A stretch of 64,000 nucleotides of DNA, taken from the NCBI GenBank assembly GCA_041650915.1, contig JBAZKE010000003.1, positions 21,226 through 85,225 of the forward strand, written 5' to 3'. Positions 1 to 64,000 of this stretch are shown one piece after another; position 1 is the first letter of the stretch; each line of letters opens with the position of its first letter. The DNA is from Patescibacteria group bacterium. Its GTDB lineage: Bacteria > Patescibacteriota > Patescibacteriia > UBA10025 > JAHIVO01. Under the pieces are notes generated by a model, which was not told the DNA's origin, made no database searches, and was given only the letters and a program-made list of their open reading frames with translations. The position numbers and the translations under genes are program-made.

Positions 1-3000
1 CCTCAAATGCTTTCTACGTTGATAATATTGAGATGAGGGAGGTGTACGATAGTCTGTACCGGATACGGGATTCATACGCCTCGTGCTCGGGATACGAGAA
101 CTGCGACCGGTACACGGATGTGGACAGGAACACGCACTACCTCAAGTCATTCTCGAGGCTCTGCTCCGAGGATAAGGTAGGGTGTGAAGCATTTTTCGAT
201 ACCCAGAACAGCACCGAGACCGGCGCCACGGTGTACCGCCTCTCATCTGAGCCGCTCACGGCTGCGCGGGGCGATATGAATGCAAATGGTTCTATTGATA
301 TCGGTGACCTGACGGTACTCACCAACTACCTCTATATTAATAGCGATATCGTACCTACACCAGCTGACGTGGCTGACGTCAACGCCGACGGGCGCATCAA
401 TGAAGCAGACCTGCTTTACCTCAATGACAATTTATACTTTGGCGGTCCGTTCCCGACCCCGGCTGAGGCGTATCCGTCGCGGTACATTCCCGCAGATGCT
501 ACCATCACCCTCGTCAACGATGCGAACAAGGGCTGTGTTGCCGGTGACAAGGGCTGTTCGAGGCTCGGGTCGCCCACGATTGATGTGGATGGGGGCTTAT
601 CGTATTACACCGACGTTTATCTCAAGAATAATCCGGACCTGTATGACAGCATCCTGTGCAGCTATAACGATAACATGTGTGAAGAGTATACGACTGCCGG
701 CGGCGCAAAGCTTTACTTCAAAAATCCCGGGGCGCAGGTATGCGAGTACAAGCGCGTCGTCGGGCAGAATACGTCAGGCTGGTATAAGGTAGGGACTGAA
801 CAGGGCGTTCCGGACTGTCCGCTCTACACGGGCGTCTGCGTCGGAGGCGCGGACGACGGTGAACTCTGCAGTTCATTTGATATCCGCTGTGATAGCGGCG
901 TGTGCGAGAACCGCACAGAGCTCGTACCGCGGCCTGCGAACGGTTGGGTCGGGCTCTGTTCCTCTGCTGCGGTCGGGTGCACTGAATTTCGTGATCCGGA
1001 AGAGCCAACTGGCTGTGACGCGACGCTCGAAGATGGTACCGGCGTCGAGGGTTTGTACGATGATTGCGAGTCATACTACTATATTGACGAAACTATCGAC
1101 CAGTCGAGTTGCAACGGCCTCGTGGCGCGTGAAGAGGGCTGCCGCCTGTTCAACAATACGTCGAGCGGAGACCTCGTGTATGACAGCGCGGTTTCTGAGG
1201 ACGGCAGTACTCCAGTGCTCTGCACGGATCCGGCTGACTGTGATTCAAATACTATTGTGAAGGTCCGCAAGGACCGTGAGTGCGGCAAGTGGCTGGAGTG
1301 CAAGATGTCGGAACGGACATCCGGATCGGACGGTAAAGTGGAAGAACTCTGCCTCGCACGGTATATTTGCAGTGAAATGGATGAGGATACGGGCCATTGC
1401 ATTGAAGATGTTGACTTTGAGTATGTCAATCAGACATACTCCTCCCCCGCTTTTGTTGAAGAGATCGGAAATTATTCCGGGTATGTGCTTGCCGGCCTCG
1501 AGTGGGGGCTGCGGTGCAAGAATGACCCCGGGGTCAGCTGTGAAGTTGACGCCGACTGTCCAGTTGGCGTGGACGGCAACGTGATTCCCAATGCGTGCCA
1601 GCAGCAGATTGTAGAAGGGTATCTTCCGTACCCGGCCATGGAAGAAGTTGGCGCAATCAGCATTTCAGGCGACATTGTCAAGAGCGGGGACATGGGAGAC
1701 TCAAACTACCGCGTCAACCAGCTGCTGAGCCTCGGGCTCTCGTGGATTGACTCGAATGCGATCAAGTACGCTGACAGGATCAGCCAGTCTGATCTCACCT
1801 GTGCACCGCCCTGCCCTTACTCAGGCGAGCTGTGGCCGATCTCGTGGTACCCGAAGGAATATGGAGGCAGCACCGCCTCGGTGTGGCTCGCTGAAGAGTC
1901 AGCGGAGAATCAAATCCCCTCCCTCAACGGAAACCTCGATGAGAATAACGTTCTCGATGTCGCGCCAGGGGGCGTCTGGACCGGGGCGTACTACAATCTC
2001 GGCACTGCGGTCAACCGCGGCGATGAGTACGGGGTGACCTTCTCAATCAGGACGGCCGCGCCGCCGCTCGTTGATGACCGGATTACCATCCAGATTGATT
2101 ACCGCAACGAGGCAGACGCGAATATCGGCTACTATACCGTTGGGTCAATACAAGCAAATACGCTCTGGGATGAGTATACCTTCGGCCCGTTTACGGTCGG
2201 ATTTGATGACAACGGCGATGAGATGGCATTCTCTTCGGCGTGGCTCAGCTTTGTCTACACGTACGAAGGCACGCCGGGCGATGAAGTCCCGTCGGAGTTT
2301 TTCCTCGATGATGTCACGATGGAGCCGTTCCTGCGGGCGAACTACGATCTCCGCTGCCGCGGCGGCGATGATGACGGGTTCAAGTGCGAGACTGACGCTG
2401 ACTGCGCTGCTCCGGGCATCTGCTATGACAATACGCTCATCGAACGCGACTGCCGCCTATACCCGTCCGCCGATGCGCCGTACTGCGAGTATGTCGATGA
2501 GAACAATACGACTCACCGCGGCTGGCAGGGGTATTGCCTCGAGCGCGATCCGGGCAATCCAAAGTACTGCCTCAACTGGTGGCCCGTCGACCTGCTGAAG
2601 GGGGAATCGTCCGCGCTCAGCACGCTGCCGCGCATTGAGTCGACGCTCCGGACGCCGATGTACATGTGCCTCGCGTCGCACGGCAACTACCTAGGGGACA
2701 CAAATCCGTTCGGCGGTTCCTACGCAAATATTGATGGTGGCGGGCGGTACATCTACCGTGAGACAAACCAGTTAACAGGGAGCTGGATTATAGAGATAAT
2801 TTCTTCATGTTTTGCGGCAGACTGGTGCGAAATATCCGGCTGTGACGATTATGACGCTCTTTGGAATGCGCGCAATACCCCTGTAACGTTTGCGATCTGC
2901 AGGGATGACAATAATTTTGCGTGGCGGACTCCCGAGATCCAAATTTTTATGGAGGATATTGAGAAGGTTGAATTCCTGACAATGTACGATCACTGCAACC

Positions 3001-4595
3001 ACAGCCTATCCTCCGGTACCCCTGGATTCACCATTGACGCTGGCGGCGTACAGCGGCAGGATACTGACGGGGACGGCTGCCATCCTGTGCAGCTCCGGAA
3101 GCGCATTGTCGCCGGTGAAAGCTTCCTGTGCCCGCTCGCCGGAGCGAGCTGCATCGTGTGGGAAGCCATACCGATTAATTGCGTGGGCGTGAGGGACTGC
3201 GTCGGCGGATTCCTCTCGTTCGCGCCTGCTATGTACGGCAACCGGCTCCTGCGATACGGGTACCGGCATAACGACGATACGGGGGAACACCGTGAATCCG
3301 CGGACATCGTGGTTGATTTCTACCTGCGTGAAACATGCCAGGAGTACGTTAAGGTCGTGGATGATGACGGGTCAAATAAGGCGTGGTTCTCCCGGGTGAG
3401 CTCATCGAGCGACTACGTTGTTGCTGAAGGAGTGGCGGGCAGCCCCGAGTACGTGTACGGCACCGACTACCCTCCATTCGGCAGCGCAGTGCCCGCGCGG
3501 GAAAACTGCGAACCCAATGGCGGGTCGAATGACCTGCTCAATCCCGAGGCGTGGGACGCGAGCTGTGCAGAGCCTGGGTACCAGCCGCTCCTCGTGCAGC
3601 TGCCGTACCCCGACCTCCAGAACGCGCGCGGCGGCTCTCCGTTAGGGTACAATTATATGGATACGACTCCGCCAATACCGCCATCGCTGCAAACAACCCC
3701 GAGCGGCATGTGCATTACGGCACTCAGCCACTCGCGCAACGGGGATACGTGCAGCAATGTTTCAACGGATTGCTGTGAAAATTGGAATGAGACATTGGGC
3801 AGGTGTGAGGAGCTGGATTCCGAAAATCACCCGATTTATCCTAAGTGTGTTGGCTTCTCGACGCTTTCCGGCGAGATCGCGGGCGGGAACTGGGGAGCTC
3901 CGGCAATTGCGGATGGCGCCCTCCTGCGGTTATTCGCGTACGGATACGGGAAGTGGGGGCTGCACAGCAATATTTCACCAGACGTCGATCCTCCCGGCGT
4001 GTGCGTGGGCGGCAGCAATCCGGGTACGGGCTGCTCGGTTCCTGAGGATTGCACGGGCGGCGGGACGTGCAGTCGTATCCAGCACTACCACAGCAGGAGC
4101 GCTTGGGCATACCAGAATCCATTCAATACGATGGCGCCATGCACGAATAATATCCGCCCGAACAGCTACCCGAACGATTATTGCGGCGTAGTTCCTGAGG
4201 TTACGGTGGTCGCCGGCACGGGAGGCAACATGCAGCCTGACGTCAGCTACATCAATCTCGGGCCGGACGGGGGCGAGGTGCAGCTCAACCTCACCATCAA
4301 TGCCAATCCCGACCAGCTTCCGATACGGCTTATCGAGGTGGACTGGGGAGAGCCCGGGAAGGTGTACACGACGAGCGGCAGCTTCGGTTCAGGCACCCTC
4401 ACCTTGACGAACAATTACCGCACGCCCGGCACGCACGTCATACAGGTACGCGTGGTTGATAACTGGGATTGGTGCGGCATCGATGCTGACGGCGATGTTG
4501 ACTGCGCAGTTGATGATTGCCGGTACATGATTGACGGCGATGGGTGCGATCCGGAATACATTGATACGGAGATTCGCGTCAATGTCGGCAGCTAA
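1..4595 (+). CDS. Giant Cys-rich secreted or surface protein, 5'-truncated by the window edge. No stop lies in frame upstream of 33. It carries a dockerin-like Ca-binding repeat pair and several Cx2DADC knots.
   Basis: Continuous 4.6-kb ORF. Two ~22-aa segments DMNANGSIDIGDLTVLTNYLY and DVNADGRINEADLLYLNDNLY match the dockerin type I duplicated loop-helix pattern. Cys-rich motifs such as CETDADCAAPGIC and CEVDADCPVG recur. Cys content is high throughout. Confidence 0.7.
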   Translation, partial: SNAFYVDNIEMREVYDSLYRIRDSYASCSGYENCDRYTDVDRNTHYLKSFSRLCSEDKVGCEAFFDTQNSTETGATVYRLSSEPLTAARGDMNANGSIDIGDLTVLTNYLYINSDIVPTPADVADVNADGRINEADLLYLNDNLYFGGPFPTPAEAYPSRYIPADATITLVNDANKGCVAGDKGCSRLGSPTIDVDGGLSYYTDVYLKNNPDLYDSILCSYNDNMCEEYTTAGGAKLYFKNPGAQVCEYKRVVGQNTSGWYKVGTEQGVPDCPLYTGVCVGGADDGELCSSFDIRCDSGVCENRTELVPRPANGWVGLCSSAAVGCTEFRDPEEPTGCDATLEDGTGVEGLYDDCESYYYIDETIDQSSCNGLVAREEGCRLFNNTSSGDLVYDSAVSEDGSTPVLCTDPADCDSNTIVKVRKDRECGKWLECKMSERTSGSDGKVEELCLARYICSEMDEDTGHCIEDVDFEYVNQTYSSPAFVEEIGNYSGYVLAGLEWGLRCKNDPGVSCEVDADCPVGVDGNVIPNACQQQIVEGYLPYPAMEEVGAISISGDIVKSGDMGDSNYRVNQLLSLGLSWIDSNAIKYADRISQSDLTCAPPCPYSGELWPISWYPKEYGGSTASVWLAEESAENQIPSLNGNLDENNVLDVAPGGVWTGAYYNLGTAVNRGDEYGVTFSIRTAAPPLVDDRITIQIDYRNEADANIGYYTVGSIQANTLWDEYTFGPFTVGFDDNGDEMAFSSAWLSFVYTYEGTPGDEVPSEFFLDDVTMEPFLRANYDLRCRGGDDDGFKCETDADCAAPGICYDNTLIERDCRLYPSADAPYCEYVDENNTTHRGWQGYCLERDPGNPKYCLNWWPVDLLKGESSALSTLPRIESTLRTPMYMCLASHGNYLGDTNPFGGSYANIDGGGRYIYRETNQLTGSWIIEIISSCFAADWCEISGCDDYDALWNARNTPVTFAICRDDNNFAWRTPEIQIFMEDIEKVEFLTMYDHCNHSLSSGTPGFTIDAGGVQRQDTDGDGCHPVQLRKRIVAGESFLCPLAGASCIVWEAIPINCVGVRDCVGGFLSFAPAMYGNRLLRYGYRHNDDTGEHRESADIVVDFYLRETCQEYVKVVDDDGSNKAWFSRVSSSSDYVVAEGVAGSPEYVYGTDYPPFGSAVPARENCEPNGGSNDLLNPEAWDASCAEPGYQPLLVQLPYPDLQNARGGSPLGYNYMDTTPPIPPSLQTTPSGMCITALSHSRNGDTCSNVSTDCCENWNETLGRCEELDSENHPIYPKCVGFSTLSGEIAGGNWGAPAIADGALLRLFAYGYGKWGLHSNISPDVDPPGVCVGGSNPGTGCSVPEDCTGGGTCSRIQHYHSRSAWAYQNPFNTMAPCTNNIRPNSYPNDYCGVVPEVTVVAGTGGNMQPDVSYINLGPDGGEVQLNLTINANPDQLPIRLIEVDWGEPGKVYTTSGSFGSGTLTLTNNYRTPGTHVIQVRVVDNWDWCGIDADGDVDCAVDDCRYMIDGDGCDPEYIDTEIRVNVGS

Positions 4596-4656
4596 CGGCA
4601 GCGGGAACAGGCGACTTGGATTAATTTTCACCTTTTTTGCTATCAGCAGACGCAAT

Positions 4657-7600
4657 ATGTTTCGATACCTGAAAAACAGGCTCTTCCGCGCACTCGCCGC
4701 GAAGCCCCGTACGTCGAAGGCGGTGCTGACGGCGCTCGTTGCGTTTGTGCTGCTCGGCATCAATGTTTTTGCATTTGCGACACCCGCCCAGGCGGGCTTC
4801 ATCGGCGATATTGTCGGATTGGCGCTTGACCCGATCGTCAACGTTATTGCGAGCATCATGCTGTTTATTGCGACGATACTGGGCAAGTTATTAGTCGTGC
4901 TCATCGATATTTTACTCAACATCGTCAAGTACAACGATTTTACCAATGCGCGCGCGGTGGAGATCGGGTGGGTTGTCGTCCGCGACCTGTGCAACATGTT
5001 CTTTATCGTCGTGCTGCTCATCATCGCGTTTGGCACCATCTTCCGCATCGAGAACTACAAATACAACAGGCTGCTGCCCAAGCTGATTCTCATGGCGGTG
5101 CTCATCAATTTTTCCAAGCTCATTGCGGGATTCCTCATTGATCTCGGGCAGGTCGTCATGATGACGTTTGTCAATGCGTTTGCGGACGCTGCGGCGACGA
5201 ATTTTACAAGCGCGTTCAAGCTGCAGCAGATGCTCGGATTTTTGGATAATACCGGGGGCGGAACAGGCGGCGGTCCGAGCAACTGGTCGCTCCTCGGGGG
5301 GCCGTTCCTCGCCATCATGCTGCTCATCGTCGCCCTCATGGTCATGCTCGCGATGGTGGTCGTGTTCCTCACGCGCATCATCATGCTGTGGATCTTGGTC
5401 GCCGTTTCGCCGCTCGCCTTTTTGCTCGAGGTGCTGCCTGGCGGCTCAAAGTACGCACAGCAGTGGTGGTCGAAGTTCGGGCAGTGGGTTACGACCGGCC
5501 CGATCCTTGCCTTTTTCCTGTGGCTGTCGCTCGCGGTGCTGTCAACGAGGGACATCGAGCTCGGGATTCAGGATACCGTGATCACGGAGCAGCCCAGCGG
5601 CGGCGGCGTCGTCTCGGCGGGGCTGTCGGCCGTTTCTACCTCGAAGAACATGGTCGGCTTCATGTTTTCAATCGCGATGATGCTCATATCCCTGTCCATT
5701 GCCGGCGGGCTCGGCGGTGTTGCGGGCAGCGTTGCCGGAAAAATGACAGATAAGGTCCGCGCGATGGGTTCCGCCCCATTCAGGAGCTCGAGCCTCATCG
5801 GAAAAGGCAGGAAGGCGCTGACCGGGTACGTTGGAGAAGAGCTCGGCTCGCGGCTCGGTATCGCCTCGGTGCGGGACAAGTGGAAAGAGGGGTGGCAGCG
5901 GCACCGTGAGCGGACCCGCCGCGACCGTATCAGTAAAATGAGGGCAAAGGCGGCGGAACGCGGCGGTGTACTGGGAACGCTCGCCACGCCGACCCAGTTT
6001 TTTGACCAGTACTGGGGCGCGAAGGGCATCAAGCGCGCGTTCCAAGAGGGGATCGGAGGCAAGAAGTCGAGGGAAGCTGACAATAGGATGAAAACGGCAA
6101 AGGAAAAGTATGAGGCAACAAAGGAAGAGGCTGATACGCTCGATACGGTTGCAAATGGGCCTACCATGCACGAGTACCGGGGGTATATGGACAATAAGCG
6201 GGCGCTCACGCGGAAGTTCGATACGGCACGGCAAATGGGGTCAACTCTTGAGGTAAGCGACGATGCGGATAATCCGGACGGCATTGCTGATATTCTCGCT
6301 GCAGCGGGGAATAAAAAGAAGGAACTCGAAGGCCTGGCCGCCATTGAAGCGCGTAAAATAAAGGAAGCCAATGACGAGAAGAAAGAAATCGGCGCACTGT
6401 CGCCTGAGAGAACGGCAAAGCTGGATGAGGACATCAAAACGTATGTAGCGGACTATGAAAAGTATAAGAAAGAAGCAGCGGAAATAGAAGTTGCACTCAC
6501 TGAAGGTAAAAGGACGCGTACGATCAAGCTCAAACCAGAGTGGGAATTTACGGCTGAGTCGCGTAAAGAGCTCGATGCCACGATCGGGAAGATGGAGGCG
6601 TACTATAAGGAGGGCAAGCTCGCAAAAAGCAAGGCAGGCCGGGATGAGCTGCAGACTGCACTCGCTGCAATCCGGGCAAGAGAGGAAGTGGAGAAGCGGA
6701 ATTTTTTTACTGCGCGCCAGGAAGCTGACAGAATTCGGCCTGCATTCAACTTTGAAATGCTCCGTGAGCAGGCGCTTGATATCGCAAAAGAAAAGTCAGA
6801 AATGCTCACGGACAGCTGGCAAGAGCTCTGGGAGATACACCAGGACGCTGAGCGGCGCGGCGATTCTACGCGGGCAGCTGCTGCATACCTCAAAGCAACG
6901 GAGTATGCAAATGACAATGAGATACAAAATATGGCCGGTGACGGGAGCGGAGCCGAGGGGTTGAAATCGTTCATCATGAACCGGTACGTAGGCAAGAAAG
7001 GCTTTAAACACAATCAGGCTGCGATTGACGCATGGGAAACAGAAAACCCCGGAACCAAGATTGAAGAAGAAGGGATGGGCTTGTCGGAAGCTCAGGCACT
7101 CAACATTGCCAATTTGGTGTCATATGCCGCGGAAAAAGCCGGCCACTGGATGAATGCGCGTGCCGTGGGAGTTGAGAACGGCAAGCAGTTCTGGCAGAAG
7201 GAGAATGATCGCCTGATCGAGCAGATAGCTGAGATCAGGAAAATCGACCCTGAAACATTCCAGCGCCGCGTGAACCGGCTCGGGTGGGGCATTGAGCTGC
7301 CCAAAGGGGGGGAAGACCGCGCTGAACGTGCACGCAACTTCCAGCTGACCGGCGAACGGGAATTTAAAAATAGCCCGTTTGCGCTTGCCTTTTTTGAGGA
7401 CAACTGGAAGCGGTGGGAAGAGCTGCTCAGCCGGGGCCGGTTCAATGAGAGCGTCGCGCTCAGCATCACGAGCGGTGAAAACTATGATGAGCTAAAGCGG
7501 CTTGCCGCATTCCAAAAAACAACAGACGTGACGGCAAAGGGCGGCTGGAGTATGGAGAGGATGGTGGATGAGATTAAAAAATTCGGGGCCTCCCGCAGCG

Positions 7601-7770
7601 GCGATCCGTTTAGGGTTATCAGAGAAAAAACGTGGATGAAGACAGAAGGAGGAGGCAAACTCATGGAGAAAGAGTACTATACGGGCAAGCCGTCGCCGGA
7701 TCAGGAAAAAGAGTTGAAAACTTCGATTCCGGGCATCAAGAAAAAAACAAAGGAAGAAAAGCAACCATAG
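4657..7770 (+). CDS. TrbL/VirB6-like polytopic membrane protein of a T4SS-like system, with a long charged coiled-coil C-terminal extension.
   Basis: The first ATG after the upstream stop at 4595 is at 4657, in frame with ORF 4531..7770. About 7 hydrophobic helices fill the first ~400 aa. The remaining ~600 aa are K/E-rich. A VirB3/VirB4 cluster lies downstream. Confidence 0.55.
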   Translation: MFRYLKNRLFRALAAKPRTSKAVLTALVAFVLLGINVFAFATPAQAGFIGDIVGLALDPIVNVIASIMLFIATILGKLLVVLIDILLNIVKYNDFTNARAVEIGWVVVRDLCNMFFIVVLLIIAFGTIFRIENYKYNRLLPKLILMAVLINFSKLIAGFLIDLGQVVMMTFVNAFADAAATNFTSAFKLQQMLGFLDNTGGGTGGGPSNWSLLGGPFLAIMLLIVALMVMLAMVVVFLTRIIMLWILVAVSPLAFLLEVLPGGSKYAQQWWSKFGQWVTTGPILAFFLWLSLAVLSTRDIELGIQDTVITEQPSGGGVVSAGLSAVSTSKNMVGFMFSIAMMLISLSIAGGLGGVAGSVAGKMTDKVRAMGSAPFRSSSLIGKGRKALTGYVGEELGSRLGIASVRDKWKEGWQRHRERTRRDRISKMRAKAAERGGVLGTLATPTQFFDQYWGAKGIKRAFQEGIGGKKSREADNRMKTAKEKYEATKEEADTLDTVANGPTMHEYRGYMDNKRALTRKFDTARQMGSTLEVSDDADNPDGIADILAAAGNKKKELEGLAAIEARKIKEANDEKKEIGALSPERTAKLDEDIKTYVADYEKYKKEAAEIEVALTEGKRTRTIKLKPEWEFTAESRKELDATIGKMEAYYKEGKLAKSKAGRDELQTALAAIRAREEVEKRNFFTARQEADRIRPAFNFEMLREQALDIAKEKSEMLTDSWQELWEIHQDAERRGDSTRAAAAYLKATEYANDNEIQNMAGDGSGAEGLKSFIMNRYVGKKGFKHNQAAIDAWETENPGTKIEEEGMGLSEAQALNIANLVSYAAEKAGHWMNARAVGVENGKQFWQKENDRLIEQIAEIRKIDPETFQRRVNRLGWGIELPKGGEDRAERARNFQLTGEREFKNSPFALAFFEDNWKRWEELLSRGRFNESVALSITSGENYDELKRLAAFQKTTDVTAKGGWSMERMVDEIKKFGASRSGDPFRVIREKTWMKTEGGGKLMEKEYYTGKPSPDQEKELKTSIPGIKKKTKEEKQP

Positions 7771-7773
7771 CAT

Positions 7774-9723
7774 ATGGCGGATGACAAAATAAAAGAACCA
7801 GGAGTAGGAGCAGGCACGATCGACCTGCGCGATCCGCAGTGGAAAACGCAGGCTGAAGCGTACGTCCGCTGGATCGTCACGTTTGATGAGCTGCGGGACG
7901 CATACCTGTTTGGGAAGCTGCTCGCTGATTCGATGAAGGCGATCGTGAATTTTGATACCGAGCACCGGGAGCTTGCCGGTTTCTATCGCGGCAAACTCGC
8001 GCTCGTGCGCGCCGTTTCGCTCTCGATGCAGCCTGAAGACATTTTCCTCGGATTTTTCCAAGATGATATCTGCATTGCGCTTCAGCATGAGGATATCGAC
8101 CTCCTCGAAAAGATTGACGCCCGGGTCATCAATGAGATCATTCTTGAGGACCGCGATGCGCTCAAAAAAAAGGCGCATGACCGCCTCGTAAAAAACCAGC
8201 GGGAACTCACGAAGAATAAAATAACCGTCGGGGGCGAACTCGTGCCGCCGACCATTGAAAACTGGCTCCGGCACTACAATGCAGCCGCCAGCGCCGATCA
8301 GTCCGTCCGGTCGCTCAAGCAGGCAGAATACCTTGTTCGGGTGAAGGGTGAGGGGCTTATTGATGAGCACGAGCGTCTTGTCCTCCGGCGCCTCATCGAT
8401 GTGTATGAGCACCTCAAGCTGTCGTCGCTGAGCGTCGAGGGAATCGAAGAAAATTTCAGCATTAACCAGGGCGGAAAAAAGAAGATCGTCGCAGACGGGC
8501 GCGTTGAAGAGGTGCCTGTCGAGCAGCTCAAAAAGAAGCTCGAGCGTGCAATAAAAATCCAGAAGTCTGTGCAGGGCGGCAGCAAGCAGTACTCCCCCGA
8601 AGATATCACGGGAGAGCAGCGTGAGCGGTACCTCGAGTACCGGTCGGCCATTATGGAAAAAGTGGAAGACCTGCGCGCTGAAGCCGGCAACGATACCGAT
8701 AAAATCAAGGGCATATTCGCGCGGGCCTACGATATCAAAGATGCCGATGAAGTGACAGCGTGCCTGTACCACCTGGCTGCCGAGGGCGAGCTTCAGGGTG
8801 CACTCGTCGAAAACCGCAGCTGGCTCGATGGGACAAAGAAGTACGCAGAAGACAAGTTCGGCAGCGCCGATGCAGCTGAGGCCGTCAATAAAAAGCCGAC
8901 GGGCCGGGAGTCACTCTCCCTGTTCCTCCAATACGCGCTGCTCGACCGCCTGCGTTTTTCACAGAGTGAGAGTGCGTTGATTGGGATGGATGTCGGCGCG
9001 CTCATGGGCGGCCAGTACCAGGGCATGGCATACTGGGACCAGGAGAAAGGACTATTCGAGTGGACGGAACTGGAGCTCCGCGATGGAGACATCACCGCAA
9101 AGGCAGCGGCTCTAGAGGCGGCCGTGCTGGAGCCGGTAGCGCCCGCAGGATCAGTATCAAGAGAGGCTGCGGGAAGTGAGGAGAACGCGATTGATCGCCT
9201 CCGGCACAAGTATGGCGCTTTCCGCGCGCTGCGCTCCGTCGTCCTGTCAATCGAGGATGAGGTACTCGTCCGTACGAAGGGGGATCCGGAAGCGCTCAAG
9301 CGGGAACTGTCCGCGGCGGTCCGTGAAAAGAATCAAGACCGCGCCATCGCGTGCTTAAAAATTCTTGCAGCCCAGAGGACGCTTGCGGTTTCGATTAAGG
9401 ACAGCAGAGCGTGGGTGGATGCCCTGGCAGATCATCTCAGGGAAAAGTACCATGCGAAAAATTCTCCCGAAGAGATCGAGCGTGCCATCCGCGCCATGAG
9501 GATTGATTCTTCCTCGCCAGCGGTTTTATCCGAATTTCTCCAATACATCTTGATCAGCAAGCTCGGAATGCAGGCGGCTGATGCCGCACTTATTGCCTCC
9601 GATATTGGTCAGCTGATTGGGAGCGAATACCAGGCTATCGCGTACGGCAGCGAGGAGAGCGGTACGTTTGAGTGGGCAACAAATTCAATCCAAAACGGCG
9701 TGTTCGCAGCGCAGGAGGGCTAG
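7774..9723 (+). CDS. Hypothetical alpha-helical protein with an internally duplicated C-terminal domain. It is translationally coupled to the VirB6-like gene.
   Basis: Its start lies 3 nt after the upstream stop. Two ~70-aa segments are homologous: SLSLFLQYALLDRLRF...YQGMAYWDQEKGLFEW and VLSEFLQYILISKLGM...YQAIAYGSEESGTFEW. Confidence 0.6.
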   Translation: MADDKIKEPGVGAGTIDLRDPQWKTQAEAYVRWIVTFDELRDAYLFGKLLADSMKAIVNFDTEHRELAGFYRGKLALVRAVSLSMQPEDIFLGFFQDDICIALQHEDIDLLEKIDARVINEIILEDRDALKKKAHDRLVKNQRELTKNKITVGGELVPPTIENWLRHYNAAASADQSVRSLKQAEYLVRVKGEGLIDEHERLVLRRLIDVYEHLKLSSLSVEGIEENFSINQGGKKKIVADGRVEEVPVEQLKKKLERAIKIQKSVQGGSKQYSPEDITGEQRERYLEYRSAIMEKVEDLRAEAGNDTDKIKGIFARAYDIKDADEVTACLYHLAAEGELQGALVENRSWLDGTKKYAEDKFGSADAAEAVNKKPTGRESLSLFLQYALLDRLRFSQSESALIGMDVGALMGGQYQGMAYWDQEKGLFEWTELELRDGDITAKAAALEAAVLEPVAPAGSVSREAAGSEENAIDRLRHKYGAFRALRSVVLSIEDEVLVRTKGDPEALKRELSAAVREKNQDRAIACLKILAAQRTLAVSIKDSRAWVDALADHLREKYHAKNSPEEIERAIRAMRIDSSSPAVLSEFLQYILISKLGMQAADAALIASDIGQLIGSEYQAIAYGSEESGTFEWATNSIQNGVFAAQEG

Positions 9724-9772
9724 CATCCGGCCGCTGGCGGGTGAAATGCAGCCAGCATTGGTTGATGTGCAA

Positions 9773-10729
9773 TCAATTTTTTTTCAGTTCGTCGTACAGG
9801 ACGAGGATCGTCCAGAACGGCAGAAGAGAGACGTACGGTATGAATTCCGCTACGGCTCCGATCGCATACCGGCGCACTTTTTTTACCATTTTGCCGCGAA
9901 CGCCCGACCCGCGGTAGACGAGTATGACGGTGAGCGCCGATGTTATGGCGATGTTGAGCAGTGCGGCGGTTAATCCGACGTCGAAGTACTGGGTTATGAT
10001 GTCGTATGTGTCTTTTGAGAGTGTGAGGCCGATCGTGAGCATGAAGAGCGGCTGAATGAGAGTTCTTGCGATAGCGCCGACGTTCATGAGTTTTGCGGCA
10101 ACCTTTGCCGCGCTCTGGAGCTTCTTTTTTGCATTGAGAGCTTTTTGTGTAGCTGCTGCCGCTTTTTCGCCTCCGATTTTTCGTGCCGCCTTGGTGAGCT
10201 TTGAAGTATCGCCTGCCCCCGGCTCTCCTTCCTGCTGCTGAGTTTCTTCGCCCTTGCCCCGCTCGGTCATATTTTCGGGAAGCGTTTGCCCTTGCCTTCT
10301 TTCATTGTTCAGTGCACGTTTTGTTGCAGGTTCGTCTTTCGGCGAGACGCTGAGGTTTTCACGGATACGATCCCTGAGCGTTTCCCGTTTTTCCTCCGGA
10401 GCTCCGGCCGCTGCCTGCTGGGCTGCCGCTGCCAGCTCGTCGGTATCGCCGCGAATGCCTTCCCCGAGCCCGCTTTCCGGGCGGTCCGCAGCTTTTTTGC
10501 CAGTTTCTTCGTCACGGTAGGACTGCAACCCTGCTTCAAGAGCGCCGCGTACCGTGCGATTTTTCGTTTCGCCGTGTGGCACCGATTTTGATTTTGCCGC
10601 CGATCCCACCATGGCCGCAACCCCGTCCTCTGCCGGTACTGAGAGGTTCGTGCCGGCCGCCTGTGCAGCTATTTGGCCCTTGGCGAGGGCTGTGTGAATT
10701 GTATGCGGATCAGAATAAAAATTTGCCAT
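9773..10729 (-). CDS. Hypothetical membrane protein with a Lys/Glu/Ala-rich N-terminal region and C-terminal TM helices.
   Basis: ORF 9773..10768 on the minus strand. The internal Met at 10729 (MANFYS) avoids overlap with the upstream gene that stops at 10737. Hydrophobic C-terminus LIQPLFMLTIGLTL...AITSALTVILVY. Confidence 0.55.
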   Translation of the reverse strand: MANFYSDPHTIHTALAKGQIAAQAAGTNLSVPAEDGVAAMVGSAAKSKSVPHGETKNRTVRGALEAGLQSYRDEETGKKAADRPESGLGEGIRGDTDELAAAAQQAAAGAPEEKRETLRDRIRENLSVSPKDEPATKRALNNERRQGQTLPENMTERGKGEETQQQEGEPGAGDTSKLTKAARKIGGEKAAAATQKALNAKKKLQSAAKVAAKLMNVGAIARTLIQPLFMLTIGLTLSKDTYDIITQYFDVGLTAALLNIAITSALTVILVYRGSGVRGKMVKKVRRYAIGAVAEFIPYVSLLPFWTILVLYDELKKN

Positions 10730-10736
10730 AGGTTTT

Positions 10737-11081
10737 TTAGCCCATTTGCTTCGTGAATTCGTCAGCATTAATGCCGATCTCTACTACCGTTTTGTGCAGG
10801 TTATCTTCTTGGGAAGCCCGCTCGCTGAGCAGTTGCCGCTTGCGTTTGCTATTCATTTCCAGTACGATCGCATCGCTGATTTTTTTTACCGTATCGGCGG
10901 TCTGCAGTGACATTGTTTCTACGAGCTCGTCGAAAGCGCCGATACCGTCTTCGGGCCGGGCGCTTCTTTCGAGCGCACTGATAAAGGCATCCATTTTTTG
11001 GAGGACGTTCCCATCGTACTGCCCGTTAGTACTGCTGAGATATGTCTGTATTTTGTCGTTCAGTATCGTTTTTAAATCCAT
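10737..11081 (-). CDS. Small hypothetical protein (114 aa).
   Basis: Minus-strand ORF directly upstream of 9773..10729. It sits in a divergent arrangement with the promoter region 11082-11346. Confidence 0.5.
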   Translation of the reverse strand: MDLKTILNDKIQTYLSSTNGQYDGNVLQKMDAFISALERSARPEDGIGAFDELVETMSLQTADTVKKISDAIVLEMNSKRKRQLLSERASQEDNLHKTVVEIGINADEFTKQMG

Positions 11082-11234
11082 ATCAATCGCCGTGAAAATA
11101 AGAAAAGTACTGATGTGCTGAAGCGCAGAATTATTTCGGCATGCGCGGTTATAGAATGCTTTACTATTATGATTGTACCATTTTTTTCGATAAAAATCAA
11201 GTTTGGCAGTTGAAAAAAGTTTTTTTGAAATGGT

Positions 11235-11263
11235 TTGATTTTATGTTAAAATTGTGCTATAAT
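11235..11263 (+). promoter_or_regulatory. Sigma70-type promoter TTGATT-17nt-TGcTATAAT (extended -10) driving the + strand T4SS-like operon.
   Basis: -35 TTGATT at 11235-11240 and -10 TATAAT at 11258-11263, preceded by a TGn extension, with 17-nt spacing. It lies in an AT-rich 260-bp divergent intergenic region. Confidence 0.55.
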
Positions 11264-11346
11264 GAAGGCGCTTAATCATCTGCTAATATTGCGATTATTT
11301 TTATCGCTAAAGCCTAAAATAGTTTTTGGATTTTTTACAGGTATGT

Positions 11347-12789
11347 ATGAGTGACGATACAACATCGGACAACAGTTTACCTGAAGGCTTCTTGTTAAAA
11401 GACAAGGCCGGAAAGCTTAAAAAAGTCCTGGACGGGCAGCTGGTTGATTTTCAGGTAGCGCCGCGGGAGGAACAGCCCGCGCCTCAATCCAGCGTGCCCC
11501 CTGTTCCGCCGCATCCGGCATCAACCGCGAGTCTGCCCGCCGGTTTTTCCAGAGAGCCCCGTGCAGTATCGCAAACTATTCCGGCAGAACCGAAAGTTGA
11601 AAGCCGGTTGCCAAGGCCGGCGCTGGCACCGAGCGCGCCAATTTCTTCCTCAAGCAAGGCGCCTTTCCTGATCGAGCCGGAAGACGAGGAGGAGATCAAG
11701 CGGCACGTCAAAGGTTTGGAGCGGATGGCCCCTCGCGAAGAAAAGCCAGCCGGTTCATCTGCCCAGGCAATTATTGATGAGATTCAGCGCGAGTGTGGCA
11801 TCTCTTTTGCAAGCGAAGTGATGAGCACGCGTTTTAAGAAGGTAGTCGAGTCGAGGCTTCGGGAGCTGCGTACCGCCATTGAAGCCCGGGAAGTTTTGAT
11901 GAGGCCGTCCAAGGTCGGAGGCCTCGAGCTCCCTGCTGAAAAAGCTGATGCGGTCGTCAGTGCCGTTAACCAAAAAATCGGCAGGGGGCGCCCGGAGGGC
12001 GGAACCACACAGCACGATGCGATGCTCGGCATGGCTGGGCAATTGTTGGAACAGCCGCAGCAACAGGCTGAGGATCAACGCACAGTGCCGTCCTCTGCTG
12101 CTGGCACCATGGTCCAAGCACCTCCTCCATTCATTCCGCTGCCAAAGCGTGCACCCGAACCGATAGAAAAAATCGAGCCGCAGCCCGCGCCTCCATTGAG
12201 CACGGGGATGGTACAGTTCACGCCTCAGGAGCCGACTGCCACCCCTCAACCTGCGCCCGCCCAAGAGCAGCCCCGGCCGCAGAACATTCCAACGGAGGTA
12301 GCGCCGTCTCCACGGGGTGTAGATGAAGCCGTGCGTGCACCCCGCAGCGTATCTGCAGCAACAGCGAAGCTGTACCGGGAACCTTCGGACGGGATGCCCC
12401 GCAGGGTGCCGATAGCAGATGAAGATGACCGTCCTAAGCTCGTCGATATTAAGGAACTGCGCAAAGTCATCGGGCCCGTGGAAGAGCTCGGGGAGATCGA
12501 CCTCAAAGAATTCCGGCGGCTCGGAACGAACCCCGAGGAAGCTGCCGCGAAAATTGCCGAAAAAATCGATCTGCTCGAGGAAGAATCGTGGCAGCAGCGG
12601 TCTGAGGGCATCAGCGCATGGAAGCAGTCGCCGCTTTTCCTGCGGTACGTATCGCTCGGGCAGGAGAGCCTCACGGGCGGTATCACTCTCGATGAGGTGA
12701 TCCAGAAGCACGTCGCAGGCGGCGGCCTCAACCTGCAGAAAGAAGAATTTATTGCCATTAATGAGCTTAATAGTAGGCTCGGGACATAG
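11347..12789 (+). CDS. Pro/Ala-rich hypothetical protein, first gene of the T4SS-like operon.
   Basis: The ORF 11326..12789 has an in-frame ATG at 11347 (MSDDTTSD). Low-complexity PAPQ-rich centre. Its stop lies 6 nt before the PrgI-like gene. Confidence 0.6.
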   Translation: MSDDTTSDNSLPEGFLLKDKAGKLKKVLDGQLVDFQVAPREEQPAPQSSVPPVPPHPASTASLPAGFSREPRAVSQTIPAEPKVESRLPRPALAPSAPISSSSKAPFLIEPEDEEEIKRHVKGLERMAPREEKPAGSSAQAIIDEIQRECGISFASEVMSTRFKKVVESRLRELRTAIEAREVLMRPSKVGGLELPAEKADAVVSAVNQKIGRGRPEGGTTQHDAMLGMAGQLLEQPQQQAEDQRTVPSSAAGTMVQAPPPFIPLPKRAPEPIEKIEPQPAPPLSTGMVQFTPQEPTATPQPAPAQEQPRPQNIPTEVAPSPRGVDEAVRAPRSVSAATAKLYREPSDGMPRRVPIADEDDRPKLVDIKELRKVIGPVEELGEIDLKEFRRLGTNPEEAAAKIAEKIDLLEEESWQQRSEGISAWKQSPLFLRYVSLGQESLTGGITLDEVIQKHVAGGGLNLQKEEFIAINELNSRLGT

Positions 12790-12794
12790 CACGT

Positions 12795-13220
12795 ATGCAG
12801 CAGTTCGTAGTGCCACAGTTCCTCGACGTCGAGAGTAAAATTATCGGTCCGCTGACCGTGCGCCAGTTTGTGACGTTTCTCATCGGCGCCGGGATGATTT
12901 TTCTCGTCTTTAAGCTGGCGAGCTTTTGGGTCGCCGCTATTGAAGGGCTGTTGATTTTTGCGCTGACCGGCATGTTTGCTTTCTTAAAAATTAACGGTCG
13001 CCCGTTCCACTTTTTTCTGCTGAACATGATGCAGACGCTCCGGCGGCCGACACTCAAAGTATGGAATAAAGCGTATGTAGGTCAGCGCATCAAGGAAGAA
13101 AAGCCCGAGGCGTTGCCTCCCCAGGTACCAAAGAAGCGCCTCACCGTTTCCCGGCTCAATGAACTGTCGCTCGTCGTTGATACCGGCGGCGCATACCAAG
13201 AAGAAATCGATGAGGGATAA
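12795..13220 (+). CDS. PrgI/VirB3-like small membrane protein of a conjugative-type T4SS.
   Basis: The N-terminus MQQFVVPQFLDVESKIIGPLTVRQF matches the conserved PrgI-family motif F.D.E.KI.GPLT.RQF, followed by two TM helices. It lies directly upstream of VirB4. Confidence 0.65.
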   Translation: MQQFVVPQFLDVESKIIGPLTVRQFVTFLIGAGMIFLVFKLASFWVAAIEGLLIFALTGMFAFLKINGRPFHFFLLNMMQTLRRPTLKVWNKAYVGQRIKEEKPEALPPQVPKKRLTVSRLNELSLVVDTGGAYQEEIDEG

Positions 13221-13237
13221 TATTCCCTGTAGCACGT

Positions 13238-13924
13238 ATGGCTGAGAAAAAAGAAACCATCGCAAAAAAAGCGTCAGTAATCTCAACACAGCAGTACCTC
13301 GATATTCTCGAAGTACGCGACGATGCGATTATTCTCCGTGACGGCACCTTGCGCGGGATTATTCTCGTTTCCTCGATCAACTTTGCGCTCAAGTCAGAGG
13401 ATGAACAGAATGCCGTTATCAGCGGGTACGTCCAGTTTTTAAATTCACTCGACTTTCCACTCCAGATACTCATACAATCACGCAAGCTCAACATTGACGA
13501 GTATCTCGATCGCCTCAAGCTGATTGAGAAAGAGCAAACGAACGAGCTGCTGAAAACGCAAACGCGCGAGTACCGGCAGTACATCGCAGAGCTTGTCCAG
13601 CTGGCAGATATCATGACGAAACGTTTCTTTCTCGTGGTGCCGTACTCTGTCGGCTCGATCAAGTCGAAGGGTTTCCTTGCCCGTATGCGCGAGGCGCTCT
13701 CACCCTCGACGGTGATCACCATCAAGCAGAAGAAGTTTGAGAAGCACCGGACAGAGCTTTGGAAGCGCATGGAATACGTGATTGACGGGCTCAGTTCGTT
13801 CGGGCTCAACGGCAAGGCGCTCGATACGCAGGGGCTTATCGAAGTGTTCTATAATACCTACAATCCGGATACGTACGACCAGCAGGAGCTCGTTGACGTC
13901 GGTAAATTAAACCTTGAGCAGTAA
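13238..13924 (+). CDS. VirB4/TraC-family conjugal ATPase, N-terminal fragment (228 aa).
   Basis: ILRDGTLRGIILVSSINFALKSEDEQNAVISGYVQFLNSL is the typical N-terminal domain of CagE/TrbE/VirB4 proteins. It ends with TAA at 13922-13924, 2 nt before the next ATG. Confidence 0.6.
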   Translation: MAEKKETIAKKASVISTQQYLDILEVRDDAIILRDGTLRGIILVSSINFALKSEDEQNAVISGYVQFLNSLDFPLQILIQSRKLNIDEYLDRLKLIEKEQTNELLKTQTREYRQYIAELVQLADIMTKRFFLVVPYSVGSIKSKGFLARMREALSPSTVITIKQKKFEKHRTELWKRMEYVIDGLSSFGLNGKALDTQGLIEVFYNTYNPDTYDQQELVDVGKLNLEQ

Positions 13925-13926
13925 CC

Positions 13927-15807
13927 ATGGTAGAGTTATTTAGAAAAACTAAGTCGCTGCCGACTGAAACCCAGCCGCAGCTCACGAGGGAGGAGCAGGA
14001 ACAGCTCGCCCGTGAGCAGCTCGAAGAGAAGAAGACGATTCTCGAATCAGAGAAGGTATACCGCCGTGGAGTCGTAACGGTCAGGGACCTCATCGCCCCC
14101 GCCGCGATGAAGATCGAATCCCGTTTCCTCGAGCTGGGGTCGAAATTCGTCCGCACGATTTTCGTAGTCGCGTATCCGCGCTACATTCGAGTCGGCTGGT
14201 TCGCGCCGATAATCAACCTCAACGTACCGCTCGATATCTCGATGTTTTTCTATCCGGTCGGCTCAGAAATAATCTTGAAGCAACTTCGGAACAAGACCGG
14301 CGCGCTCGAGGCGCAGATACTCGCCGATGCCGAGAAGGGCGCGCCCCGCGATCCGATCCGGGAAACGGCGCTCCGTGATATTGAGAAGCTGCGCGACGAC
14401 CTGACGCAAGGCATTGAGCGGTTCTTCCAGTTTGCGCTCTATGTGACTATCTACGCTGACGACAAGGAGAGCCTCGATAAGATCAGCGAAAAGGTTGAGT
14501 CTCTATTCGGTTCGCGGCTCGTGTATACGAAGCGCGTCTTTTACCAAGCAGAGCAGGGCTTTAACTCGACGTTGCCGCTCGCGAACGATGAGCTCGGCAT
14601 CGGCTTCAATATGAGCTCTTCACCGTGCGCTTCTTCATTCCCGTTCATCTCGTCTGAGCTGACTTCGGATGACGGCATACTGTACGGCATCAACCGGCAC
14701 AACAATAGCCTGATCCTCTTCGATCGTTTTTCGCTGCAGAATGCGAACGCAGTTGTTTTTGCAACATCCGGCGCCGGCAAGAGCTACGCCGTGAAGCTCG
14801 AAATTCTCAGGAGCATGATGCTCGGCACCGACGTGATCGTCATCGATCCCGAAATGGAGTATAAGTACCTCTCGGATGCTGTCGGCGGAACCTATATAAG
14901 CATTTCGTTGAGTTCGGAGAGCAACATCAACCTTTTCGACCTTCCCCGCCCGACCAGAAAGGATGAGAAGACGAGCGATATCATACGGTCGGCGGTCATC
15001 ACCATCAAAGGCCAGCTGAGGCTTATGCTCGGCGAGTTTACGCACGAAGAGGACTCGGTCATCGACCGCGCGCTCATCGAAACGTACGCAAAAAAAGATA
15101 TTACCGCCGATGCGGACCTCGCACACGCCGAGCCGCCGCTCCTGTCGGACTTCCAGGAAGTGCTCGAGGGCATGGTAGGCGCTGAGCAGCTTGTGACGCG
15201 CCTCAAGAAGTACACCGAAGGAACGTTCGCCGGCCTTCTCAACAATCCGACCAACGTCGAGCTCTCCAACCAGCTCGTCGTATTCTCGGTGCGGGACCTC
15301 GAGGACGAGCTGAAGCCGATCGGCATCTCGCTCATCGTGTCCTACGTGTGGAATACGGTACGCTCCGAGCTTAAGAAGCGCATCATGGTCATCGATGAGG
15401 CGTGGTGGCTCATGCAGCAGGAGGAGTCCGCTAAGTTTATTTACGCGCTCGTCAAGCGGTGCCGCAAGTACTACCTCGGCGTAACGACGATCACGCAGGA
15501 CGTCAACGATTTCCTGCAATCCCCCTACGGCCAGGCGATCGTCACCAACTCGGCGATCCAGCTCCTCATGAAGCAGTCCGAAGCTGCCATTGATCTGATT
15601 GTCAAGACGTTCCTCCTCACCGAAGGGGAGAAGTACCTTTTGCTCGAGTGCGGCGTCGGCGAGGGAATATTTTTCGCCGGCTCAAAGCACGCAGCCATAA
15701 AAATTGTCGCATCGTATACCGAAGACCAGATTATCACCTCTGACCCGCGCCAGCTGCTGGAAATCGAGGCGGCAAAAAAAGAATTTAATGAGGCAGTCGA
15801 GGAGTAG
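13927..15807 (+). CDS. virB4: VirB4/TrbE/CagE-family T4SS ATPase, C-terminal ATPase part (626 aa).
   Basis: Walker A FATSGAGKSYAVK, Walker B-like MVIDEAWWLM, VirB4-typical motifs and size. It is in a different frame from the N-terminal fragment. Confidence 0.75.
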   Translation: MVELFRKTKSLPTETQPQLTREEQEQLAREQLEEKKTILESEKVYRRGVVTVRDLIAPAAMKIESRFLELGSKFVRTIFVVAYPRYIRVGWFAPIINLNVPLDISMFFYPVGSEIILKQLRNKTGALEAQILADAEKGAPRDPIRETALRDIEKLRDDLTQGIERFFQFALYVTIYADDKESLDKISEKVESLFGSRLVYTKRVFYQAEQGFNSTLPLANDELGIGFNMSSSPCASSFPFISSELTSDDGILYGINRHNNSLILFDRFSLQNANAVVFATSGAGKSYAVKLEILRSMMLGTDVIVIDPEMEYKYLSDAVGGTYISISLSSESNINLFDLPRPTRKDEKTSDIIRSAVITIKGQLRLMLGEFTHEEDSVIDRALIETYAKKDITADADLAHAEPPLLSDFQEVLEGMVGAEQLVTRLKKYTEGTFAGLLNNPTNVELSNQLVVFSVRDLEDELKPIGISLIVSYVWNTVRSELKKRIMVIDEAWWLMQQEESAKFIYALVKRCRKYYLGVTTITQDVNDFLQSPYGQAIVTNSAIQLLMKQSEAAIDLIVKTFLLTEGEKYLLLECGVGEGIFFAGSKHAAIKIVASYTEDQIITSDPRQLLEIEAAKKEFNEAVEE

Positions 15808-15862
15808 CGGCATTTGCGCAAGGCGCCCCCGATGGCATACAATATACTAATATAACGCTCGT

Positions 15863-16468
15863 ATGGAACAGCAAAAAAAGAAGGCAATCTATATATGGGT
15901 AATGGTCGGAATCGTGGTAATTCTGATTGGCGTTGTCATGTGGATCCAATTTTTCCGCGAAGCGCCGGTTGACACAGTCCCCGCCGTTAACCAGCCGACG
16001 AATACCATTGCCGCCAATGTTACCGTCGTGAACGCAACCGAAGAGCCTGCCCCTGCCGATGAGGAGATCGACGCCGTGGAGACAGAGGAGCTGACCGTCA
16101 CGAGGCTCGCGATCCTCTTCGCGGAGCGGTTCGGAAGCTACTCGACCGACGCTGCGTATGAGAATATATCCAACCTTAAGGGGTACATGACGGCGTCGAT
16201 GCAAAATTGGGCTGACCAGTACGTCGCCGACCAGCGCGAGCTGGAAGCGGATTCGTATTTCGCGATCGTGACAAAAGCGCGGTCGACGAAGGTGGTTTCC
16301 CTCAGTGACGATGCGGCTTCCGTCGCAGTGACGGCGCAGCGTACTCCAGATGAGCTGAGCGGGCTGAACAGCCCGTTCATCCAGACGATAGTTATTGGCC
16401 TGTCACACGACGGAGAAGCGTGGCTCGTAGAGAGCGCCGTATGGCAGGACCAGGATCTCGGAGAGTAA
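15863..16468 (+). CDS. Membrane-anchored small protein. It is a possible VirB8-like component: a single N-terminal TM plus a ~150-aa globular domain.
   Basis: TM WVMVGIVVILIGVVMWIQFF followed by a soluble domain. Position between VirB4 and the pilin-like gene. No diagnostic motif, so the function call is positional. Confidence 0.4.
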   Translation: MEQQKKKAIYIWVMVGIVVILIGVVMWIQFFREAPVDTVPAVNQPTNTIAANVTVVNATEEPAPADEEIDAVETEELTVTRLAILFAERFGSYSTDAAYENISNLKGYMTASMQNWADQYVADQRELEADSYFAIVTKARSTKVVSLSDDAASVAVTAQRTPDELSGLNSPFIQTIVIGLSHDGEAWLVESAVWQDQDLGE

Positions 16469-16506
16469 GAAAACATCCGGCATTATTTTTTATTGCATAC
16501 CGAACC

Positions 16507-17934
16507 ATGGCACGACAGAAGAACATACTACTATTCGGCGCGCTGCTGGCAGTGATGGCCTGCAGCCTCATACTCGCCTCGCTGCCGCTGCAGGCAGCCG
16601 CCCAAGAGGGCGAGGAGGCGGCTGCTGATGAGTGCGCGTTTGACTGCAATGGGGATTCTGACAGCTACGTCCGGCTCAACATCGTGATCCCCGGCGTCGC
16701 TCCGATGACGCCGTGCGGCTTTCCCGCGGTGAAGAATATGCAGTGCTTCATACGGGGGATGTACATCTACTTCGCGTGGACCGCGGGCATCCTCGCGACG
16801 GCCATGATCATGTTCGGCGGCTTCAAGTATGTCGTTTCGTTCGGCAGCCCGACGAAGGTCGCCGATGCAAAGGATACCATCATCTCAGCCATGATCGGCC
16901 TTGCGCTCCTCCTCGCGTCGTATACGATCCTGTACTTTATCAATCCGAACATCGTTAACCTCAAGGACCTTGATCTGCAGAGCATCGGCGCGCTCAAAGA
17001 GGGCGTTATCTGGTGTGAAGATATCGCGCCGGGTGGGGCACAAGAGCAGTTGCTCGATCCGCAGCTTGATCCGATGGATGCAAATAACCGTCCACGTCCC
17101 ATAGATCTCGGTGAAACGTGGGATACTTCGCAATTGAAGTGCGGGGTTGAGGGATTGATGGTATATACGGACGGCCATGAGCAGCCTTGCGTATACCAGG
17201 GAGCATATAGCGGTGCAGGTTGTCCAGACCAGAATGGATCACAGACAGTGTGTGCGCCTGATTACCTGACCGGCGAAGGGTTTAAGTGCGTGGAGCCCGA
17301 ACGGTACTGCACATTCGCGTTTGCCGGCACGTGCGAGCGGGTTGATGAGGTTTTTCAAACGCAGCCGCAATTTGGGGCGGGCTTATGCGAGGCGAGCAGG
17401 GACGGATCGGGCTGCATTTACCGTGATTCGGATGTGCTCAGTTGTGAGGAAGCGCAGCATGAGAATTACTACCAGGTGTACTGCGATACGGGGAATAACC
17501 TGCAGCGGGGCACCGGGCAGAATACGGACTGCTGGGGCATCGGAGATCCAACGGAACCCGAATACCGCAACGAGCCGGATGAGTCGAGCGTATGGAACGG
17601 CCACACGAGGAAGTGCGTCGACCGGCGGACCGGCGGGTACGACTGGGCGATCTGCTGCCTCGAGCTGTCCAATACCAGCGGGGGTATAGAGTGTCGAAAT
17701 GAGTGCAACAGCGATGAGATCATGGTCGCGAACTGCATCCTGCCGGAACATATCGAAACTCCCGTTATTGAAGACCAGGGTTTGCTCGATGCCTGGGTCA
17801 GAACCATCAGGAATGCAGAAACCGGCAGGATTATTACCGGATGCACGGATGCCCAGCTCAGCCAGAATATGGTGTGCTGCATGGAGATGGAATTTGAATA
17901 TGTAACCAAGCAGGATCCCGAACAGCCCCGATAA
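16507..17934 (+). CDS. T4SS pilin-like (TrbC/VirB2-like) protein with a signal peptide and two hydrophobic helices, fused to a ~330-aa Cys-rich C-terminal extension.
   Basis: In-frame ATG at 16507 gives a signal peptide MARQKNILLFGALLAVMACSLILASLPLQAAAQE. The helices are IYFAWTAGILATAMIMFGGFKYV and TIISAMIGLALLLASYTILYFINPN. The C-terminal extension contains more than 25 Cys. Confidence 0.5.
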   Translation: MARQKNILLFGALLAVMACSLILASLPLQAAAQEGEEAAADECAFDCNGDSDSYVRLNIVIPGVAPMTPCGFPAVKNMQCFIRGMYIYFAWTAGILATAMIMFGGFKYVVSFGSPTKVADAKDTIISAMIGLALLLASYTILYFINPNIVNLKDLDLQSIGALKEGVIWCEDIAPGGAQEQLLDPQLDPMDANNRPRPIDLGETWDTSQLKCGVEGLMVYTDGHEQPCVYQGAYSGAGCPDQNGSQTVCAPDYLTGEGFKCVEPERYCTFAFAGTCERVDEVFQTQPQFGAGLCEASRDGSGCIYRDSDVLSCEEAQHENYYQVYCDTGNNLQRGTGQNTDCWGIGDPTEPEYRNEPDESSVWNGHTRKCVDRRTGGYDWAICCLELSNTSGGIECRNECNSDEIMVANCILPEHIETPVIEDQGLLDAWVRTIRNAETGRIITGCTDAQLSQNMVCCMEMEFEYVTKQDPEQPR

Positions 17935-17957
17935 TACATTACCAATCGCATTGAGCT

Positions 17958-19223
17958 ATGAATCCTAAGCGTATACTTCTCATCGTTTTATTCGTCATCC
18001 TCGTTCTTGCTTTCGGGGCATTCATTTATTTCGTGCTCATACGGGACATCGGCAAGCCGCTCAACATCGGGAACCAGAACGTAAATGGGGCGGCCAATAC
18101 GAATTCATCCCTGCCGGTCATCAACGGCGCGGAAAACGTAAATCAGTATGTGCCGGTGAATGAGAATACGAACGTCCCAACCATCAACACAACGCCGTCC
18201 GTAAACCGCGCGCAGTTTGATCCCGTCGCCGCAGGGGGAGAAACGCAGGCTTCGGTTATTGTCAGTGACCCGTCGCAAGCTGCCGCCCCGGCGGTGGATG
18301 GCAACGGGCTGCGGTACTACGATGCCGATGAGGGCAAGTTTTATACAATTGATAAGGACGGCAATGCCGCGGCACTCTCGGAGCAGACTTTTCCCGAAGC
18401 CCGGGAAATTGAATGGTCGCCGACGAGCAACCAGGCCGTCATCGGATTCCCCGATAATACGAATATTTTATACAATTTCGATACCGGCGTTCAGGTGACG
18501 CTCCCGAAAGAATGGGAGGACATCGAATTTTCAACTACCGGCGATCAGATAGGATTTCTCAACCTGACGGATGACGAACGTGCGCGTTGGCTCGCGACAG
18601 CGAATCCGGACGGCTCTGATGCGCAGCTGCTTGAGCCGCTCGGGGATAACGCGGATGACGTCGATGTGAACTGGTCCCCTTCGGGCCAGGTCGTGGCGCT
18701 TTTCCGTGAATCGTACAACGCTGACGGGCAGGAGGCATTCCTCATCGGGCTGCACGGTGAAAATTTTAAGTCCATCATCACTGACGGACGGGGCTTTGAG
18801 GGGCTCTGGTCCCCTGACGGCAGCAGGCTCCTGTACAATGTTTTCAACGCCGATTCGCGCTACAATCCGGTACTGCACCTCGTTGATGCATCGGGCGATC
18901 TGGTCGGCGCCAATGACGTTAATTTGGAATTGCAGACGTGGGTCAGCAGGTGCGCTTTTTCGAAACTCCATACCTTTGCATATTGCGCCGTGCCCCAGTA
19001 CCTGCCGACCGGGAGCGGATTGTTTCCCGATGCCGCCGGTACGACGAACGACAGCATCTACCGCATCGATACCCGGAACGGATCAAAGACGATTATCGCC
19101 ATGCCCCGCTTTTCCGAAAACGACCAGTATACCGTTGAATCACTCTTTCTCTCAAGCGATGAAGCGACTCTGTACTACGTTGACGGTGAGCAGAGCAAGG
19201 TATTCAGCATTGCGCTGCAGTAG
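17958..19223 (+). CDS. Membrane-anchored TolB-like/PD40 beta-propeller protein.
   Basis: N-terminal TM LLIVLFVILVLAFGAFIYFVLI. Repeats EWSPTSNQAV, WSPSGQVVALF, WSPDGSRLLY. Confidence 0.6.
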   Translation: MNPKRILLIVLFVILVLAFGAFIYFVLIRDIGKPLNIGNQNVNGAANTNSSLPVINGAENVNQYVPVNENTNVPTINTTPSVNRAQFDPVAAGGETQASVIVSDPSQAAAPAVDGNGLRYYDADEGKFYTIDKDGNAAALSEQTFPEAREIEWSPTSNQAVIGFPDNTNILYNFDTGVQVTLPKEWEDIEFSTTGDQIGFLNLTDDERARWLATANPDGSDAQLLEPLGDNADDVDVNWSPSGQVVALFRESYNADGQEAFLIGLHGENFKSIITDGRGFEGLWSPDGSRLLYNVFNADSRYNPVLHLVDASGDLVGANDVNLELQTWVSRCAFSKLHTFAYCAVPQYLPTGSGLFPDAAGTTNDSIYRIDTRNGSKTIIAMPRFSENDQYTVESLFLSSDEATLYYVDGEQSKVFSIALQ

Positions 19224-19290
19224 CACACCGGCGTATGCATTCTGATCCGTACGTATGCCCTGTGCACTTTTTGGATACCGGTAATGAGCT

Positions 19291-20643
19291 ATGGCCAAGA
19301 CAGTAACAATTTTTTCATGCACAAAGTGCGGTGCGCAGTTCCCTAAGTGGCAAGGTCGGTGCACCGAATGCGGTTCGTGGGGCACCTTTAGCAAGGGGCA
19401 GCCAGCTGTCCGGCAGCGAAACGCACGCCCGACTGCAGGGCGAGCCGCTCCGGTCGAGACGCTTGCTACTATCGGTCCGGCGCAGGACGAACGGCTTGAG
19501 AGTTCGGTCCGCGAGTTTGACCGCGTACTCGGAGGCGGGATCGTCGCGGGGAGCTTGGCGCTGCTCGGGGGCGATCCGGGAATTGGCAAGTCAACGCTCA
19601 TACTCCAGGTCGGCGGCAAGCTCGCCAGCCTTGGGCGCGAGGTGCTGTACGTGTCCGGCGAGGAATCCTCGGTGCAGGTCAAGGATCGCTTCACAAGGCT
19701 CGGGCTTACGACCGACAAGCTTAAGTTTCTCGGTGAGACGGACATCGAGACGGTACGTGCGACCGTGGAACAGCACAAGCCCGCACTCGTTATTATCGAT
19801 TCGATCCAGACCGTGCATACGGCCGAGGTCGATGCAGAGGCAGGGAGCATCAGCCAGCTGAAAGCATGCACTGCCAAGCTCTCAGAGGCGGCGCGGGACC
19901 TCAATACAGCCATGATCGTGATCGGGCACGTGACGAAGAAGGGCGGCGTCGCCGGGCCCCGTACGCTCGAGCACCTCGTCGACGTGGTGCTGTACCTCGA
20001 GGGTGACCGGCACCATGCGTTCCGCGTGCTCCGTGCGGTCAAGAACCGGTTCGGCTCAACCGCGGAGGTTGGGGTGTTTGACATGCAGGCGGGAGGTCTG
20101 GCTGAGGTGCGGAACCCATCGGAAATTTTTCTCGCGGACCGCACGGCAGAGAGCCCGGGATCGGTCGTGACCGCGGTCGTCGAGGGTTCGCGCGCCTTCC
20201 TCGTTGAAGTGCAGGCGCTCGTCTCCCGTGCGAACTTTGGGTACCCGCAGCGCCGCGCGGCAGGATTCGATTTCAACCGGCTGCAGATGCTCGTCGCGGT
20301 ACTTACCAAAAAAGCCGGGCTGTACCTCGGGAACCAGGATGTGCACGTGAACGTCGCCGGCGGCTTTCGGGTCGGGGAGCCCGCTGCGGACCTCGCGGTG
20401 TGCCTCGCGATCGCGTCAGCGCTGAAAAATAAGCCCATACCAAAAACACTCGCCGTATTCGGCGAGGTAGGCTTGGGCGGCGAGCTGCGGGCTGTGGGAC
20501 AGAGCGACAAGCGCCTGGATGAGATCGTCAAGATGGGCTTCAAGGAAGCTCTGATCCCAAGGACAAAACTTTCACAGGAGCCAGGCGGATTACAGATTGT
20601 GATGCTTGATTCGCTCAGCGAGGTTATCAGAGATTTTGTGTAA
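19291..20643 (+). CDS. radA: DNA repair protein RadA/Sms.
   Basis: N-terminal Zn finger CTKCGAQFPKWQGRCTECGSW. Walker A GGDPGIGKST. KNRFG motif. C-terminal Lon-like domain. Confidence 0.9.
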   Translation: MAKTVTIFSCTKCGAQFPKWQGRCTECGSWGTFSKGQPAVRQRNARPTAGRAAPVETLATIGPAQDERLESSVREFDRVLGGGIVAGSLALLGGDPGIGKSTLILQVGGKLASLGREVLYVSGEESSVQVKDRFTRLGLTTDKLKFLGETDIETVRATVEQHKPALVIIDSIQTVHTAEVDAEAGSISQLKACTAKLSEAARDLNTAMIVIGHVTKKGGVAGPRTLEHLVDVVLYLEGDRHHAFRVLRAVKNRFGSTAEVGVFDMQAGGLAEVRNPSEIFLADRTAESPGSVVTAVVEGSRAFLVEVQALVSRANFGYPQRRAAGFDFNRLQMLVAVLTKKAGLYLGNQDVHVNVAGGFRVGEPAADLAVCLAIASALKNKPIPKTLAVFGEVGLGGELRAVGQSDKRLDEIVKMGFKEALIPRTKLSQEPGGLQIVMLDSLSEVIRDFV

Positions 20644-20650
20644 AAAAATA

Positions 20651-20680
20651 GGCGACCCCTGGTTGTGGGTCGCCCTTTGA
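20651..20680 (+). terminator. Hairpin terminator after radA, with a weak U tract.
   Basis: GGCGACCC-ctggttgt-GGGTCGCC followed by CTTTGA. Confidence 0.4.
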
Positions 20681-20705
20681 GCGGTGAAACTGTAAAGACG
20701 GTTTG

Positions 20706-20885
20706 TTACTCGTCTTCGTTGTTGGGGCCGCCGATCTTCCTGCCGCCCCCGCAGTTCGATACGCGGTTGTATCGGCCGGCAAATGATCTGCCGGATGTGT
20801 CCGCTGCGAGTGGATGGAGGTCGAAATCGTTGCACTGGAGAGATTCATCTCCCGCTGGCAGTAGATCGGTGTTTTGATCTTCCAT
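20706..20885 (-). CDS. Candidate small protein (59 aa) between radA and recG.
   Basis: Minus-strand ORF MEDQNTDLLPAGDESLQCNDFDLHPLAADTSGRSFAGRYNRVSNCGGGRKIGGPNNEDE preceded by GGGAGA 4 nt upstream. Just under the 60-aa cutoff of the ORF track. Confidence 0.3.
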   Translation of the reverse strand: MEDQNTDLLPAGDESLQCNDFDLHPLAADTSGRSFAGRYNRVSNCGGGRKIGGPNNEDE

Positions 20886-21083
20886 ACGTCTCCCGTTTTT
20901 TGGCGGTTTGGCACATTTGCTGTCTTGTAAAGAGCGGTGCTGAGCTCATCTAACCTCCTTGTTTACTCAGCTGTTTTGGGTTGTTCCTTTTTGAACGGCT
21001 ATTGTGTTTTTTCCATGCCATCCGAAAAGGAGTATTACTATAGATTAATATCACAAAACAGCGCCTCTGTCAAGCTGTACGGC

Positions 21084-23147
21084 TCACTCCAGGTGCACGG
21101 AAGCGGAAAAATGTTTGAGCCGTTTTTGTACGAGCGGGTAGCCGCTAAGGCCTTTATTTCCCGTTAAAAGGCTTTCGGCAGCTTCGCGGGTTTGCCGGAT
21201 GAGCTCACGGTCTGTCAGTTTCGCGATTTTCAGCTCCGGGAAGCCGGACTGTTTGAGCCCGTAAATTTCACCCGGACCCCTGAATTCAAGGTCTTTTTCG
21301 GCAAGTTCGAAGCCGTCTTTAGCAGTGATAAGCGCATTGAGGCGTTCGAGCGTTTTGTCACTGTTGGATTCCGTAAAGACGAGGCAGTATGACTGGTGCT
21401 CGGCGCGGCCGACCCTGCCGCGGAACTGGTGGAGCTGCGCGAGGCCAAACCGCTCGGCGCCTTCAATAACCATGACCGATGCGTTCGGGATATCGACACC
21501 AACTTCAACGACCGCGGTGGCGACCAGTATGCTGGCCTTGTTCTGCTCAAATGCGTCAATGGCAGCTTTCTTGTCTGCGGAGCTCAGCTTGCCGTGCACG
21601 AGCCCGACAGAAAGGTCCGGAAATATCTCCTCGCTGAGCATGTTATACTCGGCTGTCGCCGCACGCACGCCGAGCTTGTCTGATTCTTCGATAAGCGGGC
21701 AGATCACAAACGCCTGCCGTCCACTCTCTATTTCTCTGCGTATGAAGCCGTACGCGCTCTGCCGTTTTTCAGGCGGTACGATTTTTGTCAGCACCTTTTT
21801 CCGCCCGCGGGGGAGTTCGGTAATGGCTGAGATGTCGAGGTCGCCATAGAGGGTAAGGGCGAGCGAGCGCGGGATGGGGGTGGCGGTCATGGACAGGAGG
21901 TGCGGGCTATAACCGTCAGTTTTATTTTTCAGCGTCTTGCGCTGGTCAACGCCGAAGCGGTGCTGCTCATCGATGATGGCGAGGCCGAGTTTATTGAAAC
22001 GCACCCGCTCCTGTATCAGTGCATGGGTCCCGATCACGACCTGCGCGCTGCCCTTTTCAATATGCTTCAGCAATTTCTGCTGCGTCGTTTTTCTGGCACC
22101 GTACTGCTTGGCACTGCTTGTGATGAGCGCAGTCTGCACCTTGGACTGCTTGAAAATTTTATGCAGCGTCTTGAAGTGCTGGAGCGCGAGAATTTCCGTA
22201 GGGGCCATGAGTGCCGTTTGGTACCCGTTCGTTGCCACGTTGAGCGCTATGAGGGCCGCAACGACGGTTTTACCAGCGCCGACATCGCCCTCGAGGAGCC
22301 GGTTCATCGGGCTAGCATCGCCAAGGGATTGGAGGATTTCCCATGCGGCTTTTTTTTGGCTCGGCGTCAGTGTAAAGGGCAGCGAGCTGACAAACTGCCT
22401 GGTGAGCCCCTCATTGAAATGGATTTTCGGTGCGCGCTCAGCGCTGAGCTCGTGGCGCACGAGCTGTGTTTTCAGCTGTATGAGCAGCAGCTCGTCGAAT
22501 TTGAGCCTCCGCCTCGCCATGCCAAGCTGTGCTTTATCAGTAGGGAAGTGCACCTCGTGGAGCGCCGTGCTCAGGCGCATGAGCCGGTACTGGCGGAGAA
22601 CCGTATCGGGGAGCCACTCGGGCACCGACTGTGCGAGCGGCAGCACGAGCCTGATGAGGTAGCGTATTTGCTTCTCGGTGAGGTTTTCCGTCAGCGAGTA
22701 GATCGGAATTATCCTGGCAGTATGCGTCTGCTCTTTCTTGACCTTTTCGTACGAGGGGTTGGAGAACTGCAGGCCGTACTTCGTGTGCTCAACCTTGCCG
22801 GAAAGGTATACGAGATCGCCCTGCCTCAGGAGTTTGGTGATGAACGGCTGGTTGAACCATACCGCTTTCGCGCTCCCTGTCTCGTCGGTGATAAGGCATT
22901 CGGTTATGTACATTCTTCTGCGGAATGCCCTTTTATTTGCGATGAGGTCAATGGTGCCGCAAACCGTCGTTTCCGTTTTTGGCTGGATCCTGGCGATGGG
23001 AGTAATCGTGCTGAAGTCTTCGTACCGGAAGGGGAAGTAAAATAACAAGTCGAGCACGCGGGCAAGCCCCAGCTTGTGAAGGCGTTTTGTCAGTACTTTT
23101 CCTATCCTCGGCAGGTCAGACAGGGGTGTCGTGGGCGTTATTGTCAT
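21084..23147 (-). CDS. recG: ATP-dependent DNA helicase RecG.
   Basis: Wedge/OB N-terminal domain. Helicase motif I GDVGAGKTVVA and motif II DEQHRFGV. Size 687 aa. Confidence 0.9.
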   Translation of the reverse strand: MTITPTTPLSDLPRIGKVLTKRLHKLGLARVLDLLFYFPFRYEDFSTITPIARIQPKTETTVCGTIDLIANKRAFRRRMYITECLITDETGSAKAVWFNQPFITKLLRQGDLVYLSGKVEHTKYGLQFSNPSYEKVKKEQTHTARIIPIYSLTENLTEKQIRYLIRLVLPLAQSVPEWLPDTVLRQYRLMRLSTALHEVHFPTDKAQLGMARRRLKFDELLLIQLKTQLVRHELSAERAPKIHFNEGLTRQFVSSLPFTLTPSQKKAAWEILQSLGDASPMNRLLEGDVGAGKTVVAALIALNVATNGYQTALMAPTEILALQHFKTLHKIFKQSKVQTALITSSAKQYGARKTTQQKLLKHIEKGSAQVVIGTHALIQERVRFNKLGLAIIDEQHRFGVDQRKTLKNKTDGYSPHLLSMTATPIPRSLALTLYGDLDISAITELPRGRKKVLTKIVPPEKRQSAYGFIRREIESGRQAFVICPLIEESDKLGVRAATAEYNMLSEEIFPDLSVGLVHGKLSSADKKAAIDAFEQNKASILVATAVVEVGVDIPNASVMVIEGAERFGLAQLHQFRGRVGRAEHQSYCLVFTESNSDKTLERLNALITAKDGFELAEKDLEFRGPGEIYGLKQSGFPELKIAKLTDRELIRQTREAAESLLTGNKGLSGYPLVQKRLKHFSASVHLE

Positions 23148-23206
23148 GAGTGTATTGTATCAAAAAAAAGGGGGTCCCGCATGGACAGGACCCCTCATGG
23201 GAATAC

Positions 23207-23683
23207 TCATCGAAGTTTGATTGCGGATGACGCGAGCACGATACTCGTGTCGATCTTCCAGCTGCCGGACATTGGCAGCTCCAGCGGGCTACTGACCCGG
23301 AAGGTGAGGCGCGCCTCGAATTTGTGTGACTCGCCCGGCTGTACGATAGCCACCGATGCGAAGCGCAGGATAGGATTGAGCGTAATCGAAGGCTCACCTT
23401 TAATTGCCTCAATCGCATCCCGAAAGGCATCGCGGATAGCGGGATGATCGTTGGCAAAGGCGCCAATGATCTCAAAGGTGACGGTCGGCTGGTGCGGTTG
23501 CACCTGTGCGATAAACAGCCCGGTATTTTTTTCGGACTGGATCGCGAATACGGGCGGGACATTGTGCCCTACGGTGCCGGCACCATTGACCGAAGCAGAG
23601 AGTGCCAGGCTTCCATCCACTTTCCCTCGGAGCGCGAGAGAGATTTCATCGGTGAGCTTTTGAAGCAGCTCAATGGGACTCAT
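23207..23683 (-). CDS. Hypothetical protein (~158 aa).
   Basis: Minus-strand ORF 23207..23695. The likely start is MSPIELLQKL at 23683. Confidence 0.5.
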   Translation of the reverse strand: MSPIELLQKLTDEISLALRGKVDGSLALSASVNGAGTVGHNVPPVFAIQSEKNTGLFIAQVQPHQPTVTFEIIGAFANDHPAIRDAFRDAIEAIKGEPSITLNPILRFASVAIVQPGESHKFEARLTFRVSSPLELPMSGSWKIDTSIVLASSAIKLR

Positions 23684-23810
23684 ATATGCCTCCACGAAAA
23701 CAGTGTTTATTTCACATGGTAAGGGCAGTGTGTATATTCAGAGCGGTTATTCGCTCGGCAGTACATCGTACCATAGGATTTAGGAATGTCAAAGCACTGT
23801 TGATTTGATA

Positions 23811-23838
23811 CAAAAAAGACCCCATGCATATTGGGGGT
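23811..23838 (-). terminator. Rho-independent-like terminator on the minus strand, downstream of the tRNA at 24023-24094.
   Basis: Minus-strand reading ACCCC-aatatgcat-GGGGT followed by CTTTTTTG. Confidence 0.4.
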
Positions 23839-24022
23839 GCCGGCGTTTTTTCGTATACGTGCCTTGTGTTTGTAAGCGGTGCAGGTAGGAATCGGTCACG
23901 AGTCGCGCTCCGCGCGCTCTCGACCCCGCCTCGCGCCACCTTCGGTGGCATGCTCCGGCTTTCGATTCCTGGCGCTCCGCAAGCAGTTGCGGAGCTCCTC
24001 GTTCAGATTCACTGCGTTCATC

Positions 24023-24094
24023 TGCCCTCGGCAGGAATCGAACCTGCATTTCAGGCTCCGCAAGCTTGCGTCCTATCCGTTGAACGACGAGGGC
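24023..24094 (-). tRNA. tRNA of 72 nt with no encoded CCA. The anticodon loop reads UUGCGGA, so the tentative call is tRNA-Arg(GCG) with G37.
   Basis: Acceptor stem GCCCTCG/CGAGGGC, D-arm GTTC/GGAC with a GG loop, T-arm GCAGG-TTCGATT-CCTGC, discriminator A. The anticodon stem has one A.C mismatch. Confidence 0.6.
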
Positions 24095-24124
24095 TCGATA
24101 TGTTTACAGTGGGCTGAAATGCTG

Positions 24125-24643
24125 CTACAGCTTCATGACCCGGCCGAGACCGTCTGAGAAAGATTCATTGACCTTTTCCGGATCTTCTTCGATGTATTTG
24201 AGCAGGATCTGCCTGATCTTTAAGGGATTTTGGCTCTCGAGTGCAATGCTGATCGACGGCCGCACGCCGGACTTAAATGAAAAGTATAGGTTTTTCACTT
24301 CAGGCGGATCGTATACGATCCAGAACTGCTTGATGGCATTCCATTCGTAAAATGTGCTTTCACCGAGCACGAGCCCATCTTCGGTCAGCTGGGCTTGCAG
24401 CCTTCTGGGTGATCTGCGGTACTCGAGCGCATAGACCCCGACCAAAATAACGAGGAGCAGGAGGAAGAGGTAATTTTGGGTGCTCACCGCGTAGATTGTA
24501 AGTGCGCAAACAATCGTAATTGCGACTGCGTACCACAGCTTACCGCGGAAGTATTTCGTGTATTCCGGAAATTCCCATGAGGCAAGGACTTCCCCAAAGT
24601 CGATTTTTTGATTGGGTGTTTTTCCTGCGTTGGATTGCGCCAT
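24125..24643 (-). CDS. Hypothetical two-TM membrane protein (172 aa).
   Basis: Minus-strand ORF with hydrophobic segments LWYAVAITIVCALTIYAV and LFLLLLVILVGVYAL. Confidence 0.55.
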   Translation of the reverse strand: MAQSNAGKTPNQKIDFGEVLASWEFPEYTKYFRGKLWYAVAITIVCALTIYAVSTQNYLFLLLLVILVGVYALEYRRSPRRLQAQLTEDGLVLGESTFYEWNAIKQFWIVYDPPEVKNLYFSFKSGVRPSISIALESQNPLKIRQILLKYIEEDPEKVNESFSDGLGRVMKL

Positions 24644-24837
24644 ATATCGTAGGTATTAACTTGTTATGTGGTCCCGGAGAGTGCCTCTATAGTATACAGA
24701 AAAACAGGAAAAAATTCACGTTTGGTCACTCATCGATTTCCTGACGGAAATCTAGGTCGATTCCGCCTCGCGGTGTTCGTTTTCCGCCAGGGGCGGTGGA
24801 AATTCTCGCTGGGACGCTCCAGGCTTTCTCTTTTTTA

Positions 24838-25285
24838 CGCTCCTTCGTTCACGTTGTTCACTTCGGAGGCGGAGGGATTCCGCTCCGCGCCGGGGCTCGC
24901 GGCTACTCCATTGCATTCCGCAGCATCGCTCGCCCTTCTCATCCCTACGCTCCACACGCAGGTGTGGAGCTCCGCTCCTTCGTTCACGTTGTTCACTTCG
25001 GAGGCGGAGGGATTCCGCTCCGCGCCTGGGCTCGCGGCTACTCCATTGCATTCCGCAGCATCGCTCGCCCTTCTCATCCCTACGCTCCACACGCAGGTGT
25101 GGAGCTCCGCTCCTTCGTTCACGTTGTTCACTTCGGAGGCGGAGGGATTCCGCTCCGCGCCTGGGCTCGTGGCTACTCCATTGCATTCCGCAGCATCGCT
25201 CGCCCTTCTCATCCCTACGCTCCACACGCAGGTGTGGAGCTCCGCTCCTTCGTTCACGTTGTTCACTTCGGAGGCGGAGGGATTC
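24838..25285. repeat. Tandem direct repeat of 3.3 units of 135 bp in the tRNA-Ser(TGA) trailer. Each unit begins with a copy of the last 16 nt of the tRNA.
   Basis: Units 24838-24972, 24973-25107 and 25108-25242 differ by 1-2 SNPs. A partial unit 25243-25285 overlaps the genuine tRNA 3' end. The shared motif is cttcGGAGGCGGAGGGATTC. Confidence 0.85.
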
Positions 25286-25355
25286 GAACCCCCGAGACCT
25301 TTGCGGGTCTAACGGTTTTCAAGACCGTCCCATTCAACCGCTCTGGCACGCCTCC
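25269..25355 (-). tRNA. tRNA-Ser(TGA), type II with a long variable arm, no encoded CCA.
   Basis: GGAGGCG acceptor, anticodon loop CUUGAAA, variable stem AGACC/GGTCT, T-arm GGGGG-TTCGAAT-CCCTC, discriminator G. Confidence 0.85.
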
Positions 25356-25625
25356 ATCTGTGCGAAAGGTACGGTATGTACCGTTCGCTTTTTGAATCAA
25401 ACCGCAGCATAAGTTGTAGTGCGGCCCATTTTTTATTAATGTATTGGTGGAGAGGGCGAGATTCGGTCACAAATAAATTTCCTGACGAAAATTTTTTACG
25501 ACCCCGCCTCGCGGCGCTCGCCTCCCCTCGGCAGGCTCGGGGAACTCGCGCATCGCTGCGGCTTTCTCATCTCGATGTCCCACAAGCAGTTGCGGGACTC
25601 CCTTCCTCATTCACTAACGTTCATT

Positions 25626-25716
25626 CGGAGAGGGCGAGATTCGAACTCGCGAAGGGGTTTTAAGGCCCCTTAACGGTTTAGCAAACCGCTGCCTTCAGCC
25701 ACTCGGCCACCTCTCC
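25626..25716 (-). tRNA. tRNA-Ser(GCT), type II, no encoded CCA.
   Basis: GGAGAGG acceptor, anticodon loop UUGCUAA, long variable arm AAGGGGCCTTAAAACCCCTTC, T-arm GCGAG-TTCGAAT-CTCGC, discriminator G. Confidence 0.85.
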
Positions 25717-25764
25717 TCGATTCATCGAGATGTATACGCTGCTCGGGTAAGGGAAAAAAATATT

Positions 25765-26493
25765 TTACGAGCCGCGAGCGATGACGAGGCCCCAGACAGC
25801 CCGTGCGCCCGCTTGCTTGAGCACCCCTGAGCACTCATGTAAAGTAGCGAGTGTCGTTGCTACATCATCTACCAGTATAGCATTTTTTCCTTTGATGCTG
25901 AAGGGATCTGCAACGGAAAATGCGCCGACGACATTTTGCAGACGTTGCTGCCTATTGAGTTGGGCTTGGGATTCAGTTTTTCTGGCTCTCTTTAGCAGAT
26001 GGGGGTACTGGGTAAGTGAGGAGTATTCGGCGATTACCGCACAGAGGAGCCCAGCCTGGTTAAAACCCCGCTCGAGAAACCGCTTTCGGTGGAGCGGAAC
26101 CGGAACCAATACCGTGCGCTGGTGACTGCTCAGTATACCGGCAGGCTTTGTTTTGTCAACAGCCTGGAGCGCGCGGAGGAGCTGCAGCCCGAGGAACTGT
26201 GCGAGCTCCTCGACGTATTTGTATTTCAGCAGGTGGATCGCCGACTGGATGAGCTTCTGTTCATACGGAGCCGCGACGATGAGCCCGTCGAGGCTTGAGG
26301 TACTGCGGCACTTCCCGCAGGTAGCCGGCGATCCGGGGATTCTGCAGATTGGGCAGCGCTGCTGCATGCCGCCGGTAACCTGCCGGGCGCATGCCGTACA
26401 GATCCAGGCGCCCTCGGCACCGCACCCGACGCACGATGCCGGAAAGAGCGTGTCGAGGACCGTTATTTTTAAAGTGTGCAGGATTGTGGACAT
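25765..26493 (-). CDS. comFC: ComF-family phosphoribosyltransferase (ComFC-like competence protein).
   Basis: N-terminal Cys4 zinc-finger pair CVGCG...CTAC and CPIC...CGKC. C-terminal PRTase motif ILVDDVATTLATL. Confidence 0.8.
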   Translation of the reverse strand: MSTILHTLKITVLDTLFPASCVGCGAEGAWICTACARQVTGGMQQRCPICRIPGSPATCGKCRSTSSLDGLIVAAPYEQKLIQSAIHLLKYKYVEELAQFLGLQLLRALQAVDKTKPAGILSSHQRTVLVPVPLHRKRFLERGFNQAGLLCAVIAEYSSLTQYPHLLKRARKTESQAQLNRQQRLQNVVGAFSVADPFSIKGKNAILVDDVATTLATLHECSGVLKQAGARAVWGLVIARGS

Positions 26494-26543
26494 AAAAACC
26501 TCCCCGTAAATTTGGGGAGGTTTTTGGCATCAATGGTACGTAC

Positions 26544-29045
26544 CTATGATATCACAATGCGCTCATTTTTCAACTTAACCTTGATGGTGCTGCCTGGTTT
26601 GTATTCGTTCCTGAGGAGCGCCTGGGCGATCTGATTCTCGACCATTTCCTGGACATACCTCCGGACGGCTCGCGCCCCCTGGTCAGGCTGGAAGCTCATT
26701 TCTGCGATAGAGAGGGCCGCTTTTTTATCGACCTGCAGCTTGATATCCTGTTCGGCGAGTTTTTTTTCAACCTCTGTAATCTGCATCGATACGATGACGG
26801 CGATATCTTCTTTTGTCAGCGGGCGGAAGACGATCGTTTTATCTATTCTATTCAGCAGCTCAGGCCTGAACTGGCTCTCAAGCTCTTTGAGCACTCCCTC
26901 TTTGATTTCTGCATACCTTTCTTCCGCAGCCTGTTTGTCTTCTGCGGTTGCAGCGCTGAAACCCATGGAAGCGCTCGCATTTAGGTTTTTTAGCCCGATA
27001 TTAGAGGTCATGATGATGATCGTATTTTTAAAATTCACCTGCCTGCCGGTCGCATCGGTCAGGTGCCCATCCTCGAGTATCTGCAGCAGGAGGCTGAATA
27101 CTTCCGGGTGGGCTTTTTCCATCTCATCGAACAGTACGACCGAGTATGGCTTTCTCCGCACCGGCTCGGTGAGCTTGCTGCCCTCTTTGTACCCGACGTA
27201 CCCTGCAGGGGCGCCGATGAGCTTTGATACGTTGAAGCTTTCCGCGAATTCCGACATGTCTATCCGGATGAGCGCGTGTTCGTCTTCAAACACCGTTTTT
27301 GCGAGCACTTTTGCCGTTTCGGTTTTCCCGACGCCCGAGGGGCCGAGGAAAATGAATGATGCGATCGGCCTGTTTGGGTCCGCGAGCCCGACGCGTGAGC
27401 GGCGGATAAAGTCGGCGATTGTTTTGAGCGCATCATCCTGGCCGACGATCTGCCGCGAGAGCTCCTGCTCGAGGCTGAGCAGCCGCTCCTTCTCTTCGGT
27501 GATGAGCTCATCGAGGGGGACCTTCGTGATGCGCGCGACGACTTCCCCGACATCACGCTTCGTGACCTTGCCGATGCATTTCTTCGCTGTTTTTTCTTGC
27601 TGTGCCCGGAGTTCCGCGAGCCGCTTGCGCAGGTCGTTCTCTTTCTCCTTTATTTTTAGCGCCTGTTCGTAGTTTTCCTGGTTGACGAGTTCATTTTTCT
27701 GCGATTTGAGTTTCTCTATTTCCTTTTCCGTGCCGAATATTTTTTTTATAAAGCCGTCGCCCCGGTGGCTGATTTTTATTTTTGATGCCGCCTCATCGAT
27801 CAGATCTATAGCCTTGTCCGGGAGGAATTTATCCTGGAGAAAGCGGACGCTAAGCTTCACGGCAGTGTCGATCGCCTCGTCGGTAATTTCTACGAGGTGG
27901 TACCGTTCATAGTTTCTCTTAATGCCGAGCAGCACCTGCCGTGTCTCGTCCGCCGTGGCTTCTTCAATAATGATTGGCTGGAAGCGCCGCTCGAGCGCTG
28001 CGTCGGATTCTATATGCTTGCGGTACTCGTCGAGCGTCGTCGCGCCGATCGTGCGGATTTGGCCTTTGGCGAGCGCCGGTTTCAGGATATTCGCCGCATC
28101 CATCGATCCTGCGGCTGATCCCGTACCGATGATCGTATGGAGCTCGTCGATGAAGATAATGATGTTCGGGTCCTTCGTGATTTCATCAATAATCTGCTTG
28201 AACCGCCCCTCAAATTCGCCGCGATATATTGTGCCTGCAACGACGAGGCTGAGGTCGAGCTTGAGTATTTTTTTATTGAGCAAAATGTCCGGGACGTCTC
28301 CGGCGAGTATCTTCTTTGCGAGCCCTTCAACGATCGCTGTTTTTCCGACCCCCGGGTCGCCGATGAGCACTGGGTTGTTTTTCGTCCTCCGCGAGAGTAT
28401 GTGTATGAGCCGTTCAATTTCACGCTCCCGCCCGATTACCGGATCGATGCTCAGCTGCAGCTTGTCATTGGTTATGTCGGTCGTGAAAAAATCAAGCGCG
28501 GGAGTCTTCGATTCATCGCGCGTACCTTCTTCCCGGCCAAGCTCCTTGGCTTGGTCGAATATCTGCGTCAGGTCCGGAAACTTTGAGGTGCTCCGCATGA
28601 CGGTATCGAGCTGGCCCGTGAGCTTGTTGAGGTTTACCCTGTTGTTTTCCCAGAGCTCAATCATAGTATCGGTCTTCATTTGCACGAGGCTCTGGAGGAG
28701 GTGTTCGGTCCCGATATACTTGTGTTTATTCTGGTGGGCGATAAGCGCCGCCTTTTCGATCACCTGCTTGGCGTGCTCAGAGAGCTTCGGCTTGTTCTTT
28801 GAGCTCCGCTGTTTGTCTGTTTCGGAAGATTTGTTTTTCTGTACGACGAGGCTGCGAACGCGTTCCGGCGTCAGGCCGATCTTCGCCAGTACCTCTGCGG
28901 CGATGCTCCCCTTCTGCAGTATTAATCCGTAGACGAGGTGCTCCGGGTTGATTGCATCATGCCCGAGCGTGCCGCTGAGCTCTCGCGCCTGCTTAAATGC
29001 GTTCTTGAGGTGGGTGGTAAATTTATCGATTATCTTATTATCCAT
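26544..29045 (-). CDS. clpC: Clp/Hsp100 ATPase with two AAA+ domains, ClpC-like (short middle linker).
   Basis: Clp_N repeats. AAA1 Walker A GDPGVGKTAIVEGLA. AAA2 GPSGVGKTETAKVLA. Short UVR-like linker KEIEKLKSQKNELVNQENYEQALKIKEK. 833 aa. Confidence 0.8.
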   Translation of the reverse strand: MDNKIIDKFTTHLKNAFKQARELSGTLGHDAINPEHLVYGLILQKGSIAAEVLAKIGLTPERVRSLVVQKNKSSETDKQRSSKNKPKLSEHAKQVIEKAALIAHQNKHKYIGTEHLLQSLVQMKTDTMIELWENNRVNLNKLTGQLDTVMRSTSKFPDLTQIFDQAKELGREEGTRDESKTPALDFFTTDITNDKLQLSIDPVIGREREIERLIHILSRRTKNNPVLIGDPGVGKTAIVEGLAKKILAGDVPDILLNKKILKLDLSLVVAGTIYRGEFEGRFKQIIDEITKDPNIIIFIDELHTIIGTGSAAGSMDAANILKPALAKGQIRTIGATTLDEYRKHIESDAALERRFQPIIIEEATADETRQVLLGIKRNYERYHLVEITDEAIDTAVKLSVRFLQDKFLPDKAIDLIDEAASKIKISHRGDGFIKKIFGTEKEIEKLKSQKNELVNQENYEQALKIKEKENDLRKRLAELRAQQEKTAKKCIGKVTKRDVGEVVARITKVPLDELITEEKERLLSLEQELSRQIVGQDDALKTIADFIRRSRVGLADPNRPIASFIFLGPSGVGKTETAKVLAKTVFEDEHALIRIDMSEFAESFNVSKLIGAPAGYVGYKEGSKLTEPVRRKPYSVVLFDEMEKAHPEVFSLLLQILEDGHLTDATGRQVNFKNTIIIMTSNIGLKNLNASASMGFSAATAEDKQAAEERYAEIKEGVLKELESQFRPELLNRIDKTIVFRPLTKEDIAVIVSMQITEVEKKLAEQDIKLQVDKKAALSIAEMSFQPDQGARAVRRYVQEMVENQIAQALLRNEYKPGSTIKVKLKNERIVIS

Positions 29046-29075
29046 AAAGCTAAAATGGTTAGTAACGTAATTTAC

Positions 29076-29104
29076 AGTATAGTTATAAATGCAGCACGCG
29101 TCAA
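29076..29104 (-). promoter_or_regulatory. Sigma70-like promoter for clpC on the minus strand: TTGACG-17nt-TATACT.
   Basis: Reverse complement of 29076-29104 reads TTGACGcgtgctgcatttataacTATACT, about 30 nt upstream of the clpC start. No CtsR or CIRCE repeat was seen. Confidence 0.45.
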
Positions 29105-29134
29105 TAAAAAAACCTGCGTACGCGCGTACGCAGG
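29105..29134 (-). terminator. Rho-independent terminator on the minus strand for gene 29154..30656.
   Basis: Perfect 10-bp palindrome CCTGCGTACG-cgc-GTACGCAGG followed on the minus strand by TTTTTTT. Confidence 0.7.
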
Positions 29135-29153
29135 TTCAGCATAAAGCAAGAAT

Positions 29154-30656
29154 CTACTCCCGGTCGAGCGTGTCCCAGAAATCTGACGGGTAACTATCGA
29201 AGATGCCGTTCGATGTCTGTCCTGATTCATCAATGCAGTATTGAGATTCCGTGAAGGTATCGTACTCCTCAAGGGAGGCGCAGATGGTAAATGACAACCC
29301 ATCGCTACTCACGTCATAGTCGTACGGTGCGTCCGACCGGGGGTCCGTTGGGAGCCGTGAGATGTATTCGCCCGCAACTTCATTGAGCGCGCTCGGGTAC
29401 CGAGAATAGTCGTCATAGTAGAGCGTTAAGGCGGTCCTCAGTTGGCTGATATCAGATTTTCTCGTGGCATCGCGCGCTTTTCCTCGTGCGTTGCTGAGTC
29501 CCATGTACGCGACAAAGATTAATGCACCGACTATGACCGGAACTACCACCCAGCCGATGATTGCCGTCGCGATGATCCCTTTCGAGTTTGTCTGCCGCGT
29601 ATCGATCGCGCTCCCTGCGCACTCCGCACGGACAGATTGGTACAGTGAGTAGTTGTAACAGAGCGCAAACGGCATGAACACCGCACTGGCAGCGCCTATG
29701 ATGACATAGTTGAGTATCATCGCAAGGAATGATAAACCGGTCGTATCAGAGGCAGATCCGATAATCCACGTGACGAGCATTACGCCCCCGTTCAAGAGCA
29801 TGAGCGCAACTGCCGCCATCGCGTAGAATCCGATGTACCTTCCGAATACAGGCCACCATCTGCCGCGCACATACTCTTTGCTCCTGAGGAGCGCCTGGTA
29901 TCCTCTAACGTTTTCCGTCACCGGCAAGAACAGCCCGAAGGAAAACCAGACCGCGAAGATTATACCCGGCACCCAGCCGAGGAACATGCCGCCCGAAACA
30001 AAAAACCAGAGGAGTACGGAGACCCACCAGAATGGCATGATGAGTTTCATGGCAGTGCCGAGGACCGAGCCAATATTCAGATTTTGTTTGGGAGTCTGGA
30101 TTGCGGTAACGATTCCTGCTGTGGAAAATGATCCGATAAAGGTCCACGCGATACTCATGACGATCGCGATGATAACCGGCAGTGCAAATGTTGCAATGCT
30201 GAATGTGGAAGAACCTACGCTTGAGATGGCGAAGCTGCCCGTGAAAGAGGCAAAGAATCCAAAGAAGCTGCCGACGTACAGTATGCCGCCGGCGAGAAGC
30301 GTGATTACGGCGATGGCGGCGAATACTCCGATCCGCTGGGAAAAAATTTCCCATGCCCGCGGTATCAAATCGAAGATGCCGGGCAGCTCGCCGAGTGGCG
30401 CTGCGGGAGTGCCCTGCGGCATTTGCTGCACGGGCGGTTGCTTGGTTTGCACCGGAGCAGTGCCGGGAGGCGCAAACTCCTGAGCGATTTGTCCGATCGC
30501 TTCATTCTCTGCCTGCTGCGAGTATCCGCCGGTGAGAACCTGGCTGATTTTATCGTCTTGCCATCCGGCTTTTTTTAGCTGGTCGTGGATCTGCATATCA
30601 GAAAGTCCCGCTGAGCGCGCTTGCTGCAGCCAGCTGTAGATATCTTTATCTTCCAT
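29154..30656 (-). CDS. Polytopic membrane protein with a C-terminal type IV pseudopilin-like (GspG/PulG-like) domain.
   Basis: About 8 TM helices in the centre. The C-terminus LSNARGKARDATRKSDISQLRTALTLYYDDYSRYP...DPRSDAPYDYDVSSDGLSF matches the pseudopilin globular domain. There is no G|F prepilin cleavage motif. Confidence 0.55.
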   Translation of the reverse strand: MEDKDIYSWLQQARSAGLSDMQIHDQLKKAGWQDDKISQVLTGGYSQQAENEAIGQIAQEFAPPGTAPVQTKQPPVQQMPQGTPAAPLGELPGIFDLIPRAWEIFSQRIGVFAAIAVITLLAGGILYVGSFFGFFASFTGSFAISSVGSSTFSIATFALPVIIAIVMSIAWTFIGSFSTAGIVTAIQTPKQNLNIGSVLGTAMKLIMPFWWVSVLLWFFVSGGMFLGWVPGIIFAVWFSFGLFLPVTENVRGYQALLRSKEYVRGRWWPVFGRYIGFYAMAAVALMLLNGGVMLVTWIIGSASDTTGLSFLAMILNYVIIGAASAVFMPFALCYNYSLYQSVRAECAGSAIDTRQTNSKGIIATAIIGWVVVPVIVGALIFVAYMGLSNARGKARDATRKSDISQLRTALTLYYDDYSRYPSALNEVAGEYISRLPTDPRSDAPYDYDVSSDGLSFTICASLEEYDTFTESQYCIDESGQTSNGIFDSYPSDFWDTLDRE

Positions 30657-30924
30657 AGTGTTATTATTGTAATTTATAAGCTAATTTTAGCACTTTTTTA
30701 TATTTTTGTCAACAATAAAACCAGCATTTCAACTGGTTTTAGAGATTATTTGGTATTTCCCGTTTTTACAAGTTCAACAGCGAAGTGACGATGGCCAGCG
30801 CGGTCATCACTCCTGCGGCGATTGCGATCCCGAGTGAAATTTTTGTCGACGTGGCTACCTTCGTAGTCACCTCGGTTTCAATTTCCGGCTTGTTGTCGGC
30901 CATAGGATTGGTTGCTTAGTTCGA

Positions 30925-31830
30925 TTATTGTGCGGGCATGCCCCGGAGTGCGGCTATGCGTTCTTCTACCGGCGGGTGCGTAGAGAACAGGCGCGCGAGG
31001 CCTTTGGCAGCTTTATCACCGAATGGATTTGAAATGTAGAGGTGGGCAGTCGCGTTGTTGGCCCGGGGCATGGGCTGTGAATTGTTGAGTTTAATTTTTT
31101 CGAGCGCACGCGCCAATCCTTCCGGGTAGCGGGTAAGCAGGGCGCCGGAAGCATCGGCTAGAAATTCACGTTTGCGCGAAACGGCGAGCTTAATGAGCTG
31201 CCCGATGAGCGGTGCGAAGATGATGAGTATGAGGCCGATAATCATGAGTATGAGCTGTATCCTGCCGTCGCCGCGCGAGTTCCGCCGTCCGCCGAAAAAG
31301 GAAATCCTGAAAAACCAGTTTGAAAGCAGGGCAATAATCCCGACGCAGATGATGACGACGGTCATGAGCCTGATGTCGTAGTTTTTTATGTGCGAGAGCT
31401 CGTGTGCGATCACGCCTTCGAGCTCTTCGTTCGCGAGTTTCTCTATCGCACCGGTTGTAACAGCGATTGACGAGTGTTCGGGGTCACGCCCGGTCGCGAA
31501 CGCATTGATTGCAGGATCATTAATAATGTGCACCTTCGGCATAGGCAGCCCGGCGGTGATGCAGAGGTTCTCCACCATTCGGAATACGTACGGATTATCC
31601 TCCTTTTCAATGGCCCGGGCACCGGCAGTCCAGAGCGCAACCTTGTCTCCCGAGTAGTACGAAAACAGCGACATACCGACGGCAATGAACACTGCGATGA
31701 CGAGGCCTGCGTAGCCGAATTCGGTCAGCTCCCCGAATACCCACCCGAGGAGGATAATTATGATAAAGAATATCCCAAGCAGGAGGAGTGACTTTCGCTT
31801 ATTTTGTGCAATTTGCGTGTAGAGGGTCAT
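30925..31830 (-). CDS. htpX: Zinc metalloprotease HtpX.
   Basis: HELSHIKNYD (HExxH) and four TM helices, 301 aa. Confidence 0.85.
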   Translation of the reverse strand: MTLYTQIAQNKRKSLLLLGIFFIIIILLGWVFGELTEFGYAGLVIAVFIAVGMSLFSYYSGDKVALWTAGARAIEKEDNPYVFRMVENLCITAGLPMPKVHIINDPAINAFATGRDPEHSSIAVTTGAIEKLANEELEGVIAHELSHIKNYDIRLMTVVIICVGIIALLSNWFFRISFFGGRRNSRGDGRIQLILMIIGLILIIFAPLIGQLIKLAVSRKREFLADASGALLTRYPEGLARALEKIKLNNSQPMPRANNATAHLYISNPFGDKAAKGLARLFSTHPPVEERIAALRGMPAQ

Positions 31831-31907
31831 GGGTTCGTGCGGTGCCGAAAGGGCCGATAGTGTATTTTCATCGGCCCCCGTATCCGCTATTACCGCAGTA
31901 AAGCTTC

Positions 31908-32462
31908 TTAAAACTGTACCTTAACCGGTTCCCGCTCACCTTCTTCAATCTCAAAGAATTCATACTTTTTAAACCCGAGCATTCCGGCAAGCATGTTATT
32001 CGGGAACACCTGAATTTTTGTATTGAAGTCACGGACGTTACCGTTGTAAAACCTGCGGGATGCCTGAATTTTATTCTCGGTATCCGAGAGTTCATCCTGC
32101 AGCTTCATGAAGTTCTCATTCGCCTTGAGGTCGGGATAGTTCTCGGCTACCGCGAAGAGGCTCTTGAGGGTGTTTGACAGCATATTCTCCGCCTTGCTCT
32201 GTTCTTCCACTGTTTTAGCTCCCATTGCCTGGGTGCGGGCTTTGGTGACGTTTTCAAAAAGTTCCCGCTCGTGCTTTGCATACCCTTTGACGGTTTCGAT
32301 GAGATTGGGAATCAGGTCGTACCGGCGTTTCAGCTGTACGTCGATGTCAGACCACGCTTCGTCCGTTTGATTCCTGAGTTTAATGAGGCCATTGTAGACC
32401 CCGATCAGCCAGAAGACGATGAGGGCGACGGCGCCCAAGATAATCCATGCGGCGGTGCTCAT
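31908..32462 (-). CDS. lemA: LemA family protein.
   Basis: N-terminal TM plus the LemA-family signature [41 protein letters not shown]. Confidence 0.8.
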
Positions 32463-32513
32463 GTTGTGATTGGTTAATGCTAAGTTGGATTAATTATTTT
32501 TTATCGTTTGTTC

Positions 32514-33038
32514 TTACAGCTTCTCCGGCGTGATGAGAAGCGTAATGCTTGACGCAGTCACTTCATTTTCGGCATCAATGTTGTTTGCCGCCTTGACGAC
32601 GACCTGCTGCCCCGGTTTTATCTCGTCAATGCCGATCGAATTTTTATTGCTTACCGGTTCGTCTGGCTGCGGTAACTGGGTCAGATCCCAGCGGTAGAGT
32701 TCGGTTGACGGTTCAATGAGCGCTGAGACCTGCCGTGTCGATATGGAACCATCCGCTGATTTGACCGAAGTGGAAAAAGAAACCACACTGTCTTCGATCC
32801 CGGCAACGATTCCCTGCCAGCTGAACGTCTGCACGCCGAGCACTTGCTGGCCTGTTATTTCCGACGCTTGAATAATCGGAATCGGCGATTCCGAGAGAGT
32901 ACGGGGCGTCTCCCGCTTGCCGAGGTAGTAGCTCGTTGCCGCAATAACGAGAATGAGGAGCAGGAGCGCGATAGACCCAAGCATGGCTATTCTCAATTTT
33001 TCTTGATTGTCCCAGCTCAATATTTTTTTAGTTGACAT
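32514..33038 (-). CDS. Hypothetical membrane-anchored protein (174 aa).
   Basis: Minus-strand ORF with N-terminal TM IAMLGSIALLLLILVIAATSYY. Confidence 0.5.
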   Translation of the reverse strand: MSTKKILSWDNQEKLRIAMLGSIALLLLILVIAATSYYLGKRETPRTLSESPIPIIQASEITGQQVLGVQTFSWQGIVAGIEDSVVSFSTSVKSADGSISTRQVSALIEPSTELYRWDLTQLPQPDEPVSNKNSIGIDEIKPGQQVVVKAANNIDAENEVTASSITLLITPEKL

Positions 33039-33061
33039 TTGGGTAAAAAATGTGGTAGAAT
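33032..33061 (+). promoter_or_regulatory. Sigma70 promoter TTGACA-18nt-TGgTAGAAT for the giant-protein array.
   Basis: Consensus -35 TTGACA at 33032-33037, extended -10 TGgTAGAAT ending at 33061, about 130 nt upstream of the 33191 start. It overlaps the start codon of the divergent gene. Confidence 0.5.
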
Positions 33062-33190
33062 GAATCCGCTTTTTGAATCAGTAGGTACTGTAATTGTCGT
33101 AGAAAATGAACAATTTGTCAAATGAGAGCCGCTCAGCTAATTTTAGCAACGGAATTGTTTCGTAGATAACACAATAAGATAATTATCAAC

Positions 33191-36100
33191 GTGCAAACGG
33201 GGTGGCACAAACAGCAACTGGTATTGAAATGGGCTATTCTTGGCCTATTTTTTTGTGCGATTTCAATCGTGGTATTCGGTACTGAGAGCACCTCCGCTAC
33301 TACGCTCGATCCGTCTGGTCCGCCTCCAGAAGACAATACGACGGGTTTCATAGACATTGGAAATGAATATCAGATAAAAACGGGCGCTCTGCGTTTGGGC
33401 ACGGATGACAGGTCGGCGCCGTTCAACTACCAGCTCGAGGTTGTGGGTGATGGCGCAGAAATATCAAATGTAGTCGCTGAAAACAATTTGGGTGTCGGCC
33501 AGTATGACGGCCGGACGTGTGAGAATGATGCTGATTGCGCGGGCGGCATGGCGATGTACTGCTCGTACGGCAAGTGCCGCTACGATTCGCTCTATGTTGA
33601 TTCCGAACGTGATGTAGTTTGTTTCGGCCCTTGCCTGAATGCTTCGGGGAGCAGGGTTGAAGTCAGCGGAAGCGGTATGCACGTTGAGAATGATGCAGGG
33701 TACGGCATGTATGCGACGAGTTCGTCCGATACGGCGGTTTACGGCAGCGGGACAACGTACGGGGTACAGGGCATTTCGAGCGGGTCGAATAACTACGGCA
33801 TTTGGGCAATCAATACAATCGGCACTGCGTTGGAGGGGACCAGTACGGGCGTGCCTTACCCTGCGTATAGTTCGGTCGCAGGCATCAGTACGACGGGTTG
33901 GGGCATTTACGCAACCAATACGAATGCGTCCGGGCTTTGGTCCGGCTACTTTGAGGGCAGGGTCGGATCGACGAGGAATGTGGTCGGTTCAAAGCTCGTT
34001 ACCACCAAACCAGGCGTATCACTCACGCCATTTACATCGGCCCAGGAGCTTGCCGAGTACGGCATCAGCAGTGACGGCCTGCGGTACTATGACGGGACCA
34101 ACCTCTGGCTCGCAGACGGAAATACGCTCATCAAGGTGCGCGCTTCGGATGGTTTCTTGCTGCTCCGCACAGCGCTCTCAGGAGCGCCGACGGATGTTAT
34201 TTTCGACCAGGAGGCGTTGTGGGTGACGGTCAGCGACGGAACGGTGCTCCGGCTCGACCCGGTAACCGGCACGGCGGTGTGCTCGCTCGATTTAGCGGCT
34301 GTTGCCGCACCTGTCGGACCGCTCTCAAACCCGCTCGGCATCGTATACGTCAAACAGCGTGAAATGAATATATCCCGCGGGCAGGGCACGACGTACCAGC
34401 ACTACTGGGTGACGGCAACCGGCAGTGCGGGGGCTGGCGCCATCGTTGAACTCACCTATGAAAAGCGAAGCGGCGCGTGCGCATTCGTAGCGGGCAGCGC
34501 ACAGGAAATAGTCAGTGCCAGCACCAGCATCGGCAAGATGGCTTTTGATGGCGACTACCTCTGGATCCTGGCGCAGGACAGCGTGAGCCGCGAGGGTTAC
34601 CTCGTCAGCGTACACGCTTCGGATGGAGAGGCAGCGCTGTTCCCGGATATCGTGGGAAGCGAGCCGACGGATATCGTGTTTGATAACTCATTCCTCTGGG
34701 TAACGAACAGCCTCGATGACACGCTCTCGAGGATTTCCCTGGCAGGGTCGCACGTTTGCTCTATTAAAGATGGGTACCTATGGAGATCCTGCTCAGCTAA
34801 CCTCGAGTGTGCGGCTGCAGGGCTTGGGCAGTGCTTTCAAGTGCCGATTCCGTACGGCTTGTATGATACCGCAGATGAACCGACGTACGTCGCATTCGAC
34901 GGCACGTACGTCTGGGCAGCGAGCGATACGAATCCTACGGTATCGCAGTTTCTTGCGGCTGATCCGGCTGACCGCGATGACCATACGCTCTCAGCGGATG
35001 CAAATGGCCTCCTGTTTGACGGCACGAACGTTTGGGTTTCGCACGATGCCGGAATCACGAAGCTTTTTTCCGGCACCGGATTCGGGGCAGCTGACCTGGG
35101 CGATACGCTCACGCTCCAGAATGCCGGCCCGGTCGTGCAGCAGCCCGGTTCGATATCGATCACCGATTCCGCATTCATCGGCCAGAGCTTGATTGCTGAC
35201 AGTGAGCTCACAGTTTCCGATAATGTATGGGCAGATGAGCAATCAGGCGATGTGATCCGGAGCGATGAGTGGGAGATCGCCGGACAGTGGAGCGGCGGCG
35301 GCGTCCTTGCCGTGGCGGTTACAGGCAACGGTACGGTGCTCGCCGGCGATAAATACAACGGGCACATTTACCGGTCCACGGACCGGGGCGATACGTGGGC
35401 TGATACGGGCAGCTATGGCCAATGGGTATGGGGAATCCTTGAGGCGCATGACGGCATGCTCTATGCGGCGACCGGAGATGAATCAGGGATCGGAGCGCAG
35501 GTGTATACGTCGGCCGATGATGGCCAGACATGGCAGATGAGTACAGCGGTATTTCCGACAGCGGGCAACCACGCATACGAATGTGCTGAAACTTACTTTT
35601 CCAGCGATTGGTGGGTTGCCTGCGGATCCGGGTTCGATGACTACGTTTGGCGCACCAATAACGGGGGAACTACGTGGATCCAGTCGGCCGCGTTGCCGGG
35701 TTCAGGCAGTGACAGTCCGTGGGCACTGTTCTCGGCGAGTGACGGGTACCTGTACGTTGCTTCCAAGTGGAACAGCCATGTGTACCGTACGGCTGACGGA
35801 GGCACGACCTGGGAAACGCTGGCGGACATTCCCGGCGTATCAGGCGTCTATGATCTGCTCGAGGGCAGCGATGGGGCACTCTACGCTGCCACCGGGTGCG
35901 AGTGCGCCACTATGGAGGGGCACGTGTTCAAGTCAGTTGATGGCGGCTCGACATGGCTCGACGTGATCGACGTCACCGGTGACGGGATGAATGACGTCTA
36001 CGCGATTATCGAATCTGAGCCCGGCGTGTTCTACTTTACGACGCGTGCAGAAGTTGCGGGCCCCTCTTTTACCGCGCATGTGTACCGCGCGCTCGACTAT

Positions 36101-36337
36101 GGCAGCTCATGGGCCGAACTGCCGCTGTCGATCACTCCTGATATCAATGAGCTGTCTGCCGTCACAATAGGGCCGGACGGCACCATATATCTCGGCGGTT
36201 CCCGATCATCAAGCATGGTCGTGCGGAGCAGCGGATTCGGTGCCGGTACGTACAGCTGTCCCGACGGCCACTTCATTAAGGATGTTCAGCGTAACTATGC
36301 AGGCGAAGTCATCCGGATTGAGTGCAGGGCACTCTAG
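33191..36337 (+). CDS. Large secreted protein (1048 aa). Signal peptide, Gly/Tyr-rich repeats, FDGxxxW beta-propeller repeats, six BNR/Asp-box repeats, and a C-terminal Cys motif.
   Basis: Asp-boxes STDRGDTW, SADDGQTW, TNNGGTTW, TADGGTTW, SVDGGSTW, ALDYGSSW. Repeats YDGTNLWLADG, FDGDYLWIL, FDGTYVWAA. CENDADCAGG. C-terminus CPDGHFIKDVQRNYAGEVIRIECRAL. Confidence 0.75.
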   Translation: MQTGWHKQQLVLKWAILGLFFCAISIVVFGTESTSATTLDPSGPPPEDNTTGFIDIGNEYQIKTGALRLGTDDRSAPFNYQLEVVGDGAEISNVVAENNLGVGQYDGRTCENDADCAGGMAMYCSYGKCRYDSLYVDSERDVVCFGPCLNASGSRVEVSGSGMHVENDAGYGMYATSSSDTAVYGSGTTYGVQGISSGSNNYGIWAINTIGTALEGTSTGVPYPAYSSVAGISTTGWGIYATNTNASGLWSGYFEGRVGSTRNVVGSKLVTTKPGVSLTPFTSAQELAEYGISSDGLRYYDGTNLWLADGNTLIKVRASDGFLLLRTALSGAPTDVIFDQEALWVTVSDGTVLRLDPVTGTAVCSLDLAAVAAPVGPLSNPLGIVYVKQREMNISRGQGTTYQHYWVTATGSAGAGAIVELTYEKRSGACAFVAGSAQEIVSASTSIGKMAFDGDYLWILAQDSVSREGYLVSVHASDGEAALFPDIVGSEPTDIVFDNSFLWVTNSLDDTLSRISLAGSHVCSIKDGYLWRSCSANLECAAAGLGQCFQVPIPYGLYDTADEPTYVAFDGTYVWAASDTNPTVSQFLAADPADRDDHTLSADANGLLFDGTNVWVSHDAGITKLFSGTGFGAADLGDTLTLQNAGPVVQQPGSISITDSAFIGQSLIADSELTVSDNVWADEQSGDVIRSDEWEIAGQWSGGGVLAVAVTGNGTVLAGDKYNGHIYRSTDRGDTWADTGSYGQWVWGILEAHDGMLYAATGDESGIGAQVYTSADDGQTWQMSTAVFPTAGNHAYECAETYFSSDWWVACGSGFDDYVWRTNNGGTTWIQSAALPGSGSDSPWALFSASDGYLYVASKWNSHVYRTADGGTTWETLADIPGVSGVYDLLEGSDGALYAATGCECATMEGHVFKSVDGGSTWLDVIDVTGDGMNDVYAIIESEPGVFYFTTRAEVAGPSFTAHVYRALDYGSSWAELPLSITPDINELSAVTIGPDGTIYLGGSRSSSMVVRSSGFGAGTYSCPDGHFIKDVQRNYAGEVIRIECRAL

Positions 36338-36341
36338 GCGT

Positions 36342-39300
36342 ATGAAGAAATTATTCCACAATCGAGCGGCAATCGTAGGTCTTACCGGCCTTTGCGTCGG
36401 CATCGGTGCGGTCGTTTTGGTCGTGACCGCGAGCGTGAGCATTGCCCAGGTAACATGGGAAGAACCGACATCCCAGCCGCCGGGCGGCAATAAATACGCG
36501 CCGCTCAATACCGGCCCGGGCGACCAGGCCAAGCAGGGGGGGCTGCTGCTCGACCCTTTCTATAACTATATCGGGCCAATGCCCACCATGAGCTATCCGC
36601 TCGAGGTCAGGGGGCCGCAGAATGTTAGCATATCAAGCCTCGAGGTGCCCTCGGGGCAGGATACCGGGCAACTGACGGTTGATACCGATACGCTGTACGT
36701 TGATGCAGTCAGCCACCGGGTCGGTTTCGGTACGGCCGCGCCGTCATCGCTTGCTGAGGTGAGCGGCGGTTCGCTCGATATCGGGAGCGCCGCTTCGCCC
36801 ATTGCCGCTGATCCGGCGCTCTACGTTGCCAGCCAGTCGGCAGCCGGCTTATACGCAACTTCAACAGCTAGCGGTGCGGTAGCGGCGATCTACGGCGTGA
36901 GCGGCGCGCAGCCTGGCGTATTCGGGTATAACCTCGGGACTGGCGCCGGCATCAGGGCGGACAGCGGTTCTTCGTCAGCGGTTGTCGGCACGACAGATGC
37001 GCCGCTCAGTACGGGGAGTACCGTGCAGGCCGGCGTGTACGCGGTCGGCAAAGGGCTCGGGGCATGGGCCGGTTACTTCGGCCAGCGGGTGTACGGGTCG
37101 GATGCGGTTGTCGGACGCCAGTTCATCGAATCCCAGCCCGCTGAGTCGCAGGTTCCCTATACGCAGACATGGGAAGTTCGGCTATCCTCCGATTCGAAAA
37201 AAATAAATCCCGTGCACCTGCTGTACGCAAACGGATACGTCTGGGTTGCCCAGGAAGACTCGGTCGTGTATGTCGTCAATCCCCTCAATGGGTATTTGGT
37301 AGGGGAGATCGAGCTTTCCGCGGATTTTGAGAATGACCCGGGCCATCCGGTAAACGCCAACCACGGGATCGGAAATATGGTGTACGCAGAGGGTTATATA
37401 TGGGCTCTCGGCGATACGTGGGACGAACCGATCGTATCCCGGTTTACGCCCGATCCGGATATTGCCGGAAGCTCAGTCCGGCAGTTCATCCTCGGCACGG
37501 CCTTCGACGATGACGATGTGCGCGACCTCGTGTACGATGACATCACGCCCGGCGGCCCATTCCTGTGGATAGCGAGCAGTGATGGGCCCGGTGAGGGCGA
37601 CCAGCATTCAATCGTCCGTTTGACTATCAATGAATCAAGCCCGGACTATGGTGATTTTATTGAAGTGCTGGCGCCTGACGCGAGCTGCATTACCCTGGAT
37701 GCCGCACTGTGCACCGATCGGCTCGATAACAACGGTGACGGCACGATCGACCACGGACTGTGTGTGTTCAGTGCACCGATTGATGTTGCGGAGTGCAGTG
37801 TGGCAGGCGGTACATGGACGCCCGGTACGTGCACGGATTCACGGTACGCCGATCAAACGTCTTGTGAGGGCGCACCCGCAGACAAGTACGGGTATGCGCC
37901 CCGGTGGGTGCCGGGAACGTGCAGCACCCCGGTGTGCTCACAGGTTGAGTGTGAAGCTGCCAACCACTGTTCAGGCGGCACGTGGACCGAAGGGTCTGGC
38001 TGCTCGGACGCGAATTGCTTGACGCAGGCAACGTGCGGGCTTGGCTCGGGCTGCGGCGAAACATGGACACCGCTTGAGACAGACTGCAATCCATATACTG
38101 CGACCCCCGGTGCCTCCGTGTATGATCCCGATGCGCCCGATGTGTCTCCGGATACGGACGAACGGCTCATATACCGGCAGCTCGGCGTGCCGTTCGGCAT
38201 TGCGTTTGACGGCACTGACGTATGGACGGTCGGGGGCATGCTCACCTCTGATGCATCTTCGGGAGAAGCAGTCGTAAAAATTAATGCCGCTGACCCTGAA
38301 AATGCCAGTCTTCATGACTACTACTGCATCGGGCCGGCACGTGATGCGCGGGATATCACGTACGATAGCGGCAATGACCAGCTCTGGATAGGGCAAGCGC
38401 CGTCCTGGCACAAGCCTGGCACCTTTCATGGCTTGAGCCGGTTTGATATGGCAGCGGGAAAAATTGCGGAGACATACCTGAATTCGGTTTACGGTTTTGG
38501 CGTCAATATAAATAAGGTAGAGTATGACGACATCTCAGCCGGCGGCCCCTGGGTATGGGCAGCTGCTGCGTACAATGCACCGCTCAACAAGTTCCATATC
38601 AACGATGAAGAAATAAAACACCAGTTTATTCCTCCCGGAGGCATCCCGGATTTTTCGATTGACCGTGAAACCGCAGGCGGCCCGTACGCGTGGTCGTCGC
38701 TGTACTATGCGAGTGCCGTCGGCAGAAGCCTGGTCAATGAGCCCTATACGACCGTGGTATATACGCCCAAGGGGGTCGGCAGGGAGGATATTGCGTTCGA
38801 CGGGGAATTTATCTGGACGGCAAACGGGTACGCCCAGTCAATCAGCAAGTACCGCTCAAGCGACAGCGAAAAGGTTGCAGACTACGGCGGGTTTCCGAGT
38901 GACGTGCAGCATATAATGTACGACGGTTCATACTTGTGGGCAGTCATATCGGGCGGCAGCCCGCTTGCCAAGGTCGATCCGCGGACAGGTAATATTATTG
39001 AAATATTCACGTACGCAGGCGAGCATCAGGTCGGGTGGGATTGGGCTTTTGACGGCACCAATCTCTGGCTCTCCCTCGAGCACAAGAATATGGTTCAGCG
39101 CATCGATCTCACGTCGTGCAGCGCCGGCACGTGCGGCGTCACGCAGTATGCAAATATTTTTCAGCCGTACGAGCTTGAGTTTGACGGAACCTACGTCTGG
39201 ATTACCCACACCAGCCAAGCCTCGAGTGACGTCAGCCTGAGCGATAGCCTGACGCGCATCAGGGTTTCTGACGGTGCGGTTGAAGGCCCGTTCATCGTGC

Positions 39301-40559
39301 TCGATGACGAGCACGGGGGCAATATCACCGCGCTCGAGTACGACGGAACCTACCTGTGGATCGGCACCAGTATCGCGGATTACTACGGCAACAGCGTTTT
39401 TAAACTCGATATTGAGCGTTGCGGGGAGGCGCCTGATTACGTTGATGCATGCCCGGTCGCAGGTCGGTATAAAATTTACCACGATTCCGGCGTATGCTCA
39501 GTGAGCAAGACGTACTGCACGGCATCTAACGACTGCCCGGCAACGGAGTACTGCAGCAATATCAGGCCGGCCTGTACGTACGGTGATAAGACGGATGTTG
39601 TGTATTCGAGAGTTGATCAGATGCTCTTTGACGGAATGAACATGTGGGTCACGAATATGACACCGACCGATTGCAGCTCATTACGGGAGTGCAGCACGGA
39701 TAATTCGTACGACGAGGACGGTGACGGCCTCACGGGGAATAGTGATCCGAACTGCGAGCGTACGTATGATGCGGTTTCCTATGACCACCACGAGCGGAGC
39801 ATCTGCGATGACGGGATTGATAACGATAATGACGGCACGTGCGACTGGAACGGATGCGGCGGATTGCCGGCTGACAGCGAGTGCGTCGTTGCCGGCTACC
39901 CGAATGACCTGCAGCTTGATACCGAGGGTGCGTCGCTGTTTACTGACGGCAAGGGGCTGCTCGAGTGCAGGGACGGGCTCGACAATGACGGCAATGGCTT
40001 GTGCGACTGGGACGGCGCGGCCGGCTCGCCCGGGTGCAGCGGCAAGCCTGATCCGGGATGCGATGTGCCGAATGACGCGAGCGAAGCAGCGCGGCCTAAT
40101 GACGCACATCTCACGAAGATCAACGCGGCTACCGACGAGGTTGTCGAGAGTATCCTCTATGGGGCGTACTGCAGTTCGAGCGGGCTGGCGTACGATGGCA
40201 CGGATCTTTGGATCGCGAACTACGCGTGCGAATCTGGTTATGAGTACAGCGCAGCCGCGTACTACACCCTTTATCAGTATTATTCCGGTAATGGGCGGGG
40301 AGTCACGGATATTATAAGTTCCGTTAACCTATCGGGAATTGATGCTGCTGATCCGCAGCAGGGGGATATTGCACTCGGCGGCAGCGCTACGTTTGGCGGA
40401 TCTTTGTATGTAAACGGTGATATCGTCGTGCCGGGAAATACGTGGGCGGGGACTGCCGACCATGATCAGGCATTCGGTGACGGATGCGCCGAAGGTGAAT
40501 TTGTAAAGGGGATCGATTTGACAGCCGGCAGCGAGTCGCTCCAGTGCCGGCCACTATAA
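36342..40559 (+). CDS. Large anchored or secreted paralog (1405 aa), Cys-rich, with FDGTxxW repeats and the C-terminal Cys motif.
   Basis: ATG at 36342, 4 nt after the upstream stop. Its N-terminal module, Gly/Tyr-rich repeats and FDGxxxW beta-propeller repeats match 33191..36337. C-terminus CAEGEFVKGIDLTAGSESLQCRPL. Confidence 0.75.
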   Translation: MKKLFHNRAAIVGLTGLCVGIGAVVLVVTASVSIAQVTWEEPTSQPPGGNKYAPLNTGPGDQAKQGGLLLDPFYNYIGPMPTMSYPLEVRGPQNVSISSLEVPSGQDTGQLTVDTDTLYVDAVSHRVGFGTAAPSSLAEVSGGSLDIGSAASPIAADPALYVASQSAAGLYATSTASGAVAAIYGVSGAQPGVFGYNLGTGAGIRADSGSSSAVVGTTDAPLSTGSTVQAGVYAVGKGLGAWAGYFGQRVYGSDAVVGRQFIESQPAESQVPYTQTWEVRLSSDSKKINPVHLLYANGYVWVAQEDSVVYVVNPLNGYLVGEIELSADFENDPGHPVNANHGIGNMVYAEGYIWALGDTWDEPIVSRFTPDPDIAGSSVRQFILGTAFDDDDVRDLVYDDITPGGPFLWIASSDGPGEGDQHSIVRLTINESSPDYGDFIEVLAPDASCITLDAALCTDRLDNNGDGTIDHGLCVFSAPIDVAECSVAGGTWTPGTCTDSRYADQTSCEGAPADKYGYAPRWVPGTCSTPVCSQVECEAANHCSGGTWTEGSGCSDANCLTQATCGLGSGCGETWTPLETDCNPYTATPGASVYDPDAPDVSPDTDERLIYRQLGVPFGIAFDGTDVWTVGGMLTSDASSGEAVVKINAADPENASLHDYYCIGPARDARDITYDSGNDQLWIGQAPSWHKPGTFHGLSRFDMAAGKIAETYLNSVYGFGVNINKVEYDDISAGGPWVWAAAAYNAPLNKFHINDEEIKHQFIPPGGIPDFSIDRETAGGPYAWSSLYYASAVGRSLVNEPYTTVVYTPKGVGREDIAFDGEFIWTANGYAQSISKYRSSDSEKVADYGGFPSDVQHIMYDGSYLWAVISGGSPLAKVDPRTGNIIEIFTYAGEHQVGWDWAFDGTNLWLSLEHKNMVQRIDLTSCSAGTCGVTQYANIFQPYELEFDGTYVWITHTSQASSDVSLSDSLTRIRVSDGAVEGPFIVLDDEHGGNITALEYDGTYLWIGTSIADYYGNSVFKLDIERCGEAPDYVDACPVAGRYKIYHDSGVCSVSKTYCTASNDCPATEYCSNIRPACTYGDKTDVVYSRVDQMLFDGMNMWVTNMTPTDCSSLRECSTDNSYDEDGDGLTGNSDPNCERTYDAVSYDHHERSICDDGIDNDNDGTCDWNGCGGLPADSECVVAGYPNDLQLDTEGASLFTDGKGLLECRDGLDNDGNGLCDWDGAAGSPGCSGKPDPGCDVPNDASEAARPNDAHLTKINAATDEVVESILYGAYCSSSGLAYDGTDLWIANYACESGYEYSAAAYYTLYQYYSGNGRGVTDIISSVNLSGIDAADPQQGDIALGGSATFGGSLYVNGDIVVPGNTWAGTADHDQAFGDGCAEGEFVKGIDLTAGSESLQCRPL

Positions 40560-40572
40560 TAATACGATTGCA

Positions 40573-42801
40573 GTGAAACGATTTTTACTCACAATAAAAA
40601 AAGCCCGTAAATGCGCAATCCTGTGCGTCGGCATTGCCATAGCTGTTTCGTGCGCAGCGGGTGGCCGCGTTGCTACGGCTGAGTGGATTGAACCTGACGA
40701 TGCTCCTCCTGAGGGAACTTTTTACGCGCCGATAACGCAGGGATCGGAGAACCAGGCGAAGAAGGGGTATGTGAAGCTCGATCCGCGATATACGCCAACA
40801 GATGATTACTCCCTCACGTACCGCATCAATAAGCCGCTCGAGGTAGCGGGCATCGGTGCGAAGTTTTCTACACCGGACGTATTCGCGAATTTGCTCTACG
40901 TCGATACGGACACCCTGTACGCCGATTCATTCTCAAACTGGACCGGGATTAATACCGATGTGCAGCTGCACGGGGTACAGCTCGAGGTTGCCGACGGGAC
41001 CGTGACAGCCACCCATGATAACGGTCCGGCCGTCCGCGGTTACAGCGGCACCGGCGCCGGAATCTACGGCAGCGGAGGAGCGGCTGGCATCGCCGGGGTG
41101 TACGGCCTCCGCGCTTCGAACGACGGCTGGGCAGTCTACGGCGAGAGCGAGGGTAACGTCGGGGTGCGCGGCGAGAGCGAAGCGGGCGCTGGCATCTATG
41201 CGACGACGAATTCGGATACGATGGCCGCCGTGTACGCGCGCAATGACAATACAGGCTGGGCAGCGTACTTCGACGGGAAGCTCGGCGCGGGATCCGATGT
41301 GATCACGAACCAGTTTTATCCGACGACGACGCGGCAATCGCTGCTGCCGTATACCTCTGGGCAGAAGGTTGCGGAGTATACGTACGGCGCTGACTGGAGC
41401 GATCCGGTCAACGCGATTCTCGCTTTTGACGGGACGTACGTCTGGGCGGCTACAAAAGGCAGGGATGAGAATACGAATAACCTCTTCAAGATCCGCGCTG
41501 CTGACGGCCAGACGATGGATGCATGGCGCCTTGATAGCATCTACTCGGCGGAGGCGATGGCATTTGACGGGCGTTACTTATGGCTGTACGGGCACTGGAA
41601 CAGGCTCGCCCGTTTCGATACCGTGACGAATGCGGTTCTGTACAGCGAGCTCGTCCCGATGGGGGCGCAGGATGTCATTTCGGTGCTCGTGACGTACTCA
41701 GGAGGCGAGGAGTACATCTGGGTTCCCGACTGGGGCAATAACCAGATTTTCAGGTTCAACGCGAGTACGTTCAGTACCGTAGCGCCGGAGGCATTCCTGT
41801 TTACCGATACGGCGGTGATTCCCGCGGGCAGCCTTCCTTTTTCCGAACCGGCCGGCTCGACGTACGACGGTGAGTATATCTGGATCGCCGGGTACGCAAC
41901 CGGTACCGTTGCACGCATCTGGGCGGAAAATCCGAAAGACTCAGGCCATCCCGGCATGGTCATCGATACGACGACGAGCGCCTACAACTGCGCGGTCCGG
42001 AAGGTTGTCTTTGACGGCGAGTACGTGTGGTGCCTGCAGGGGAATACCCTGTCGTACCTCGTGCGTATCTGGGCGGAAGACCCGTACGATCCCCGCCATC
42101 CGATCCGGCAATTTGGTCCCCTCATGGGAGGGGCGAAGGGCGCTGTTTTTGACGGCACCTACCTCTGGGTCGTGAACCACCTTCCAGGCACGAACGGGCT
42201 CTACCGCTTCCTTGCAGCCGATCCGGCGCAGTACGAACGTGTCGATAGCACGATCCGTAGCGAGTACCTCGTCTTTGACGGCACGTTCATCTGGGTTATC
42301 GATGAGACGACCGGCACGCTCGAAAAATTCTACAGCGGAGCGGGTACAGGCGCGGTGTACCAGAATAATATGGTGGCGCTGCAGACTTACTCGGGGCAGT
42401 GCAACGCTGATAGTTCGTACAGGTGCATGACCGATGCCGATTGCGTCCAGGTCGGAGGCACGTGCAATGTGCAGATGTACGCGCAGCAGGGTGAGGTGCA
42501 CATATCCGGCAGCGCCGAGTTCAATGACGCCCACTGCTTTGATTCCTGGCAGAACCGGCACTACTATGACCGGGCGTGCACGGCAGATGCTGAGTGCGGC
42601 GGCGCGGGGTGGTACTGCATCGGCGGTGACGTAACGGCCGGCGCAGACGTGGATGCGGACGGCAACGTGTGGGGCGGCAGCGATGATGCACGCGCAGTGC
42701 CGTCCGGCGGTTCGGCCGAGTGCAGCGACGGCCAGTTTATTAAGGGCATAACGCTTGACGGGGACAGCGAGATTACCGCGATAATCTGCAGGCAATTGTA
42801 A
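40573..42801 (+). CDS. Paralog (742 aa) of the same family.
   Basis: Signal peptide. The N-terminal module AEWIEPDDAPPEGTFYAPITQGSENQAKKGYVKLDP aligns with TWEEPTSQPPGGNKYAPLNTGPGDQAKQGGLLLDP of the previous gene. CMTDADCVQVGGTC. C-terminus CSDGQFIKGITLDGDSEITAIICRQL. Confidence 0.75.
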   Translation: MKRFLLTIKKARKCAILCVGIAIAVSCAAGGRVATAEWIEPDDAPPEGTFYAPITQGSENQAKKGYVKLDPRYTPTDDYSLTYRINKPLEVAGIGAKFSTPDVFANLLYVDTDTLYADSFSNWTGINTDVQLHGVQLEVADGTVTATHDNGPAVRGYSGTGAGIYGSGGAAGIAGVYGLRASNDGWAVYGESEGNVGVRGESEAGAGIYATTNSDTMAAVYARNDNTGWAAYFDGKLGAGSDVITNQFYPTTTRQSLLPYTSGQKVAEYTYGADWSDPVNAILAFDGTYVWAATKGRDENTNNLFKIRAADGQTMDAWRLDSIYSAEAMAFDGRYLWLYGHWNRLARFDTVTNAVLYSELVPMGAQDVISVLVTYSGGEEYIWVPDWGNNQIFRFNASTFSTVAPEAFLFTDTAVIPAGSLPFSEPAGSTYDGEYIWIAGYATGTVARIWAENPKDSGHPGMVIDTTTSAYNCAVRKVVFDGEYVWCLQGNTLSYLVRIWAEDPYDPRHPIRQFGPLMGGAKGAVFDGTYLWVVNHLPGTNGLYRFLAADPAQYERVDSTIRSEYLVFDGTFIWVIDETTGTLEKFYSGAGTGAVYQNNMVALQTYSGQCNADSSYRCMTDADCVQVGGTCNVQMYAQQGEVHISGSAEFNDAHCFDSWQNRHYYDRACTADAECGGAGWYCIGGDVTAGADVDADGNVWGGSDDARAVPSGGSAECSDGQFIKGITLDGDSEITAIICRQL

Positions 42802-42804
42802 TGT

Positions 42805-45800
42805 ATGCCAAAGGCGACTAAAAATTTACTCTTCATCCTTACCATCGCCACTGCGGCTGCGGTGCTCGGCGGCGGGCTGCTCTGGCTCGGGTATGCGCTC
42901 GTGCGCGAGCCTGCCGGCTCAGTGCCCGTCGCGGTCGCGGAAGACCCCGAGACGCTCATGGATGAGCAGGCCGAGCAGGGGGCGATCAACTATACGCATG
43001 CGGATAACGGAGACGGCACCTCGACGATGACGTTCTCGCTTTTTGATACGCAGTACCTGGCCGACGATGGCGCGTACGCGCCCATCAGTACGGAGGTCCT
43101 GGAATCAGCGGGCGACTACGCGTTTGAGAATACCGAGAACATATTCAAGACGCACTTCCGCGGGAGCGCTGCCGTGGACAGCGCCGTCGAATTCGCGATC
43201 GGCGAGCGGTCGGTGGGCATCAGCTTCGTCGGCGCCAGCGAATCCGCGCCCGTCGCAGCGGGAAACACGGTCACGTACCCGGGCGTGTATGGCGGCATGG
43301 ACGCCCGGTACACGCTCCTCCCGGAGCAGCTCCTCGAAGAGCTCATCGTGACCGAGCAGGTAGAGGTCAGCCGCATCAGCCAGAAGCTTATCCTGAGCAA
43401 CGTGTACTACAAAGAGCAGCCGGACGGTTCGCTCACTTTCCATGATGCAGACACCAGGCGGATCGTGTGGTATACACCGGCTCCGGTCATGTATGAGATT
43501 CCGACCGAGGAAAACAGCGAGGCGGGCTCGAGCTCCGCCCTCCACTACGAGGTGGAAGAGGTTGAAGGCGGCTTTATCGTGCACAAGGTGATCGATGCTG
43601 AGGGTATCGAGTGGCTCAAGGCTGCTTCGTACCCGCTCGTGATCGACGGAACATTTACCCGTGACACCTGGCCAACCTCGTCGGGCTCAATGTATGGGGA
43701 GATTGCGTGGGAGGATCCGTTGTGGACGGTCGACCCTGGAGGCAGAAGTTTTTGGACAGAGGGTTACAATTGGGAGCAGATGGCGTACGTTACCTTCCTG
43801 CAGGACGGGACGATCGAGCGCCGGGCATACTTAGTGTTTGATACGAAGAGGCTGCCGGATTCGATATGGCCGATACAAGCAACGCTCCAGGTGCGCAACC
43901 TTCAAAATAATTTTTACGGAGAAACGTGGCGTGATGACGAGTATTACATGGGCGCTTTCGCATGCCAGTACGGGTGGTACGTCCTCGGCTCCGACGATTG
44001 GGAAGGGTGCAAACGCTTGACAAGTGACATTACTAATGAGGATGACGACAGCGTTGAGCTCGTGGATAACTGGCCTAGTCATGCGTGGCATACGTTTAAC
44101 CTCAATCCGGAATCAATCGGTGCGGATGTATGGACCAACGTCGTGCTCGATACGTACCGCGTCGGAAATCTTGACGACAATAATTACGAGCGCAGTATGG
44201 TAGTCGGCGTCGGCCCGAATGCCGGCCCGACTTCCGGGCCCGACATGTGGGCGTATGCGCCAATACTGACGGTCACGTACAAAGGCCCGCCCCCGCCGCC
44301 AAACCACTTTGAGATCACCGGCAATACGCAGACGAGCGTTGCGCTCGAGTGGCAGGATGAGAGCACGACCGAAGACGGGTGGATCATCCAGTACGGCCCC
44401 ACTGCAGCCGGGCCGTGGACAGACCTGTGCCATCCGCATACGGGCAGCGGTTCTATCCCGAGCACGGGCGTTTGCGTCGACTTCAGCTCGGATTGGGACT
44501 GCGATATAGAGGTAACGAAGGCGGGGAGCGGCGACGATACGCCAGCTGACCCGGACGACTATATGTGCCGCCTGACGCACACCCCCCTTTCGCCGAATAC
44601 GCACTACTACTACCGGATCGTGACGTACGAGCCTGCACCTTTTGGCGAGAACGGCGCTGTGTTCTCGTCGGTCAACCGCAGGAGCGTCACCACCTCGCAT
44701 CTCAATGCGAGTGGCGAGCTGTACATCGGCGGTTCACGGTTGGCGAATGGCGAGACGCACGGTGCGCTCGAGCGGCGCCGGTCCATAAACGGGCGACTCG
44801 ACCGCACGTTTGCCAACCTGCAGGGCGATGTGGCGTGCTGCGACACGGCAGGGTGTGCGGGATATGTTGATTCCGGACAGGGATGGATTCTCTTCAACTG
44901 GGATACTTTTTGGAGCTTCAATACGATTCTCGACATTCCGAGCGGCGCCGGCTCAATACAGCCCGATCTGTACGCGCTCGGCGGCGCACACTGGGATTAC
45001 GATAAGCTCATGCGTTTTGACACCATGAATGACCACGAGGGAGAGTGGGAGTGGAAAAACTCAGTGAACTGGGGAGCGTACCAGTCCAAGATGTTTCCCA
45101 TATTGGAGGAAAACACGCTCATCGTAACCGGCGCCCGTGAAAATTATAATGCTTCTTATCCTACTTTGGGCTGCGGCCGGACCGGGTACTGCTGGAAGGT
45201 CAAGGCTCAGCTCATGCTGAAGTCCTGCAGTGCGACGCTCGGGTACCGTTATGACTGGGACTACAGCGCGACAGGCCTTAATGGGGATGGCTACTACAAT
45301 GGCGAGATGTGGGTGCCGGCTGGCCAGAATCTGTACGATAGCGTATCGGACGCGGACTATATGTACCTCGCCGGCACGCCGTATGGCCTGGCGGACGGGT
45401 ATCTCCGGAAGCACGATAAGTACACCGGGTACCTGTGCAACGGGACTGACGCGAACCATTGCGGCATCGGGAACGGGTGGGGCGACGCAGACTCCGGCAC
45501 GATCACGATTCCTGAGAGCAGCGGTATCAGATACCTCGCGATTGATAGTACGAGCCTGTATTTGCTCGGCTCCCGTGACGATGGCATCTCCTGGCAGATT
45601 GAGAAGCGCAGCCTGGCTACGGGTGACCGCGTGACCGCGTTCAGCGGAGATGGCGTCTTTGTCTCTATTATGGGTTCACCTTCACCGTCGGACATCATTG
45701 TCGATAATAACTACCTGTACGTTATCGGCCGAGAACGGCCCTCGAGCATCTACCAGTGGCGCATCGAGAAGTACGACAAGAACACGGGTGACCGCTGCGA

Positions 45801-48800
45801 TGGCGGGTCCGGGCACTGCGGCAATGTCGAATTCGGGTCAAGCGGCATCATTTCATTCAGCAGCGATGTGGCAGGTGATGCGTATACGCCGGTGTCAATC
45901 GAGCAAGACGATAACCACCTCTACATCTCTGGAGTAGCGAATTCATCGTACACTGCGTGGCGCATTGAGAAGCGCGTCAAAGATACCGGTGCACTCGGTA
46001 ACAAGATGGATATTCTCCACGGGGCGTCGCAGTTCGGAATCCACGACGACTGGTCATATCCGGAAGACGCCTGGACGCTCGCCGAGGCGGTTGCGGCACC
46101 CCCGGTATTTGTCGATCCGCAGCCGGACAATTCCGAGGTGCACGTACTGTATGAGAACGGCGGTTCAGCAGGCCCGGGCAGGTTCCCGGACGATCCGCTC
46201 GACGGCGATCCGGGCACGACCCAGTACTGCCTCGGGCTCTACATCGAGGACTGGCCGGCGGATCCTGGTTTTGAGACGCCTCCGACGCCAGATACTTTTT
46301 TATCCATATGGAAAGACCTTGCGGCATACGGCTATTTTCCGCAGACGCTCATTGCTGGTACTGGCGGCTTCATGTGGTGGGGCCCTGTTTGTTATACGGC
46401 GGCCGAATGGCACGGTCTGCCGTTCTCATCCGTATACCCGCGGCTCGAAACCCCGATACGTGCGCCGCTCAATATGCTTGCTGACAGTACTGAGATCGCT
46501 CCGCTGCCTCCGGACCAGGAAATGACAGGCGCGTTTTTCGCGAAGAACGGAGACGGTGAGGTGGCGGACCCGCTGCCGAGCGGATGGGCTACCACGAGGA
46601 CGCGCGCCCGCAATCCTCTGCAGCCCCTCGCGACCGCGCTCGATGCCCATACGGTCCAGATTACGATGCGCAATAATAGTGCAGGATCGGTGTCTAGAAA
46701 TCCTGCGTGGACAGACTACGCACTCCAGAACGCAGATACCGGGCAGTATCTTGATCCGGCTACTGGTTTATTCGTAGACGATCTGCCAATCAACGAGGAC
46801 GATATTTGGTGCGACCTTTCTTCCCAAGAACCTGATAGTACGTGCAATTGGGGGTACCCGAGCCCTGACAGCGTTGGGACGGTCACGTTCAACAATGCGC
46901 AGCCTGCGCTGTGCTATGAATTGCGCGCAAAGTCGAGGAATAAAGATAAAGTCGAGGGTGAGTTTTGGGGCAGGTGCAATGAGTATATGACCGACGGAGG
47001 CGGATATACGTGCTGGACCGACAAGGCGTGCGTGCCGTGGAACTGCAATATCGAAAACCATACTACGTTTAATAATAGCCAACCGGCGCTCTGTGCATCT
47101 GAGGGCGGCGTCTGGGAGGAAAACTGGGATTCCGATTCGTGCGTTGATCAGAGTGATCCGGATTATGAAGACTGGTACAATTTAATATGGTCGACTTCAG
47201 TGAATGTATGCGTTCCATCCGCGCCCGCTGATGGCGTCAATGTCGAGTGCGGGTATGACGAAACGGACGGATACTACTGCGACCTGGGGATTATCGATAG
47301 TGAGAATCCGGCGAATTATTGTGAAGGTCATCCGGAATGCACCGATCAAGCCAGTTGCGAGAATGTCGCAGGGTGCAATTCTACCTGGCATGTCAGCGTG
47401 GTCTACGGAATACAATACTGCCTGGATAATGTGCCGCTCAGTGATTGCTTCAGCGTACCGGGGCACGGCTGGAATGATGCGGTTTTAGAAACGGACCAAA
47501 AGGTACACCGGTTTGCGTCAGAAACGCTGCAAACATGGCTCGCGTGCTCGCAGGAGAATAACGTGCAGGCATACCGCGTCCGTACGCGGGGGCAGAATGG
47601 AGTATGGTCTGCATACACTGCTCCGATCGAAGTGGACATCGGCAGCGGCTGGGATACGTTGCCTCCGTGCCCTGTCACCTGGGCAACGCCTCTGCACTCA
47701 GAAAATGCGGCGGATGGCTTTGGTTATAAAATTACCTGGCAGTGGCTCCAGCCTGACAATTGGGACGCCGACTGTTTGGATAAGGATTGCATGTACTACA
47801 ATTTGTATGATGATGCGATGCGGTGCGTCGTTGGAGGATCGGACGCAGTGCCTGATGCGGACGAGCTCTGCCCTTTGACGCCGCGGCCTTCCATTGCCGA
47901 CTGGATTGATCCGTCATTTTCGCAGTATATGTACTGTGATAACTTACTATGCACCCGGCTCCTGAAGCAGAATACGGAGTACGCTGCCCGCGTGCAGGCG
48001 GTGCGGGTTGATAGGTATAATGAAACGCAGCGCATCCGCGGCGGCGAGCCCACGTGGTATATGAAGCCGTTTGAGGAGTATGCGACCGTTTATACTTCCA
48101 TTGACGCGCCTGCCGGCATAACATTCAATAATGACGGGCTGTCAGCGGAAACGTTGCTTATGCGCTGGACAGGGCTGCTCGCAGGAGTCAGCCAAGCCGA
48201 CTACCGCGGCGAGTCCGGCGTGAAGTACTACCAGACGCTCGAAGGCGCTCCGGACAATATAGGCGATCCTGCTTTTATGGGATTCGTGAAAGACGGCGAT
48301 CCGGCCGTTTGGCTCGATATATGGGATAGTGGCCTGATGCCGAACCGCAAGTACTGCTACCAGGCCGAGGCATGCAATGGCGACTGCGATATACTCGGCG
48401 ATCCCACTGATGTGAGCGCGCGGTCTCCGGTAGCGTGCCAGTATACGCTTGCTGACCAGCCGGCGCAGCCCGTGCTCCGCCGAAATGAGGGGGAGACCGA
48501 AATCACCCTTAGCATCCGTACGAATGCCGATGACCGCAATTCCCACGGCGAGTTCATTGACCCGTACCAAAATCCGGATACTGACTATGCGCTGTGCGTG
48601 ACCAGCTACGATGATATCGGCAATAAGGTCTGGTCGCACTACGCAGACCCGAACTGGGATGCGGGAGACACTACGACCGCATTCATCGATAAGAGCTTTT
48701 GCAGCGATCCGGCGTGCGATAATGAGGCAGACTGCCTCGGATCCGGCCCTGGGCAGTGCAGTGAACTCGTGCTGCAGACCTGGACCGAGCGCCCGACCTG

Positions 48801-51800
48801 CGACGTGGATAATTCGGCCTACGATGAAGATGCCGAACCGCAGCACTGGGCGACGTACAGCGAATGGAATGGTGTGGATGGCGTGCTGATTGACCTCGTT
48901 ACCGCAGGCAAGTACGACTTCATGTTCAAGGCGCGGAACGGCGATAACGGCAACTGTTCAGAGGGGATCAACGAGTGTACGTTAACTGACTTTGGCCCGC
49001 CAGCGACGCTCTTTCTCGTGCGGAATAACGTTGTCGGCTGGGCATGGTCCTCTACCGCCGGCTGGCTGTCCCTCAACTGCCTCAACTTTTACTCTGAGCC
49101 GAGCCACGGGTACAGCTGCAACCGTGCGGCTGACTGGGGGCTCAACACTGCGTTTGCAGCGTCACGCACGATAAATCCGCTCGAGGGGTATGCCTGGTCT
49201 TCTTCAGGGCAGAACCTCGAGAGCGTGTGGTCTGATGCGGTTAACCTGAGCCAGTCGGGTACCGGCACCACACCCGGCACGATCACGCTTGACGGGAACG
49301 GCAATCCGCACGTCGCGTGGTGGGATATCGACGGGTACTATTGCAATAACGATAGAATAACCGCCTGCACATCGGACGCCCAGTGTCCGGGGTCGTTCTG
49401 CCAGTCGCACGATGTCATCAGCTACCTCAGGTGGGATTCGGGATCGAAGCAGTGGGTTGACTACGACTACGCCATTGACAGCAATCCGCGCAACCACACC
49501 GCCGTGCCGGCGCAGATGCTCGTGGACCAGGGAGCCCGCTGCTTGCTCCAGGAGAGCGCTATCAGCCTGCAGATTGATTCTCAAGGCCAGCCGCACCTGC
49601 TCTGGAAATACGTGCACTGTTCAAACAGCACCCAGCCGGTACTGTACCAGTACTGGGATAGCGGTTCGGGCGCGTGGAAGTACTACGGGGCTAACGGAGT
49701 CGTGCCGGTGTGGTACGGCCCGGCCATGGTGCTCGATGCTGAGGACCGGCCGCACGTTGTTTCGAAGTATGAGGCAGGCGGCGGCAACCCGAATGGAATA
49801 CAGTACCGGTACGGCGATCCGGCGACCGAGCAGTGGTATACCGTTACCGGCGACCTCGGAACCGACCATCTGCGGCTCGACGATTCGACGCGGAGTATCG
49901 GTGATTACGCAACACCGACTATTGCGATAGATTCAGGCGGCAATCCGCACGTTGCGTGGGGAGCTGGCGGGAACGGCGATGCGCTGTACCGCAAGTGGGA
50001 TGGCGAACATTGGGTTACTGCCTCTGGTGCATACGGGAATGGGGATGCTGACGAGGATTTCAATGTTACGCAGGTAAATCCAGCGACGGAAGAAGTGAAG
50101 CGCCCCGTACTCAAACTCGACTCCAATGATATCCCCTACATAGCGTTTAACGGATTGCGCGATGGCGTTGGCATGCGCCGCGCGTACCTCAAGACGTGGA
50201 TACCGGAAAAAGGCGAGTGGGGAACCATGGCCGGCGATACGTCGCCTGAGCTTGTTGGCGAAGCCGTGATGGTGTCGCCTGCCGGGGCGGTGTACTACGA
50301 TGGGATGGCGCTCGATATTGGCGCGGGCGACGTGCCGTACGTCGGATGGGCAGCCGGTGACGGCGAAGCGCACGCCCGCCGGTGGAGCATTGACCAGCGC
50401 GCATGGGTTACCGTATCTGGCGACGCCGGAACAGAAAATGAAAACTACTCCCAAAGTGCCGAGTTCTCCCGCTATCCGCTCATTGCGGTATCTGGCGAGG
50501 GCGTCGTGCATACGATCTGGCGTGATGAGGCGTCGACCGGCGCCAATGAGTGCAGCTGGAACCATGACAGCGCGTGCATTGCGCAGCCTGACTATCCGTA
50601 TTGCATGAATGAATGGCCTACCAATGACTGTACCGGATCAGATATCTACTACCGCGCGTGGGGCGATATCGCTGATAATATCGGGCTCGGATGGGTCAGC
50701 TTCTACCGGGGAACCTGCACTGACAACGCACAGCGCGCCTGCATTGTTGATGCAGACTGCGATGAGGGCACGTGCGAGCCGAGTGCGGTCAAAGAGCTCG
50801 GTGATCCGCTGCCAGACGGCAGCATGGGGTATGGATTCTGCTATACGGCATCCGATGGGGTCCGGTACGGCACGTGTGCGATCGATACGGTAACGCCGTG
50901 CGAGGTGGACAGCGATTGCCCGACAGAGGATGACTCATGCGTGCACTATACGTGCAGCGAGGATTCGACCTGCCGGAATGACACGCCGGCGAGCCCGCCA
51001 ACAAGCCAGGAGCTGTGCCGTCCGGTGGCGACCGCATACCTCAATGGGTCAACCATGGCGGTCGAAGGCTGGGCGCGGGTACTGGCGCTGAAGGAGGAGG
51101 GAGAATCCCAGGGCTTTGATGACTGGGGATGGGTTAAGCTCAATGGAACGTACAACGACGGCGCTGGAAATGCCGGCCCGTACAGCTTGACGGCTACTGA
51201 GGTTGATTCGCAGCAGTTCCTCGGGGATCCTGATGTCAATCCGAACGACGTTTCGCTGTACAGCCTGTTCGGCTGGAGCTGGAGCGCCGAAACATCGAGC
51301 TATACTCCGGCAGATTCTCGCTGGCTCGAACGGGAAAATGTTTCCGGGGACGGTCTGTCGCACTACTACTATAAAGATCGCGATTCATCGATGGTACTCG
51401 ACCGTGACGGCAATCCGCACGTCGCGTGGTCTTCTTACAATGCGGATGAGCAGCGGTACAGCATTTACTATGTCCGGCAGCAGAGCGGCCATTGGGTCAC
51501 GGCCACTGGCGAGGAGTACGTGCCCGGCACGACCAATCCGGCATCATCCAAGCTCGACGTGGGCATTGCCGCAGGGCTGCTGCCGCCATCAGATACGGAC
51601 GACCTCAGATCACCGTCGCTCGCCATCGATGTTTCCGGCCGGCCGCACGTCGCACTCCAGAAAGCAGGCTCAGCCACCGAGGACGGCACGGTCTACTACA
51701 CGTATTGGAACGGGACGGATTGGGCAGCGGGATCGTGCATTGACGGCCGCGCCTGCCCGAATGCGTATGACGGCATCGGTGCGCTTGGCGCACAGCAGCC

Positions 51801-54800
51801 GACCCTGCAGCTCGATGCAGCCACTGTCCCCCACGTTGTATACCGGCGCGGAGAGTATGCCGGATATGGCATTTACTACGTGCGTTTGAATGGCGGCCTG
51901 TGGGAGCCGATCAATGGTAATCCGGCGAACCTGAACGTAGCGGCAAGTTCGACAGGAGAATGCTCGGGCAATCCAAGCCTGCCATGCCTCACCGACGCAG
52001 AGTGTGCGGGATCGGGGGGGATATGCTGGCACCGTGCGTATGATCCCGAGTTCCGGCTCCAGGATGGCGTGCCGCATGTCCTGTGGATTCAAAAGATTTT
52101 CGGGGGGACAAACCAGGTCTACTACCGCTGGTGGGATGAGGTCAATGGCGTCTGGTCTGATGCTGACGGCGGGGCAGATATGTTCAATACCGTTTCGGTG
52201 ACGCAAGGCCTCGCCGGCATTGGCAATATCCCGAATCCCGCGGTTCCCGAAGTGCCGTCGCTCGCGCTGTTTTCTGACGGCAGGCCTGCAGTCGCGTGGC
52301 GCGATCCGGATTACATTATATTCCGCCAGTGGGATGGCGCCCAGTGGGCCGATATCAATCCGGGTGACGGATCCACAACGGATGACCTCCAGCTCAACTC
52401 GTCCCTGGGGCACGCTTACGCAGGCGGCGAACCGTACGTTATGGTCGATGCGGATGACCACCCGCACGTGCTGTGGGGAGATGACTATAGCGTTACACAG
52501 AATCCCCATATTTTCTACCGGCGGTGGGATCCTGCGGAAGGCCCGGCAGGGAGCTGGGTAACGGTCGACGGGAACGCGGCAGATGCCGCCGACACCCCTC
52601 ACTATAGGGTTTCGCCGATCGGGAGCGATTACTCCATCAGCCCGATCTCAATGCTCGATGCGATCGGCAATGCGCACGTGCTCTGGACTGAGGTAACGCG
52701 AGGTGCCGAGGGCTGCGGCTTTGGTTACGACGGCGTACTGACCTCACAAGACGGAGACAGCGATTTTGAAGACGTGGTGCTTGATTCTACCGGGACGTAC
52801 CTCTATGCTGCCGGCACGGACGCAGATGAGTTCCTGGTGGAGAAGCGCAGGGCTGATACGGGGCTCCCGTGTTCAGCTACAAACTGCGGCACCGAGTTCG
52901 GCACCAATGGTGCCATACTGTCGGCAGGCATGCCAGGAGGCGATGGCGTTGCGTACGCTGTCGGGCTCGATGAGCGCGAGGGCAGCCTGTACGTTGCTGG
53001 CCGTGCGGTAGGCGGTGGCGGTTTCCAGTGGATTATCTACAAATTCGATGCGGGTACCGGGGCGCTCTGCACGGGCGGTGTGTGCGGCGCGGCAGAGAAT
53101 TTCGGTGCAGCCGGGTATATACAAATAGCGAGTACGTACGCGTACTATGGCATGGACATGAAAATAAACGACGGATTCATGTACCTTTTTGGATCAAAGA
53201 ATATCTCACCGGATGTTAATGATTGGGTTGTCGAACGGCGGCATCTGACGAATGGGAGCTTGGTCGCAGATTCGTATGTCGGCGGATGGCAGGGCGGCCG
53301 GATCGAAATCCCCGCTGGTTATCTTGGCGCGGCTATTGTTATCGACGGACGTGATATGTACATCGCAGGCTCTGATGATGACGATGACGGCGTCGGCGGA
53401 TCCGACACATACGATTGGCGGATTGAAAAACGCTCTGCGTTCTCCGGGCAGCTCGCCAGCGCATTTGGCGCGGGCGGCGTATGGACCGGGCCTGGTGCCG
53501 GAGATGCGGTCAATAGTTATAAAATCAATGATTTGGAAATAGCCGGAGATGCGCTCTATGCTGGCGGGTTTGTGGATGTCGAGGATTGGCTTACCGCCAA
53601 ATTCGATAAAAATACCGGTGCGCTCGATACTGCTTTTGGCGGTGACGGATTTGTGCAAGGCCCAGAAGTAACGAAAAAGGTTTACGGCATTACGGCTGGC
53701 GGTGACGGCCTGTACGTCGTCGGCTGGTCAAACGACAATTGGAGGTATGAGAAGTTGGATTTGAATACGGGCGCAAACATTGCAACGGGAGACTACGCGG
53801 GCGGATGGCAGGGAGGCGTTATCGAGGAAACGTGGGGAGATGCGGCGAGCGTCGCCCGAGAGATCGTGCTCGATGATCGGTATATGTATGCAGTGGGGTC
53901 CAGTGATGAGCGCGGAAGCGTTGCTGATTGGCGCATTGAGAAGCGCTACCGCGATACCGGCCAGCTTATCACGGAGCGGAATGAGAACTGCGCTGATCCA
54001 TTGCTCCCGACCTGTTTAGAAACGGGCTGGGCAAATCCTCCCGACTGGAACATCACGTACCCAGACGGCACGTCCGTCAGCAGGTGTTCGGCCGTCACTA
54101 TGAGCTACGCGCAATGGGCGCCGGGCGCGGTGCATGCCGGGCTCGGGTGGATCGAATTCATGCCGGCTGGCGCGCTGCTCGGCATTCCGTGGGTGCAGAC
54201 GATGTTCAGCGATATCTATGCATCCGAAGCGATCGCGCTCTCACCGCCGCCGCGCGGCACGGGCGGATATACGAGCACGTTCCTCATCCTCGCGGGCGAG
54301 GAGGGCGATACGATTACCGGCATACCCGGCTACTATTCCGGAGCGCAGACCGGCGCGCCGACGAGCAGCTACTACGAGCCCGGCTTCGATCCGCTCATCA
54401 CAGGCGCGGGCAATCCGCTCGGCGAAGACGTTCTCGACCGGCTCAATATCAGCGGTCTTGTTGCGGAGACTGCCACGGGGAGCGGTTACAACCAGTATGG
54501 GCATCCGCTGCGGATTGATTCGAGCGAAGGCACGGTCGACATCAGCCAGAGCGCTTCGTTCGGCGGCGACCCGTCGGATATCACGCTCGACGGCACGGTA
54601 TACTATTTCAGTTCAGCCAACCCGACAACGCGGTACGTGATCGGACGCGAGATGACCTTCAAGGCCGGATCCGAACCGGCAGGTACCGCAGGAGACGGGC
54701 TCATCGTGATCGACGGCGACCTGGAGATCAACCGTGATATTCTGTATGAGGAGCGCGACCTCGCCGATATCAGCGAGATGCCGTCGGTAGCGATTGTCGT

Positions 54801-57660
54801 ACGGGGCAACGTGTACATCAGCCCGTTCGTGAGCGAGCTCGCGGGTGCGTACGTGGCGGTTGACGATCCGCAGACCGCAGAAGCCAGCGAAGGCATTATC
54901 CATACAGGCCGGCAGCAGCCCTTCGTGGCCGCGATCGCCGCTTCGGCGGATGATACTTCTATCGCAAACGATGCCTATGCGAATGATACAGGCGCTATCC
55001 AGCAGGCTTTCGGGCAGAGCGAGGCGGGCGTGGACAGCCGCAGCTTTATACGGTGGCAGCTCGACATCCCCGCCGGCGCGGAAATTCGCGATGCATACCT
55101 CAGATTGCACGCCGACGATTCAGCCAGTGCTACCCTCGATCCGTTCAGCGCCAAGATACGGCTCATCGATTCGGCCGATGCGTCGGGCATCGATTTCACA
55201 GCAAATCCGAATGCGGGGCTCTACGGCATCGCGACGGGTAACAGCGTCAGTTACCCGATCAGCAGCGCCACGTGGCAGTACGGTGCGGTCAACGAGACCC
55301 CGGACATTTCTGCGCTCATACAGCGGTTCATCGACGATTCCGCGTACGTTCCGGGCGCGAGCATGGTCGGCATTGCGATTGACGAGGGTGATGCAGGCAC
55401 CGGAGACATCGTGAGTTTTTATTCGTACGATTACTACCAGGCGAATCCCGTATCAGAGCCCGATTATGTTCCTGAGCTCGTAATCGAGTACTCGCCCCAG
55501 CGGACGGTGTATACGATTGATAATGAGAGCTTGGGCGGTTTCGGCTCCGGTGGCGTTGCCGACACGGATTATGAAATGTACAATTATAAGCTCGCCGTGG
55601 ATGAGCCGAATAACGCGCTTTATGCCGCCGGGGTATTTCGGTGGCTTCAGCCGCCTTCTGCGTGGCACTACGATTGGCGTATCGAGAAGCGCACCCTTGA
55701 TACGGGCGAGCTCGACACTACCTTTGGCATGGGCCAGTGCATAGCAGATCCGACATACTATTGCCACGTTAATGCTGACTGTCCGCACAATGATTGCAAT
55801 GCAGCCCCGACCGGCATTATCAATCTGGGAGGAATCGCTGGCTATGCGTACGATGTTCACGTTGATGATAATTTTATCTACGTCGCTGGGAGTAGGGGAG
55901 GGTCTCGTATAACAAAGTACGATAAAGCAACCGGCGCTCTCTGCACCGCCGGCGCGTGCGGTGCGGGCGAAGACTTCGGCACGGGGGGATACCAGTCTGT
56001 TACTATATCGTTCAGCGGGGGAGCAAACATATTGGGCGTCGATAGTAATTTTATATATGTTAACGGCTACTATACGTCAGGAGGGACGCGCATGCGTACC
56101 GCAAAGATCAGCAGAGCAACCGGTGCCCTGTGCACTGGCGGCGCGTGCGGCGCGGGCGAAGACTTCGGCACGGGGGGATACCGTGACTCATCGCTCACCA
56201 CAACGTACGGGTACGGTATTGCGGTAGATGGAGAATTTATCTATACCATAGGGCGCCGCTACATTTCGACTCCGACCACGAATTGGATGCATCTCGAGAA
56301 GTACGAAAAGCATACCGGCGCCTTGTGCACCGCCGGCGCGTGCGGCGCGGGCGAAGACTTCGGCGCGGGCGGCATGCAGGATTTCCCTTCGGCAAATGCG
56401 CAAGCCTACGGCCGTGCCATTACCGTGTCCGGCGATGTGCTCTTTGCAGCTGGGTACACCACGGGGTTTGATTTCCTGACCGCAAAGTACAATAAGCATA
56501 CCGGCGAGCTGTGTTCCATACTCGGAGGCTGTGGCGTTCACCAGGATTTTAACTTTCAGGGATATGTCATATCCACAAACGGAAGGCTGGTGTATGACGT
56601 TGCCGCTGACGCTGAGTATGTGTACGTTGCGGGCTTATCAGATATGGGTGCGAGCCAGTATAACATGTACGTCGAACGGTATACCCACAGCGGGCAGCCG
56701 GAGCCGTTTACCGGCCATGCCACGAACGCAATCGTCGAAACGAACGGGCGGCAAGCCTATGCGGTTAAGCTCGACAGCAGTGCGATGTACATCGGCGGAT
56801 TTTCCTATGTTGGTTCGGTTAACCGCTGGATGATTGAGAAGCGGGATCGGTTGACTGGGGATCTCGTTGGCAGTGGAGCGAATGAAGCCGCATCCTGGGG
56901 CAGCACCGATCCGCAGGACTGCGATACGAACGCAGAATGCGACTACGACCCGGTCTGCATGAATTTTGGTAGGTACAAGGGCAATCCGAACAGAGTATTC
57001 CTCAGGTTTGCGCCTCCTCCAGCGGATGACCCCGATTATACGCAGCTGCCTGCCAGTGCAGAAATTATCAATGCACAGCTCAAGGTTACGGGGCGGAATG
57101 AGAGTCCGGCGTGCTTTGACGCCACGGATACGGGCGCTGACGCCTTGCAAGGCAGGATTGGGCTTTTGAGCGGGGTCGATATCGCATCATTCGGCTGCAA
57201 CCCGAATGTGCCGTCATGCGTATCAATGAGCCAGGAGGTATCCGAAGTGACGTGGGATATCGCTGCAGGCGCGTGGGCTGACGGCACGGAATACCTGCTT
57301 CCGGCTGATATCGCGAGCCTGGTGGATGCGTGGGTTGATCTCGGCAGCCATCAGCCTGAGCACCACATCGGGCTGCGGGTGCGCCGCGGTACGAACGAAA
57401 CCGACGCGGATGACGGCGCCTCGCGCGCGCTCTACCAGGAGGCGGCGTTGCCCGGAGCATCCGAGCTCGTCGTCGACTACCAGATGCCGCTGCTCGTCAA
57501 CGGGCTATTCGTAGCGGAAGGCTATAGCTTCGACCGGAAGTACACGAAGAACCTTGCTGCGTCAGAACAGATACTGTATGATGGGAGAGTCGTAGCCAAT
57601 ACGCCACCCGGACTTTCTGATTTTACCGAGGCGCTGCCGATTTACGACAGGGTGCCGTAA
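42805..57660 (+). CDS. Giant membrane-anchored surface protein (4951 aa). FN3 domain, multiple beta-propellers (delta-60-like WRIEKR...TG.LD..FG repeats and PHVxW repeats), Cx2DADC knots.
   Basis: A 14.9-kb uninterrupted ORF. N-terminal TM LLFILTIATAAAVLGGGLLWLGYAL. FN3 PPNHFEITGNTQTSVALEWQDE. More than 15 WRIEKR/K..TGALCT.G.CG...FG repeats. More than 12 (N/R)PHV(A/V)W repeats. CLTDAECAGSGGIC, CIVDADCDEGTC and similar. Confidence 0.8.
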   Translation: MPKATKNLLFILTIATAAAVLGGGLLWLGYALVREPAGSVPVAVAEDPETLMDEQAEQGAINYTHADNGDGTSTMTFSLFDTQYLADDGAYAPISTEVLESAGDYAFENTENIFKTHFRGSAAVDSAVEFAIGERSVGISFVGASESAPVAAGNTVTYPGVYGGMDARYTLLPEQLLEELIVTEQVEVSRISQKLILSNVYYKEQPDGSLTFHDADTRRIVWYTPAPVMYEIPTEENSEAGSSSALHYEVEEVEGGFIVHKVIDAEGIEWLKAASYPLVIDGTFTRDTWPTSSGSMYGEIAWEDPLWTVDPGGRSFWTEGYNWEQMAYVTFLQDGTIERRAYLVFDTKRLPDSIWPIQATLQVRNLQNNFYGETWRDDEYYMGAFACQYGWYVLGSDDWEGCKRLTSDITNEDDDSVELVDNWPSHAWHTFNLNPESIGADVWTNVVLDTYRVGNLDDNNYERSMVVGVGPNAGPTSGPDMWAYAPILTVTYKGPPPPPNHFEITGNTQTSVALEWQDESTTEDGWIIQYGPTAAGPWTDLCHPHTGSGSIPSTGVCVDFSSDWDCDIEVTKAGSGDDTPADPDDYMCRLTHTPLSPNTHYYYRIVTYEPAPFGENGAVFSSVNRRSVTTSHLNASGELYIGGSRLANGETHGALERRRSINGRLDRTFANLQGDVACCDTAGCAGYVDSGQGWILFNWDTFWSFNTILDIPSGAGSIQPDLYALGGAHWDYDKLMRFDTMNDHEGEWEWKNSVNWGAYQSKMFPILEENTLIVTGARENYNASYPTLGCGRTGYCWKVKAQLMLKSCSATLGYRYDWDYSATGLNGDGYYNGEMWVPAGQNLYDSVSDADYMYLAGTPYGLADGYLRKHDKYTGYLCNGTDANHCGIGNGWGDADSGTITIPESSGIRYLAIDSTSLYLLGSRDDGISWQIEKRSLATGDRVTAFSGDGVFVSIMGSPSPSDIIVDNNYLYVIGRERPSSIYQWRIEKYDKNTGDRCDGGSGHCGNVEFGSSGIISFSSDVAGDAYTPVSIEQDDNHLYISGVANSSYTAWRIEKRVKDTGALGNKMDILHGASQFGIHDDWSYPEDAWTLAEAVAAPPVFVDPQPDNSEVHVLYENGGSAGPGRFPDDPLDGDPGTTQYCLGLYIEDWPADPGFETPPTPDTFLSIWKDLAAYGYFPQTLIAGTGGFMWWGPVCYTAAEWHGLPFSSVYPRLETPIRAPLNMLADSTEIAPLPPDQEMTGAFFAKNGDGEVADPLPSGWATTRTRARNPLQPLATALDAHTVQITMRNNSAGSVSRNPAWTDYALQNADTGQYLDPATGLFVDDLPINEDDIWCDLSSQEPDSTCNWGYPSPDSVGTVTFNNAQPALCYELRAKSRNKDKVEGEFWGRCNEYMTDGGGYTCWTDKACVPWNCNIENHTTFNNSQPALCASEGGVWEENWDSDSCVDQSDPDYEDWYNLIWSTSVNVCVPSAPADGVNVECGYDETDGYYCDLGIIDSENPANYCEGHPECTDQASCENVAGCNSTWHVSVVYGIQYCLDNVPLSDCFSVPGHGWNDAVLETDQKVHRFASETLQTWLACSQENNVQAYRVRTRGQNGVWSAYTAPIEVDIGSGWDTLPPCPVTWATPLHSENAADGFGYKITWQWLQPDNWDADCLDKDCMYYNLYDDAMRCVVGGSDAVPDADELCPLTPRPSIADWIDPSFSQYMYCDNLLCTRLLKQNTEYAARVQAVRVDRYNETQRIRGGEPTWYMKPFEEYATVYTSIDAPAGITFNNDGLSAETLLMRWTGLLAGVSQADYRGESGVKYYQTLEGAPDNIGDPAFMGFVKDGDPAVWLDIWDSGLMPNRKYCYQAEACNGDCDILGDPTDVSARSPVACQYTLADQPAQPVLRRNEGETEITLSIRTNADDRNSHGEFIDPYQNPDTDYALCVTSYDDIGNKVWSHYADPNWDAGDTTTAFIDKSFCSDPACDNEADCLGSGPGQCSELVLQTWTERPTCDVDNSAYDEDAEPQHWATYSEWNGVDGVLIDLVTAGKYDFMFKARNGDNGNCSEGINECTLTDFGPPATLFLVRNNVVGWAWSSTAGWLSLNCLNFYSEPSHGYSCNRAADWGLNTAFAASRTINPLEGYAWSSSGQNLESVWSDAVNLSQSGTGTTPGTITLDGNGNPHVAWWDIDGYYCNNDRITACTSDAQCPGSFCQSHDVISYLRWDSGSKQWVDYDYAIDSNPRNHTAVPAQMLVDQGARCLLQESAISLQIDSQGQPHLLWKYVHCSNSTQPVLYQYWDSGSGAWKYYGANGVVPVWYGPAMVLDAEDRPHVVSKYEAGGGNPNGIQYRYGDPATEQWYTVTGDLGTDHLRLDDSTRSIGDYATPTIAIDSGGNPHVAWGAGGNGDALYRKWDGEHWVTASGAYGNGDADEDFNVTQVNPATEEVKRPVLKLDSNDIPYIAFNGLRDGVGMRRAYLKTWIPEKGEWGTMAGDTSPELVGEAVMVSPAGAVYYDGMALDIGAGDVPYVGWAAGDGEAHARRWSIDQRAWVTVSGDAGTENENYSQSAEFSRYPLIAVSGEGVVHTIWRDEASTGANECSWNHDSACIAQPDYPYCMNEWPTNDCTGSDIYYRAWGDIADNIGLGWVSFYRGTCTDNAQRACIVDADCDEGTCEPSAVKELGDPLPDGSMGYGFCYTASDGVRYGTCAIDTVTPCEVDSDCPTEDDSCVHYTCSEDSTCRNDTPASPPTSQELCRPVATAYLNGSTMAVEGWARVLALKEEGESQGFDDWGWVKLNGTYNDGAGNAGPYSLTATEVDSQQFLGDPDVNPNDVSLYSLFGWSWSAETSSYTPADSRWLERENVSGDGLSHYYYKDRDSSMVLDRDGNPHVAWSSYNADEQRYSIYYVRQQSGHWVTATGEEYVPGTTNPASSKLDVGIAAGLLPPSDTDDLRSPSLAIDVSGRPHVALQKAGSATEDGTVYYTYWNGTDWAAGSCIDGRACPNAYDGIGALGAQQPTLQLDAATVPHVVYRRGEYAGYGIYYVRLNGGLWEPINGNPANLNVAASSTGECSGNPSLPCLTDAECAGSGGICWHRAYDPEFRLQDGVPHVLWIQKIFGGTNQVYYRWWDEVNGVWSDADGGADMFNTVSVTQGLAGIGNIPNPAVPEVPSLALFSDGRPAVAWRDPDYIIFRQWDGAQWADINPGDGSTTDDLQLNSSLGHAYAGGEPYVMVDADDHPHVLWGDDYSVTQNPHIFYRRWDPAEGPAGSWVTVDGNAADAADTPHYRVSPIGSDYSISPISMLDAIGNAHVLWTEVTRGAEGCGFGYDGVLTSQDGDSDFEDVVLDSTGTYLYAAGTDADEFLVEKRRADTGLPCSATNCGTEFGTNGAILSAGMPGGDGVAYAVGLDEREGSLYVAGRAVGGGGFQWIIYKFDAGTGALCTGGVCGAAENFGAAGYIQIASTYAYYGMDMKINDGFMYLFGSKNISPDVNDWVVERRHLTNGSLVADSYVGGWQGGRIEIPAGYLGAAIVIDGRDMYIAGSDDDDDGVGGSDTYDWRIEKRSAFSGQLASAFGAGGVWTGPGAGDAVNSYKINDLEIAGDALYAGGFVDVEDWLTAKFDKNTGALDTAFGGDGFVQGPEVTKKVYGITAGGDGLYVVGWSNDNWRYEKLDLNTGANIATGDYAGGWQGGVIEETWGDAASVAREIVLDDRYMYAVGSSDERGSVADWRIEKRYRDTGQLITERNENCADPLLPTCLETGWANPPDWNITYPDGTSVSRCSAVTMSYAQWAPGAVHAGLGWIEFMPAGALLGIPWVQTMFSDIYASEAIALSPPPRGTGGYTSTFLILAGEEGDTITGIPGYYSGAQTGAPTSSYYEPGFDPLITGAGNPLGEDVLDRLNISGLVAETATGSGYNQYGHPLRIDSSEGTVDISQSASFGGDPSDITLDGTVYYFSSANPTTRYVIGREMTFKAGSEPAGTAGDGLIVIDGDLEINRDILYEERDLADISEMPSVAIVVRGNVYISPFVSELAGAYVAVDDPQTAEASEGIIHTGRQQPFVAAIAASADDTSIANDAYANDTGAIQQAFGQSEAGVDSRSFIRWQLDIPAGAEIRDAYLRLHADDSASATLDPFSAKIRLIDSADASGIDFTANPNAGLYGIATGNSVSYPISSATWQYGAVNETPDISALIQRFIDDSAYVPGASMVGIAIDEGDAGTGDIVSFYSYDYYQANPVSEPDYVPELVIEYSPQRTVYTIDNESLGGFGSGGVADTDYEMYNYKLAVDEPNNALYAAGVFRWLQPPSAWHYDWRIEKRTLDTGELDTTFGMGQCIADPTYYCHVNADCPHNDCNAAPTGIINLGGIAGYAYDVHVDDNFIYVAGSRGGSRITKYDKATGALCTAGACGAGEDFGTGGYQSVTISFSGGANILGVDSNFIYVNGYYTSGGTRMRTAKISRATGALCTGGACGAGEDFGTGGYRDSSLTTTYGYGIAVDGEFIYTIGRRYISTPTTNWMHLEKYEKHTGALCTAGACGAGEDFGAGGMQDFPSANAQAYGRAITVSGDVLFAAGYTTGFDFLTAKYNKHTGELCSILGGCGVHQDFNFQGYVISTNGRLVYDVAADAEYVYVAGLSDMGASQYNMYVERYTHSGQPEPFTGHATNAIVETNGRQAYAVKLDSSAMYIGGFSYVGSVNRWMIEKRDRLTGDLVGSGANEAASWGSTDPQDCDTNAECDYDPVCMNFGRYKGNPNRVFLRFAPPPADDPDYTQLPASAEIINAQLKVTGRNESPACFDATDTGADALQGRIGLLSGVDIASFGCNPNVPSCVSMSQEVSEVTWDIAAGAWADGTEYLLPADIASLVDAWVDLGSHQPEHHIGLRVRRGTNETDADDGASRALYQEAALPGASELVVDYQMPLLVNGLFVAEGYSFDRKYTKNLAASEQILYDGRVVANTPPGLSDFTEALPIYDRVP

Positions 57661-57675
57661 CGAAGCATAAAAAAC

Positions 57676-58878
57676 ATGGCGAAGAAACTATCATATTTGG
57701 GGGTAGACCTGAGCGGCTCAAGCATCAAGATCGTTGAGCTTGTTGACATTGGCGGCAGGTCGCAGCTCGTTACGTATGGTTTTGCAGAGGGTGTTCCGAG
57801 CATTATTAAAGACGAGAGCGTGGAAGCGCGGCATGAAGTCGCGAATCACGTTAAAGATGTATTAAAACAGTCGCGCATGTCGAGCCTCAGGGTCGTAACC
57901 GCACTGCCAAACTTCAGCGTATTCAGTTCGCTCATCAGCCTTCCTGCGATGAGCAAGAAGGAGCTCATTTCCGCTGTACGGTGGGAGGCGAAAAAGTTCG
58001 TGCCGATCCCGCTCGAAGAGATGATTCTGGACTGGGAGGTCCTGTCGGGGGATGCTGAGCAGCACGCCGCACCGGGCAGCGCGAAGGGGATGCTGGAAAA
58101 AAAGAATCACGCGGGGGATCTGCAGAAGAAAGATGGGGGCAAGGCATCGCGGGATGGTTTTCCCGGCGGTGGCGGAGGAGATCCGGAGAGCGGTTCTAGT
58201 GATGAGCAGGCGTCAGCCCGATTGAAGGAAGCGAAGGCCAGCATTAAAGTTCTCCTGACGGCAGCGCCAAAAAATTTGGTGAACCGGTACGTTGAGCTCT
58301 TCAAGGAAGCGGGCGTGCAGCTCATCGGCCTGGAGACGGAATCTTTCGCGCTCGAGCGCGCTCTCATCGGCAACGACCAGAATCCGGTTATGATTATCGA
58401 TATTGGCAATGAAGCCGCAAGCCTCACTATTTTTGCGCGCGGCGTGCCGATCCACAACCGCAGTATCGATATCGGCGGCACTACCATAACGAAGGCGGTT
58501 GCACAAGCAACCGGGCTTGCCGAGGAACACGCCGAGCAGTTCAAGCGCGATATGAACGGTTCGCTTGATGACGAGTCGGTAGAGAAGCTGCCCCAGCAGG
58601 TTAAGTACGTCGTGCACTCTGTCGTCAATGAAGCGCGCTACATTATAAACTACTACGAGCGCCAGAATAAGCAGAAGGTCTCGAAGATTATTTTAACTGG
58701 AGGCTCTTCATACTTCATGGACTTGCCTGACTATCTGCAAAAAATCTTCAATATCAAGACATACATCGGAGATCCGTGGGCGCGGGTAATCCACCCCGTT
58801 GAAATCGATTCGTTGCTCAGGCAGCTCGGTCCGCGGCTTGCCGTGTCAGTCGGCTTGGCGATGCGTGAAATTGTATAA
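57676..58878 (+). CDS. pilM: Type IV pilus assembly protein PilM (actin-like ATPase) with a Gly-rich insertion.
   Basis: LGVDLSGSSIKIVEL and IIDIGNEAASLTIF (actin-fold phosphate motifs). A ~60-aa insert rich in GGGGGDPESGSSDEQ. Confidence 0.8.
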   Translation: MAKKLSYLGVDLSGSSIKIVELVDIGGRSQLVTYGFAEGVPSIIKDESVEARHEVANHVKDVLKQSRMSSLRVVTALPNFSVFSSLISLPAMSKKELISAVRWEAKKFVPIPLEEMILDWEVLSGDAEQHAAPGSAKGMLEKKNHAGDLQKKDGGKASRDGFPGGGGGDPESGSSDEQASARLKEAKASIKVLLTAAPKNLVNRYVELFKEAGVQLIGLETESFALERALIGNDQNPVMIIDIGNEAASLTIFARGVPIHNRSIDIGGTTITKAVAQATGLAEEHAEQFKRDMNGSLDDESVEKLPQQVKYVVHSVVNEARYIINYYERQNKQKVSKIILTGGSSYFMDLPDYLQKIFNIKTYIGDPWARVIHPVEIDSLLRQLGPRLAVSVGLAMREIV

Positions 58879-58932
58879 ATTGCATTATTAATATAGAGAT
58901 ATGCCCTTTCTCGCCGATGGGGCTGTGTTATG

Positions 58933-58961
58933 TTGACTTATTTTTTTAAATATGCTACAAT
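58933..58961 (+). promoter_or_regulatory. Sigma70 promoter TTGACT-17nt-TGcTACAAT between pilM and pilN.
   Basis: TTGACT at 58933-58938, extended -10 TGCTACAAT ending at 58961, in the 213-bp AT-rich spacer. Confidence 0.5.
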
Positions 58962-59091
58962 ATACATATAACCGTTATAGGGAAAACCACTCTATACGCA
59001 GCTTCTGAGTATAAGCCTTATTTACAAAAAAGGGTTAAATTAGGCTCACCGCAAGTCTAGAAAAGGGTTACGAAAAACAAAAAAACAAACT

Positions 59092-61278
59092 ATGTCCATT
59101 AACCTCCTCCCCGGCGAGGAAAAGTTGAAAGTTAAAAAACAGCAGCAGCGGCCAGCTCCGCGGATAGAGCTAACAGGCCCGGTTAAGCCTGCAAAGAAGA
59201 CAAGGTCAGGCGTTGAGCACGCTGGCGTTTTGTCTTTTTTCAAACGTCCTTTCCTGCGCCCGAAAGTGGATGTAAGAAAGCAGGAAGCCGAGAAAGCCAT
59301 GGTAGCTCCGGCAAAAAAAATTCTGCTCGAGGAGAAAATCTTGTACCAGAAATCCAGGGTTACCTCAATGCCAAAACCAAGGGTTGAATTTCGGGCTGAG
59401 CCACAGAAGCAGCCGGAAAGTTCAAAACCGGCAGGAAAAAAGGTTTCATTCATGGCTCGCCTGTTCGGCCGGAGAGCGCCCGAAGCGGCACAACTTCCGG
59501 CAGCTTCCGCCGTGTGGCAGCAGAAGGAACAATTTCCCAAGTATAAGCCTGTCCGTACGGAGCGGGTCGCACAAGAGCCTGCTCCCAAGAAGAGAACTCC
59601 GCAGGTCGTGCATGTCGCCGCGAACGGCGGCGGGACGGCTGGTGCAGGAGAAGCAGTAAAAAGAGCGGAAGAGTCCGGACGTGAAATCCATGCTGCCGCT
59701 GGTTTTCCGAAACTCGATCAGCAGCTTAAGGCGACGGTCGAGGTCGTAACGCCCCAACAGCAGGCGAAGCAGGTGCCGGCACCAGCGCCTTCAGTGTGGA
59801 AGCGGTTCATGCACTGGCTGCGGGGAATGTTTGGCAGGAAGAAAAAATTAGACCTCCATCCCGCGCTCACCGGCAAGTCGCTGCCTGTCGTTACGCCCCC
59901 TCCGCCGCGGAGAGAAGTTTTTCATGCTGAGCGTGTCACGTACGCCCCGGCGCGGGAAATTACCCCCGAGCTTCAGCGGCCGCATGAGCGCCCCGCGCCA
60001 GACATGGAGCGGATTAAGATCGAGCCGCCGAGAGCTTTCGGCAGCGAGGTAACGCAGACTCTGGAAGTCGCCCCGCCCGCACCAGAACAAAAAAAATATT
60101 CAGCCCCGATTTCTGCTCCTCAGAAAATTTCAGCGCCCCAGAAGCCGGCCGCGGAGCCGGAGAGGGCTGCGCCACCCGTACCGGAAGTAGCGCCACTAAA
60201 GAAAGAACAGAAAAAAGGCAGCGGCTTTGGCGCGTGGTTAAGAAGGGTGCTCAGCGCCCTCGCGGGCATATTCAAGCGCAAGAAGATTGTACGCCCTGCG
60301 GCGGAAACGCATCCGGCTGAAGTGAAGGCTGACGTGAAAGAGGGCGTAAAACTAACGGCTGCGCAGGAAGCGCCCCACTATGATTTTCACGCACCGTCGT
60401 TCATCAACCCTCCGGAAGCGCAGTCCGAAGTGACAGCTGCACCAGCGGCTGAAGAAGCGGGCGATGCCATGGAACGCGTATCTGCAGCAGAAGCGATAGA
60501 TGTGCCAGCAGTACAACGAGCCGAAGTGCGCCCGGAGCGGGAGGAGATCAGCAAACAGCCTGATGCCATTGTGGAGCCGCCGCTTCCGCCACTCCCACCG
60601 CCACCTCCGTCGGAACGTGCTAGCGGAGTACGGCTTACGAAGCCCGAGGCGCCCGGAGTACAGCATACGGTCGAGTGGGAGATCAACCTGATTCCGGAAG
60701 AGTCGATGATGCATGAGCTGCCCGTAGTAAAGCTCCTGTACCTTGGCCTCTTTGTGATCGCCGCGTGCGGACTTATTTTTGGCGGCTGGCTCGGCGCAAA
60801 TTTTTACTATAATAATATCACCAAGAATGTCGGGCAAGTAAAAGATGAGATTCAGTCGCTCGCCACCTCGATCAACCAGTATGACGATTTGCAGGATAGG
60901 ATAGACGACTTGAATGCCGAGGTTCGTGAAGCAAAGACTCTTCTCGAGAAGCACGTTCACTGGTCAAGCATTTTTACGAAACTCGAAGCCCACACCGTAC
61001 CGGAGGTGTACTATACGACGATGGTTGCCGACGTGAATGGGGTGCTGCGCCTCGGTGCGGTCGGAAAAAACTATGAGGCGGCGGTCAAACAGCTGCTTGT
61101 GCTCGAGAAGGCGACGGATTTTGTAAAAACCGCTACCATATCAGGCATTCAGTTCATAGGCGAAGCTGCCGCCACCGATGGAACCGGGAATGTGCCCGTG
61201 GATGCAATGGACGATCGCGCAGTCAGCTTTACGATCGAGCTGACGGTCTTGCCGAGCATCTTTTATTTTTCACCGTAG
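59092..61278 (+). CDS. pilN: PilN-like type IV pilus assembly protein with a ~500-aa Pro/Ala/Lys-rich cytoplasmic insertion.
   Basis: N-terminus MSINLLPGEE (PilN INLLP motif). A second EWEINLIPEE lies about 20 aa before the single TM LLYLGLFVIAACGLIFGGWL. The C-terminal PilN periplasmic domain is followed by pilO. Confidence 0.65.
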   Translation: MSINLLPGEEKLKVKKQQQRPAPRIELTGPVKPAKKTRSGVEHAGVLSFFKRPFLRPKVDVRKQEAEKAMVAPAKKILLEEKILYQKSRVTSMPKPRVEFRAEPQKQPESSKPAGKKVSFMARLFGRRAPEAAQLPAASAVWQQKEQFPKYKPVRTERVAQEPAPKKRTPQVVHVAANGGGTAGAGEAVKRAEESGREIHAAAGFPKLDQQLKATVEVVTPQQQAKQVPAPAPSVWKRFMHWLRGMFGRKKKLDLHPALTGKSLPVVTPPPPRREVFHAERVTYAPAREITPELQRPHERPAPDMERIKIEPPRAFGSEVTQTLEVAPPAPEQKKYSAPISAPQKISAPQKPAAEPERAAPPVPEVAPLKKEQKKGSGFGAWLRRVLSALAGIFKRKKIVRPAAETHPAEVKADVKEGVKLTAAQEAPHYDFHAPSFINPPEAQSEVTAAPAAEEAGDAMERVSAAEAIDVPAVQRAEVRPEREEISKQPDAIVEPPLPPLPPPPPSERASGVRLTKPEAPGVQHTVEWEINLIPEESMMHELPVVKLLYLGLFVIAACGLIFGGWLGANFYYNNITKNVGQVKDEIQSLATSINQYDDLQDRIDDLNAEVREAKTLLEKHVHWSSIFTKLEAHTVPEVYYTTMVADVNGVLRLGAVGKNYEAAVKQLLVLEKATDFVKTATISGIQFIGEAAATDGTGNVPVDAMDDRAVSFTIELTVLPSIFYFSP

Positions 61279-61282
61279 TGCC

Positions 61283-61870
61283 ATGAAGTTTGCAATCGTA
61301 AAGAGGGATCTGATACGGATTTTCACGAAGTACTTCGTGCTGATTTCGGTAATCACGACGCTGCTTATCATCGGCGCTGGCTACCAGCTGTTTATCAAGG
61401 GCACGGTCGCCGACATCAGGTCCATCGGCGTGATCGATCTGAAAGAGCGCGAGCAGCAGAAGCTCAACCTGATAGATACGCTCGAGCGGCTCAAGCGGCT
61501 CGAGACCCGGTACAATGAGCTGACGTATGAGGAAATCAAGCAGCTTGAGTACCTCTTGCCTGATGAGCGTGAGATTCCCTATATCGTTATTGAGCTGAAA
61601 GATTTTATCGCTGCGAACGGGCTCGTGCTTAAGTCGATCGACGTCGGCGTGTTCAAGGCTGCTGTCGGTGAAGAGGAAGAGGAAACGAAGGCAGTGAGCT
61701 TGAAGAGCCTCAACGTAACGGTAACGATCGAAGGCCTCGACACGTACGCGCAAATCAAAGATTTTCTGGATAAGCTCGGCACGCTCATGCCGCCATTTGA
61801 ACTCAATTCATTTTCCTATGCACCGGACAGGACGAGCTACAGCCTGAACCTAACGACGTACTATAAGTAA
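61283..61870 (+). CDS. pilO: Type IV pilus assembly protein PilO.
   Basis: N-terminal TM plus a coiled coil. Position and size (195 aa) directly after pilN, with a 4-nt spacer. Confidence 0.65.
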   Translation: MKFAIVKRDLIRIFTKYFVLISVITTLLIIGAGYQLFIKGTVADIRSIGVIDLKEREQQKLNLIDTLERLKRLETRYNELTYEEIKQLEYLLPDEREIPYIVIELKDFIAANGLVLKSIDVGVFKAAVGEEEEETKAVSLKSLNVTVTIEGLDTYAQIKDFLDKLGTLMPPFELNSFSYAPDRTSYSLNLTTYYK

Positions 61871-61884
61871 GCAGCACGGCGACT

Positions 61885-62811
61885 ATGGAACCCAAGAAAG
61901 AGAAAAAGATTAAACACCTGGCGACGTACCTGGCAATCGGGCTCGTAGCGGCTGGAGTTGGCGGGTATATCATCTACGATATTTTTTACAGTACACCCGA
62001 AACGGGGGTCGTTACCCGTGATGATGCTGCGGCGAGCGGCTTGGGCAAGCCTCTCACCTTCAAGATTGACGATGAGGTGTTCAGCGACGCACGGCTGTAT
62101 GAGCTCGCGAAGGAGCCGTTTGAAGGTTTCAACGAGCAGCACCAGGGCATCGCGCTTAATACGCGCGATCCTCTCGCACCGACGCTCGAATCAGTTACGA
62201 GTACCGGTGCAGGCCGCCAGCTCATCGTCAAGTGGCAGCTGCCGGCGCATATCAATTTTTCTTCCGTCCGTCTGTACCGTTCCGAAGCGAAGGGCAAGCT
62301 CGGCATGCTCGTGTACGAAGAAGCTATCAGCGGGATGGACAGCGGCAGAGTGATGAACTATATCGATAGCGATGTTGTCAACGAGGTGCAGTACTACTAC
62401 CTTATCCGTTCAGTGGCGGTCGATGAAGCGACGGGAACTGAGTATGAATCGGAGAATGGCGATCAGTTGTTTGGTATTCCTGCTGATACGATAGCCCCTG
62501 ATTCTCCGTTGAATGTCAGCGTTGGGAGTACTGGGGACGGGGAGATTACCGTTTCGTGGATCAATCCGTACAATACCGATTTCTGGTTTGTCCGCGTATA
62601 TCGGTCAACCGTGGAGGGCGCGCTCGGCAGCGTCGTGTACCCTCGGAATGAAAATGACATCGCGGAGCAAGCGGAATCGTACGTCGATAGCGTTGATCCA
62701 AACACCGCGTACTACTATACTGTAACCAGCGTCGATACCTCGCTCAATGAATCCAGCACCGACGTGCTCGCCGCTCCGTACCGGATTAATCCTTTCATAC
62801 CCCTGCCATAA
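61885..62811 (+). CDS. Membrane-anchored protein with two fibronectin type III-like domains, sitting in the PilP/secretin position of the operon.
   Basis: TM LATYLAIGLVAAGVGGYIIY. Repeated LIVKWQLP...VRLYRSEAKGKLGMLVY and ITVSWINP...VRVYRSTVEGALGSVVY. Confidence 0.55.
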   Translation: MEPKKEKKIKHLATYLAIGLVAAGVGGYIIYDIFYSTPETGVVTRDDAAASGLGKPLTFKIDDEVFSDARLYELAKEPFEGFNEQHQGIALNTRDPLAPTLESVTSTGAGRQLIVKWQLPAHINFSSVRLYRSEAKGKLGMLVYEEAISGMDSGRVMNYIDSDVVNEVQYYYLIRSVAVDEATGTEYESENGDQLFGIPADTIAPDSPLNVSVGSTGDGEITVSWINPYNTDFWFVRVYRSTVEGALGSVVYPRNENDIAEQAESYVDSVDPNTAYYYTVTSVDTSLNESSTDVLAAPYRINPFIPLP

Positions 62812-62821
62812 CGTTACGAAT

Positions 62822-64000
62822 ATGGATTTCAATGGACCACAGACAAGACAGTCGCTGCTCGATATTTTTATCGAGGGCGGCCTCCTGCCGATAGAACGGG
62901 TAGAGGAGCTGAAAAAGCAGGCGAAAGATGATGATGAAGTAGCAGAAATTGCGATCCAGCGCGGATTCATATCCGAGGAAGACGTCGCGAAAGCCCGGAG
63001 CAGGGTGCTCGGCGTGCCGTATATCGATTTGTTTGGCAAGTCGATACCGCATGCGGTTTTAAGTTTAATACCGCGGGAGCTGGCAGAAAACTACCACTTC
63101 GTTGCGTTCGATAAAGTTCAAAATGAAATCAGCCTCGCCATGGTAAACCCGGGCGATTTCAAGGCCATTGAGGCGGTAGAATTCATCGCACGGGAAAAGC
63201 AGCTGAAGATAAAGTTCTATATTATATCTACGAGCGGTTTCCGGTATGCGGCAAAACAGTACGCAACGCTCGGCGCGGAGGTGGAGGAAGCGCTGGCGGG
63301 TACGGACCAGCGGGATCGCGGATCACTCGATGAGCTGCTCGACAAAGACAAGGGCAAGGGGCAAACCGTCAAGAGCGCCCCGGTATCAAAGATGGTATCG
63401 GTCATCCTCAAGCACGCCGTCGAGGGCAATGCATCTGATATCCACATCGAGCCGGTCGAGAATGAGACCCGGGTTCGGTACCGCGTTGACGGCGTCCTCC
63501 ATACCTCACTCGTGCTGCCGCGGTATGTGCACTCGGCGATCGTCGCGAGGATTAAGGTGCTCTCCAACCTGAAGCTCGATGAAACGCGCGTTCCCCAGGA
63601 CGGCCGTTTCCGCACCGAGTGGGAGGGGAGAATCATTGACTACCGCGTTTCAACGCTCCCGCTATTCTCGAATGAGAAAGTCGTTATGCGTATCCTTGAC
63701 CGCGCTGCTGTCGTGCTCGATCTGGAAAAGCTGGGATTTGAGGGGAGGAGCCTCGAAGTTATGCAGCAATCAGTCAAGAAGTCGGTCGGCATGATCCTGC
63801 TGACTGGCCCGACCGGTTCTGGAAAATCAACCACGCTCTCTGCTCTGCTCACCATCCTCAACGACGATTCAATCAATATCATTACGCTTGAGGACCCGGT
63901 TGAGTACTACATCAACGGCGTAAACCAGTCCCAAATCAATCCCGATGTCGGGCTTACTTTTGCGGCCGGGCTCCGGTCGATTTTGCGCCAGGACCCCGAC
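62822..64000 (+). CDS. pilB: Type IV pilus assembly ATPase PilB/GspE, 3'-truncated by the window edge.
   Basis: Manual translation from the ATG at 62822 gives a T2SSE N-terminal domain, then the Walker A LLTGPTGSGKSTT and the VEYYINGVNQSQIN motif. The ORF has no stop before 64000, which is why it is absent from the ORF track. Confidence 0.8.
   Translation, partial: MDFNGPQTRQSLLDIFIEGGLLPIERVEELKKQAKDDDEVAEIAIQRGFISEEDVAKARSRVLGVPYIDLFGKSIPHAVLSLIPRELAENYHFVAFDKVQNEISLAMVNPGDFKAIEAVEFIAREKQLKIKFYIISTSGFRYAAKQYATLGAEVEEALAGTDQRDRGSLDELLDKDKGKGQTVKSAPVSKMVSVILKHAVEGNASDIHIEPVENETRVRYRVDGVLHTSLVLPRYVHSAIVARIKVLSNLKLDETRVPQDGRFRTEWEGRIIDYRVSTLPLFSNEKVVMRILDRAAVVLDLEKLGFEGRSLEVMQQSVKKSVGMILLTGPTGSGKSTTLSALLTILNDDSINIITLEDPVEYYINGVNQSQINPDVGLTFAAGLRSILRQDPD

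Follow-up and report, generated by a model that had tools for sequence, protein, structure and literature searches.

A compact type IV secretion locus in a Patescibacteria genome probably represents the chromosomal, conjugation-derived system of the ABY1 class

Genes resembling a conjugation-type type IV secretion system (T4SS) in a Patescibacterium raise the question of whether they belong to a conjugative element or to a resident system of the organism. The locus considered here lies on a 273-kb Patescibacteria contig, from which we analyzed a stretch of 64,000 nucleotides (the window). An earlier note, made from the sequence alone, had described a compact, Gram-positive-like T4SS in a genome of CPR type and had set it apart from ordinary conjugative elements. 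The organism is indeed a Patescibacterium, and every part of that reading that could be checked holds. We conclude that the locus is probably a chromosomal, vertically inherited T4SS of the Patescibacteria (CPR) with an ABY1/Kerfeldbacteria-like gene arrangement, which derives from the conjugation machinery of single-membrane bacteria (MPF-FATA class) and is no longer a conjugative element. This kind of cluster has already been described, as nearly all ultra-small CPR/Patescibacteria carry a chromosomal, conjugation-derived T4SS. The locus matches the Patescibacteria T4SS clade of Quinonero-Coronel et al. 2025 (PMC12102498), including its ABY1-specific comF/recG/radA neighborhood, and the system of Wang et al. 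2023 (PMC10633639). The reading as a nonconjugative CPR T4SS is correct but not new, having already appeared in PMC12102498, PMC10633639, and PMC12857230.

Table 1. Features of the T4SS locus and its neighborhood (window coordinates)
Feature	Position	Strand	Basis or remark
Giant dockerin Cys-rich surface protein, C-terminal 1520 aa	33..4595	+	Dockerin_1; directly upstream of VirB6 gene
Extended VirB6/TrbL-like polytopic membrane protein, 1037 aa	4657..7770	+	TrbL_3, TrbL matches of homologues, TM and conservation profiles
649-aa soluble protein, function unassigned, internal 160-aa duplication	7774..9723	+	After VirB6 gene
318-aa protein, C-terminal TM hairpin	9773..10729	-	Two TM-like segments
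114-aa soluble protein, no TM segment	10737..11081	-	TM profile
Two overlapping sigma-70-like promoter matches	11225..11263	+	Consensus match only; upstream of + operon
480-aa Pro-rich cytoplasmic protein	11347..12789	+	First gene of operon
VirB3/PrgI-like, 141 aa, two TM segments	12795..13220	+	PF12666, TM profile
TrsD-like, 228 aa, detached extreme N-terminal part of VirB4	13238..13924	+	NF041427, CD1110 VirB4 model
VirB4 ATPase, 626 aa, CD1110/MPF-FATA type	13927..15807	+	NF045971, P-loop_TraG, motifs
VirB8-like bitopic membrane protein, 201 aa	15863..16468	+	TM helix, disordered linker, NTF2-like domain
VirB2-like T4SS pilin with Cys-rich C-terminal ectodomain	16507..17934	+	PF18895
421-aa N-terminally anchored extracytoplasmic protein, probable TolB/PD40-type beta-propeller	17958..19223	+	One TM segment, weak profiles
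RadA/Sms recombination helicase	19291..20643	+	TIGR00416 548.8 bits; ends + strand gene string; conserved ABY1 neighborhood
RecG helicase	21084..23147	-	RecG_wedge, DEAD, Helicase_C, RecG_dom3_C; conserved neighbor
172-aa protein, two TM segments	24125..24643	-	tblastn, synteny
ComF(C)-family protein, zinc ribbon and PRT domain	25765..26493	-	TIGR00201 1.6e-30, GntX 5.8e-33

The VirB4 motor consists of two polypeptides, a TrsD-like protein and the ATPase. The ATPase scored 351.5 bits against the NCBIfam CD1110 VirB4 model (NF045971, cutoff 325), covers model positions 153 to 730, matches P-loop_TraG (3.2e-27), and has intact Walker A (GAGKS) and Walker B (VIDEAW) motifs as read from the translation. 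The profile that the earlier note had named for this check, PF03135 (CagE_TrbE_VirB), gave a weak 17.3 bits, below its gathering score of 21. The TrsD-like ORF covers positions 20 to 140 of the CD1110 VirB4 model, matches NF041427 (E 1.3e-6), and carries a precomputed PF26593 (TraC-like) annotation. By search matches, the nearest relatives of this MPF-FATA/CD1110-type VirB4 all fall within the Patescibacteria (70 to 90% identity; Kerfeld-, Falkow-, Magasanik-, and Uhrbacteria), and in both the best 120 and the best 80 matches almost all records are labeled Patescibacteria/CPR, with a few evidently mislabeled.

The split of VirB4 reported earlier was confirmed as two ORFs, parted in the window by TAA-CC-ATG. 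Together with the missing VirB1, VirD4, and relaxase, such a split could suggest a pseudogenized relic, which is hardly credible here and is refuted by conservation. TrsD and VirB4 are separate ORFs in 79 of 79 loci compared, in all three relative frames and with varied junctions, so the arrangement is native and not that of a pseudogene. VirB4 is very strongly conserved with its Walker motifs intact, no frameshifts or stops were seen in the core T4SS genes, and no T4SS component is commoner in the phylum than TrsD, whose Saccharibacteria homologue is essential (PMC12102498).

Beside this motor, the locus encodes a cytoplasmic-membrane translocon made up of an extended VirB6/TrbL, VirB3/PrgI, and a bitopic VirB8-like protein. 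PrgI passed the profile check proposed earlier (33 bits with PF12666, whose gathering score is 27) and is present in 77 of 81 loci. VirB6/TrbL, also near virB4, has about nine hydrophobic segments in aa 20 to 350, after which some 600 aa form a charged, hydrophilic tail; the TM domain (aa 60 to 360) is conserved and the tail variable, and homologues are 487 to 1770 aa long. The window protein itself had no match in our hmmscan, and its assignment is supported by a precomputed PF19590 (TrbL_3) match in the source record and by PF04610 (TrbL) matches in 8 of 41 homologues (28 to 42% identical; best E 9.8e-6). The TrbL/VirB6 identity and the 600-aa tail given in the earlier note are therefore upheld; the coiled coil that it saw in the tail is not, as a crude heptad test did no better than shuffles. 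The VirB8-like candidate was borne out by structure: an N-terminal TM helix precedes a periplasmic/extracellular NTF2-like domain that best matches VirB8 structures, and the gene lies in the T4SS operon.

The operon opens with an orphan yet conserved protein, Pro rich as previously described (11.5% Pro), in which two conserved helical domains (aa 136 to 213 and 370 to 480) are joined by disordered Pro-rich linkers. The order Pro-rich protein, PrgI, TrsD, VirB4, and VirB8-like protein is kept in 67 to 79 of 81 loci. The promoter proposed at 11235 is present as a consensus match (TTGATT-17-TATAAT with an extended TG, 11235 to 11263) within a 265-bp AT-rich divergent intergenic region, where the regional count of promoter-like matches equals that of shuffles.

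Two further products face the cell exterior: a VirB2-like pilin whose large ectodomain is Cys rich, and a probable propeller, extracellular and anchored in the membrane. The pilin exceeds the gathering score of PF18895 (31.5 against 26.6 bits), in agreement with the pilin-like protein with a Cys-rich extension recognized earlier. A signal peptide and two TM helices (aa 61 to 160) are fused to a variable 330-aa ectodomain, giving 27 Cys in 475 aa, and conservation is limited to the pilin domain. Among the best 150 representatives of its relatives, 137 are at least 300 aa long and 97 contain at least 3% Cys. For the neighboring protein, described earlier as a membrane-anchored PD40 propeller, the single N-terminal TM segment was found and the PD40 call is weak (E 0.016; TolB E 0.15 in a profile search); from these weak matches and synteny, it is probably a TolB/PD40-type beta-propeller. 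It is 37 to 57% identical in 21 related loci, always beside the pilin gene.

The genes on the other side of the operon are less widely shared. The duplicated-domain protein after VirB6 does contain a 160-aa repeat in two copies (28% identity, E 1e-23); it had no match in Pfam or NCBIfam, and its homologues occur in 8 related loci, always after TrbL (9 tblastn matches including the window's own record). Two minus-strand genes had been taken to encode membrane proteins, which applies to the 318-aa product and not to the 114-aa one. The former occurs in 3 related loci (4 tblastn matches including the window's own record) and is unlikely to belong to the T4SS core; the latter was found only in the window's contig among the loci compared (0 of 80 related loci). 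The giant Cys-rich flanking protein spans 2915 aa in the full record, with an N-terminal hydrophobic anchor, 4.2% Cys, and the type I dockerin previously noted (Dockerin_1 E 2e-10). In about 20 related loci, TrbL is preceded by large Cys-rich ORFs, 9 of them detectable by tblastn, and the giant protein is a candidate accessory (adhesin or cargo) of the T4SS. Weak matches and synteny are the whole basis for any T4SS role of this protein.

An ordinary conjugative element, either an integrative and conjugative element (ICE) or a plasmid remnant, whose relaxase and VirD4 would lie beyond the window, would account for a VirB4 of the CD1110/MPF-FATA conjugation family. In pGO1 the gene order is trsC-trsD-trsE, which the order VirB3, TrsD, VirB4 mirrors. 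Homology of TrsC and TrsD is stated in PMC12102498. This explanation is nevertheless very improbable and largely refuted. As the earlier note had stated, the window yielded no relaxase, VirD4, VirB9, VirB10, VirB11, or secretin among ORFs of at least 300 aa taken as coding, with those judged antisense shadows of longer genes left out. None of these was found in about 5 kb (5.3 kb) upstream either, the immediate surroundings in which a relaxase and VirD4 had been suggested as a test of the nonconjugative reading; neither there nor in the window is there the relaxase plus T4CP (VirD4/TcpA) of conjugative T4SSs and ICEs of monoderms. No integrase, relaxase, or T4CP was found from -5.3 kb to +64 kb of the window, and a VirB1-like hydrolase is missing from the neighborhood of the locus. 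Instead of an integrase and a patchy distribution, we found housekeeping flanks (ksgA upstream; radA, recG, tRNAs, comF, and clpC downstream) and, in the comparison with related loci that had been proposed, class-wide synteny in 80 related genomes whose VirB4 is 70 to 90% identical. Of the nearest VirB4 neighbors, 99% belong to the same class, and relaxases occur in only 103 of 3,035 genomes (PMC12102498). The missing VirD4 at the locus does not show a genome-wide lack, because T4CP homologues, reported in 2,918 Patescibacteria genomes, lie mostly far from virB4, and VirD4-like genes are found elsewhere in most Patescibacteria genomes (PMC12102498).

A chromosomal context without a relaxase and near comF, recG, and radA is that of the ABY1 variant. 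In most ABY1 relatives, comF comes immediately after the VirB8-like gene and on its strand, with a median gap of 3 bp (46 loci). In the window it is 6.5 kb away on the opposite strand and therefore not cotranscribed with the T4SS; compared with most ABY1 loci, a single inversion has moved comF from virB8 while all genes stay in one block. The TIGR00201 and GntX scores of the window's ComF are both below the curated cutoffs. In 18 related loci (19 tblastn matches including the window's own record), the 172-aa protein is conserved in this place, flanked by comF and recG.

PMC12102498 describes a clade in which TrsD is the commonest component, PrgI, VirB6, and VirB2 pilins are present, relaxases are rare, VirB8 matches fall mostly in ABY1, and ABY1 loci adjoin comF/recG/radA. 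The window locus shares its MPF-FATA VirB4, separate TrsD, PrgI/VirB3, VirB6, PF18895 pilin, and VirB8-like protein, its chromosomal location with no relaxase or T4CP nearby, and its comF, recG, and radA neighbors; we see no essential difference and regard the locus as a member. A keyword search of that paper and the sections consulted yielded no mention of Cys-rich extended pilins (here a 330-aa ectodomain), an anchored probable propeller after the pilin, the conserved orphan Pro-rich opener, giant Cys-rich neighbors (here the dockerin protein before VirB6), the short distance from virB8 to comF (median 3 bp), or the inversion that separates the two.

The T4SS of Southlakia epibionticum ML1 (SEML1_0006-0019; PMC10633639) likewise has Gram-positive-like subunits and pilins and is chromosomal, and its cluster shows neither a relaxase nor a coupling protein that could be recognized. 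It belongs to another class (Saccharimonadia) and has six short pilins in an array and peptidase/lysozyme genes downstream of virB4, whereas the window locus has a single long pilin, a clear VirB8 fold, and no hydrolase. Accounts of VirB8 in Southlakia differ: PMC12102498, citing Wang et al., gives no structural homologue in the locus, and the review PMC12857230 lists a VirB8-like protein among its components. The Saccharibacteria T4SS, including its pilins, is essential for epibiotic growth (PMC10633639), an essentiality shown for Southlakia only. Monoderm conjugative systems such as pGO1/pSK41 (trs) and pCF10 (prg) are mobile, lack VirB2 pilins, and carry a relaxase, T4CP, VirB1 hydrolase, and surface adhesin; none of those traits applies here. 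Helicobacter pylori ComB is also a T4SS without a relaxase or T4CP, and it imports DNA with ComEC/ComFC, its pathway requiring ComFC, of the family linked to the ABY1 T4SS operon (PMC9005727, PMC13395361). ComB, however, is diderm and includes VirB7, VirB9, and VirB10; the locus has no VirB9 or VirB10 homologue of the outer-membrane core (ComB7/9/10), and its likeness to ComB is genomic only. Nor does it resemble archaeal Ced DNA import (CedB model, 39.8 bits against a cutoff of 700).

What such a system would carry is a matter for tentative choice. VirB4 would supply the energy to build a short pilus or surface fiber and a channel where the cell contacts its host, and the channel would carry macromolecules between epibiont and host and not mobilize DNA of its own element. 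Our leaning, short of a probable one, is toward the intake and handling of nucleic acids, because the ABY1 T4SS genes form a conserved block with comF, radA, and recG in which, in most relatives, comF starts a median of 3 bp after virB8. Only one class shows this linkage (PMC12102498), which may be positional. In S. epibionticum, comEC, comF, and dprA are dispensable and the T4SS is essential (PMC10633639), so the essential role there is not Com-dependent DNA uptake. A slightly less likely alternative is that the T4SS secretes or injects proteins that make the host bacterium permissive. Candidate cargo includes the neighboring giant Cys-rich dockerin protein and factors that are exported by Sec and then loaded onto the pilus. 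Wang et al. favor protein export or an alternative role given the missing relaxase and coupling proteins (PMC10633639), exporters without a T4CP exist (Bordetella Ptl and Brucella VirB; PMC12102498), and large secreted Cys-rich proteins adjoin VirB6 in about 20 loci. However, no effector, signal, or chaperone was identified for the T4SS, the giant proteins carry their own N-terminal signal or anchor, and the conserved partners in ABY1 are DNA-handling genes. A role limited to adhesion or signaling is less likely still. Under the favored reading of a resident, nonconjugative T4SS, the pilin ectodomain, the VirB6 tail, and the giant Cys-rich neighbor, all hypervariable parts at the surface, may serve in host recognition, and their contrast with the conserved core is a pattern that fits a host-recognition interface.

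The locus is a member of the already described Patescibacteria type IV secretion system (T4SS) family, since every defining feature of that family that could be tested was found in it. A 2025 survey of 3,035 Patescibacteria genomes (PMC12102498) describes a VirB4 clade of the Patescibacteria that is monophyletic and lies within MPF-FATA, with TrsD (the most abundant T4SS component in these genomes), PrgI/VirB3, VirB6, and VirB2-like pilins near virB4, VirB8 matches almost confined to the class ABY1, and ABY1 loci that commonly adjoin comF, recG, and radA. It counts relaxases in 103 of the 3,035 genomes and coupling protein (T4CP) homologues in 2,918, the latter rarely near virB4. Among the scanned window ORFs of at least 300 aa, we detected no relaxase, VirD4, VirB9, VirB10, VirB11, or secretin, as the earlier note had stated, and its interpretation of the cluster as the T4SS of a CPR-like genome, not an ordinary conjugative element, is supported. 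The observation itself holds, with minor corrections.

The window belongs to a metagenomic contig of 273,377 bp (ENA ERZ27247363, k141_1347418), in which it begins at about position 19,721. The gene series, obtained from an ORF listing and family scans of the window, runs on the plus strand and is broken by two short minus-strand genes. From the gene for the Pro-rich protein onward, the plus-strand genes are separated by 2 to 67 bp. The promoter proposed upstream of this string has a consensus match in a sensible position, but the count of such matches in the region is not above that in shuffled sequences.

Features of the T4SS locus and its surroundings (window positions)
Feature	Position	Strand	Remark
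Giant Cys-rich dockerin protein	33-4595	+	C-terminal half
VirB6/TrbL-like protein	4657-7770	+	1037 aa
Unknown protein	7774-9723	+	649 aa
318-aa protein	9773-10729	-	
114-aa protein	10737-11081	-	
Divergent intergenic region	11082-11346		AT-rich
Promoter consensus match	11235-11263		
Pro-rich protein	11347-12789	+	480 aa
PrgI/VirB3	12795-13220	+	
TrsD-like protein	13238-13924	+	
VirB4	13927-15807	+	
VirB8 candidate	15863-16468	+	201-aa TM protein
Pilin	16507-17934	+	475 aa
TM-anchored protein	17958-19223	+	421 aa
RadA	19291-20643	+	
tRNA-Arg(GCG)	24023-24094	-	between recG and comF
tRNA-Ser(TGA)	25268-25356	-	between recG and comF
tRNA-Ser(GCT)	25626-25716	-	between recG and comF
comF	25765-26493	-	
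ClpC/ClpB-type AAA+ chaperone	26544-29045	-	
Polytopic membrane protein	29154-30656	-	500 aa
M48 peptidase	30925-31830	-	
LemA	31908-32462	-	
Large ORFs and pilus-like genes	33191-62811	+	

The VirB4 ATPase is intact. Its 626-aa ORF matches the NCBIfam CD1110 VirB4 equivalog at 351.5 bits, above the cut-off of 325, and covers model positions 153-730. The 228-aa ORF before it aligns with positions 20-140 of that model and also matches the TrsD/TraD family, which bears out the split reported in the earlier note. The two ORFs meet at a TAA-CC-ATG junction. TrsD and VirB4 are separate ORFs in all 79 of 79 related loci, with varying spacing and all three relative frames represented, and we therefore reject the split as a defect. 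The PrgI assignment also holds in the family scan (33 bits; gathering score, 27).

Membership of the window's VirB6 protein in the TrbL family, as first proposed, follows from a precomputed TrbL_3 match in the database record of the contig and from matches to PF04610 in 8 of 41 homologues (28 to 42% identity in the TM domain); a direct hmmscan of the window's own sequence against Pfam and NCBIfam (full length, TM domain, and tail) returned no match, nor did the family profile match any PDB sequence. In this protein, about nine hydrophobic segments precede a charged tail of roughly 600 aa, which is unconserved among homologues of 487 to 1770 aa. This tail had been called a coiled coil, but a crude heptad (a/d) test, which is not a validated predictor, gave no such signal against 100 shuffles. 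For the VirB8 candidate, the best relevant PDB sequence match of a 65-sequence family profile was PrgL (7aed; E 0.34). An AlphaFold2 model built from a 6-sequence alignment predicts a TM helix (aa 3-30), a disordered linker, and a three-helix, four-strand domain (pLDDT about 85-90); by its predicted structure, a VirB8 subunit is present in the ABY1 version of the T4SS.

The core of the system is strongly conserved, whereas its surface parts are hypervariable. In the pilin, only the pilin domain (aa 61-160) is conserved, and it passes the PF18895 threshold; the 330-aa extension, which carries most of the 27 cysteines, is hypervariable, in agreement with the Cys-rich extension first described. 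When relatives of the pilin domain were searched for exhaustively, 18,888 representatives were found. Since 137 of the best 150 are at least 300 aa long and 97 of the best 150 have at least 3% Cys, long Cys-rich pilins form a large subfamily and are no peculiarity of the contig studied. The listed relatives P0163-P0311 are mostly Cys-rich and 300-600 aa long, and some relatives carry 2-8 pilin domains in tandem per chain, i.e., fused pilin arrays. The next gene product, the 421-aa protein, is 37-57% identical in 21 relatives. The membrane anchor claimed for it is a single N-terminal TM segment, while its assignment as a PD40 propeller is weak at the sequence level (PD40 E 0.016; the family profile against PDB gave TolB alone, E 0.15).

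Among the remaining proteins, the duplicated domain noted in the 649-aa protein is an internal repeat of 160 aa (E 1e-23). Of the two supposed minus-strand membrane proteins, the 318-aa one has a C-terminal TM hairpin, but the 114-aa one lacks any TM segment; the two genes are poorly conserved among related loci. Two helical domains fold with confidence in the Pro-rich protein, of which PDB contains no relative in sequence or structure. A conserved orphan, it opens the VirB3-TrsD-VirB4 operon in 72 of 81 loci. The giant flanking protein (gene L083:1192-9939) is Cys-rich and bears a dockerin, as described. It has 2915 aa, 4.2% Cys, an N-terminal anchor, and a dockerin of type I, together with a weak CBM_4_9 match, and its gene starts about 4.15 kb upstream of the window. 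In about 20 ABY1 loci, the VirB6 gene is directly preceded by large Cys-rich ORFs (587-1427 aa), which suggests a class of T4SS-linked surface proteins. A keyword search of the 2025 survey text (PMC12102498) did not find such a class.

We compared the locus by tblastn and ORF synteny with 80 genome loci related by VirB4. The best VirB4 matches are all from Patescibacteria, at identities unusually high for the VirB4 family. The named lineages are mostly Kerfeld-, Falkow-, Magasanik-, and Uhrbacteria, with a few evident mislabels; these lineages form the GTDB class ABY1. The conserved order is a large Cys-rich protein, TrbL, one to three soluble unknowns, the Pro-rich protein, PrgI, TrsD, VirB4, and the VirB8-like protein. 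In about 52 loci, comF comes next on the same strand, followed by a 2-TM protein, recG, a convergent radA, and pilins with the propeller. In the window, as in about 25 Kerfeldbacteria-like loci, the same block, from comF to the propeller, appears after a single inversion: the VirB8-like gene is followed by a pilin, the propeller, (a second pilin), and radA, and then by recG, the 2-TM protein, and comF on the minus strand. The window locus lacks the second pilin that close relatives have. In the closest relatives (L003, L004, L007, L008, L010, and L011), the 10 kb upstream of the VirB4 operon contain no TrbL gene, and in locus L082, D-Ala-D-Ala ligase-like and M19 peptidase genes separate the two; the VirB6 module and VirB4 operon are thus separable units.

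The locus is chromosomally fixed. Upstream of the giant protein are ksgA and a small acidic protein, and downstream of the locus are tRNAs, comF, clpC, and others; the ordinary housekeeping neighbors (ClpC/ClpB-type chaperone, M48 peptidase, and LemA) confirm a chromosomal context. Rfam and tRNA scans found three tRNAs only, none inside the locus. An integrative conjugative element is effectively excluded by the upstream ksgA and the conserved synteny in related loci, and a pseudogene by the TrsD/VirB4 split common to those loci. Among the downstream genes, the polytopic membrane protein of 500 aa, with about 8-11 hydrophobic segments, has an odd architecture, with a GspG/pseudopilin-like N-terminal motif inside it at aa 367-427. 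Beyond LemA lie very large ORFs in a row (1048, 1439, 742, and 4951 aa) with BNR/sortilin-like matches. Next come PilM, an unknown protein of 728 aa, a PilO-like protein, and an fn3 protein, and the region resembles a cluster for type IV pilus assembly beside giant surface proteins.

In its parts, the system is a monoderm inner-membrane T4SS that includes a pilin. VirB4 would drive a channel and a fiber at the site of host contact, and the channel would move macromolecules, conjugation not being its activity. As to cargo, the median gap between the VirB8-like gene and the start of comF is 3 bp in 46 of the about 52 ABY1 loci that have comF next (among L027-L081, e.g., L046:11840-13230), and the T4SS, comF, the 2-TM protein, recG, radA, Cys-rich pilins, and the propeller stay together despite the inversion. 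Given this class-specific block and short gap, we lean, tentatively, to nucleic-acid intake in ABY1. However, the comF/radA/recG linkage is limited to one class, comF is not cotranscribed with T4SS genes in the window, and comEC, comF, and dprA are nonessential in Southlakia, a member of the Saccharibacteria (Wang et al. 2023; PMC10633639). The same study, in which the Saccharibacteria T4SS is essential for epibiotic growth, favors protein export or an alternative role for that version; for our locus, we rate protein export only slightly below nucleic-acid intake. A 2025 review (PMC12857230) speculates that the T4SS and pilus together serve as a conduit through which signals pass or material is taken up from the host. 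Adhesion or signaling as the sole function is less likely than either cargo, though a live reading. The Cys-rich extended pilins, anchored propeller, and giant dockerin protein may form a host-recognition organelle, which would be compatible with DNA import.

Taken further, nucleic-acid intake would make the ABY1 T4SS the front end of a DNA-import pathway, in which a relaxase-less, pilus-bearing monoderm system takes in nucleic acid from the host or environment and passes it to ComFC, RadA, and RecG. We consider this full pathway possible but doubtful. If it exists, the ABY1 T4SS would be a monoderm counterpart of H. pylori ComB or the archaeal Ced system.

The locus is one more well-preserved example of a T4SS that is near-universal in the phylum and essential in the one cultivated model. 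Together with its 80 relatives, it provides a clear inventory of the ABY1 components, among which a Pro-rich protein with two domains, pilins with a Cys-rich extension, and an anchored propeller stand out as conserved orphans. Further work would best be directed at the accessory components and at the coupling to comF. The comparison also sharpens the hypothesis of a T4SS coupled to ComFC/RadA/RecG-dependent DNA handling. Were that hypothesis confirmed, it would account for the way in which organisms that lack nucleotide synthesis draw on their hosts.

Follow-up and report, generated by a model that had tools for sequence, protein, structure and literature searches.

In the window, by which we mean the whole analysed stretch of 64,000 nucleotides, a VirB4-type ATPase is encoded by two adjacent reading frames, ORF1 and ORF2. 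This raises the question whether a single virB4 gene was broken, or whether the two-gene state is genuine. An earlier note on the same DNA left three answers side by side: a translationally coupled split, which it regarded as rare for VirB4, a recent pseudogenisation, or a local assembly error. Taking related loci and published systems into account, we consider it very probable that the locus is a genuine and ancient two-gene VirB4 inside a chromosomal type IV secretion system (T4SS) of Patescibacteria (CPR).

The junction and the surrounding gene block

The sizes, starts, stops and frames of both ORFs given in the earlier note were all confirmed from the sequence (Table 1). ORF1 starts with the ATG at 13238 and lies in a different frame than ORF2, while only 2 nt ('cc') separate its stop codon from the ORF2 start (TAA-cc-ATG). 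Relative to ORF1, ORF2 occupies the -1 frame, with an open overlap of both frames at 13918-13921. Since TGA at 13915-13917 closes the ORF2 frame, which is open from 13918 only, a fusion is possible solely through an event inside 13916-13921. The earlier statement that an indel away from the junction cannot fuse the two ORFs is thus borne out.

Table 1. Features of the T4SS gene block and of the ORF1-ORF2 junction, in window positions.
Feature	Position	Strand	Evidence
1037-aa VirB6-like (TrbL_3) polytopic membrane protein	4657..7770	+	Precomputed PF19590 TrbL_3; upstream in 28/80 loci
Conserved 480-aa protein (orf480), no Pfam match, first gene of the block	11347..12789	+	Same relative position in 73/80 loci
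PrgI/VirB3-like small membrane protein, 141 aa, immediately upstream of ORF1	12795..13220	+	PF12666 PrgI, 33 bits (cutoff 27)
ORF1, 228 aa, TrsD-like / 'TraC-like', detached VirB4 N-terminal domain	13238..13924	+	Profiles, fold, dN/dS
Junction: TGA 13915 (ORF2 frame), TAA 13922-13924 (ORF1 stop), 'cc', ATG 13927 (ORF2)	13915..13929	+	
ORF2, 626 aa, VirB4-type ATPase core	13927..15807	+	NF045971, Pfam, 4AG5
Conserved 201-aa protein (orf201), N-terminal TM segment, no Pfam match, directly downstream of VirB4	15863..16468	+	Same relative position in 64/80 loci
475-aa protein, VirB2-like T4SS pilin domain, Cys-rich C-terminal extension	16507..17934	+	PF18895 T4SS_pilin, 31.5 bits (cutoff 26.6)

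Both ORFs are part of a conserved block with the order orf480, PrgI/VirB3, TrsD, VirB4, orf201. Of 80 loci from different GTDB species, 79 have ORF1 directly beside VirB4 on one strand, and the PrgI gene is found upstream of ORF1 on that strand equally often (79/80). With genes for a VirB6-like protein and a VirB2-like pilin nearby, the locus carries the T4SS set of Patescibacteria, in which VirB4 is accompanied by TrsD and PrgI/VirB3. The VirB6-like assignment stems from precomputed tables, and a local Pfam scan of this 1037-aa protein gave no match. The cluster is flanked by radA and tRNA genes on a contig of 273 kb. No relaxase domain was detected among the ORFs scanned, which comprise part of those in the window, and an Rfam scan, which returned three tRNAs only, showed no regulatory RNAs around the junction.

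Identity of the two proteins

ORF2 scores 351.5 bits (E 9.6e-105) against the NCBIfam model NF045971 (VirB4-like conjugal transfer ATPase, CD1110 family) and thereby passes the cutoff of 325. ORF1 matches the same model at positions 20-140 of 752 (E 2e-7), in agreement with the earlier reading of the pair as VirB4 N-domain and VirB4 ATPase. ORF2 itself does not cover the full length of NF045971, as its match (positions 153-730) starts only at 153, and the stretch 20-140 comes from ORF1 as a protein of its own. On the second model, NF045975 (894 positions), ORF1 occupies 97-233 (E 7e-10) and ORF2 285-893. Judged by these profile positions, both ORFs together are colinear with single-chain VirB4, the break falling at a variable linker, and ORF1 is the counterpart of the first ~200 residues of the full-length protein. 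The translation of ORF2 contains a Walker A (ATSGAGKS) and a Walker B motif (IMVIDE), and Pfam assigns P-loop_TraG and AAA_10, along with a weak CagE_TrbE_VirB match at residues 71-217. Furthermore, it matches 4AG5, the C-terminal domain of VirB4 (E 1e-44), and residues 445-740 of TrwK. ORF2 comprises the second half of the canonical VirB4 N-terminal region followed by the C-terminal Walker A/B ATPase domain.

ORF1 shows the layout of TrsD: a stand-alone protein of ~200-230 aa whose gene follows that of a small membrane protein and directly precedes that of a VirB4-like ATPase. The homology to TrsD of the staphylococcal plasmid pSK41 is remote, as an end-to-end alignment gave 21% identity and the TrsD model NF041427 (TrsD/TraD family conjugative transfer protein) scored ORF1 with 28.4 bits (E 1.3e-6), well below its cutoff of 200, whereas pSK41 TrsD reaches 227.6 bits. 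An hhalign comparison of the ORF1 profile with the single pSK41 TrsD sequence yielded a probability of 57% over 69 columns. At the level of sequence, ORF1 is a remote relative of TrsD that falls outside the narrow NF041427 subfamily. Precomputed tables list PF26593 (TraC-like) for the ORF1 protein (E <= 1e-5) and for all of its 120 best homologues, while our own hmmscan of ORF1 against Pfam returned no family, possibly because the Pfam copy used was without the PF26593 model. When an AF2 model of ORF1 was compared with PDB folds, the top 14 matches were all TrwK/VirB4 of R388 (prob 0.94-1.0). The TM-score of the fold match is low (0.37), owing to the moderate confidence of the AF2 model (pLDDT 70). 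The comparison of the ORF1 profile with R388 TrwK by hhalign was not significant (probability 1%), and a search of PDB sequences with a profile of ORF1 homologues gave only a designed repeat protein and a PRPP synthetase, both chance matches.

Conservation of the split and competing explanations

The earlier note had proposed to compare orthologous loci for a fused or split VirB4. Of the 80 loci 79 could be assessed, since the contig of the 80th ends too soon, and judged by the C-terminal residues of ORF1, the break in VirB4 falls at one common residue in all 79. Thus the pairing of ORF1 and ORF2 is not a chance event. The spacer between both genes ranges from -26 to +511 nt (21-511 nt in 28 of the 79 loci), and the frame relation is spread over the three possibilities as 33/27/19. 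ORF1 is less conserved among the relatives than ORF2 (50-76% versus 69-87% identity). In the closest relatives the start codon and the first residues of ORF2 (MVEL) are kept. In total 4230 homologues of ORF1 were found, and their annotated sources include Kerfeldbacteria, Falkowbacteria, Uhrbacteria and groups like these. The best 120 of these 4230 all measure 207-250 aa, and among the best 150 representatives of 50% clusters 149 are short stand-alone proteins. A rare fused homologue of 898 aa (P0262), the gene of which occurs on 5 contigs from at least three sequencing runs, joins the two parts by a Pro/Ala-rich linker: its residues 8-223 align to ORF1 (41% identity) and residues 289-892 to ORF2 (50% identity).

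The closest relative, L086, comes from an independent sample, shares 90% amino acid and 79% nucleotide identity and retains TAA-NN-ATG at the junction. In comparison to it, pN and pS are 0.057 and 0.73 for ORF1 (dN/dS ~0.02) and 0.024 and 0.74 for ORF2 (dN/dS 0.007). Synonymous sites are saturated between the two loci, and strong purifying selection acts on both ORFs.

Four other explanations have to be weighed against a genuine two-gene VirB4. ORF1 might descend from the VirB4 N-domain and yet serve today as an accessory or regulatory protein in its own right, such as an assembly factor or substrate adaptor, without being a stoichiometric part of the ATPase. Its lower conservation would fit such a role, as would the disordered C-terminal tails of 100-200 aa in some homologues (P0149, P0151), and in some genomes the spacers reach 511 nt, which makes separate expression of the two genes possible. 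However, ORF1 has remained beside VirB4 on the same strand in all loci but one, a natural fused form exists, and the segment missing from ORF2 is exactly what ORF1 supplies. We therefore consider this explanation improbable. Still less likely is a programmed recoding, in which a -1 frameshift or a bypass of the stop codon would deliver a fused VirB4 of ~855 aa beside or instead of two products. The -1 frame of ORF2 and the short open overlap would permit it, but positions 13916-13924 (GAGCAGTAA) contain no slippery heptamer (X XXY YYZ), and since both frame relation and spacer vary among the relatives, no recoding signal can be conserved.

The two remaining explanations, which had both been raised in the earlier note, are extremely improbable. 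If the locus were a recent pseudogene, a single virB4 would have been broken by a nonsense mutation or frameshift, with ORF1 left as a decaying remnant, and different frames only 2 nt apart, as well as full-length fused VirB4 in other lineages, are what one would expect; this is refuted by the common end residue in 79 of 79 loci at merely 50-76% identity, by the 120 best homologues, which have stayed open over the same length, by the conserved ORF2 start and by the purifying selection on both ORFs. An assembly or sequencing error, that is an indel at 13916-13921 artificially splitting one ORF, is conceivable for a metagenome-assembled contig with such a tiny fusable window, but is likewise refuted: the junctions of the ENA (megahit) and Logan assemblies are identical, L086 shares the arrangement, and all assessable relatives are split, often with spacers too long for an indel to bridge.

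Known counterparts and proposed role

The genuine two-gene VirB4 at this locus is not without precedent. Pairs of TrsD/TraD and TrsE/TraE are known from staphylococcal conjugative plasmids such as pGO1 and pSK41 (MPF_FATA, pGO1 subclass), with the same gene order and sizes as found here. In pSK41, a small protein of 135 aa precedes TrsD (227 aa), which is followed after a gap of 14 nt by a VirB4-like DUF87 ATPase of 672 aa; the corresponding proteins of our locus measure 141, 228 and 626 aa. On NF045975 the ATPases start at nearly the same position (265 for pSK41 TraE, 285 for ORF2). In contrast to the probably chromosomal locus beside radA and tRNA genes, the system of pSK41 resides on a plasmid and serves conjugation, and its operon also encodes a relaxase and a coupling protein. 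The same split triplet of PrgI, N-domain protein and VirB4 occurs on Firmicutes megaplasmids (Pontibacillus NZ_CP062975, C. perfringens pJFP838A), where N-domain proteins of 274 and 312 aa, annotated as hypothetical only and 25-30% identical to ORF1 (tblastn), accompany ATPases of 621 and 641 aa. These triplets are again plasmid-borne and belong to cultured Bacillota. Gram-positive elements of the CD1110 and Mbov_0397 families, as well as R388 (TrwK/VirB4), have a single VirB4 chain instead of the two polypeptides of our locus.

According to a recent survey (Quiñonero-Coronel et al., 2025; PMC12102498), TrsD homologues beside virB4 are the commonest T4SS component within Patescibacteria: they were found in 2,221 assemblies and adjoin virB4 in 1,664 of them, and the homologue of S. 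epibionticum ML1 is listed as essential. The earlier view of the split as rare is consequently wrong for this lineage, where it is the rule. In component set, in the position of TrsD beside virB4 and in its probable chromosomal location, our locus is another member of the described Patescibacteria T4SS (PMC12102498; Wang et al., 2023, on S. epibionticum) without substantive difference. As the two-piece VirB4 is the normal and already published arrangement, here as in pSK41/pGO1-type plasmids, the locus is ordinary. In the survey, TrsD counts as a component of its own that is remotely homologous to the VirB4 N-terminus; the word 'split' is absent from its text, and the passages considered do not describe the conserved break point, the spacer spectrum or the rare fused form. 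TrsD is not named in the main text of Guglielmini et al. (2014; PMC4027160).

We propose that the two polypeptides assemble non-covalently into a complete VirB4 protomer. A docking role of the TrsD-like piece can be envisioned by analogy to the N-terminal domain of TrwK in the R388 structure: it would tether the ATPase hexamer to the PrgI/VirB3 membrane subunit and to the inner-membrane platform. Either the assembly of a VirB2-like pilus or substrate transfer could then be powered by the ATPase.

The 2-nt stop-start arrangement without a Shine-Dalgarno sequence suggests that ORF2 is translated by termination-reinitiation, which would lead to a roughly equimolar output. However, our search revealed a Shine-Dalgarno sequence neither before ORF2 nor before any other gene of the cluster, and its absence is thus no specific evidence for coupling. 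Of the coupled split in the earlier note, the split stands, while coupling is plausible at this locus and is not a conserved property or general requirement of the family, because more than a third of the spacers (28/79) exceed 20 nt.

The same break occurs in pSK41-type plasmids, in Firmicutes megaplasmids and in Patescibacteria, and the disordered linker at which it lies has in rare cases been re-fused (P0262). Should common descent be the reason, one might speculate, rather tentatively, that the Patescibacteria T4SS derives specifically from a TrsD-bearing (pGO1-like) monoderm conjugation lineage and that the N-domain is a functional module, namely an adaptor with a dosage of its own that links PrgI/VirB3 to the ATPase. 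TrsD would then gain an assigned function. Epibiotic growth of Patescibacteria reportedly depends on their T4SS as an essential system. For annotation, such pairs should be neither flagged as broken virB4 nor 'repaired' in scans, and a suitable name for the 228-aa 'hypothetical protein' is TrsD-like VirB4 N-domain subunit. Finally, the natural split and its rare fused forms offer a handle for testing the role of the VirB4 N-domain.

ORF1 and ORF2 as proposed parts of one VirB4

ORF2 encodes an ATPase of the VirB4 type. On the NCBIfam model for CD1110-family VirB4 proteins (NF045971) it scored 351.5 bits, above the curated cutoff of 325. It starts at position 153 of this 752-position profile and covers positions 285-893 of the full-length VirB4 profile NF045975. 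Pfam matches comprise P-loop_TraG, AAA_10 and, weakly, CagE_TrbE_VirB (residues 71-217), while the crystal structure of a VirB4 C-terminal domain (4AG5, E 1e-44) and TrwK residues 445-740 were matched as well. In the translation, the Walker motifs A (ATSGAGKS) and B (IMVIDE) can be read. The segment missing from ORF2 is, on the same profiles, supplied by ORF1, which matches positions 20-140 of NF045971 and 97-233 of the 894-position NF045975. The stand-alone TrsD/TraD model NF041427 matched ORF1 with E 1.3e-6, its score being far under the model cutoff, and PF26593 ('TraC-like') is assigned in precomputed tables, while our local Pfam scan gave no PF26593 match for ORF1. An AlphaFold2 model of ORF1 (16 homologues as input, mean pLDDT 70) was compared against the PDB: the best 14 matches are all TrwK/VirB4 chains of the R388 type IV secretion system (T4SS) at probabilities of 0.94-1.0, and the 15th reached only 0.1.

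Features of the T4SS region and of the fused relative
Feature	Position	Strand	Size	Remark	Source
Dockerin ORF	33-4595	+	1520 aa	Dockerin type I, residues 80-134 (41 bits); weak CBM_4_9 match	
VirB6-like TrbL_3 protein			1037 aa	flanks block	
Two ORFs	9773-11081	-	331 aa, 114 aa		
orf480	11347-12789	+			
PrgI/VirB3-like	12795-13220	+			
ORF1	ATG 13238 to TAA 13922-13924	+	228 aa	VirB4 N-domain, TrsD-like	ORF list, raw sequence
ORF2	ATG 13927 to 15807	+	626 aa	other frame than ORF1	ORF list, raw sequence
orf201	15863-16468	+			
VirB2-like pilin-domain protein	16507-17934	+	475 aa	PF18895 at N-terminus; flanks block	
radA				flanks block	
tRNA Arg-GCG, Ser-TGA, Ser-GCT	24023-25716	-			
Three ORFs	33191-42801	+	1048, 1439, 742 aa	upstream of giant ORF, same strand	
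Giant ORF	42805-57660	+	4951 aa		
P0262 gene	L087 4001-6697 (also L088, L089)		898 aa	fused TraC-like + VirB4, loci of relatives	

Reality and age of the split

The earlier note had considered a rare coupled split, recent pseudogenisation or an assembly error; all of its coordinates agree with the ORF list and with the sequence itself. Two nucleotides ('cc') separate both genes, and TGA at 13915-13917 shuts the ORF2 frame just 5' of its start; as the note held, both frames could be fused solely by an event within 13916-13921.

That the split is genuine became evident from the comparison of related loci. A GTDB scan with one genome per species yielded 567 confirmed stretches coding an ORF1 relative, and 79 of the best 80 extend far enough to assess the split. 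In all 79, the C-terminus of the ORF1 relative falls on the same residues (…L-x-[VIL]-E-x), and an ATPase start lies downstream. Spacers range from -26 to +511 nt (median 10; at most 20 nt in 51 loci, longer in 28), and all three relative frames occur (33/27/19). Conserved end residues together with variable spacers and frames cannot be explained by an indel, a frameshift signal or readthrough. We therefore reject pseudogenisation, an assembly error and programmed recoding, the last because of the three frame relations and spacers of up to +511 nt.

Recent pseudogenisation is further contradicted by selection. The closest relative found (L086, a locus from a different sample) shares 90% (ORF1) and 96% (ORF2) protein identity at 79% DNA identity, with pN of 0.057 and 0.024 and dN/dS of about 0.02 and about 0.007, respectively, while pS is saturated (0.73-0.74). 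An assembly error is refuted, since the junction is identical in a 273-kb megahit contig from ENA and in an independently assembled Logan contig (SRR8542065), L086 keeps TAA-NN-ATG and other relatives are split too.

A search at E <= 1e-3 found 4230 homologues of ORF1; all of the top 120 are Patescibacteria proteins of 207-250 aa. When clustered at 50% identity, the best 150 representatives comprise 149 short proteins that stand alone (116-443 aa), some with disordered tails, and one fused protein. In two homologues (P0149, P0151), low-complexity, P/A/Q/T-rich disordered C-terminal tails of at least 200 aa lie beyond the conserved TrsD-like domain. Many records with a Patescibacteria-type locus (L015, L017, L018 and others; TPA_asm binchicken/SRP co-assemblies) are titled 'uncultured Gammaproteobacteria bacterium'; the organism field of these GTDB records looks mislabelled.

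The supposed rarity of the arrangement did not hold, as it is the already published two-gene layout of TrsD and VirB4. In plasmid pSK41 of Staphylococcus aureus, the triplet recurs as a protein of 135 aa, TrsD (227 aa; end-to-end alignment to ORF1, 21% identity) and, after a 14-nt gap, a DUF87/VirB4-like ATPase of 672 aa. On NF045975, this ATPase starts at position 265 and ORF2 at 285, so the break falls at essentially one point in both. The split layout also occurs on megaplasmids of Firmicutes, where PrgI is accompanied by an N-domain protein (274 or 312 aa) and a VirB4 (621 or 641 aa) in Pontibacillus and in C. perfringens pJFP838A. According to Quiñonero-Coronel et al. (2025, PMC12102498), a TrsD homologue is the most abundant T4SS component of Patescibacteria (2,272 homologues in 2,221 assemblies, 1,664 VirB4-associated), that of S. 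epibionticum ML1 is given as essential, and the VirB4 clade of Patescibacteria is nested within MPF_FATA.

Fused form, proposed assembly and translation

P0262, the single fused form among the 150 cluster representatives, aligns to ORF1 at residues 8-223 (41% identity) and to ORF2 at residues 289-892 (50% identity), both parts being separated by a Pro/Ala-rich linker. Its residues 3-882 match NF045975 positions 92-893 in a single stretch. Five contigs, which stem from at least three independent sequencing runs, carry the gene directly 3' of PrgI. Compared with the split relatives, this sequence indicates that split and fused states interconvert at a flexible linker, which supports ORF1 as a detachable N-domain of VirB4.

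For the pair, colinearity, conservation, selection and synteny are shown. Both polypeptides would join into a complete VirB4 protomer. In R388 structures, the TrwK N-terminal domain links the ATPase hexamer to the membrane platform; by analogy, the TrsD-like ORF1 may connect the hexamer to PrgI/VirB3 and this platform.

The 2-nt spacer suggests that ORF2 is translated here by termination-reinitiation. Since none of the 11 cluster genes examined is preceded by a Shine-Dalgarno (SD) sequence and many relatives have long spacers, coupling is a local feature of this locus and not a family trait. The sequence '(a/g)tagcacgtATG' lies immediately at the starts of both PrgI and ORF1 (12784-12797, 13227-13240), and 'tgagctATG' at those of orf421 and radA (17949-17960, 19282-19293); such shared sequences may represent an SD-independent start context.

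Gene neighbourhood

The block from orf480 to orf201 keeps its gene order in 64-79 of the best 80 loci, and the T4SS locus is probably chromosomal. According to a 2025 review (PMC12857230), the Patescibacteria T4SS is needed for epibiotic growth. The pilin-domain protein, unusually large for a pilin and with a long Cys-rich C-terminal extension, is conserved in only 27 of 80 related loci. Two minus-strand ORFs interrupt the plus-strand cluster; the larger is K/E/A-rich with a hydrophobic C-terminus, and they are nearly missing from related loci (3/80 and 0/80, respectively). The Dockerin ORF immediately precedes the VirB6-like gene, and three tRNA genes are found downstream of the cluster, at a distance of about 4 kb. 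The giant ORF, whose region gave only weak BNR/Sortilin-type and DUF6923 repeat matches in Pfam, possibly encodes a giant surface protein.

Follow-up and report, generated by a model that had tools for sequence, protein, structure and literature searches.

A family of structured trailer elements, predicted to be tRNA-shaped, downstream of tRNA genes in Patescibacteria

Each of the three tRNA genes in the window, a 64,000-nucleotide stretch of Patescibacteria contig JBAZKE010000003.1 (assembly GCA_041650915.1), is followed by an element of 140-180 bases built from one ordered series of modules: a spacer (GAACG..AGUGA), a segment X'a, a hairpin (hairpin A), a segment X'b, the junction GAGAAAGCC, a core (P2 and P3, ending GUGACC) and X, which directly repeats the 3' end of the tRNA itself, starting in the T loop. 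The same core recurs across the Patescibacteria, chiefly behind tRNA genes. The explanation towards which we lean is that of a pseudo-tRNA RNA, co-transcribed with its tRNA and processed by the tRNA enzymes on the plan of E. coli RtT, which has spread by recombination in the T-loop-to-3'-end repeat.

The three genes all lie on the minus strand and are the only ones called by ARAGORN or the Rfam tRNA model; neither calls the pseudo-tRNA elements as functional tRNA genes. The features of the three trailers are collected in Table 1. The functional tRNA-Ser(gct) copy upstream of element 2 lacks a CCA, while the distal X_down carries ACCA. Behind tRNA-Ser(tga), the 135-bp repeat described by the first-pass annotation is real, with copies 99% identical. 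In the decayed type-A core that lies at its distal end, GGAAUCG stands in place of GGGGUCG, P1 is gone and hairpin A has been deleted. The array holds one unit fewer in a near-identical second assembly (L001) than in the window, and the type-B element also follows the orthologous tRNA in two further assemblies (L152 and L153), again near-identical and differing in copy number.

Table 1. Positions of the tRNA genes and trailer modules within the window
Feature	Position	Strand	Evidence or remark
tRNA-Arg(gcg), host gene of element 1	24023..24094	-	ARAGORN; Rfam tRNA, 58.6 bits
Element 1 spacer GAUGAACGCAGUGAAUCUGAACGAGGA, GAACG..AGUGAA motif	23996..24022	-	motif also in other genomes
Element 1 hairpin A, 9 bp, CUGC loop	23974..23995	-	pattern, covariation, fold
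Element 1 core, type A	23880..23974	-	covariance model R1, 56.7 bits, E 5.6e-14; fold
Element 1 core parts	X'b/P1 5' strand 23964-23970; P2 23928-23959; P3 23894-23925; GUGACC 23894-23899	-	
Element 1 X_down, partial repeat of tRNA-Arg 3' end	23878..23893	-	GAUUCCU matches, remainder diverged
Intrinsic-terminator-like hairpin and U tract closing the tRNA-Arg/element transcription unit	23820..23836	-	consensus scan
tRNA-Ser(gct), host gene of element 2	25626..25716	-	ARAGORN; Rfam
Element 2 spacer (25607-25625) and X'a GGAAGGGA (25599-25606)	25599..25625	-	X'a pairs with acceptor 3' strand of repeat
Element 2 hairpin A, 9 bp including one G.U, CUGC loop	25577..25598	-	pattern, covariation, fold
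Element 2 core, type A	25451..25577	-	R1, 51.2 bits, E 2.1e-12; fold
Element 2 core parts	long P2 25504-25561; AU-rich P3 25465-25503, GUCA loop; GUGACC 25465-25470	-	
Element 2 X_down, exact 16-nt repeat of tRNA-Ser(gct) 3' end GAAUCUCGCCCUCUCC, then ACCA	25445..25464	-	
tRNA-Ser(tga), host gene of tandem array	25268..25356	-	ARAGORN; Rfam
Type-B element, 3.3 tandem 135-bp units	24838..25285	-	repeat analysis; fold
Type-B unit contents: spacer, X'a, hairpin A, X'b, short core GAGAAGGGCG...GGAGCG, tRNA 3' end GAAUCCCUCCGCCUCCG		-	
Type-B array hairpins A	24949-24970, 25084-25105, 25219-25240	-	
Decayed type-A core, distal end of array	24710..24839	-	R1 only 10.3 bits; alignment

One of these modules, a hairpin with a CUGC loop, had been recognized in the first-pass annotation, which overlooked the conserved core, the direct repetition of the tRNA 3' end and the repeat-complementary flanks of the hairpin. 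The three hairpins that it proposed are present at 23975-23994, 25577-25598 and 24950-24969, the last recurring in each 135-bp unit (pattern matches at 24953-66, 25088-101 and 25223-36). In all three the stem reaches 9 bp, closed by a G-C pair (23974-23995, 25577-25598, 24949-24970), and the hairpin starts 27 nt past the end of the tRNA. The A.C mismatch ascribed to the tRNA-Ser(gct) hairpin is a G.U wobble on the tRNA (minus) strand, which indicates that the tRNA strand is the one likely to fold. A scan of 1.28 Mb of Patescibacteria sequence, covering both strands and stems of at least 6 bp, retrieved 57 CUGC-loop hairpins. Nineteen of them end a few bases from the start of the model match of a core (104 cores), where ~0.3 would be expected by chance, and lie ~13 nt ahead of the AGCC junction. 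Twenty distinct stems surround the constant loop, with both-side changes at 8 of the 9 pairs. As the instances were chosen for their pairing, the figure of 98.9% paired positions is circular, and the evidence lies in the diversity of stems at a fixed position. The idea of a selected, covarying RNA structure on the tRNA strand is borne out. Copies occur in many other genomes, contrary to the outcome that the first-pass annotation named as its refutation, and the proposed shared spacer motif of the tRNA strand recurs in other genomes too, as GAACGAAGUGA.

The roles suggested for this hairpin have to be revised. That it acts alone, as a tRNA 3'-processing or transcription-termination signal, would agree with its constant distance from the three tRNA ends and with its conserved loop and covarying stem, but we hold this to be very unlikely. 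In place of the U tract that, with a G+C-rich hairpin, defines an intrinsic terminator, GCCAGGAAUC or AUCGAGAU comes next, and the consensus scan makes no call on hairpin A; the sole terminator-like site on the strand (23836-23820) lies past the whole Arg element. Since only 19 of the 104 family members carry it, the others having unrelated hairpins or none, it is not a general 3'-processing signal, and it is absent at the tRNAs of syntenic relatives. Nor does it mark the recombination site of the repeats, whose junctions map instead to the T loop and the tRNA 3' end. The further suggestion of a small trailer-derived RNA comes near the reading that we prefer, except that the hairpin is only one module of the whole element. 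Lying between X'a and X'b, it belongs to the interior of a larger fold: hairpin A is the central arm of a modular tRNA-shaped trailer element and not a free-standing signal.

The larger fold follows from the pairing of X'a and X'b with X. In the model, the trailer takes the shape of a tRNA in which hairpin A replaces the D and anticodon arms and the core sits in the T loop. For the isolated type-A trailers, the predicted fold is such a pseudo-tRNA (z = -4.7 and -3.1); the type-B unit adopts the same predicted fold with z = -1.0, inside the range of shuffled sequence. The X' segments pair at -18.8 kcal/mol with the tRNA 3' end, at -14.4 with X_down and at -9.9 with mismatched partners, so that on average they are more complementary to the functional tRNA end than to X_down, in a comparison biased by 2-3 extra T-loop bases. 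For X'a and its own acceptor 3' strand the value is -9.05, against a comparison value of -4.32. Within the core, P2 contains a G-A/G-A internal loop, P3 is a 16-bp helix with a bulged A, and the 3' end reads GUGACC. The bulge length of the P2 internal loop does not fit a kink-turn. Hairpin A and X'a are missing from many members of the family, whose P1 is just 5-10 bp long; full tRNA mimicry is therefore the property of a subtype and not of the whole family.

Loci were gathered with a core-derived motif, CGCGAGGCGG, and the conservation of this motif among them is therefore partly by construction. The core covariance model identifies 101 copies in 84 Patescibacteria loci, the carriers including Saccharibacteria, Paceibacterota, Kaiserbacteria, Nomurabacteria and others. 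None of the elements, which measure 110-250 bp, contains a gene. Sixty-eight cores follow a tRNA or tmRNA gene of the same strand at a distance of at most 300 nt, and all isotypes are represented; some copies occupy the 3' end of topA, whose last 22 codons are present again as a displaced, diverged copy, and one is antisense to a 5S rRNA gene. In raw counts that ignore phylogeny, 91.1% of the core cells are paired, against 78.1% in shuffles and 37-48% with slid partners, and 143 cells are altered on both sides against 44.5. The core shows almost no variation in sequence, covariation of P1 and P3 extends across Patescibacteria classes, and dozens of different targets carry the same modules. One G.U pair never varies, and at another position G-C and G.U pairs each occur in 14 sequences, a pattern consistent only with the tRNA-sense strand. 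No core is present in 470 kb of syntenic relatives, which hold 52 tRNA genes. Such a patchy distribution, with some copies decayed, is more in keeping with a selfish element than with an RNA that the cell needs.

No matching family was found in Rfam 15, searched with the window at gathering thresholds, with 23700-25800 and the L152 region at E <=10, and with three strong core loci at E <=1; these searches returned only tRNA and spurious tRNA-derived matches. No prior description in Patescibacteria was found in the literature. About one third of the matches in the genome collection (Actinobacteria, Sphingomonas and similar) were chance matches in G+C-rich coding DNA and were set aside. A scan of 2.9 million viral contigs with the core motif yielded no copy, its 6 matches all being chance matches in such DNA.

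The direct repeat typically spans 18-19 nt (range 16-21 nt), from the T loop to the tRNA 3' end. By reading of the listing, X_down is followed by CCA while the functional copy is without it at at least 8 of 29 loci, and the reverse is never seen; an automated flag marks the same distal-CCA pattern at 3 of the 29. Where a CCA follows, it is thus the distal copy that keeps it, and the repeat looks like the displaced original gene end, as in tRNA-targeted islands. A regenerated target gene with its displaced 3' fragment as a direct repeat is found at tRNA, tmRNA and topA loci. Next to one element lie nested repeats and an island that carries an integrase fragment, and a cassette array is present at tRNA-Ala. 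With respect to MITEs, the only inverted repeat is X'/X, in which X is target-derived, and the duplication measures from 7 to about 110 nt. No integrase gene lies inside the elements, the one integrase fragment being that of the neighboring island. All-against-all clustering of 1358 ORFs from the 84 loci reveals only housekeeping neighbors; genes for a recombinase, a reverse transcriptase, HUH or TnpB do not turn up repeatedly near the elements. The neighbors in the window, by Pfam, are ClpC, a ComF-like protein, RecG, RadA and unknowns.

These features suggest how a pseudo-tRNA RNA may arise. Situated between the tRNA and the first terminator, the element would be transcribed as part of the tRNA precursor. 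Since X, from the T loop to about position 74/75, ends the element, and X'a and X'b, located just ahead of the core, pair with it, the released trailer could fold into a pseudo-tRNA, X'a:X forming an acceptor-like stem and X'b:X a T-like stem, with hairpin A at the place of the D and anticodon arms and a three-way core at that of the T loop. Position and shape suggest that the tRNA-maturation nucleases would cut at both the real tRNA and its mimic and yield a discrete RNA, as reported for RtT. Arrival and multiplication would proceed via recombination in the T-loop-to-3'-end repeat, leaving a regenerated tRNA and the displaced original 3' fragment, as with tRNA-targeted islands, after which the direct repeats could generate tandem arrays.

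The DNA-level features are shared with another reading, a non-autonomous mobile DNA element (a miniature island, cis-mobilisable-like) moved by a trans-acting, site-specific recombinase at an att site from the T loop to the 3' end. Its RNA would have no role, and the core would correspond to the attP region, folded as a single strand or bound by protein, in the manner of CTX-type phages. We judge this unlikely, in spite of much that speaks for it: regenerated targets and displaced fragments with the CCA on the distal copy; classic targets (tRNA, tmRNA and the 3' end of an essential gene); the nested repeats, island and cassette array mentioned above; decayed copies and a patchy distribution; and the order X_up-R-X'-loop-X_down, which would be expected if a folded X':X stem recombined with a duplex target. 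The topA and antisense-5S copies are not tRNA-like, which argues that location is set by DNA-level insertion rather than by RNA function. Against it stand the lack of any recurring recombinase, reverse transcriptase, HUH or TnpB gene and of any copy in the 2.9 million viral contigs, and the very small size of the circles required (130-250 nt), whereas the sense-strand G.U pairs and cross-class conservation fit an RNA at least as well. Besides, as the different tRNAs matched by X and X' number in the dozens, every copy would have to be retargeted separately, for which we know of no mechanism.

Direct repeats of tRNA ends, the decayed copy at 24710-24839 and rearranged loci would also be expected of inert scars, that is, decayed att arms of integrative islands without selected structure; the near-invariant core, the covariation of P1 and P3 and the recurrence of the modules at so many targets make this highly improbable. 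A core ending in GUGACC and directly followed by target-derived sequence resembles the scaffold of a TnpB/Cas12-kind guide RNA with X_down as flank-derived 3' guide. This is scarcely credible: no nuclease or transposase gene, tnpB included, is adjacent or recurrent; pairing with X' takes up the initial 7-17 nt of the supposed guide and would occlude its seed; and the matching target stands intact ~150 nt upstream, so that the guide would target its own locus. The topA repeat was also considered as a diversity-generating retroelement and rejected, its differences not being adenine-specific. A retron, a group I/II intron or a self-cleaving ribozyme appear not to apply, in view of the small size and of the lack of a reverse transcriptase and of an Rfam ribozyme match. 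Finally, the elements and E. coli RtT may be gene-less genetic parasites of tRNA genes, in which the structured single strand (X'-core-X) would display, in copy, the T-arm and acceptor end of the host tRNA and direct its own integration into the T loop of that tRNA. This is quite doubtful; if true, target recognition would be programmed by nucleic acid and not by protein, which would explain one core behind dozens of tRNAs, tmRNA and topA, each with matched X and X'.

Patescibacteria genomes have very little spare non-coding DNA. If the pseudo-tRNA reading holds, a major and poorly understood bacterial radiation harbors a conserved structured RNA of more than 100 copies that had not been catalogued. 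At a practical level, the elements give rise to fragments of tRNA ends, to pseudo-tRNA folds and to tandem repeats prone to collapse, all of which can introduce errors into tRNA annotation and into the assembly of such genomes.

Several known systems share parts of this architecture. CTX-type elements, which are complete phages, integrate as folded single-stranded DNA in which two inverted target-site copies ~90 nt apart mimic a duplex target, the dif site of XerCD; the product is target copy, element, inverted copy, loop and target copy, and tandem arrays are common. The likeness lies in the inverted target copies, the loop and the tandem arrays, dependence on dif and XerCD being a CTX feature. 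Islands that target tRNA genes split and regenerate the target gene and leave the displaced 3' fragment at their far end (principle, PMC4383910). As in tRNA and tmRNA islands of tyrosine integrases and in gene-less derivatives of these, the elements described here show a regenerated target and a 16-21 nt repeat from T loop to 3' end, also use tmRNA and protein-gene 3' ends, and accumulate in tandem at one site; unlike the islands, they measure 110-250 bp, lack an integrase or any other gene, consist wholly of conserved structured sequence, and each carry the complement of the repeat.

Mimicry of tRNA has been described for the bacterial Y RNA YrlA (PMC4201824). In tmRNA, YrlA and viral tRNA-like structures, as here, acceptor-like and T-like helices are assembled from distant 5' and 3' segments, and a foreign structure replaces the other tRNA arms. 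In contrast to those RNAs, the stems of the present elements copy the neighboring tRNA, whichever it is, and the T loop becomes a 63-100-nt core; the Rfam tRNA, tmRNA and YrlA models and ARAGORN make no call on them.

E. coli RtT (RF00391; rttR, the 178-bp repeats of tyrT-tyrV) is known from Proteobacteria and not from Patescibacteria. A passage of PMC4986893, citing Bosl and Kersten (1991), states that it is reportedly released from the tyrT transcript during tRNA processing. It lacks hairpin A and X'a, its inner helices differ and its repeat includes the encoded CCA. The Rfam RtT model (gathering 45 bits), on which E. coli RtT units score 133-138 bits, has no match at E <=10 in 23700-25800 of the window or in L152, and the Patescibacteria core model scores RtT at only 5-6 bits; the likeness is therefore one of shared plan, homology being unsupported. 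This plan is shared closely. Like the present elements, RtT immediately follows a tRNA gene of its operon, and the last part of its unit (roughly 19 nt) directly repeats the tRNA 3' end, beginning in the T loop. The Rfam consensus, GgGaaGGAU-GAGAA...AUCCuuCcC..CCA, is closed by an X'/repeat helix, in which the repeat-complementary segment is GGGGAAGGAU; the junction GAUGAGAA is common to both, and both multiply in tandem, the E. coli array (178 bp x 3.1) ending in the tRNA-Tyr 3' end. The 45-year-old and still unexplained puzzle of RtT would thus gain a second, much more diverse example of the same plan, which would make comparative analysis possible.

Hairpin A, the hairpin with a CUGC loop on the tRNA strand, is one module within a longer element. 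The three versions, read on the tRNA strand, are GCUCCGCAA-CUGC-UUGCGGAGC, GUCCCGCAA-CUGC-UUGUGGGAC and GCUCCACAC-CUGC-GUGUGGAGC, each with a 9-bp stem starting 27 nt past the end of one of the three tRNA genes of the window, all on the minus strand. The first-pass annotation had placed these hairpins correctly; the odd pair it described as an A.C mismatch exists, but is a G.U wobble on the tRNA strand. Its 135-bp repeat was likewise recovered (3.3 copies, 99% identity). The array is exactly one unit shorter (2.3 units) in a second, near-identical assembly of the locus (L001). This difference (window 24838-25285), like that between the related loci L152 and L153, again near-identical assemblies, stems either from true variation in the population or from a repeat that collapsed during assembly. 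Alignment of the three trailers extends their homology well past the hairpin, to a direct repeat (X_down) of the tRNA 3' end (X, from the T loop onward; the functional copy is X_up). X_down is an exact 16-mer after tRNA-Ser(gct), while GAAUCCCUCCGCCUCCG terminates every unit of the Ser(tga) array. The segments flanking hairpin A pair with the tRNA 3' end, X'a with the acceptor strand and X'b with the T-stem strand. In this region Rfam 15 retrieved only the tRNAs, even at E up to 10.

Element modules, in 5' to 3' order, and located features of the window
Feature	Position	Strand	Description
Module 1			spacer with GAACG..AGUGA
Module 2			hairpin A
Module 3			junction GA(U/A)GAGAAAGCC
Module 4			P2, variable hairpin
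Module 5			motif CGCGAGGCGGRRUCG
Module 6			P3, long hairpin, 3' end GUGACC
Module 7			X_down, direct repeat of tRNA 3' end, from T loop (GAAUC...)
tRNA-Arg(gcg)	24023-24094	minus	tRNA gene call + Rfam
tRNA-Ser(tga)	25268-25356	minus	tRNA gene call + Rfam
tRNA-Ser(gct)	25626-25716	minus	tRNA gene call + Rfam
X_down of Ser(gct)	25449-25464		exact 16-mer
Terminator-like site	23836-23820	tRNA strand	3' of entire Arg element
ORF	24125-24643	minus	172 aa, no significant Pfam match; between Ser(tga) array and tRNA-Arg
ORF	23207-23695	minus	162 aa, no significant Pfam match
ORF	24668-25395	plus	crosses 135-bp repeats and tRNA
ORF	24752-25266	minus	crosses 135-bp repeats and tRNA
ORF	33-4595	plus	1520 aa
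ORF	36240-40559	plus	1439 aa
ORF	42805-57660	plus	4951 aa
Type-IV-secretion-like genes	~12-19 kb		VirB4/TraG-type ATPase, pilin-like

The 172- and 162-aa ORFs stand between tRNA/element units. Those of 143-214 aa that run through the repeats, taken from a mechanical ORF list, are most likely repeat artefacts rather than genes. Elsewhere in the window, the very long ORFs and the type-IV-secretion-like genes may reflect large surface proteins.

The part of the element common to a wider family is the core (type A), a three-way structure of P1, P2 and P3 ending in GUGACC. A scan of 185,579 species genomes for CGCGAGGCGGRRTCG-N(15-40)-GTGACC yielded at least 120 loci. About two thirds of the matches listed are Patescibacteria MAGs (Saccharibacteria, Paceibacterota/Parcubacteria, Kaiserbacteria, Nomurabacteria, Moranbacteria, Falkowbacteria, Taylorbacteria); the remaining third or so were rejected as chance matches in G+C-rich coding DNA. 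The motif was not found in viral contigs. Among the matches listed, a covariance model of the core (R1) detects 101 cores, spread over 84 Patescibacteria loci. For 68 of them, a tRNA or tmRNA gene lies no more than 300 nt upstream on the same strand; every tRNA isotype serves as host and tmRNA genes carry a core in 3/3 cases, in counts that ignore phylogeny, on loci gathered by a core-derived motif and with rough R1 E-values. Tandem cores are common. The Arg and Ser(gct) elements score 56.7 and 51.2 bits, and the distal Ser(tga) core, which is decayed, just 10.3 bits. In an alignment of 35 short-type cores (P1 being X':X_down; phylogeny ignored), 91.1% of cells are paired versus 78.1% in shuffles and 37-48% with slid partners, and 143 cells are changed on both sides versus 44.5 in shuffles, with double changes in 7/7 pairs of P1 and in ten of P3. 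One pair is always G.U, and another is divided evenly between G-C and G.U (14 sequences each), a pattern that fits the tRNA-sense strand only.

In 19 of 104 cores, versus ~0.3 expected from the density elsewhere, the start of the R1 match coincides to within a few bases with the end of a CUGC-loop hairpin whose stem has 6 bp or more, ~13 nt 5' of the AGCC junction. The loop context AA[C/U]UGCUU marks 28 hairpins across all loci collected; these start mostly 25-32 nt past the tRNA end (loci with a called upstream tRNA) and adjoin several different right-hand modules. The stem covariation proposed earlier is real: 20 distinct stems show double changes at 8/9 pairs and three sense-strand wobbles, their percentage of pairing being circular since instances were chosen for pairing. 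Hairpin A is nevertheless an optional left-hand module and no universal signal. In L015, L122 and L004, a third left-hand module, made up of a single local hairpin or a pair of them (loop GCGAAU(A/G)C(N)UGGAGC), lies immediately 5' of the core and replaces the X' pairing with X_down.

Relatives of this locus comprise 80 metagenome loci picked via a neighbouring ComF-like protein, in which the order ComF, tRNA-Ser(gct), tRNA-Ser(tga), tRNA-Arg(gcg) is kept. No type-A core occurs in their 470 kb and 52 tRNA genes, hence the family distribution is patchy. Three loci (L152-L154) share the 135-nt-unit architecture 3' of the orthologous tRNA-Ser(tga). This type B is ordered as GAAGUGA spacer, X'a, hairpin A (UUGC loop), X'b, short core (GAAGGGCG...GGAGCG) and repeat; L152 has a tandem of three 123-nt units and L153 a single unit. 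The closest relatives, L129 and L155, hold element remnants only, with a Ser(gct)-type 3' end. Both contigs also conserve, between tRNA-Ser(gct) and tRNA-Ser(tga) (L129:6120-6268, L155:5977-6110), a sequence like a tRNA-Ser 5' half (GAGAGGUGCCUGAGU...GGUUGAAAGGGACGGUCUUG), with hairpin-sized insertions at D-loop and anticodon-loop positions and no tRNA call.

The folds predicted in isolation for the Arg trailer, the Ser(gct) trailer and a single 135-nt unit all exhibit an acceptor-like stem and a T-like stem whose loop is replaced by the core, with hairpin A occupying the site of the D and anticodon arms; in such a fold, the spacer looks like an inter-tRNA spacer. Their z-scores are -4.7, -3.1 and -1.0, the last placing the type-B unit at shuffled-sequence level. 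The complementarity of X' to the cognate tRNA 3' end amounts to -18.8 kcal/mol for the functional copy and -14.4 for X_down, versus -9.9 for mismatched partners; for X'a and its own acceptor 3' strand, the values are -9.05 versus -4.32 (hairpin-A elements). Hairpin A is followed by no U tract, and the single terminator-like site on the tRNA strand comes after the entire Arg element, which makes co-transcription with the tRNA probable. The first-pass interpretation is right in part: the hairpin is a selected structure belonging to a trailer RNA, but neither a terminator nor the recombination site.

The family shows signs of insertion and recombination. X repeats are typically 18-19 nt long (positions 57 to 74/75). 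CCA follows X_down but not the functional upstream copy in at least 8 of 29 loci by reading of the listed sequences (an automated flag gave 3/29), and the reverse never occurs, so that X_down looks like a displaced original gene end. A regenerated target with a displaced fragment marking the far end characterizes tRNA-targeted islands (PMC4383910), and the CCA-bearing X_down bears this signature. In four genomes the host is the topA 3' end, whose last 22 codons and stop codon are duplicated downstream as a decaying copy; further targets are tmRNA and, in antisense, a 5S rRNA gene. The latter locus (L004, about 900-1250) is partly N-masked and has a diverged partial 5S copy of ~45 nt on the opposite side of the core. 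In L038, an older tRNA end (X1) precedes the repeat of the present host, and the entire element is present twice, 4.6 kb apart, around an island with an integrase gene fragment (L038:1-4896). Two ORFs of this island share a related C terminus (..GEKFGT..L..IY..LVTL) and run into tRNA-end sequence; one matches integrase family phrog_95 (E 9e-8). Four cassettes follow a tRNA-Ala in L036:5080-7780, with a core at the distal junction only and, at their boundaries, a tRNA 3' end copy, the same terminator and a TTGACT-17-TATAAT promoter; this looks like integron-like accretion at a single tRNA. Their cargo is small ORFs (62 aa, a 183-aa membrane protein, a DnaJ-type zinc-finger protein). No recurrent recombinase, reverse transcriptase or nuclease was found near the elements.

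On balance, we favor a gene-less, RtT-like trailer element: the trailer would form a pseudo-tRNA, be transcribed together with its tRNA and probably be freed by tRNA-processing enzymes, while recombination in the T-loop-to-3'-end repeat would spread and amplify it. The main rival would confine the role of the structure to mobility at the DNA level. It has the insertion signs on its side; the sense-strand G.U pairs suit an RNA at least as well. We consider it less likely, and the two readings are mutually compatible.

RtT is the repeat RNA of E. coli tyrT-tyrV (Rfam RF00391), where a 178-bp unit is repeated 3.1 times and ends in AAUCCUUCCCCCACCACCA, the tRNA-Tyr 3' end. The models do not support membership of the elements in this family: the RtT model has no match in the window or L152, and R1 gives RtT units just 5-6 bits, though in the correct strand and register. 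The Rfam consensus has a closing helix, GgGaaGGAU with AUCCuuCcC, then GAGAA. The likeness lies in a common plan, a common GAUGAGAA junction and the type-B stretch CGAAGGGCG..AGCGCGCAGCGC, which resembles RtT. RtT itself is reportedly freed when tRNA operon transcripts are processed (PMC4986893).

Follow-up and report, generated by a model that had tools for sequence, protein, structure and literature searches.

Three tRNA genes followed by non-coding modules

The window analysed here, a 64-kb stretch of DNA, carries three tRNA genes on its minus strand, and all three are followed directly by non-coding modules, three in tandem behind tRNA-Ser(TGA) and one behind each of tRNA-Ser(GCT) and tRNA-Arg(GCG) (Table 1). 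At tRNA-Ser(TGA), Tandem Repeats Finder (TRF) delimited positions 24838-25285 as a tandem repeat with a period of 135, 3.3 copies, 99% matches and no indels (score 882), and a repeat search of the window returned three 178-nt copies at a spacing of 135/135 and with 99-100% identity. The units lie head-to-tail and abut the gene. CCA is not encoded there, the discriminator G being followed by AAGUGAAC. The last 16 nt of the gene, GGAGGCGGAGGGATTC on the plus strand, recur in each of the three units, so that the 3' end of tRNA-Ser(TGA) is present four times, with 119 nt of non-coding DNA between successive cores. Only two sites vary among the units, 24892/25027/25162 (G/T/T) and 24900/25035/25170 (C/C/T), which gives each unit its own SNP signature. 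The triplicated, nearly identical 135-bp unit and the fourfold tRNA end described in an earlier note on this DNA are thus real.

A covariance model (R2) run at full sensitivity on both strands of the window gave five matches at E<=1, all of them directly 3' of the three tRNA genes and on the tRNA strand. Behind tRNA-Ser(GCT), the copied tRNA 3' end lies 178 bp downstream, and this 17-nt core is present twice. That copy, the module behind tRNA-Arg(GCG) and the decayed remnant at 24726-24837 had been overlooked in the earlier note. In the region 23500-26000, the only hairpin followed by a T-run on the minus strand is the one after the Arg module, and none was detected between the tRNA genes and their own modules; its position would fit a single read-through unit extending from the tRNA-Ser genes to 23820..23836.

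Table 1. Features around the three tRNA genes of the window (core positions and SNP signatures refer to the plus strand).
Feature	Coordinates	Strand	Evidence	Remarks
tRNA-Ser(GCT) gene	25626..25716	-	ARAGORN; Rfam 58.7 bits	CCA not encoded
Single type-B module behind tRNA-Ser(GCT)	25445..25625	-	Repeat search; R1/R2 60-65 bits; fold	Ends with exact 17-nt copy of the tRNA-Ser(GCT) 3' end (25449-25465), then A-CCA (25445-25448)
tRNA-Ser(TGA) gene	25268..25356 (ends 25268/9-25355/6)	-	ARAGORN; Rfam tRNA 55.5 bits	16-nt core 25270-25285
Module copy 1, nearest tRNA-Ser(TGA)	25133..25267	-	R2 with filters off 119.3 bits; TRF	Core 25135-25150; SNP signature T..T
Module copy 2	24996..25132	-	R2 129 bits	Core 25000-25015; SNP signature T..C; absent from L001
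Module copy 3	24861..24993	-	R2 with filters off 119.7 bits	Core 24865-24880; SNP signature G..C
Partial unit (0.3), fourth leader and P1 5' strand (AAGUGAACAACGUGAACGAAGGAGCG)	24838..24863	-	TRF boundaries; sequence	Fused to the decayed type-B remnant
Decayed type-B module remnant, between array and next gene	24726..24837	-	Repeat search; sequence comparison	75% identical over 59 nt to the 3' half of the Ser-GCT module; hairpin and distal core lost
tRNA-Arg(GCG) gene	24023..24094	-	ARAGORN; Rfam 58.6 bits	
Type-B-like module behind tRNA-Arg(GCG)	23874..24022	-	R1 44 bits; R2 53 bits, E about 1e-12; fold	
Terminator-like hairpin and T-run after the Arg module	23820..23836	-	Promoter/terminator scan	Consensus match only

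Copy number of the array

A second assembly of the same genome (ENA contig ERZ27247363:k141_1347418, hereafter L001) has flanks 100% identical to those in the window and exactly one unit (135 bp) fewer, that is, two full units against three (2.3 vs 3.3 copies). It keeps the T..T and G..C units, the missing one being copy 2 (T..C). The array copy number itself is not secure, and the difference between three and two may stem from the assemblers and not from biology. This disagreement, the breaking of several related contigs at the locus (L002, L085, L086, L093 and L094) and a unit length close to that of short reads and k-mers might suggest an assembly artefact in a genome that really has one unit. 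However, at least two full units that differ in their linked SNPs (T..T vs G..C, at sites 8 bp apart) are present in each of the two assemblies, the third combination seen in the window (T..C) must exist in the reads because any k-mer spans both sites, and two copies also occur in the independent lineages of L093 and L023, so that we regard a single-unit genome as extremely improbable. The slippage or collapsed assembly considered in the earlier note was partly right, as the second assembly holds two, not three, full units. Among related genomes, a second lineage shows the same variation (two modules in L093 vs one in L092) and, in a third, L023 carries two units of 119 bp. These contigs indicate that module copy number is unstable in three lineages.

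A module family in distantly related Patescibacteria

Modules of this kind, 120-180 nt long, non-coding, directly 3' of tRNA genes and on the same strand, were found in about a dozen distantly related Patescibacteria genomes. The architecture recurs at L004, L005, L007, L010, L023, L031, L088, L092, L093, L096 and L098, where the host is a tRNA-Ser gene (GCT, TGA or GGA) or an unidentified tRNA, and where the neighbouring ComF-like protein is merely 29-44% identical. In this small sample of about 20 modules from about 12 genomes, most of them reached through synteny with this very locus, the comparisons indicate that the modules form a family in one clade of Patescibacteria, placed immediately 3' of tRNA genes and on the tRNA strand. 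A further metagenome match, L097, lay inside a coding region and was discarded as a chance hit.

Similarity follows module type across genomes. With type-A modules elsewhere, the window unit shares 71-75% identity, against only 48% with the Ser-GCT module 200 bp away, and the latter is 78% identical to the L088 module; judging from these sequences, module types are common to different genomes. Within genomes, the two modules of L010 and the two of L092 are closer to each other than to copies in other genomes. Mixed arrays of different module types with decayed far members exist in the window, L087 and L088.

A fold closed by the copied tRNA 3' end

The modules consist of five parts: a purine-rich leader, a 9-bp hairpin (H1), an inner domain with a GA/GA internal loop, an acceptor-like helix (P1) and a T-stem-like helix (P2). 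The leader (18-20 nt, consensus AAUGAACGAAGUGAAUGAG) begins right after the tRNA discriminator. It is followed by a 5' strand that imitates the 5' strand of the tRNA acceptor, by the hairpin, by a copy of the T-stem 5' strand and by an inner three-way domain (GAA-GGGC-GA-GCG...CGC-GA-GCCC-AGG-small hairpin). The module closes by repeating the host tRNA sequence from mid-T-loop as far as the discriminator, and this copy supplies the 3' strands of both P2 and P1. Module copy 1 of the window has this order: leader, P1 5' strand, H1, P2 5' strand, inner domain (P3/P4) and core copy. Thus, the repeated tRNA end is the closing strand of a tRNA-like minihelix and not an empty att scar.

Across 18 modules, 86.4% of the cells pair, against 32-53% with slid partners, and double changes occur in 24 of the 32 pairs, values reached in none of 500 shuffles; covarying pairs number four in P1 and three to four in P2. 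By helix, the paired fraction is 95% in H1, 85% in P2, 84-90% in P3 and 76% in P1, all these fractions being inflated since the alignment (A3) was fitted to the model. The GA/GA internal loop, which is non-Watson-Crick, is kept throughout. The TGA module forms GGGAU/AUCCC and GGAG-CGGA/UCCG(C)CUCC, the GCT module CGAGAU/AUCUCG, and in L098 the P1 strand GGGAUG has its partner in the distal CAUCCC of the module rather than in the CGGCCC of the gene. The Arg module has the same leader (GAUGAACGCAGUGAAU) and hairpin loop (AACUGCUU), with a 7-bp P2 (AGGAAUC/GAUUCCU) built on the T-loop/T-stem sequence of tRNA-Arg. These helices indicate that the paired 5' strands vary in step with the sequence of the host tRNA. 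The fold is not uniform: the P1 register, that is, the position of its bulge, varies between members, P1 is absent in L023, P2 is degenerate in the TGA modules of L092/L093, and the SNP at 25170 breaks one P3 pair in copy 1.

That broken pair, together with near-identical head-to-tail units and variable copy number, is what would be expected of a neutral minisatellite, in which slippage duplicated an ordinary trailer and which, as unit or as array, has no structure or role. We find this account quite unlikely, because the unit is 71-75% identical behind other tRNA genes where proteins are only about 44-55% identical and because compensatory changes affect every helix. The expansion of the array itself, for its part, may be neutral. 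The unit is therefore not further trailer sequence, as first thought, but a member of a conserved family of folded non-coding modules, and the space between the repeats, taken to hold no element, is filled by 119 nt of conserved covarying structure that distant genomes carry singly after other tRNA genes.

The strand that folds is less clearly marked. G-U and A-C cells are about equally frequent overall (28 vs 29) and differ once P1 is left aside (25 vs 12). On average, folding favours the sense over the antisense strand by only 2.8 kcal/mol, with the sense strand ahead in 10 of 17 modules (Wilcoxon p=0.09). A fold as RNA, as single-stranded DNA or on the other strand would each be compatible with these values.

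Candidates among known RNAs, genes and mobile elements

No Rfam 15 family matched the modules in the window region and eight module loci, where the search returned tRNAs only, plus sub-threshold sX4 and plastid UTR models overlapping tRNAs. Likewise, ARAGORN and the Rfam tRNA model (RF00005) recognised no cloverleaf on the modules at E<=1 in the window or E<=0.5 at the eight loci; as the module interior also lacks similarity to tRNA-Ser, we rejected a degenerate tRNA pseudogene. Protein coding was rejected as well: four ORFs of 143-214 aa cross the array merely because the 135-bp (45-codon) unit has no stops, their Pfam matches are repeat-inflated noise with no significant single stretch, and in the corresponding frame the Ser-GCT module soon reaches a stop. 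A hammerhead or other small ribozyme can be dismissed, since the GAUGAG of some members is AUUCGA in others and Rfam gave no match. The repeats of type III toxin-antitoxin RNAs do not fit either, as such repeats are much shorter than these units and the 172-aa gene downstream is also conserved where no arrays exist. No account of such an element emerged from our literature search, in which the group I introns found at position 35/36 in tRNAs of Patescibacteria came closest. Such introns interrupt the tRNA, for example at 35/36, and have a catalytic core of >200 nt (PMC13011429), whereas here the tRNA genes are complete upstream of modules of 120-180 nt and Rfam returned no intron match, so that this candidate was rejected too.

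The earlier note had reported no integrase nearby, and a Pfam scan agrees: none of the 29 window ORFs scanned, a set without four very long ORFs (742-4951 aa), has a recombinase or integrase domain, and an IntI-type integrase with an adjacent attI is likewise missing from this set. An attP-bearing form of the element was found neither among IMG/VR viral contigs, scanned with three exact module patterns, nor among INPHARED phages and PLSDB plasmids, searched with the array at the level of blastn similarity; we therefore rejected an origin from a phage or plasmid attP. No kb-scale coding element separates module halves at any of roughly 20 module-bearing sites.

Origin, amplification and possible fate of the modules

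None of the about 17 gene-proximal ends carries CCA. Distal ends with ACCA or GCCA occur at the Ser-GCT module of the window (W_GCT), L004, L031 and L098, and a distal N-CCA is absent from the array units, the Arg module, L092, L023 and the type-C members. Module-free tRNA-Ser genes of the same genomes do encode CCA (TGA in L004, GCT in L031). From this pattern, it is plausible that the modules originated by inserting at the tRNA 3' end. The distal 'ACCA', however, has A73 and not the G73 expected of a bacterial tRNA-Ser, so the far end is not simply the displaced end of the original gene.

Repeated or abortive integrase-mediated integration and excision at tRNA-Ser could have left attL/attR-type scars, the DNA between cores being leftover att arms. 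Direct repeats of a tRNA segment from the T-loop to the 3' end are a typical integrase legacy at tRNA genes (10.1101/2020.12.28.424599), several arrays have CCA at their far end, and true islands exist at this site in relatives, AT-rich and 1.3 kb long in L084 and with a large serine recombinase beside a half module in L095. Against this stand the lack of a recombinase among the scanned ORFs and of a coding element between module halves, the empty searches of viral, phage and plasmid sequences, and an interior that is conserved and covaries, its 5' strands matching the core by complementarity and varying along with the host tRNA, for which att arms have no reason. The attL/attR scars proposed in the earlier note are thus very doubtful: the copied tRNA 3' end belongs to the module itself as a base-paired strand, and the array represents three tandem copies of a folded non-coding element rather than the scar of failed integrase events.

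Alternatively, the modules might be DNA-level recombination cassettes that fold as single-stranded DNA, P1 and P2 rebuilding a bulged duplex of the tRNA gene 3' end. A recombinase encoded elsewhere would insert the module at the tRNA gene, the newest copy being nearest to the gene, in a manner resembling integron attC or the CTX phage attP. The closing stems do repeat the core imperfectly in inverted form, leaving single bases extra-helical, type-C members have the inverted copy in one contiguous stretch (GGAUGGGUAGGGAUUCGAAC...GAUCCCACCCUCUCC), the distal members of mixed arrays are decayed and the strand comparisons do not demand RNA. Yet no integrase or IntI-like gene appeared among the window ORFs scanned, the modules have no cargo and their orientation is always that of tRNA transcription. 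In attC sites structure alone is conserved, not sequence, whereas here interior sequence, leader and junction nucleotides are all conserved. We consider such cassettes unlikely.

The explanation towards which we lean, with some reserve, is a conserved family of structured modules behaving as a tRNA-mimicking passenger element, which would have entered at the tRNA 3' end and been amplified by unequal recombination. Arrival might have occurred by Campbell-type recombination within the shared core, which would place core and leader beside the gene and move the original end (N-CCA) to the far side. Two points weigh against such recombination: homologous exchange is inefficient over a core of 16 nt, and a recombinase was not found. 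Once in place, a single module is flanked by direct repeats (the core, or core plus leader), between which unequal recombination or slipped mispairing could duplicate or delete whole modules, a step in part visible in the arrays; with two copies present, further changes would be easy. Recombination between flanking repeats would also explain the unstable two to three copies of the array. The module would be co-transcribed with the tRNA and probably excised by tRNA-processing enzymes, the predicted cuts being made by RNase Z behind every discriminator and by RNase P ahead of every P1. Maturation of the tRNA would then still proceed, and the array would be diced into unit-length RNAs.

More tentatively, and with rather less confidence, we propose that the modules constitute an undescribed class of Patescibacteria tRNA mimics of about 120-180 nt, located at the 3' ends of tRNA genes (Ser, Arg and probably others), which would borrow the host segment from T-loop to discriminator as the closing strand of an acceptor/T-like minihelix, be released by the tRNA-processing machinery and spread and amplify by recombination through the shared segment. 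If so, they would represent a selfish or domesticated 'tRNA hitch-hiker' RNA that might act as a decoy or acceptor for enzymes recognising tRNA ends.

Comparison with known systems

With MITE-like and REP-like repeats, the modules share small size, non-coding structured sequence, a patchy distribution and within-genome copies that are more alike. They differ in lying strictly at tRNA 3' ends in one orientation, no transposase is known, and their 'target duplication' would be 16-17 nt long and part of the fold.

In integron attC and CTX-phage attP(+) sites, a variable centre is enclosed by imperfect inverted repeats that leave some bases extra-helical, and the folded stem imitates a duplex target; the modules may resemble them in their bulged closing stems. 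In those systems too, cassettes accumulate in arrays beside the primary site. The modules are distinguished by a conserved interior sequence, by the tRNA gene as target and by the absence of ORFs and of a nearby integrase.

Integrative elements at tRNA genes (genomic islands, ICE/CIME accretion and the tycheposons of Prochlorococcus) also repeat the 3' part of the tRNA directly downstream of an intact gene, and the module junction lies in the T-loop, which is among the known integrase sublocations in tRNA genes. In such elements, stacked partial-tRNA repeats have been read as successive insertions at the same site, older ones being pushed outwards and decaying (10.1101/2020.12.28.424599), and the modules likewise form stacked repeats with older members decayed outwards. 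However, the DNA between module repeats is only 119-165 nt long, non-coding, conserved and base-paired with the repeat, and the modules are near-identical and tandem, with no integrase, cargo or free attP copy found. They warn that a repeated tRNA 3' end is not always the footprint of an integrase and, if real, would account for the frequent contig breaks at tRNA-Ser loci in these organisms.

The tRNA-like structures released by tRNA-processing enzymes, those of mascRNA/menRNA (MALAT1/NEAT1), of tmRNA and of viral 3' ends (TLS), share with the modules (PMC8457004, PMC9777231) an acceptor-like helix stacked on a T-stem-like helix, a discriminator with an encoded CCA in some members, and a place in a longer transcript whose ends could be defined by RNase P or RNase Z. 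In contrast to these structures, the modules are missed by the tRNA covariance model, have no D arm or anticodon arm and replace the T-loop by a two-hairpin domain; they also follow a genuine tRNA, copy its own 3' strand and occur in tandem. If real, they would add a conserved, structured, tRNA-linked element that Rfam lacks, in a phylum whose genomes are very small and whose RNA biology has hardly been studied by experiment. Their arrays would offer a natural system for studying both element movement and tRNA-processing enzymes faced with tRNA-like punctuation, and the re-use of the 3' strand of the neighbouring tRNA would be a new way of tRNA mimicry.

The tRNA 3' ends and their trailers in the window

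The DNA downstream of tRNA-Ser(TGA) is best explained by a conserved trailer module that mimics a tRNA and has been amplified in tandem to an unstable copy number, and in which a copy of the tRNA 3' end forms the closing strand. Tandem Repeats Finder returned a period of 135, with 3.3 copies, 99% matches and no indels, and a repeat search of the window recovered three 178-nt copies in register at 135-bp spacing, bearing out the repeat described in the earlier note. The plus-strand 16-mer GGAGGCGGAGGGATTC is complementary to the 3' part of the tRNA, starting at mid T-loop and running through the final acceptor base, and the three full units are distinguished by two linked sites, 8 bp apart. Stop-free ORFs run through this array (e.g., 24668-25312 on the plus strand, 24835-25266 on the minus strand, and overlapping ones) because the unit amounts to 45 codons without a stop, and gene prediction may yield spurious proteins in this region. 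We rejected a protein-coding array: a single ORF reached the Pfam cut-off for DUF829, only by summing the three repeats.

The source organism is a Patescibacteria (CPR) bacterium whose nearest species representative is only 44% identical in the adjacent ComF-like protein. The minus strand carries, in this order, ClpC, the ComF-like protein, tRNA-Ser(GCT), tRNA-Ser(TGA), the array, a 172-aa membrane protein, tRNA-Arg(GCG) and RecG, after which RadA lies on the plus strand. No recombinase emerged when 29 ORFs from the length of the window were scanned against Pfam. The earlier note had recognized the triplicated unit but missed three further elements, namely a copy behind tRNA-Ser(GCT), an element behind tRNA-Arg and a remnant in the stretch from the array to the following gene. 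The repeat search detected an exact 17-nt copy of the tRNA-Ser(GCT) 3' end 178 bp downstream, with intervening DNA related to the 135-bp unit; GAAU directly follows this gene, versus ACCA at the distal end of its module. The remnant and the distal half of the Ser-GCT trailer share 75% identity. A search of both strands of the entire 64-kb window with the covariance model, filters off, yielded five hits at E<=1, namely each of the three array units and the trailers of tRNA-Ser(GCT) and tRNA-Arg. Thus no tRNA gene of the window lacks a module, and no module lies away from a tRNA gene. The tRNA-Arg module shares the leader and hairpin loop of the others, with its T-stem-like helix (P2) fitted to the Arg T-arm; the other genomes examined yielded no Arg module. 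In L092-L094 a leader-like motif, GCGAACGAAGTGAGT, occupies a hairpin loop some 80 nt downstream of tRNA-Arg, and L086 has two such motifs behind this gene.

Features of the window and of the loci compared (L numbers; positions within each)
Feature	Position	Strand	Details
Window
Array	24838-25285		period 135
tRNA-Ser(TGA)	25268/9-25355/6	-	ARAGORN and Rfam
GGAGGCGGAGGGATTC starts	24865, 25000, 25135; 25270	+	last within tRNA-Ser(TGA) gene
Unit SNP 1	24892/25027/25162	+	G/T/T
Unit SNP 2	24900/25035/25170	+	C/C/T
Remnant	24726-24837
Ser-GCT module (W_GCT)	25445-25625	-	ends in 17-nt core copy, then ACCA
17-nt copy of tRNA-Ser(GCT) 3' end	25449-25465
tRNA-Arg(GCG) module	23874-24022	-	53 bits, E about 1e-12
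Very long ORFs (mechanical scan)	42805-57660; 33-4595	+	4951 aa; 1520 aa
Further long ORFs (mechanical scan)	36240-40559; 40573-42801	+	1439 aa; 742 aa
Type IV secretion-like genes	12795-17934; 57676-61870	+	PrgI, TraG/VirB4-type P-loop ATPase, T4SS pilin; also PilM/PilO pilus-assembly pair
Other loci
Type-C modules	L005 5913-6105; L010 5922-6145, 6255-6495; L007 6034-6235; L087 120-257
Island, L095 (= L090)	470-5210		about 4.7 kb; 394-aa large serine recombinase
Island, L084	80-1400		1.3 kb, AT-rich; two small ORFs, after tRNA-Ser(TGA)-CCA
Promoter-like site and mini-hairpin	L084 ~1385-1465; L085 ~255-345; L095 ~4985-5130; L087 1-65
Older tRNA-Ser(TGA) variant, broken up	L088 2590-2960
Complete, different tRNA-Ser(TGA)	L088 2713-2800		within older variant's anticodon stem
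Interrupted tRNA-Ser(TGA) locus	L031 5823-6138
GIY-YIG gene (Pfam)	L087 5602-5895

Structure of the module

The module is a non-coding folded element of 120-180 nt directly 3' of tRNA genes, and single-sequence folds of four divergent members had the same architecture. The sense strand starts, directly after the discriminator, with a single-stranded purine-rich leader (consensus AAUGAACGAAGUGAAUGAG), followed by the 5' strand of the acceptor-like helix P1, a 9-bp hairpin (H1, loop often CUGC), the P2 5' strand and GAA. The inner domain comprises P3, with a symmetric GA/GA internal loop (GGGC-GA-GCG ... CGC-GA-GCCC), AGG and a small hairpin, P4. The tRNA 3'-end copy, or core, ends the module, its T-loop 3' half and T-stem 3' strand providing the P2 3' strand and its acceptor 3' strand that of P1. 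RNAalifold on nine members of type A, the class with which the array unit is grouped, recovered H1, P3, P4 and the inner P1, with 15 of 25 pairs compensated. In an alignment of 18 members, fitted to the model and hence favouring the structure, 86.4% of cells were paired versus 32-53% with slid partners, both sides had changed in 24 of 32 pairs, and none of 500 shuffles reached the observed values.

The closing helices track the host tRNA: GGGAU/AUCCC for Ser-TGA, CGAGAU/AUCUCG for Ser-GCT, AGGAAUC/GAUUCCU for tRNA-Arg and GUGGGGAUC/GAUCCCCAC in L023. In L098, the P1 5' strand GGGAUG is complementary to the module's own distal CAUCCC, not to the CGGCCC of the gene, an argument for selection on the pairing as such.

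The fold may be one of RNA or of single-stranded DNA. An RNA on the tRNA strand would fit the invariable orientation, the conserved GA/GA loop and junction purines, and the excess of G-U over A-C in H1, P2, P3 and P4 (25 versus 12). Against a firm assignment, G-U and A-C were level over all pairs (28 versus 29), and the sense strand exceeded the antisense in stability by a small margin only (mean 2.8 kcal/mol, p=0.09). The sole terminator-like minus-strand site in 23500-26000, a consensus match only, follows the tRNA-Arg module, which fits read-through of the modules. We infer that the module is co-transcribed and processed by tRNA enzymes.

Modules in related genomes

The clade conserves the block ComF, two tRNA-Ser, membrane protein and tRNA-Arg, with varying order and orientation of the tRNA-Ser pair. 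The pair is inverted relative to ComF and tRNA-Arg in L006, L008, L009, L013, L014, L017 and L021, and its order is swapped in L005, L012 and L031; in L012 the two genes are also separated by a 678-bp insert containing an ORF. Copies of the tRNA's own 3' end occur 105-225 bp after the gene in L004 (GCT), L005 (TGA), L007 (both), L010 (both), L031 (TGA) and L023 (GCT). Closer relatives were reached via the 172-aa protein, and a metagenome pattern scan added two loci: L096, where the genomic context is unrelated and the module follows tRNA-Ser(GGA), and L098, where it follows a tRNA without assigned identity. There was no module at L084 (73% identity), L087 Ser-TGA or L091.

The array unit is 71-75% identical to type-A modules elsewhere versus only 48% to the Ser-GCT module within the same genome, which belongs to type B and is 78% identical to an L088 module. 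L088 has a type-B and then a type-A-like module behind Ser-GCT; L087 has a type-C and then a type-B module. The longer type-C modules, barely detected by our covariance models R1 and R2, have as closing stem an imperfect but uninterrupted inverted repeat of the tRNA 3' end, T-loop included (GGGATTCGAACGGG...), and both L010 copies are near-identical.

Copy number of the array

ENA assembly ERZ27247363 contains the window genome as a 273-kb contig (L001/L003), with flanks 100% identical and exactly one 135-bp unit, the middle one, absent. Two units with distinct SNP pairs are common to both assemblies, so that at least two copies are real, with three in the window versus two in the other assembly. 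The third SNP combination of the window must also exist in the reads, since the two sites fall together within every k-mer. This organism is also represented by a Logan contig, which breaks at tRNA-Ser(GCT).

A single module is flanked by direct core repeats, between which slippage or misaligned recombination could lose or duplicate it; two copies would then offer 135 bp of homology for further exchange. The SNP pattern fits three once-identical copies, each outer copy having since gained one change; a single unequal exchange, or else a collapsed assembly, would then account for the two-copy version. Each Ser gene of L092 has one module, and L093, a different assembly with an identical 172-aa protein, has two in tandem behind Ser-TGA; L023 has two tandem 119-bp units behind Ser-GCT. 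These independent cases show that copy-number change is a recurrent property of the module family.

Origin of the module

In module-bearing tRNAs the gene-proximal end never encodes CCA, the leader lying directly after the discriminator, and the distal ends are ACCA or GCCA in W_GCT, L004, L031 and L098; module-free tRNA-Ser genes of the same genomes encode CCA. Recombination within the shared core between a tRNA gene and an incoming leader-body-core unit would predict exactly this proximal absence and distal presence of CCA. We infer such an insertion origin, with the caveat that A73 in ACCA is not as expected of a tRNA-Ser gene end. The mixed arrays of the window, L087 and L088, with their farthest members decayed, point the same way.

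The earlier note also considered the repeats as scars of abortive integrase events, a proposal left unsupported. The 29 ORFs scanned include no integrase, the units have no cargo, and no free attP turned up in IMG/VR viral contigs by pattern scans with three module motifs or in phage (INPHARED) and plasmid (PLSDB) collections by blastn. Islands do occupy the tRNA-Ser position in L084 and L095, both starting with AGA(C/G)AACTAAGTATCGG. The right edge of the L095 island consists of a type-B module 3' half, core and CCA, and the tRNA-Ser is no longer present; none of these islands is bounded by the two module halves.

Other tRNA-associated elements in relatives

In L088, a 13-14-nt inverted repeat (TCCTTAGTAAAGC...GCTTTACTATAGGA) flanks the inner tRNA-Ser(TGA), and the older variant is interrupted by short GC-rich hairpin inserts (CCGCCAGAGGCGG...) at two sites, the T-loop and the anticodon loop, in the latter behind CTTG (position 35/36). 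The tRNA-Ser 5' fragments of L031 and L007 carry inserts of a similar kind. The L031 locus comprises the 5' 36 nt of tRNA-Ser(TGA), GC hairpins, a small GIY-YIG-like ORF and a complete tRNA-Ser(TGA); the end of a similar ORF lies upstream of tRNA-Ser(GCT) in L088. Four loci carry a promoter-like TTCAAA-17 nt-TATAAT and, behind it, a mini-hairpin, GGGGCAC...GUGUCCC-G-CCA, with a 7-bp acceptor-like stem and then GCCA; its nucleotide sequence is conserved in several relatives, some with a loop insert. This hairpin, too, may mimic a tRNA end.

Relation to known elements

The module matched no Rfam family, tRNA models fail to recognize it, and our literature search returned no description of such a module. 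It is distinct from Patescibacteria tRNA introns, which lie at position 35/36 of the anticodon loop (PMC13011429). In form it is like tRNA-like structures cut from longer transcripts, its own processing being putative. Bulged closing stems recall folded single-strand recombination sites, from which the module differs by its conserved interior and the absence of an integrase. With integrase att repeats it shares the position and the T-loop junction, but no integrase, cargo or free attP was found with it. Finally, tycheposons are elements that stack at tRNA sites (10.1101/2020.12.28.424599), and the mixed module arrays with decayed distal members resemble this stacking.
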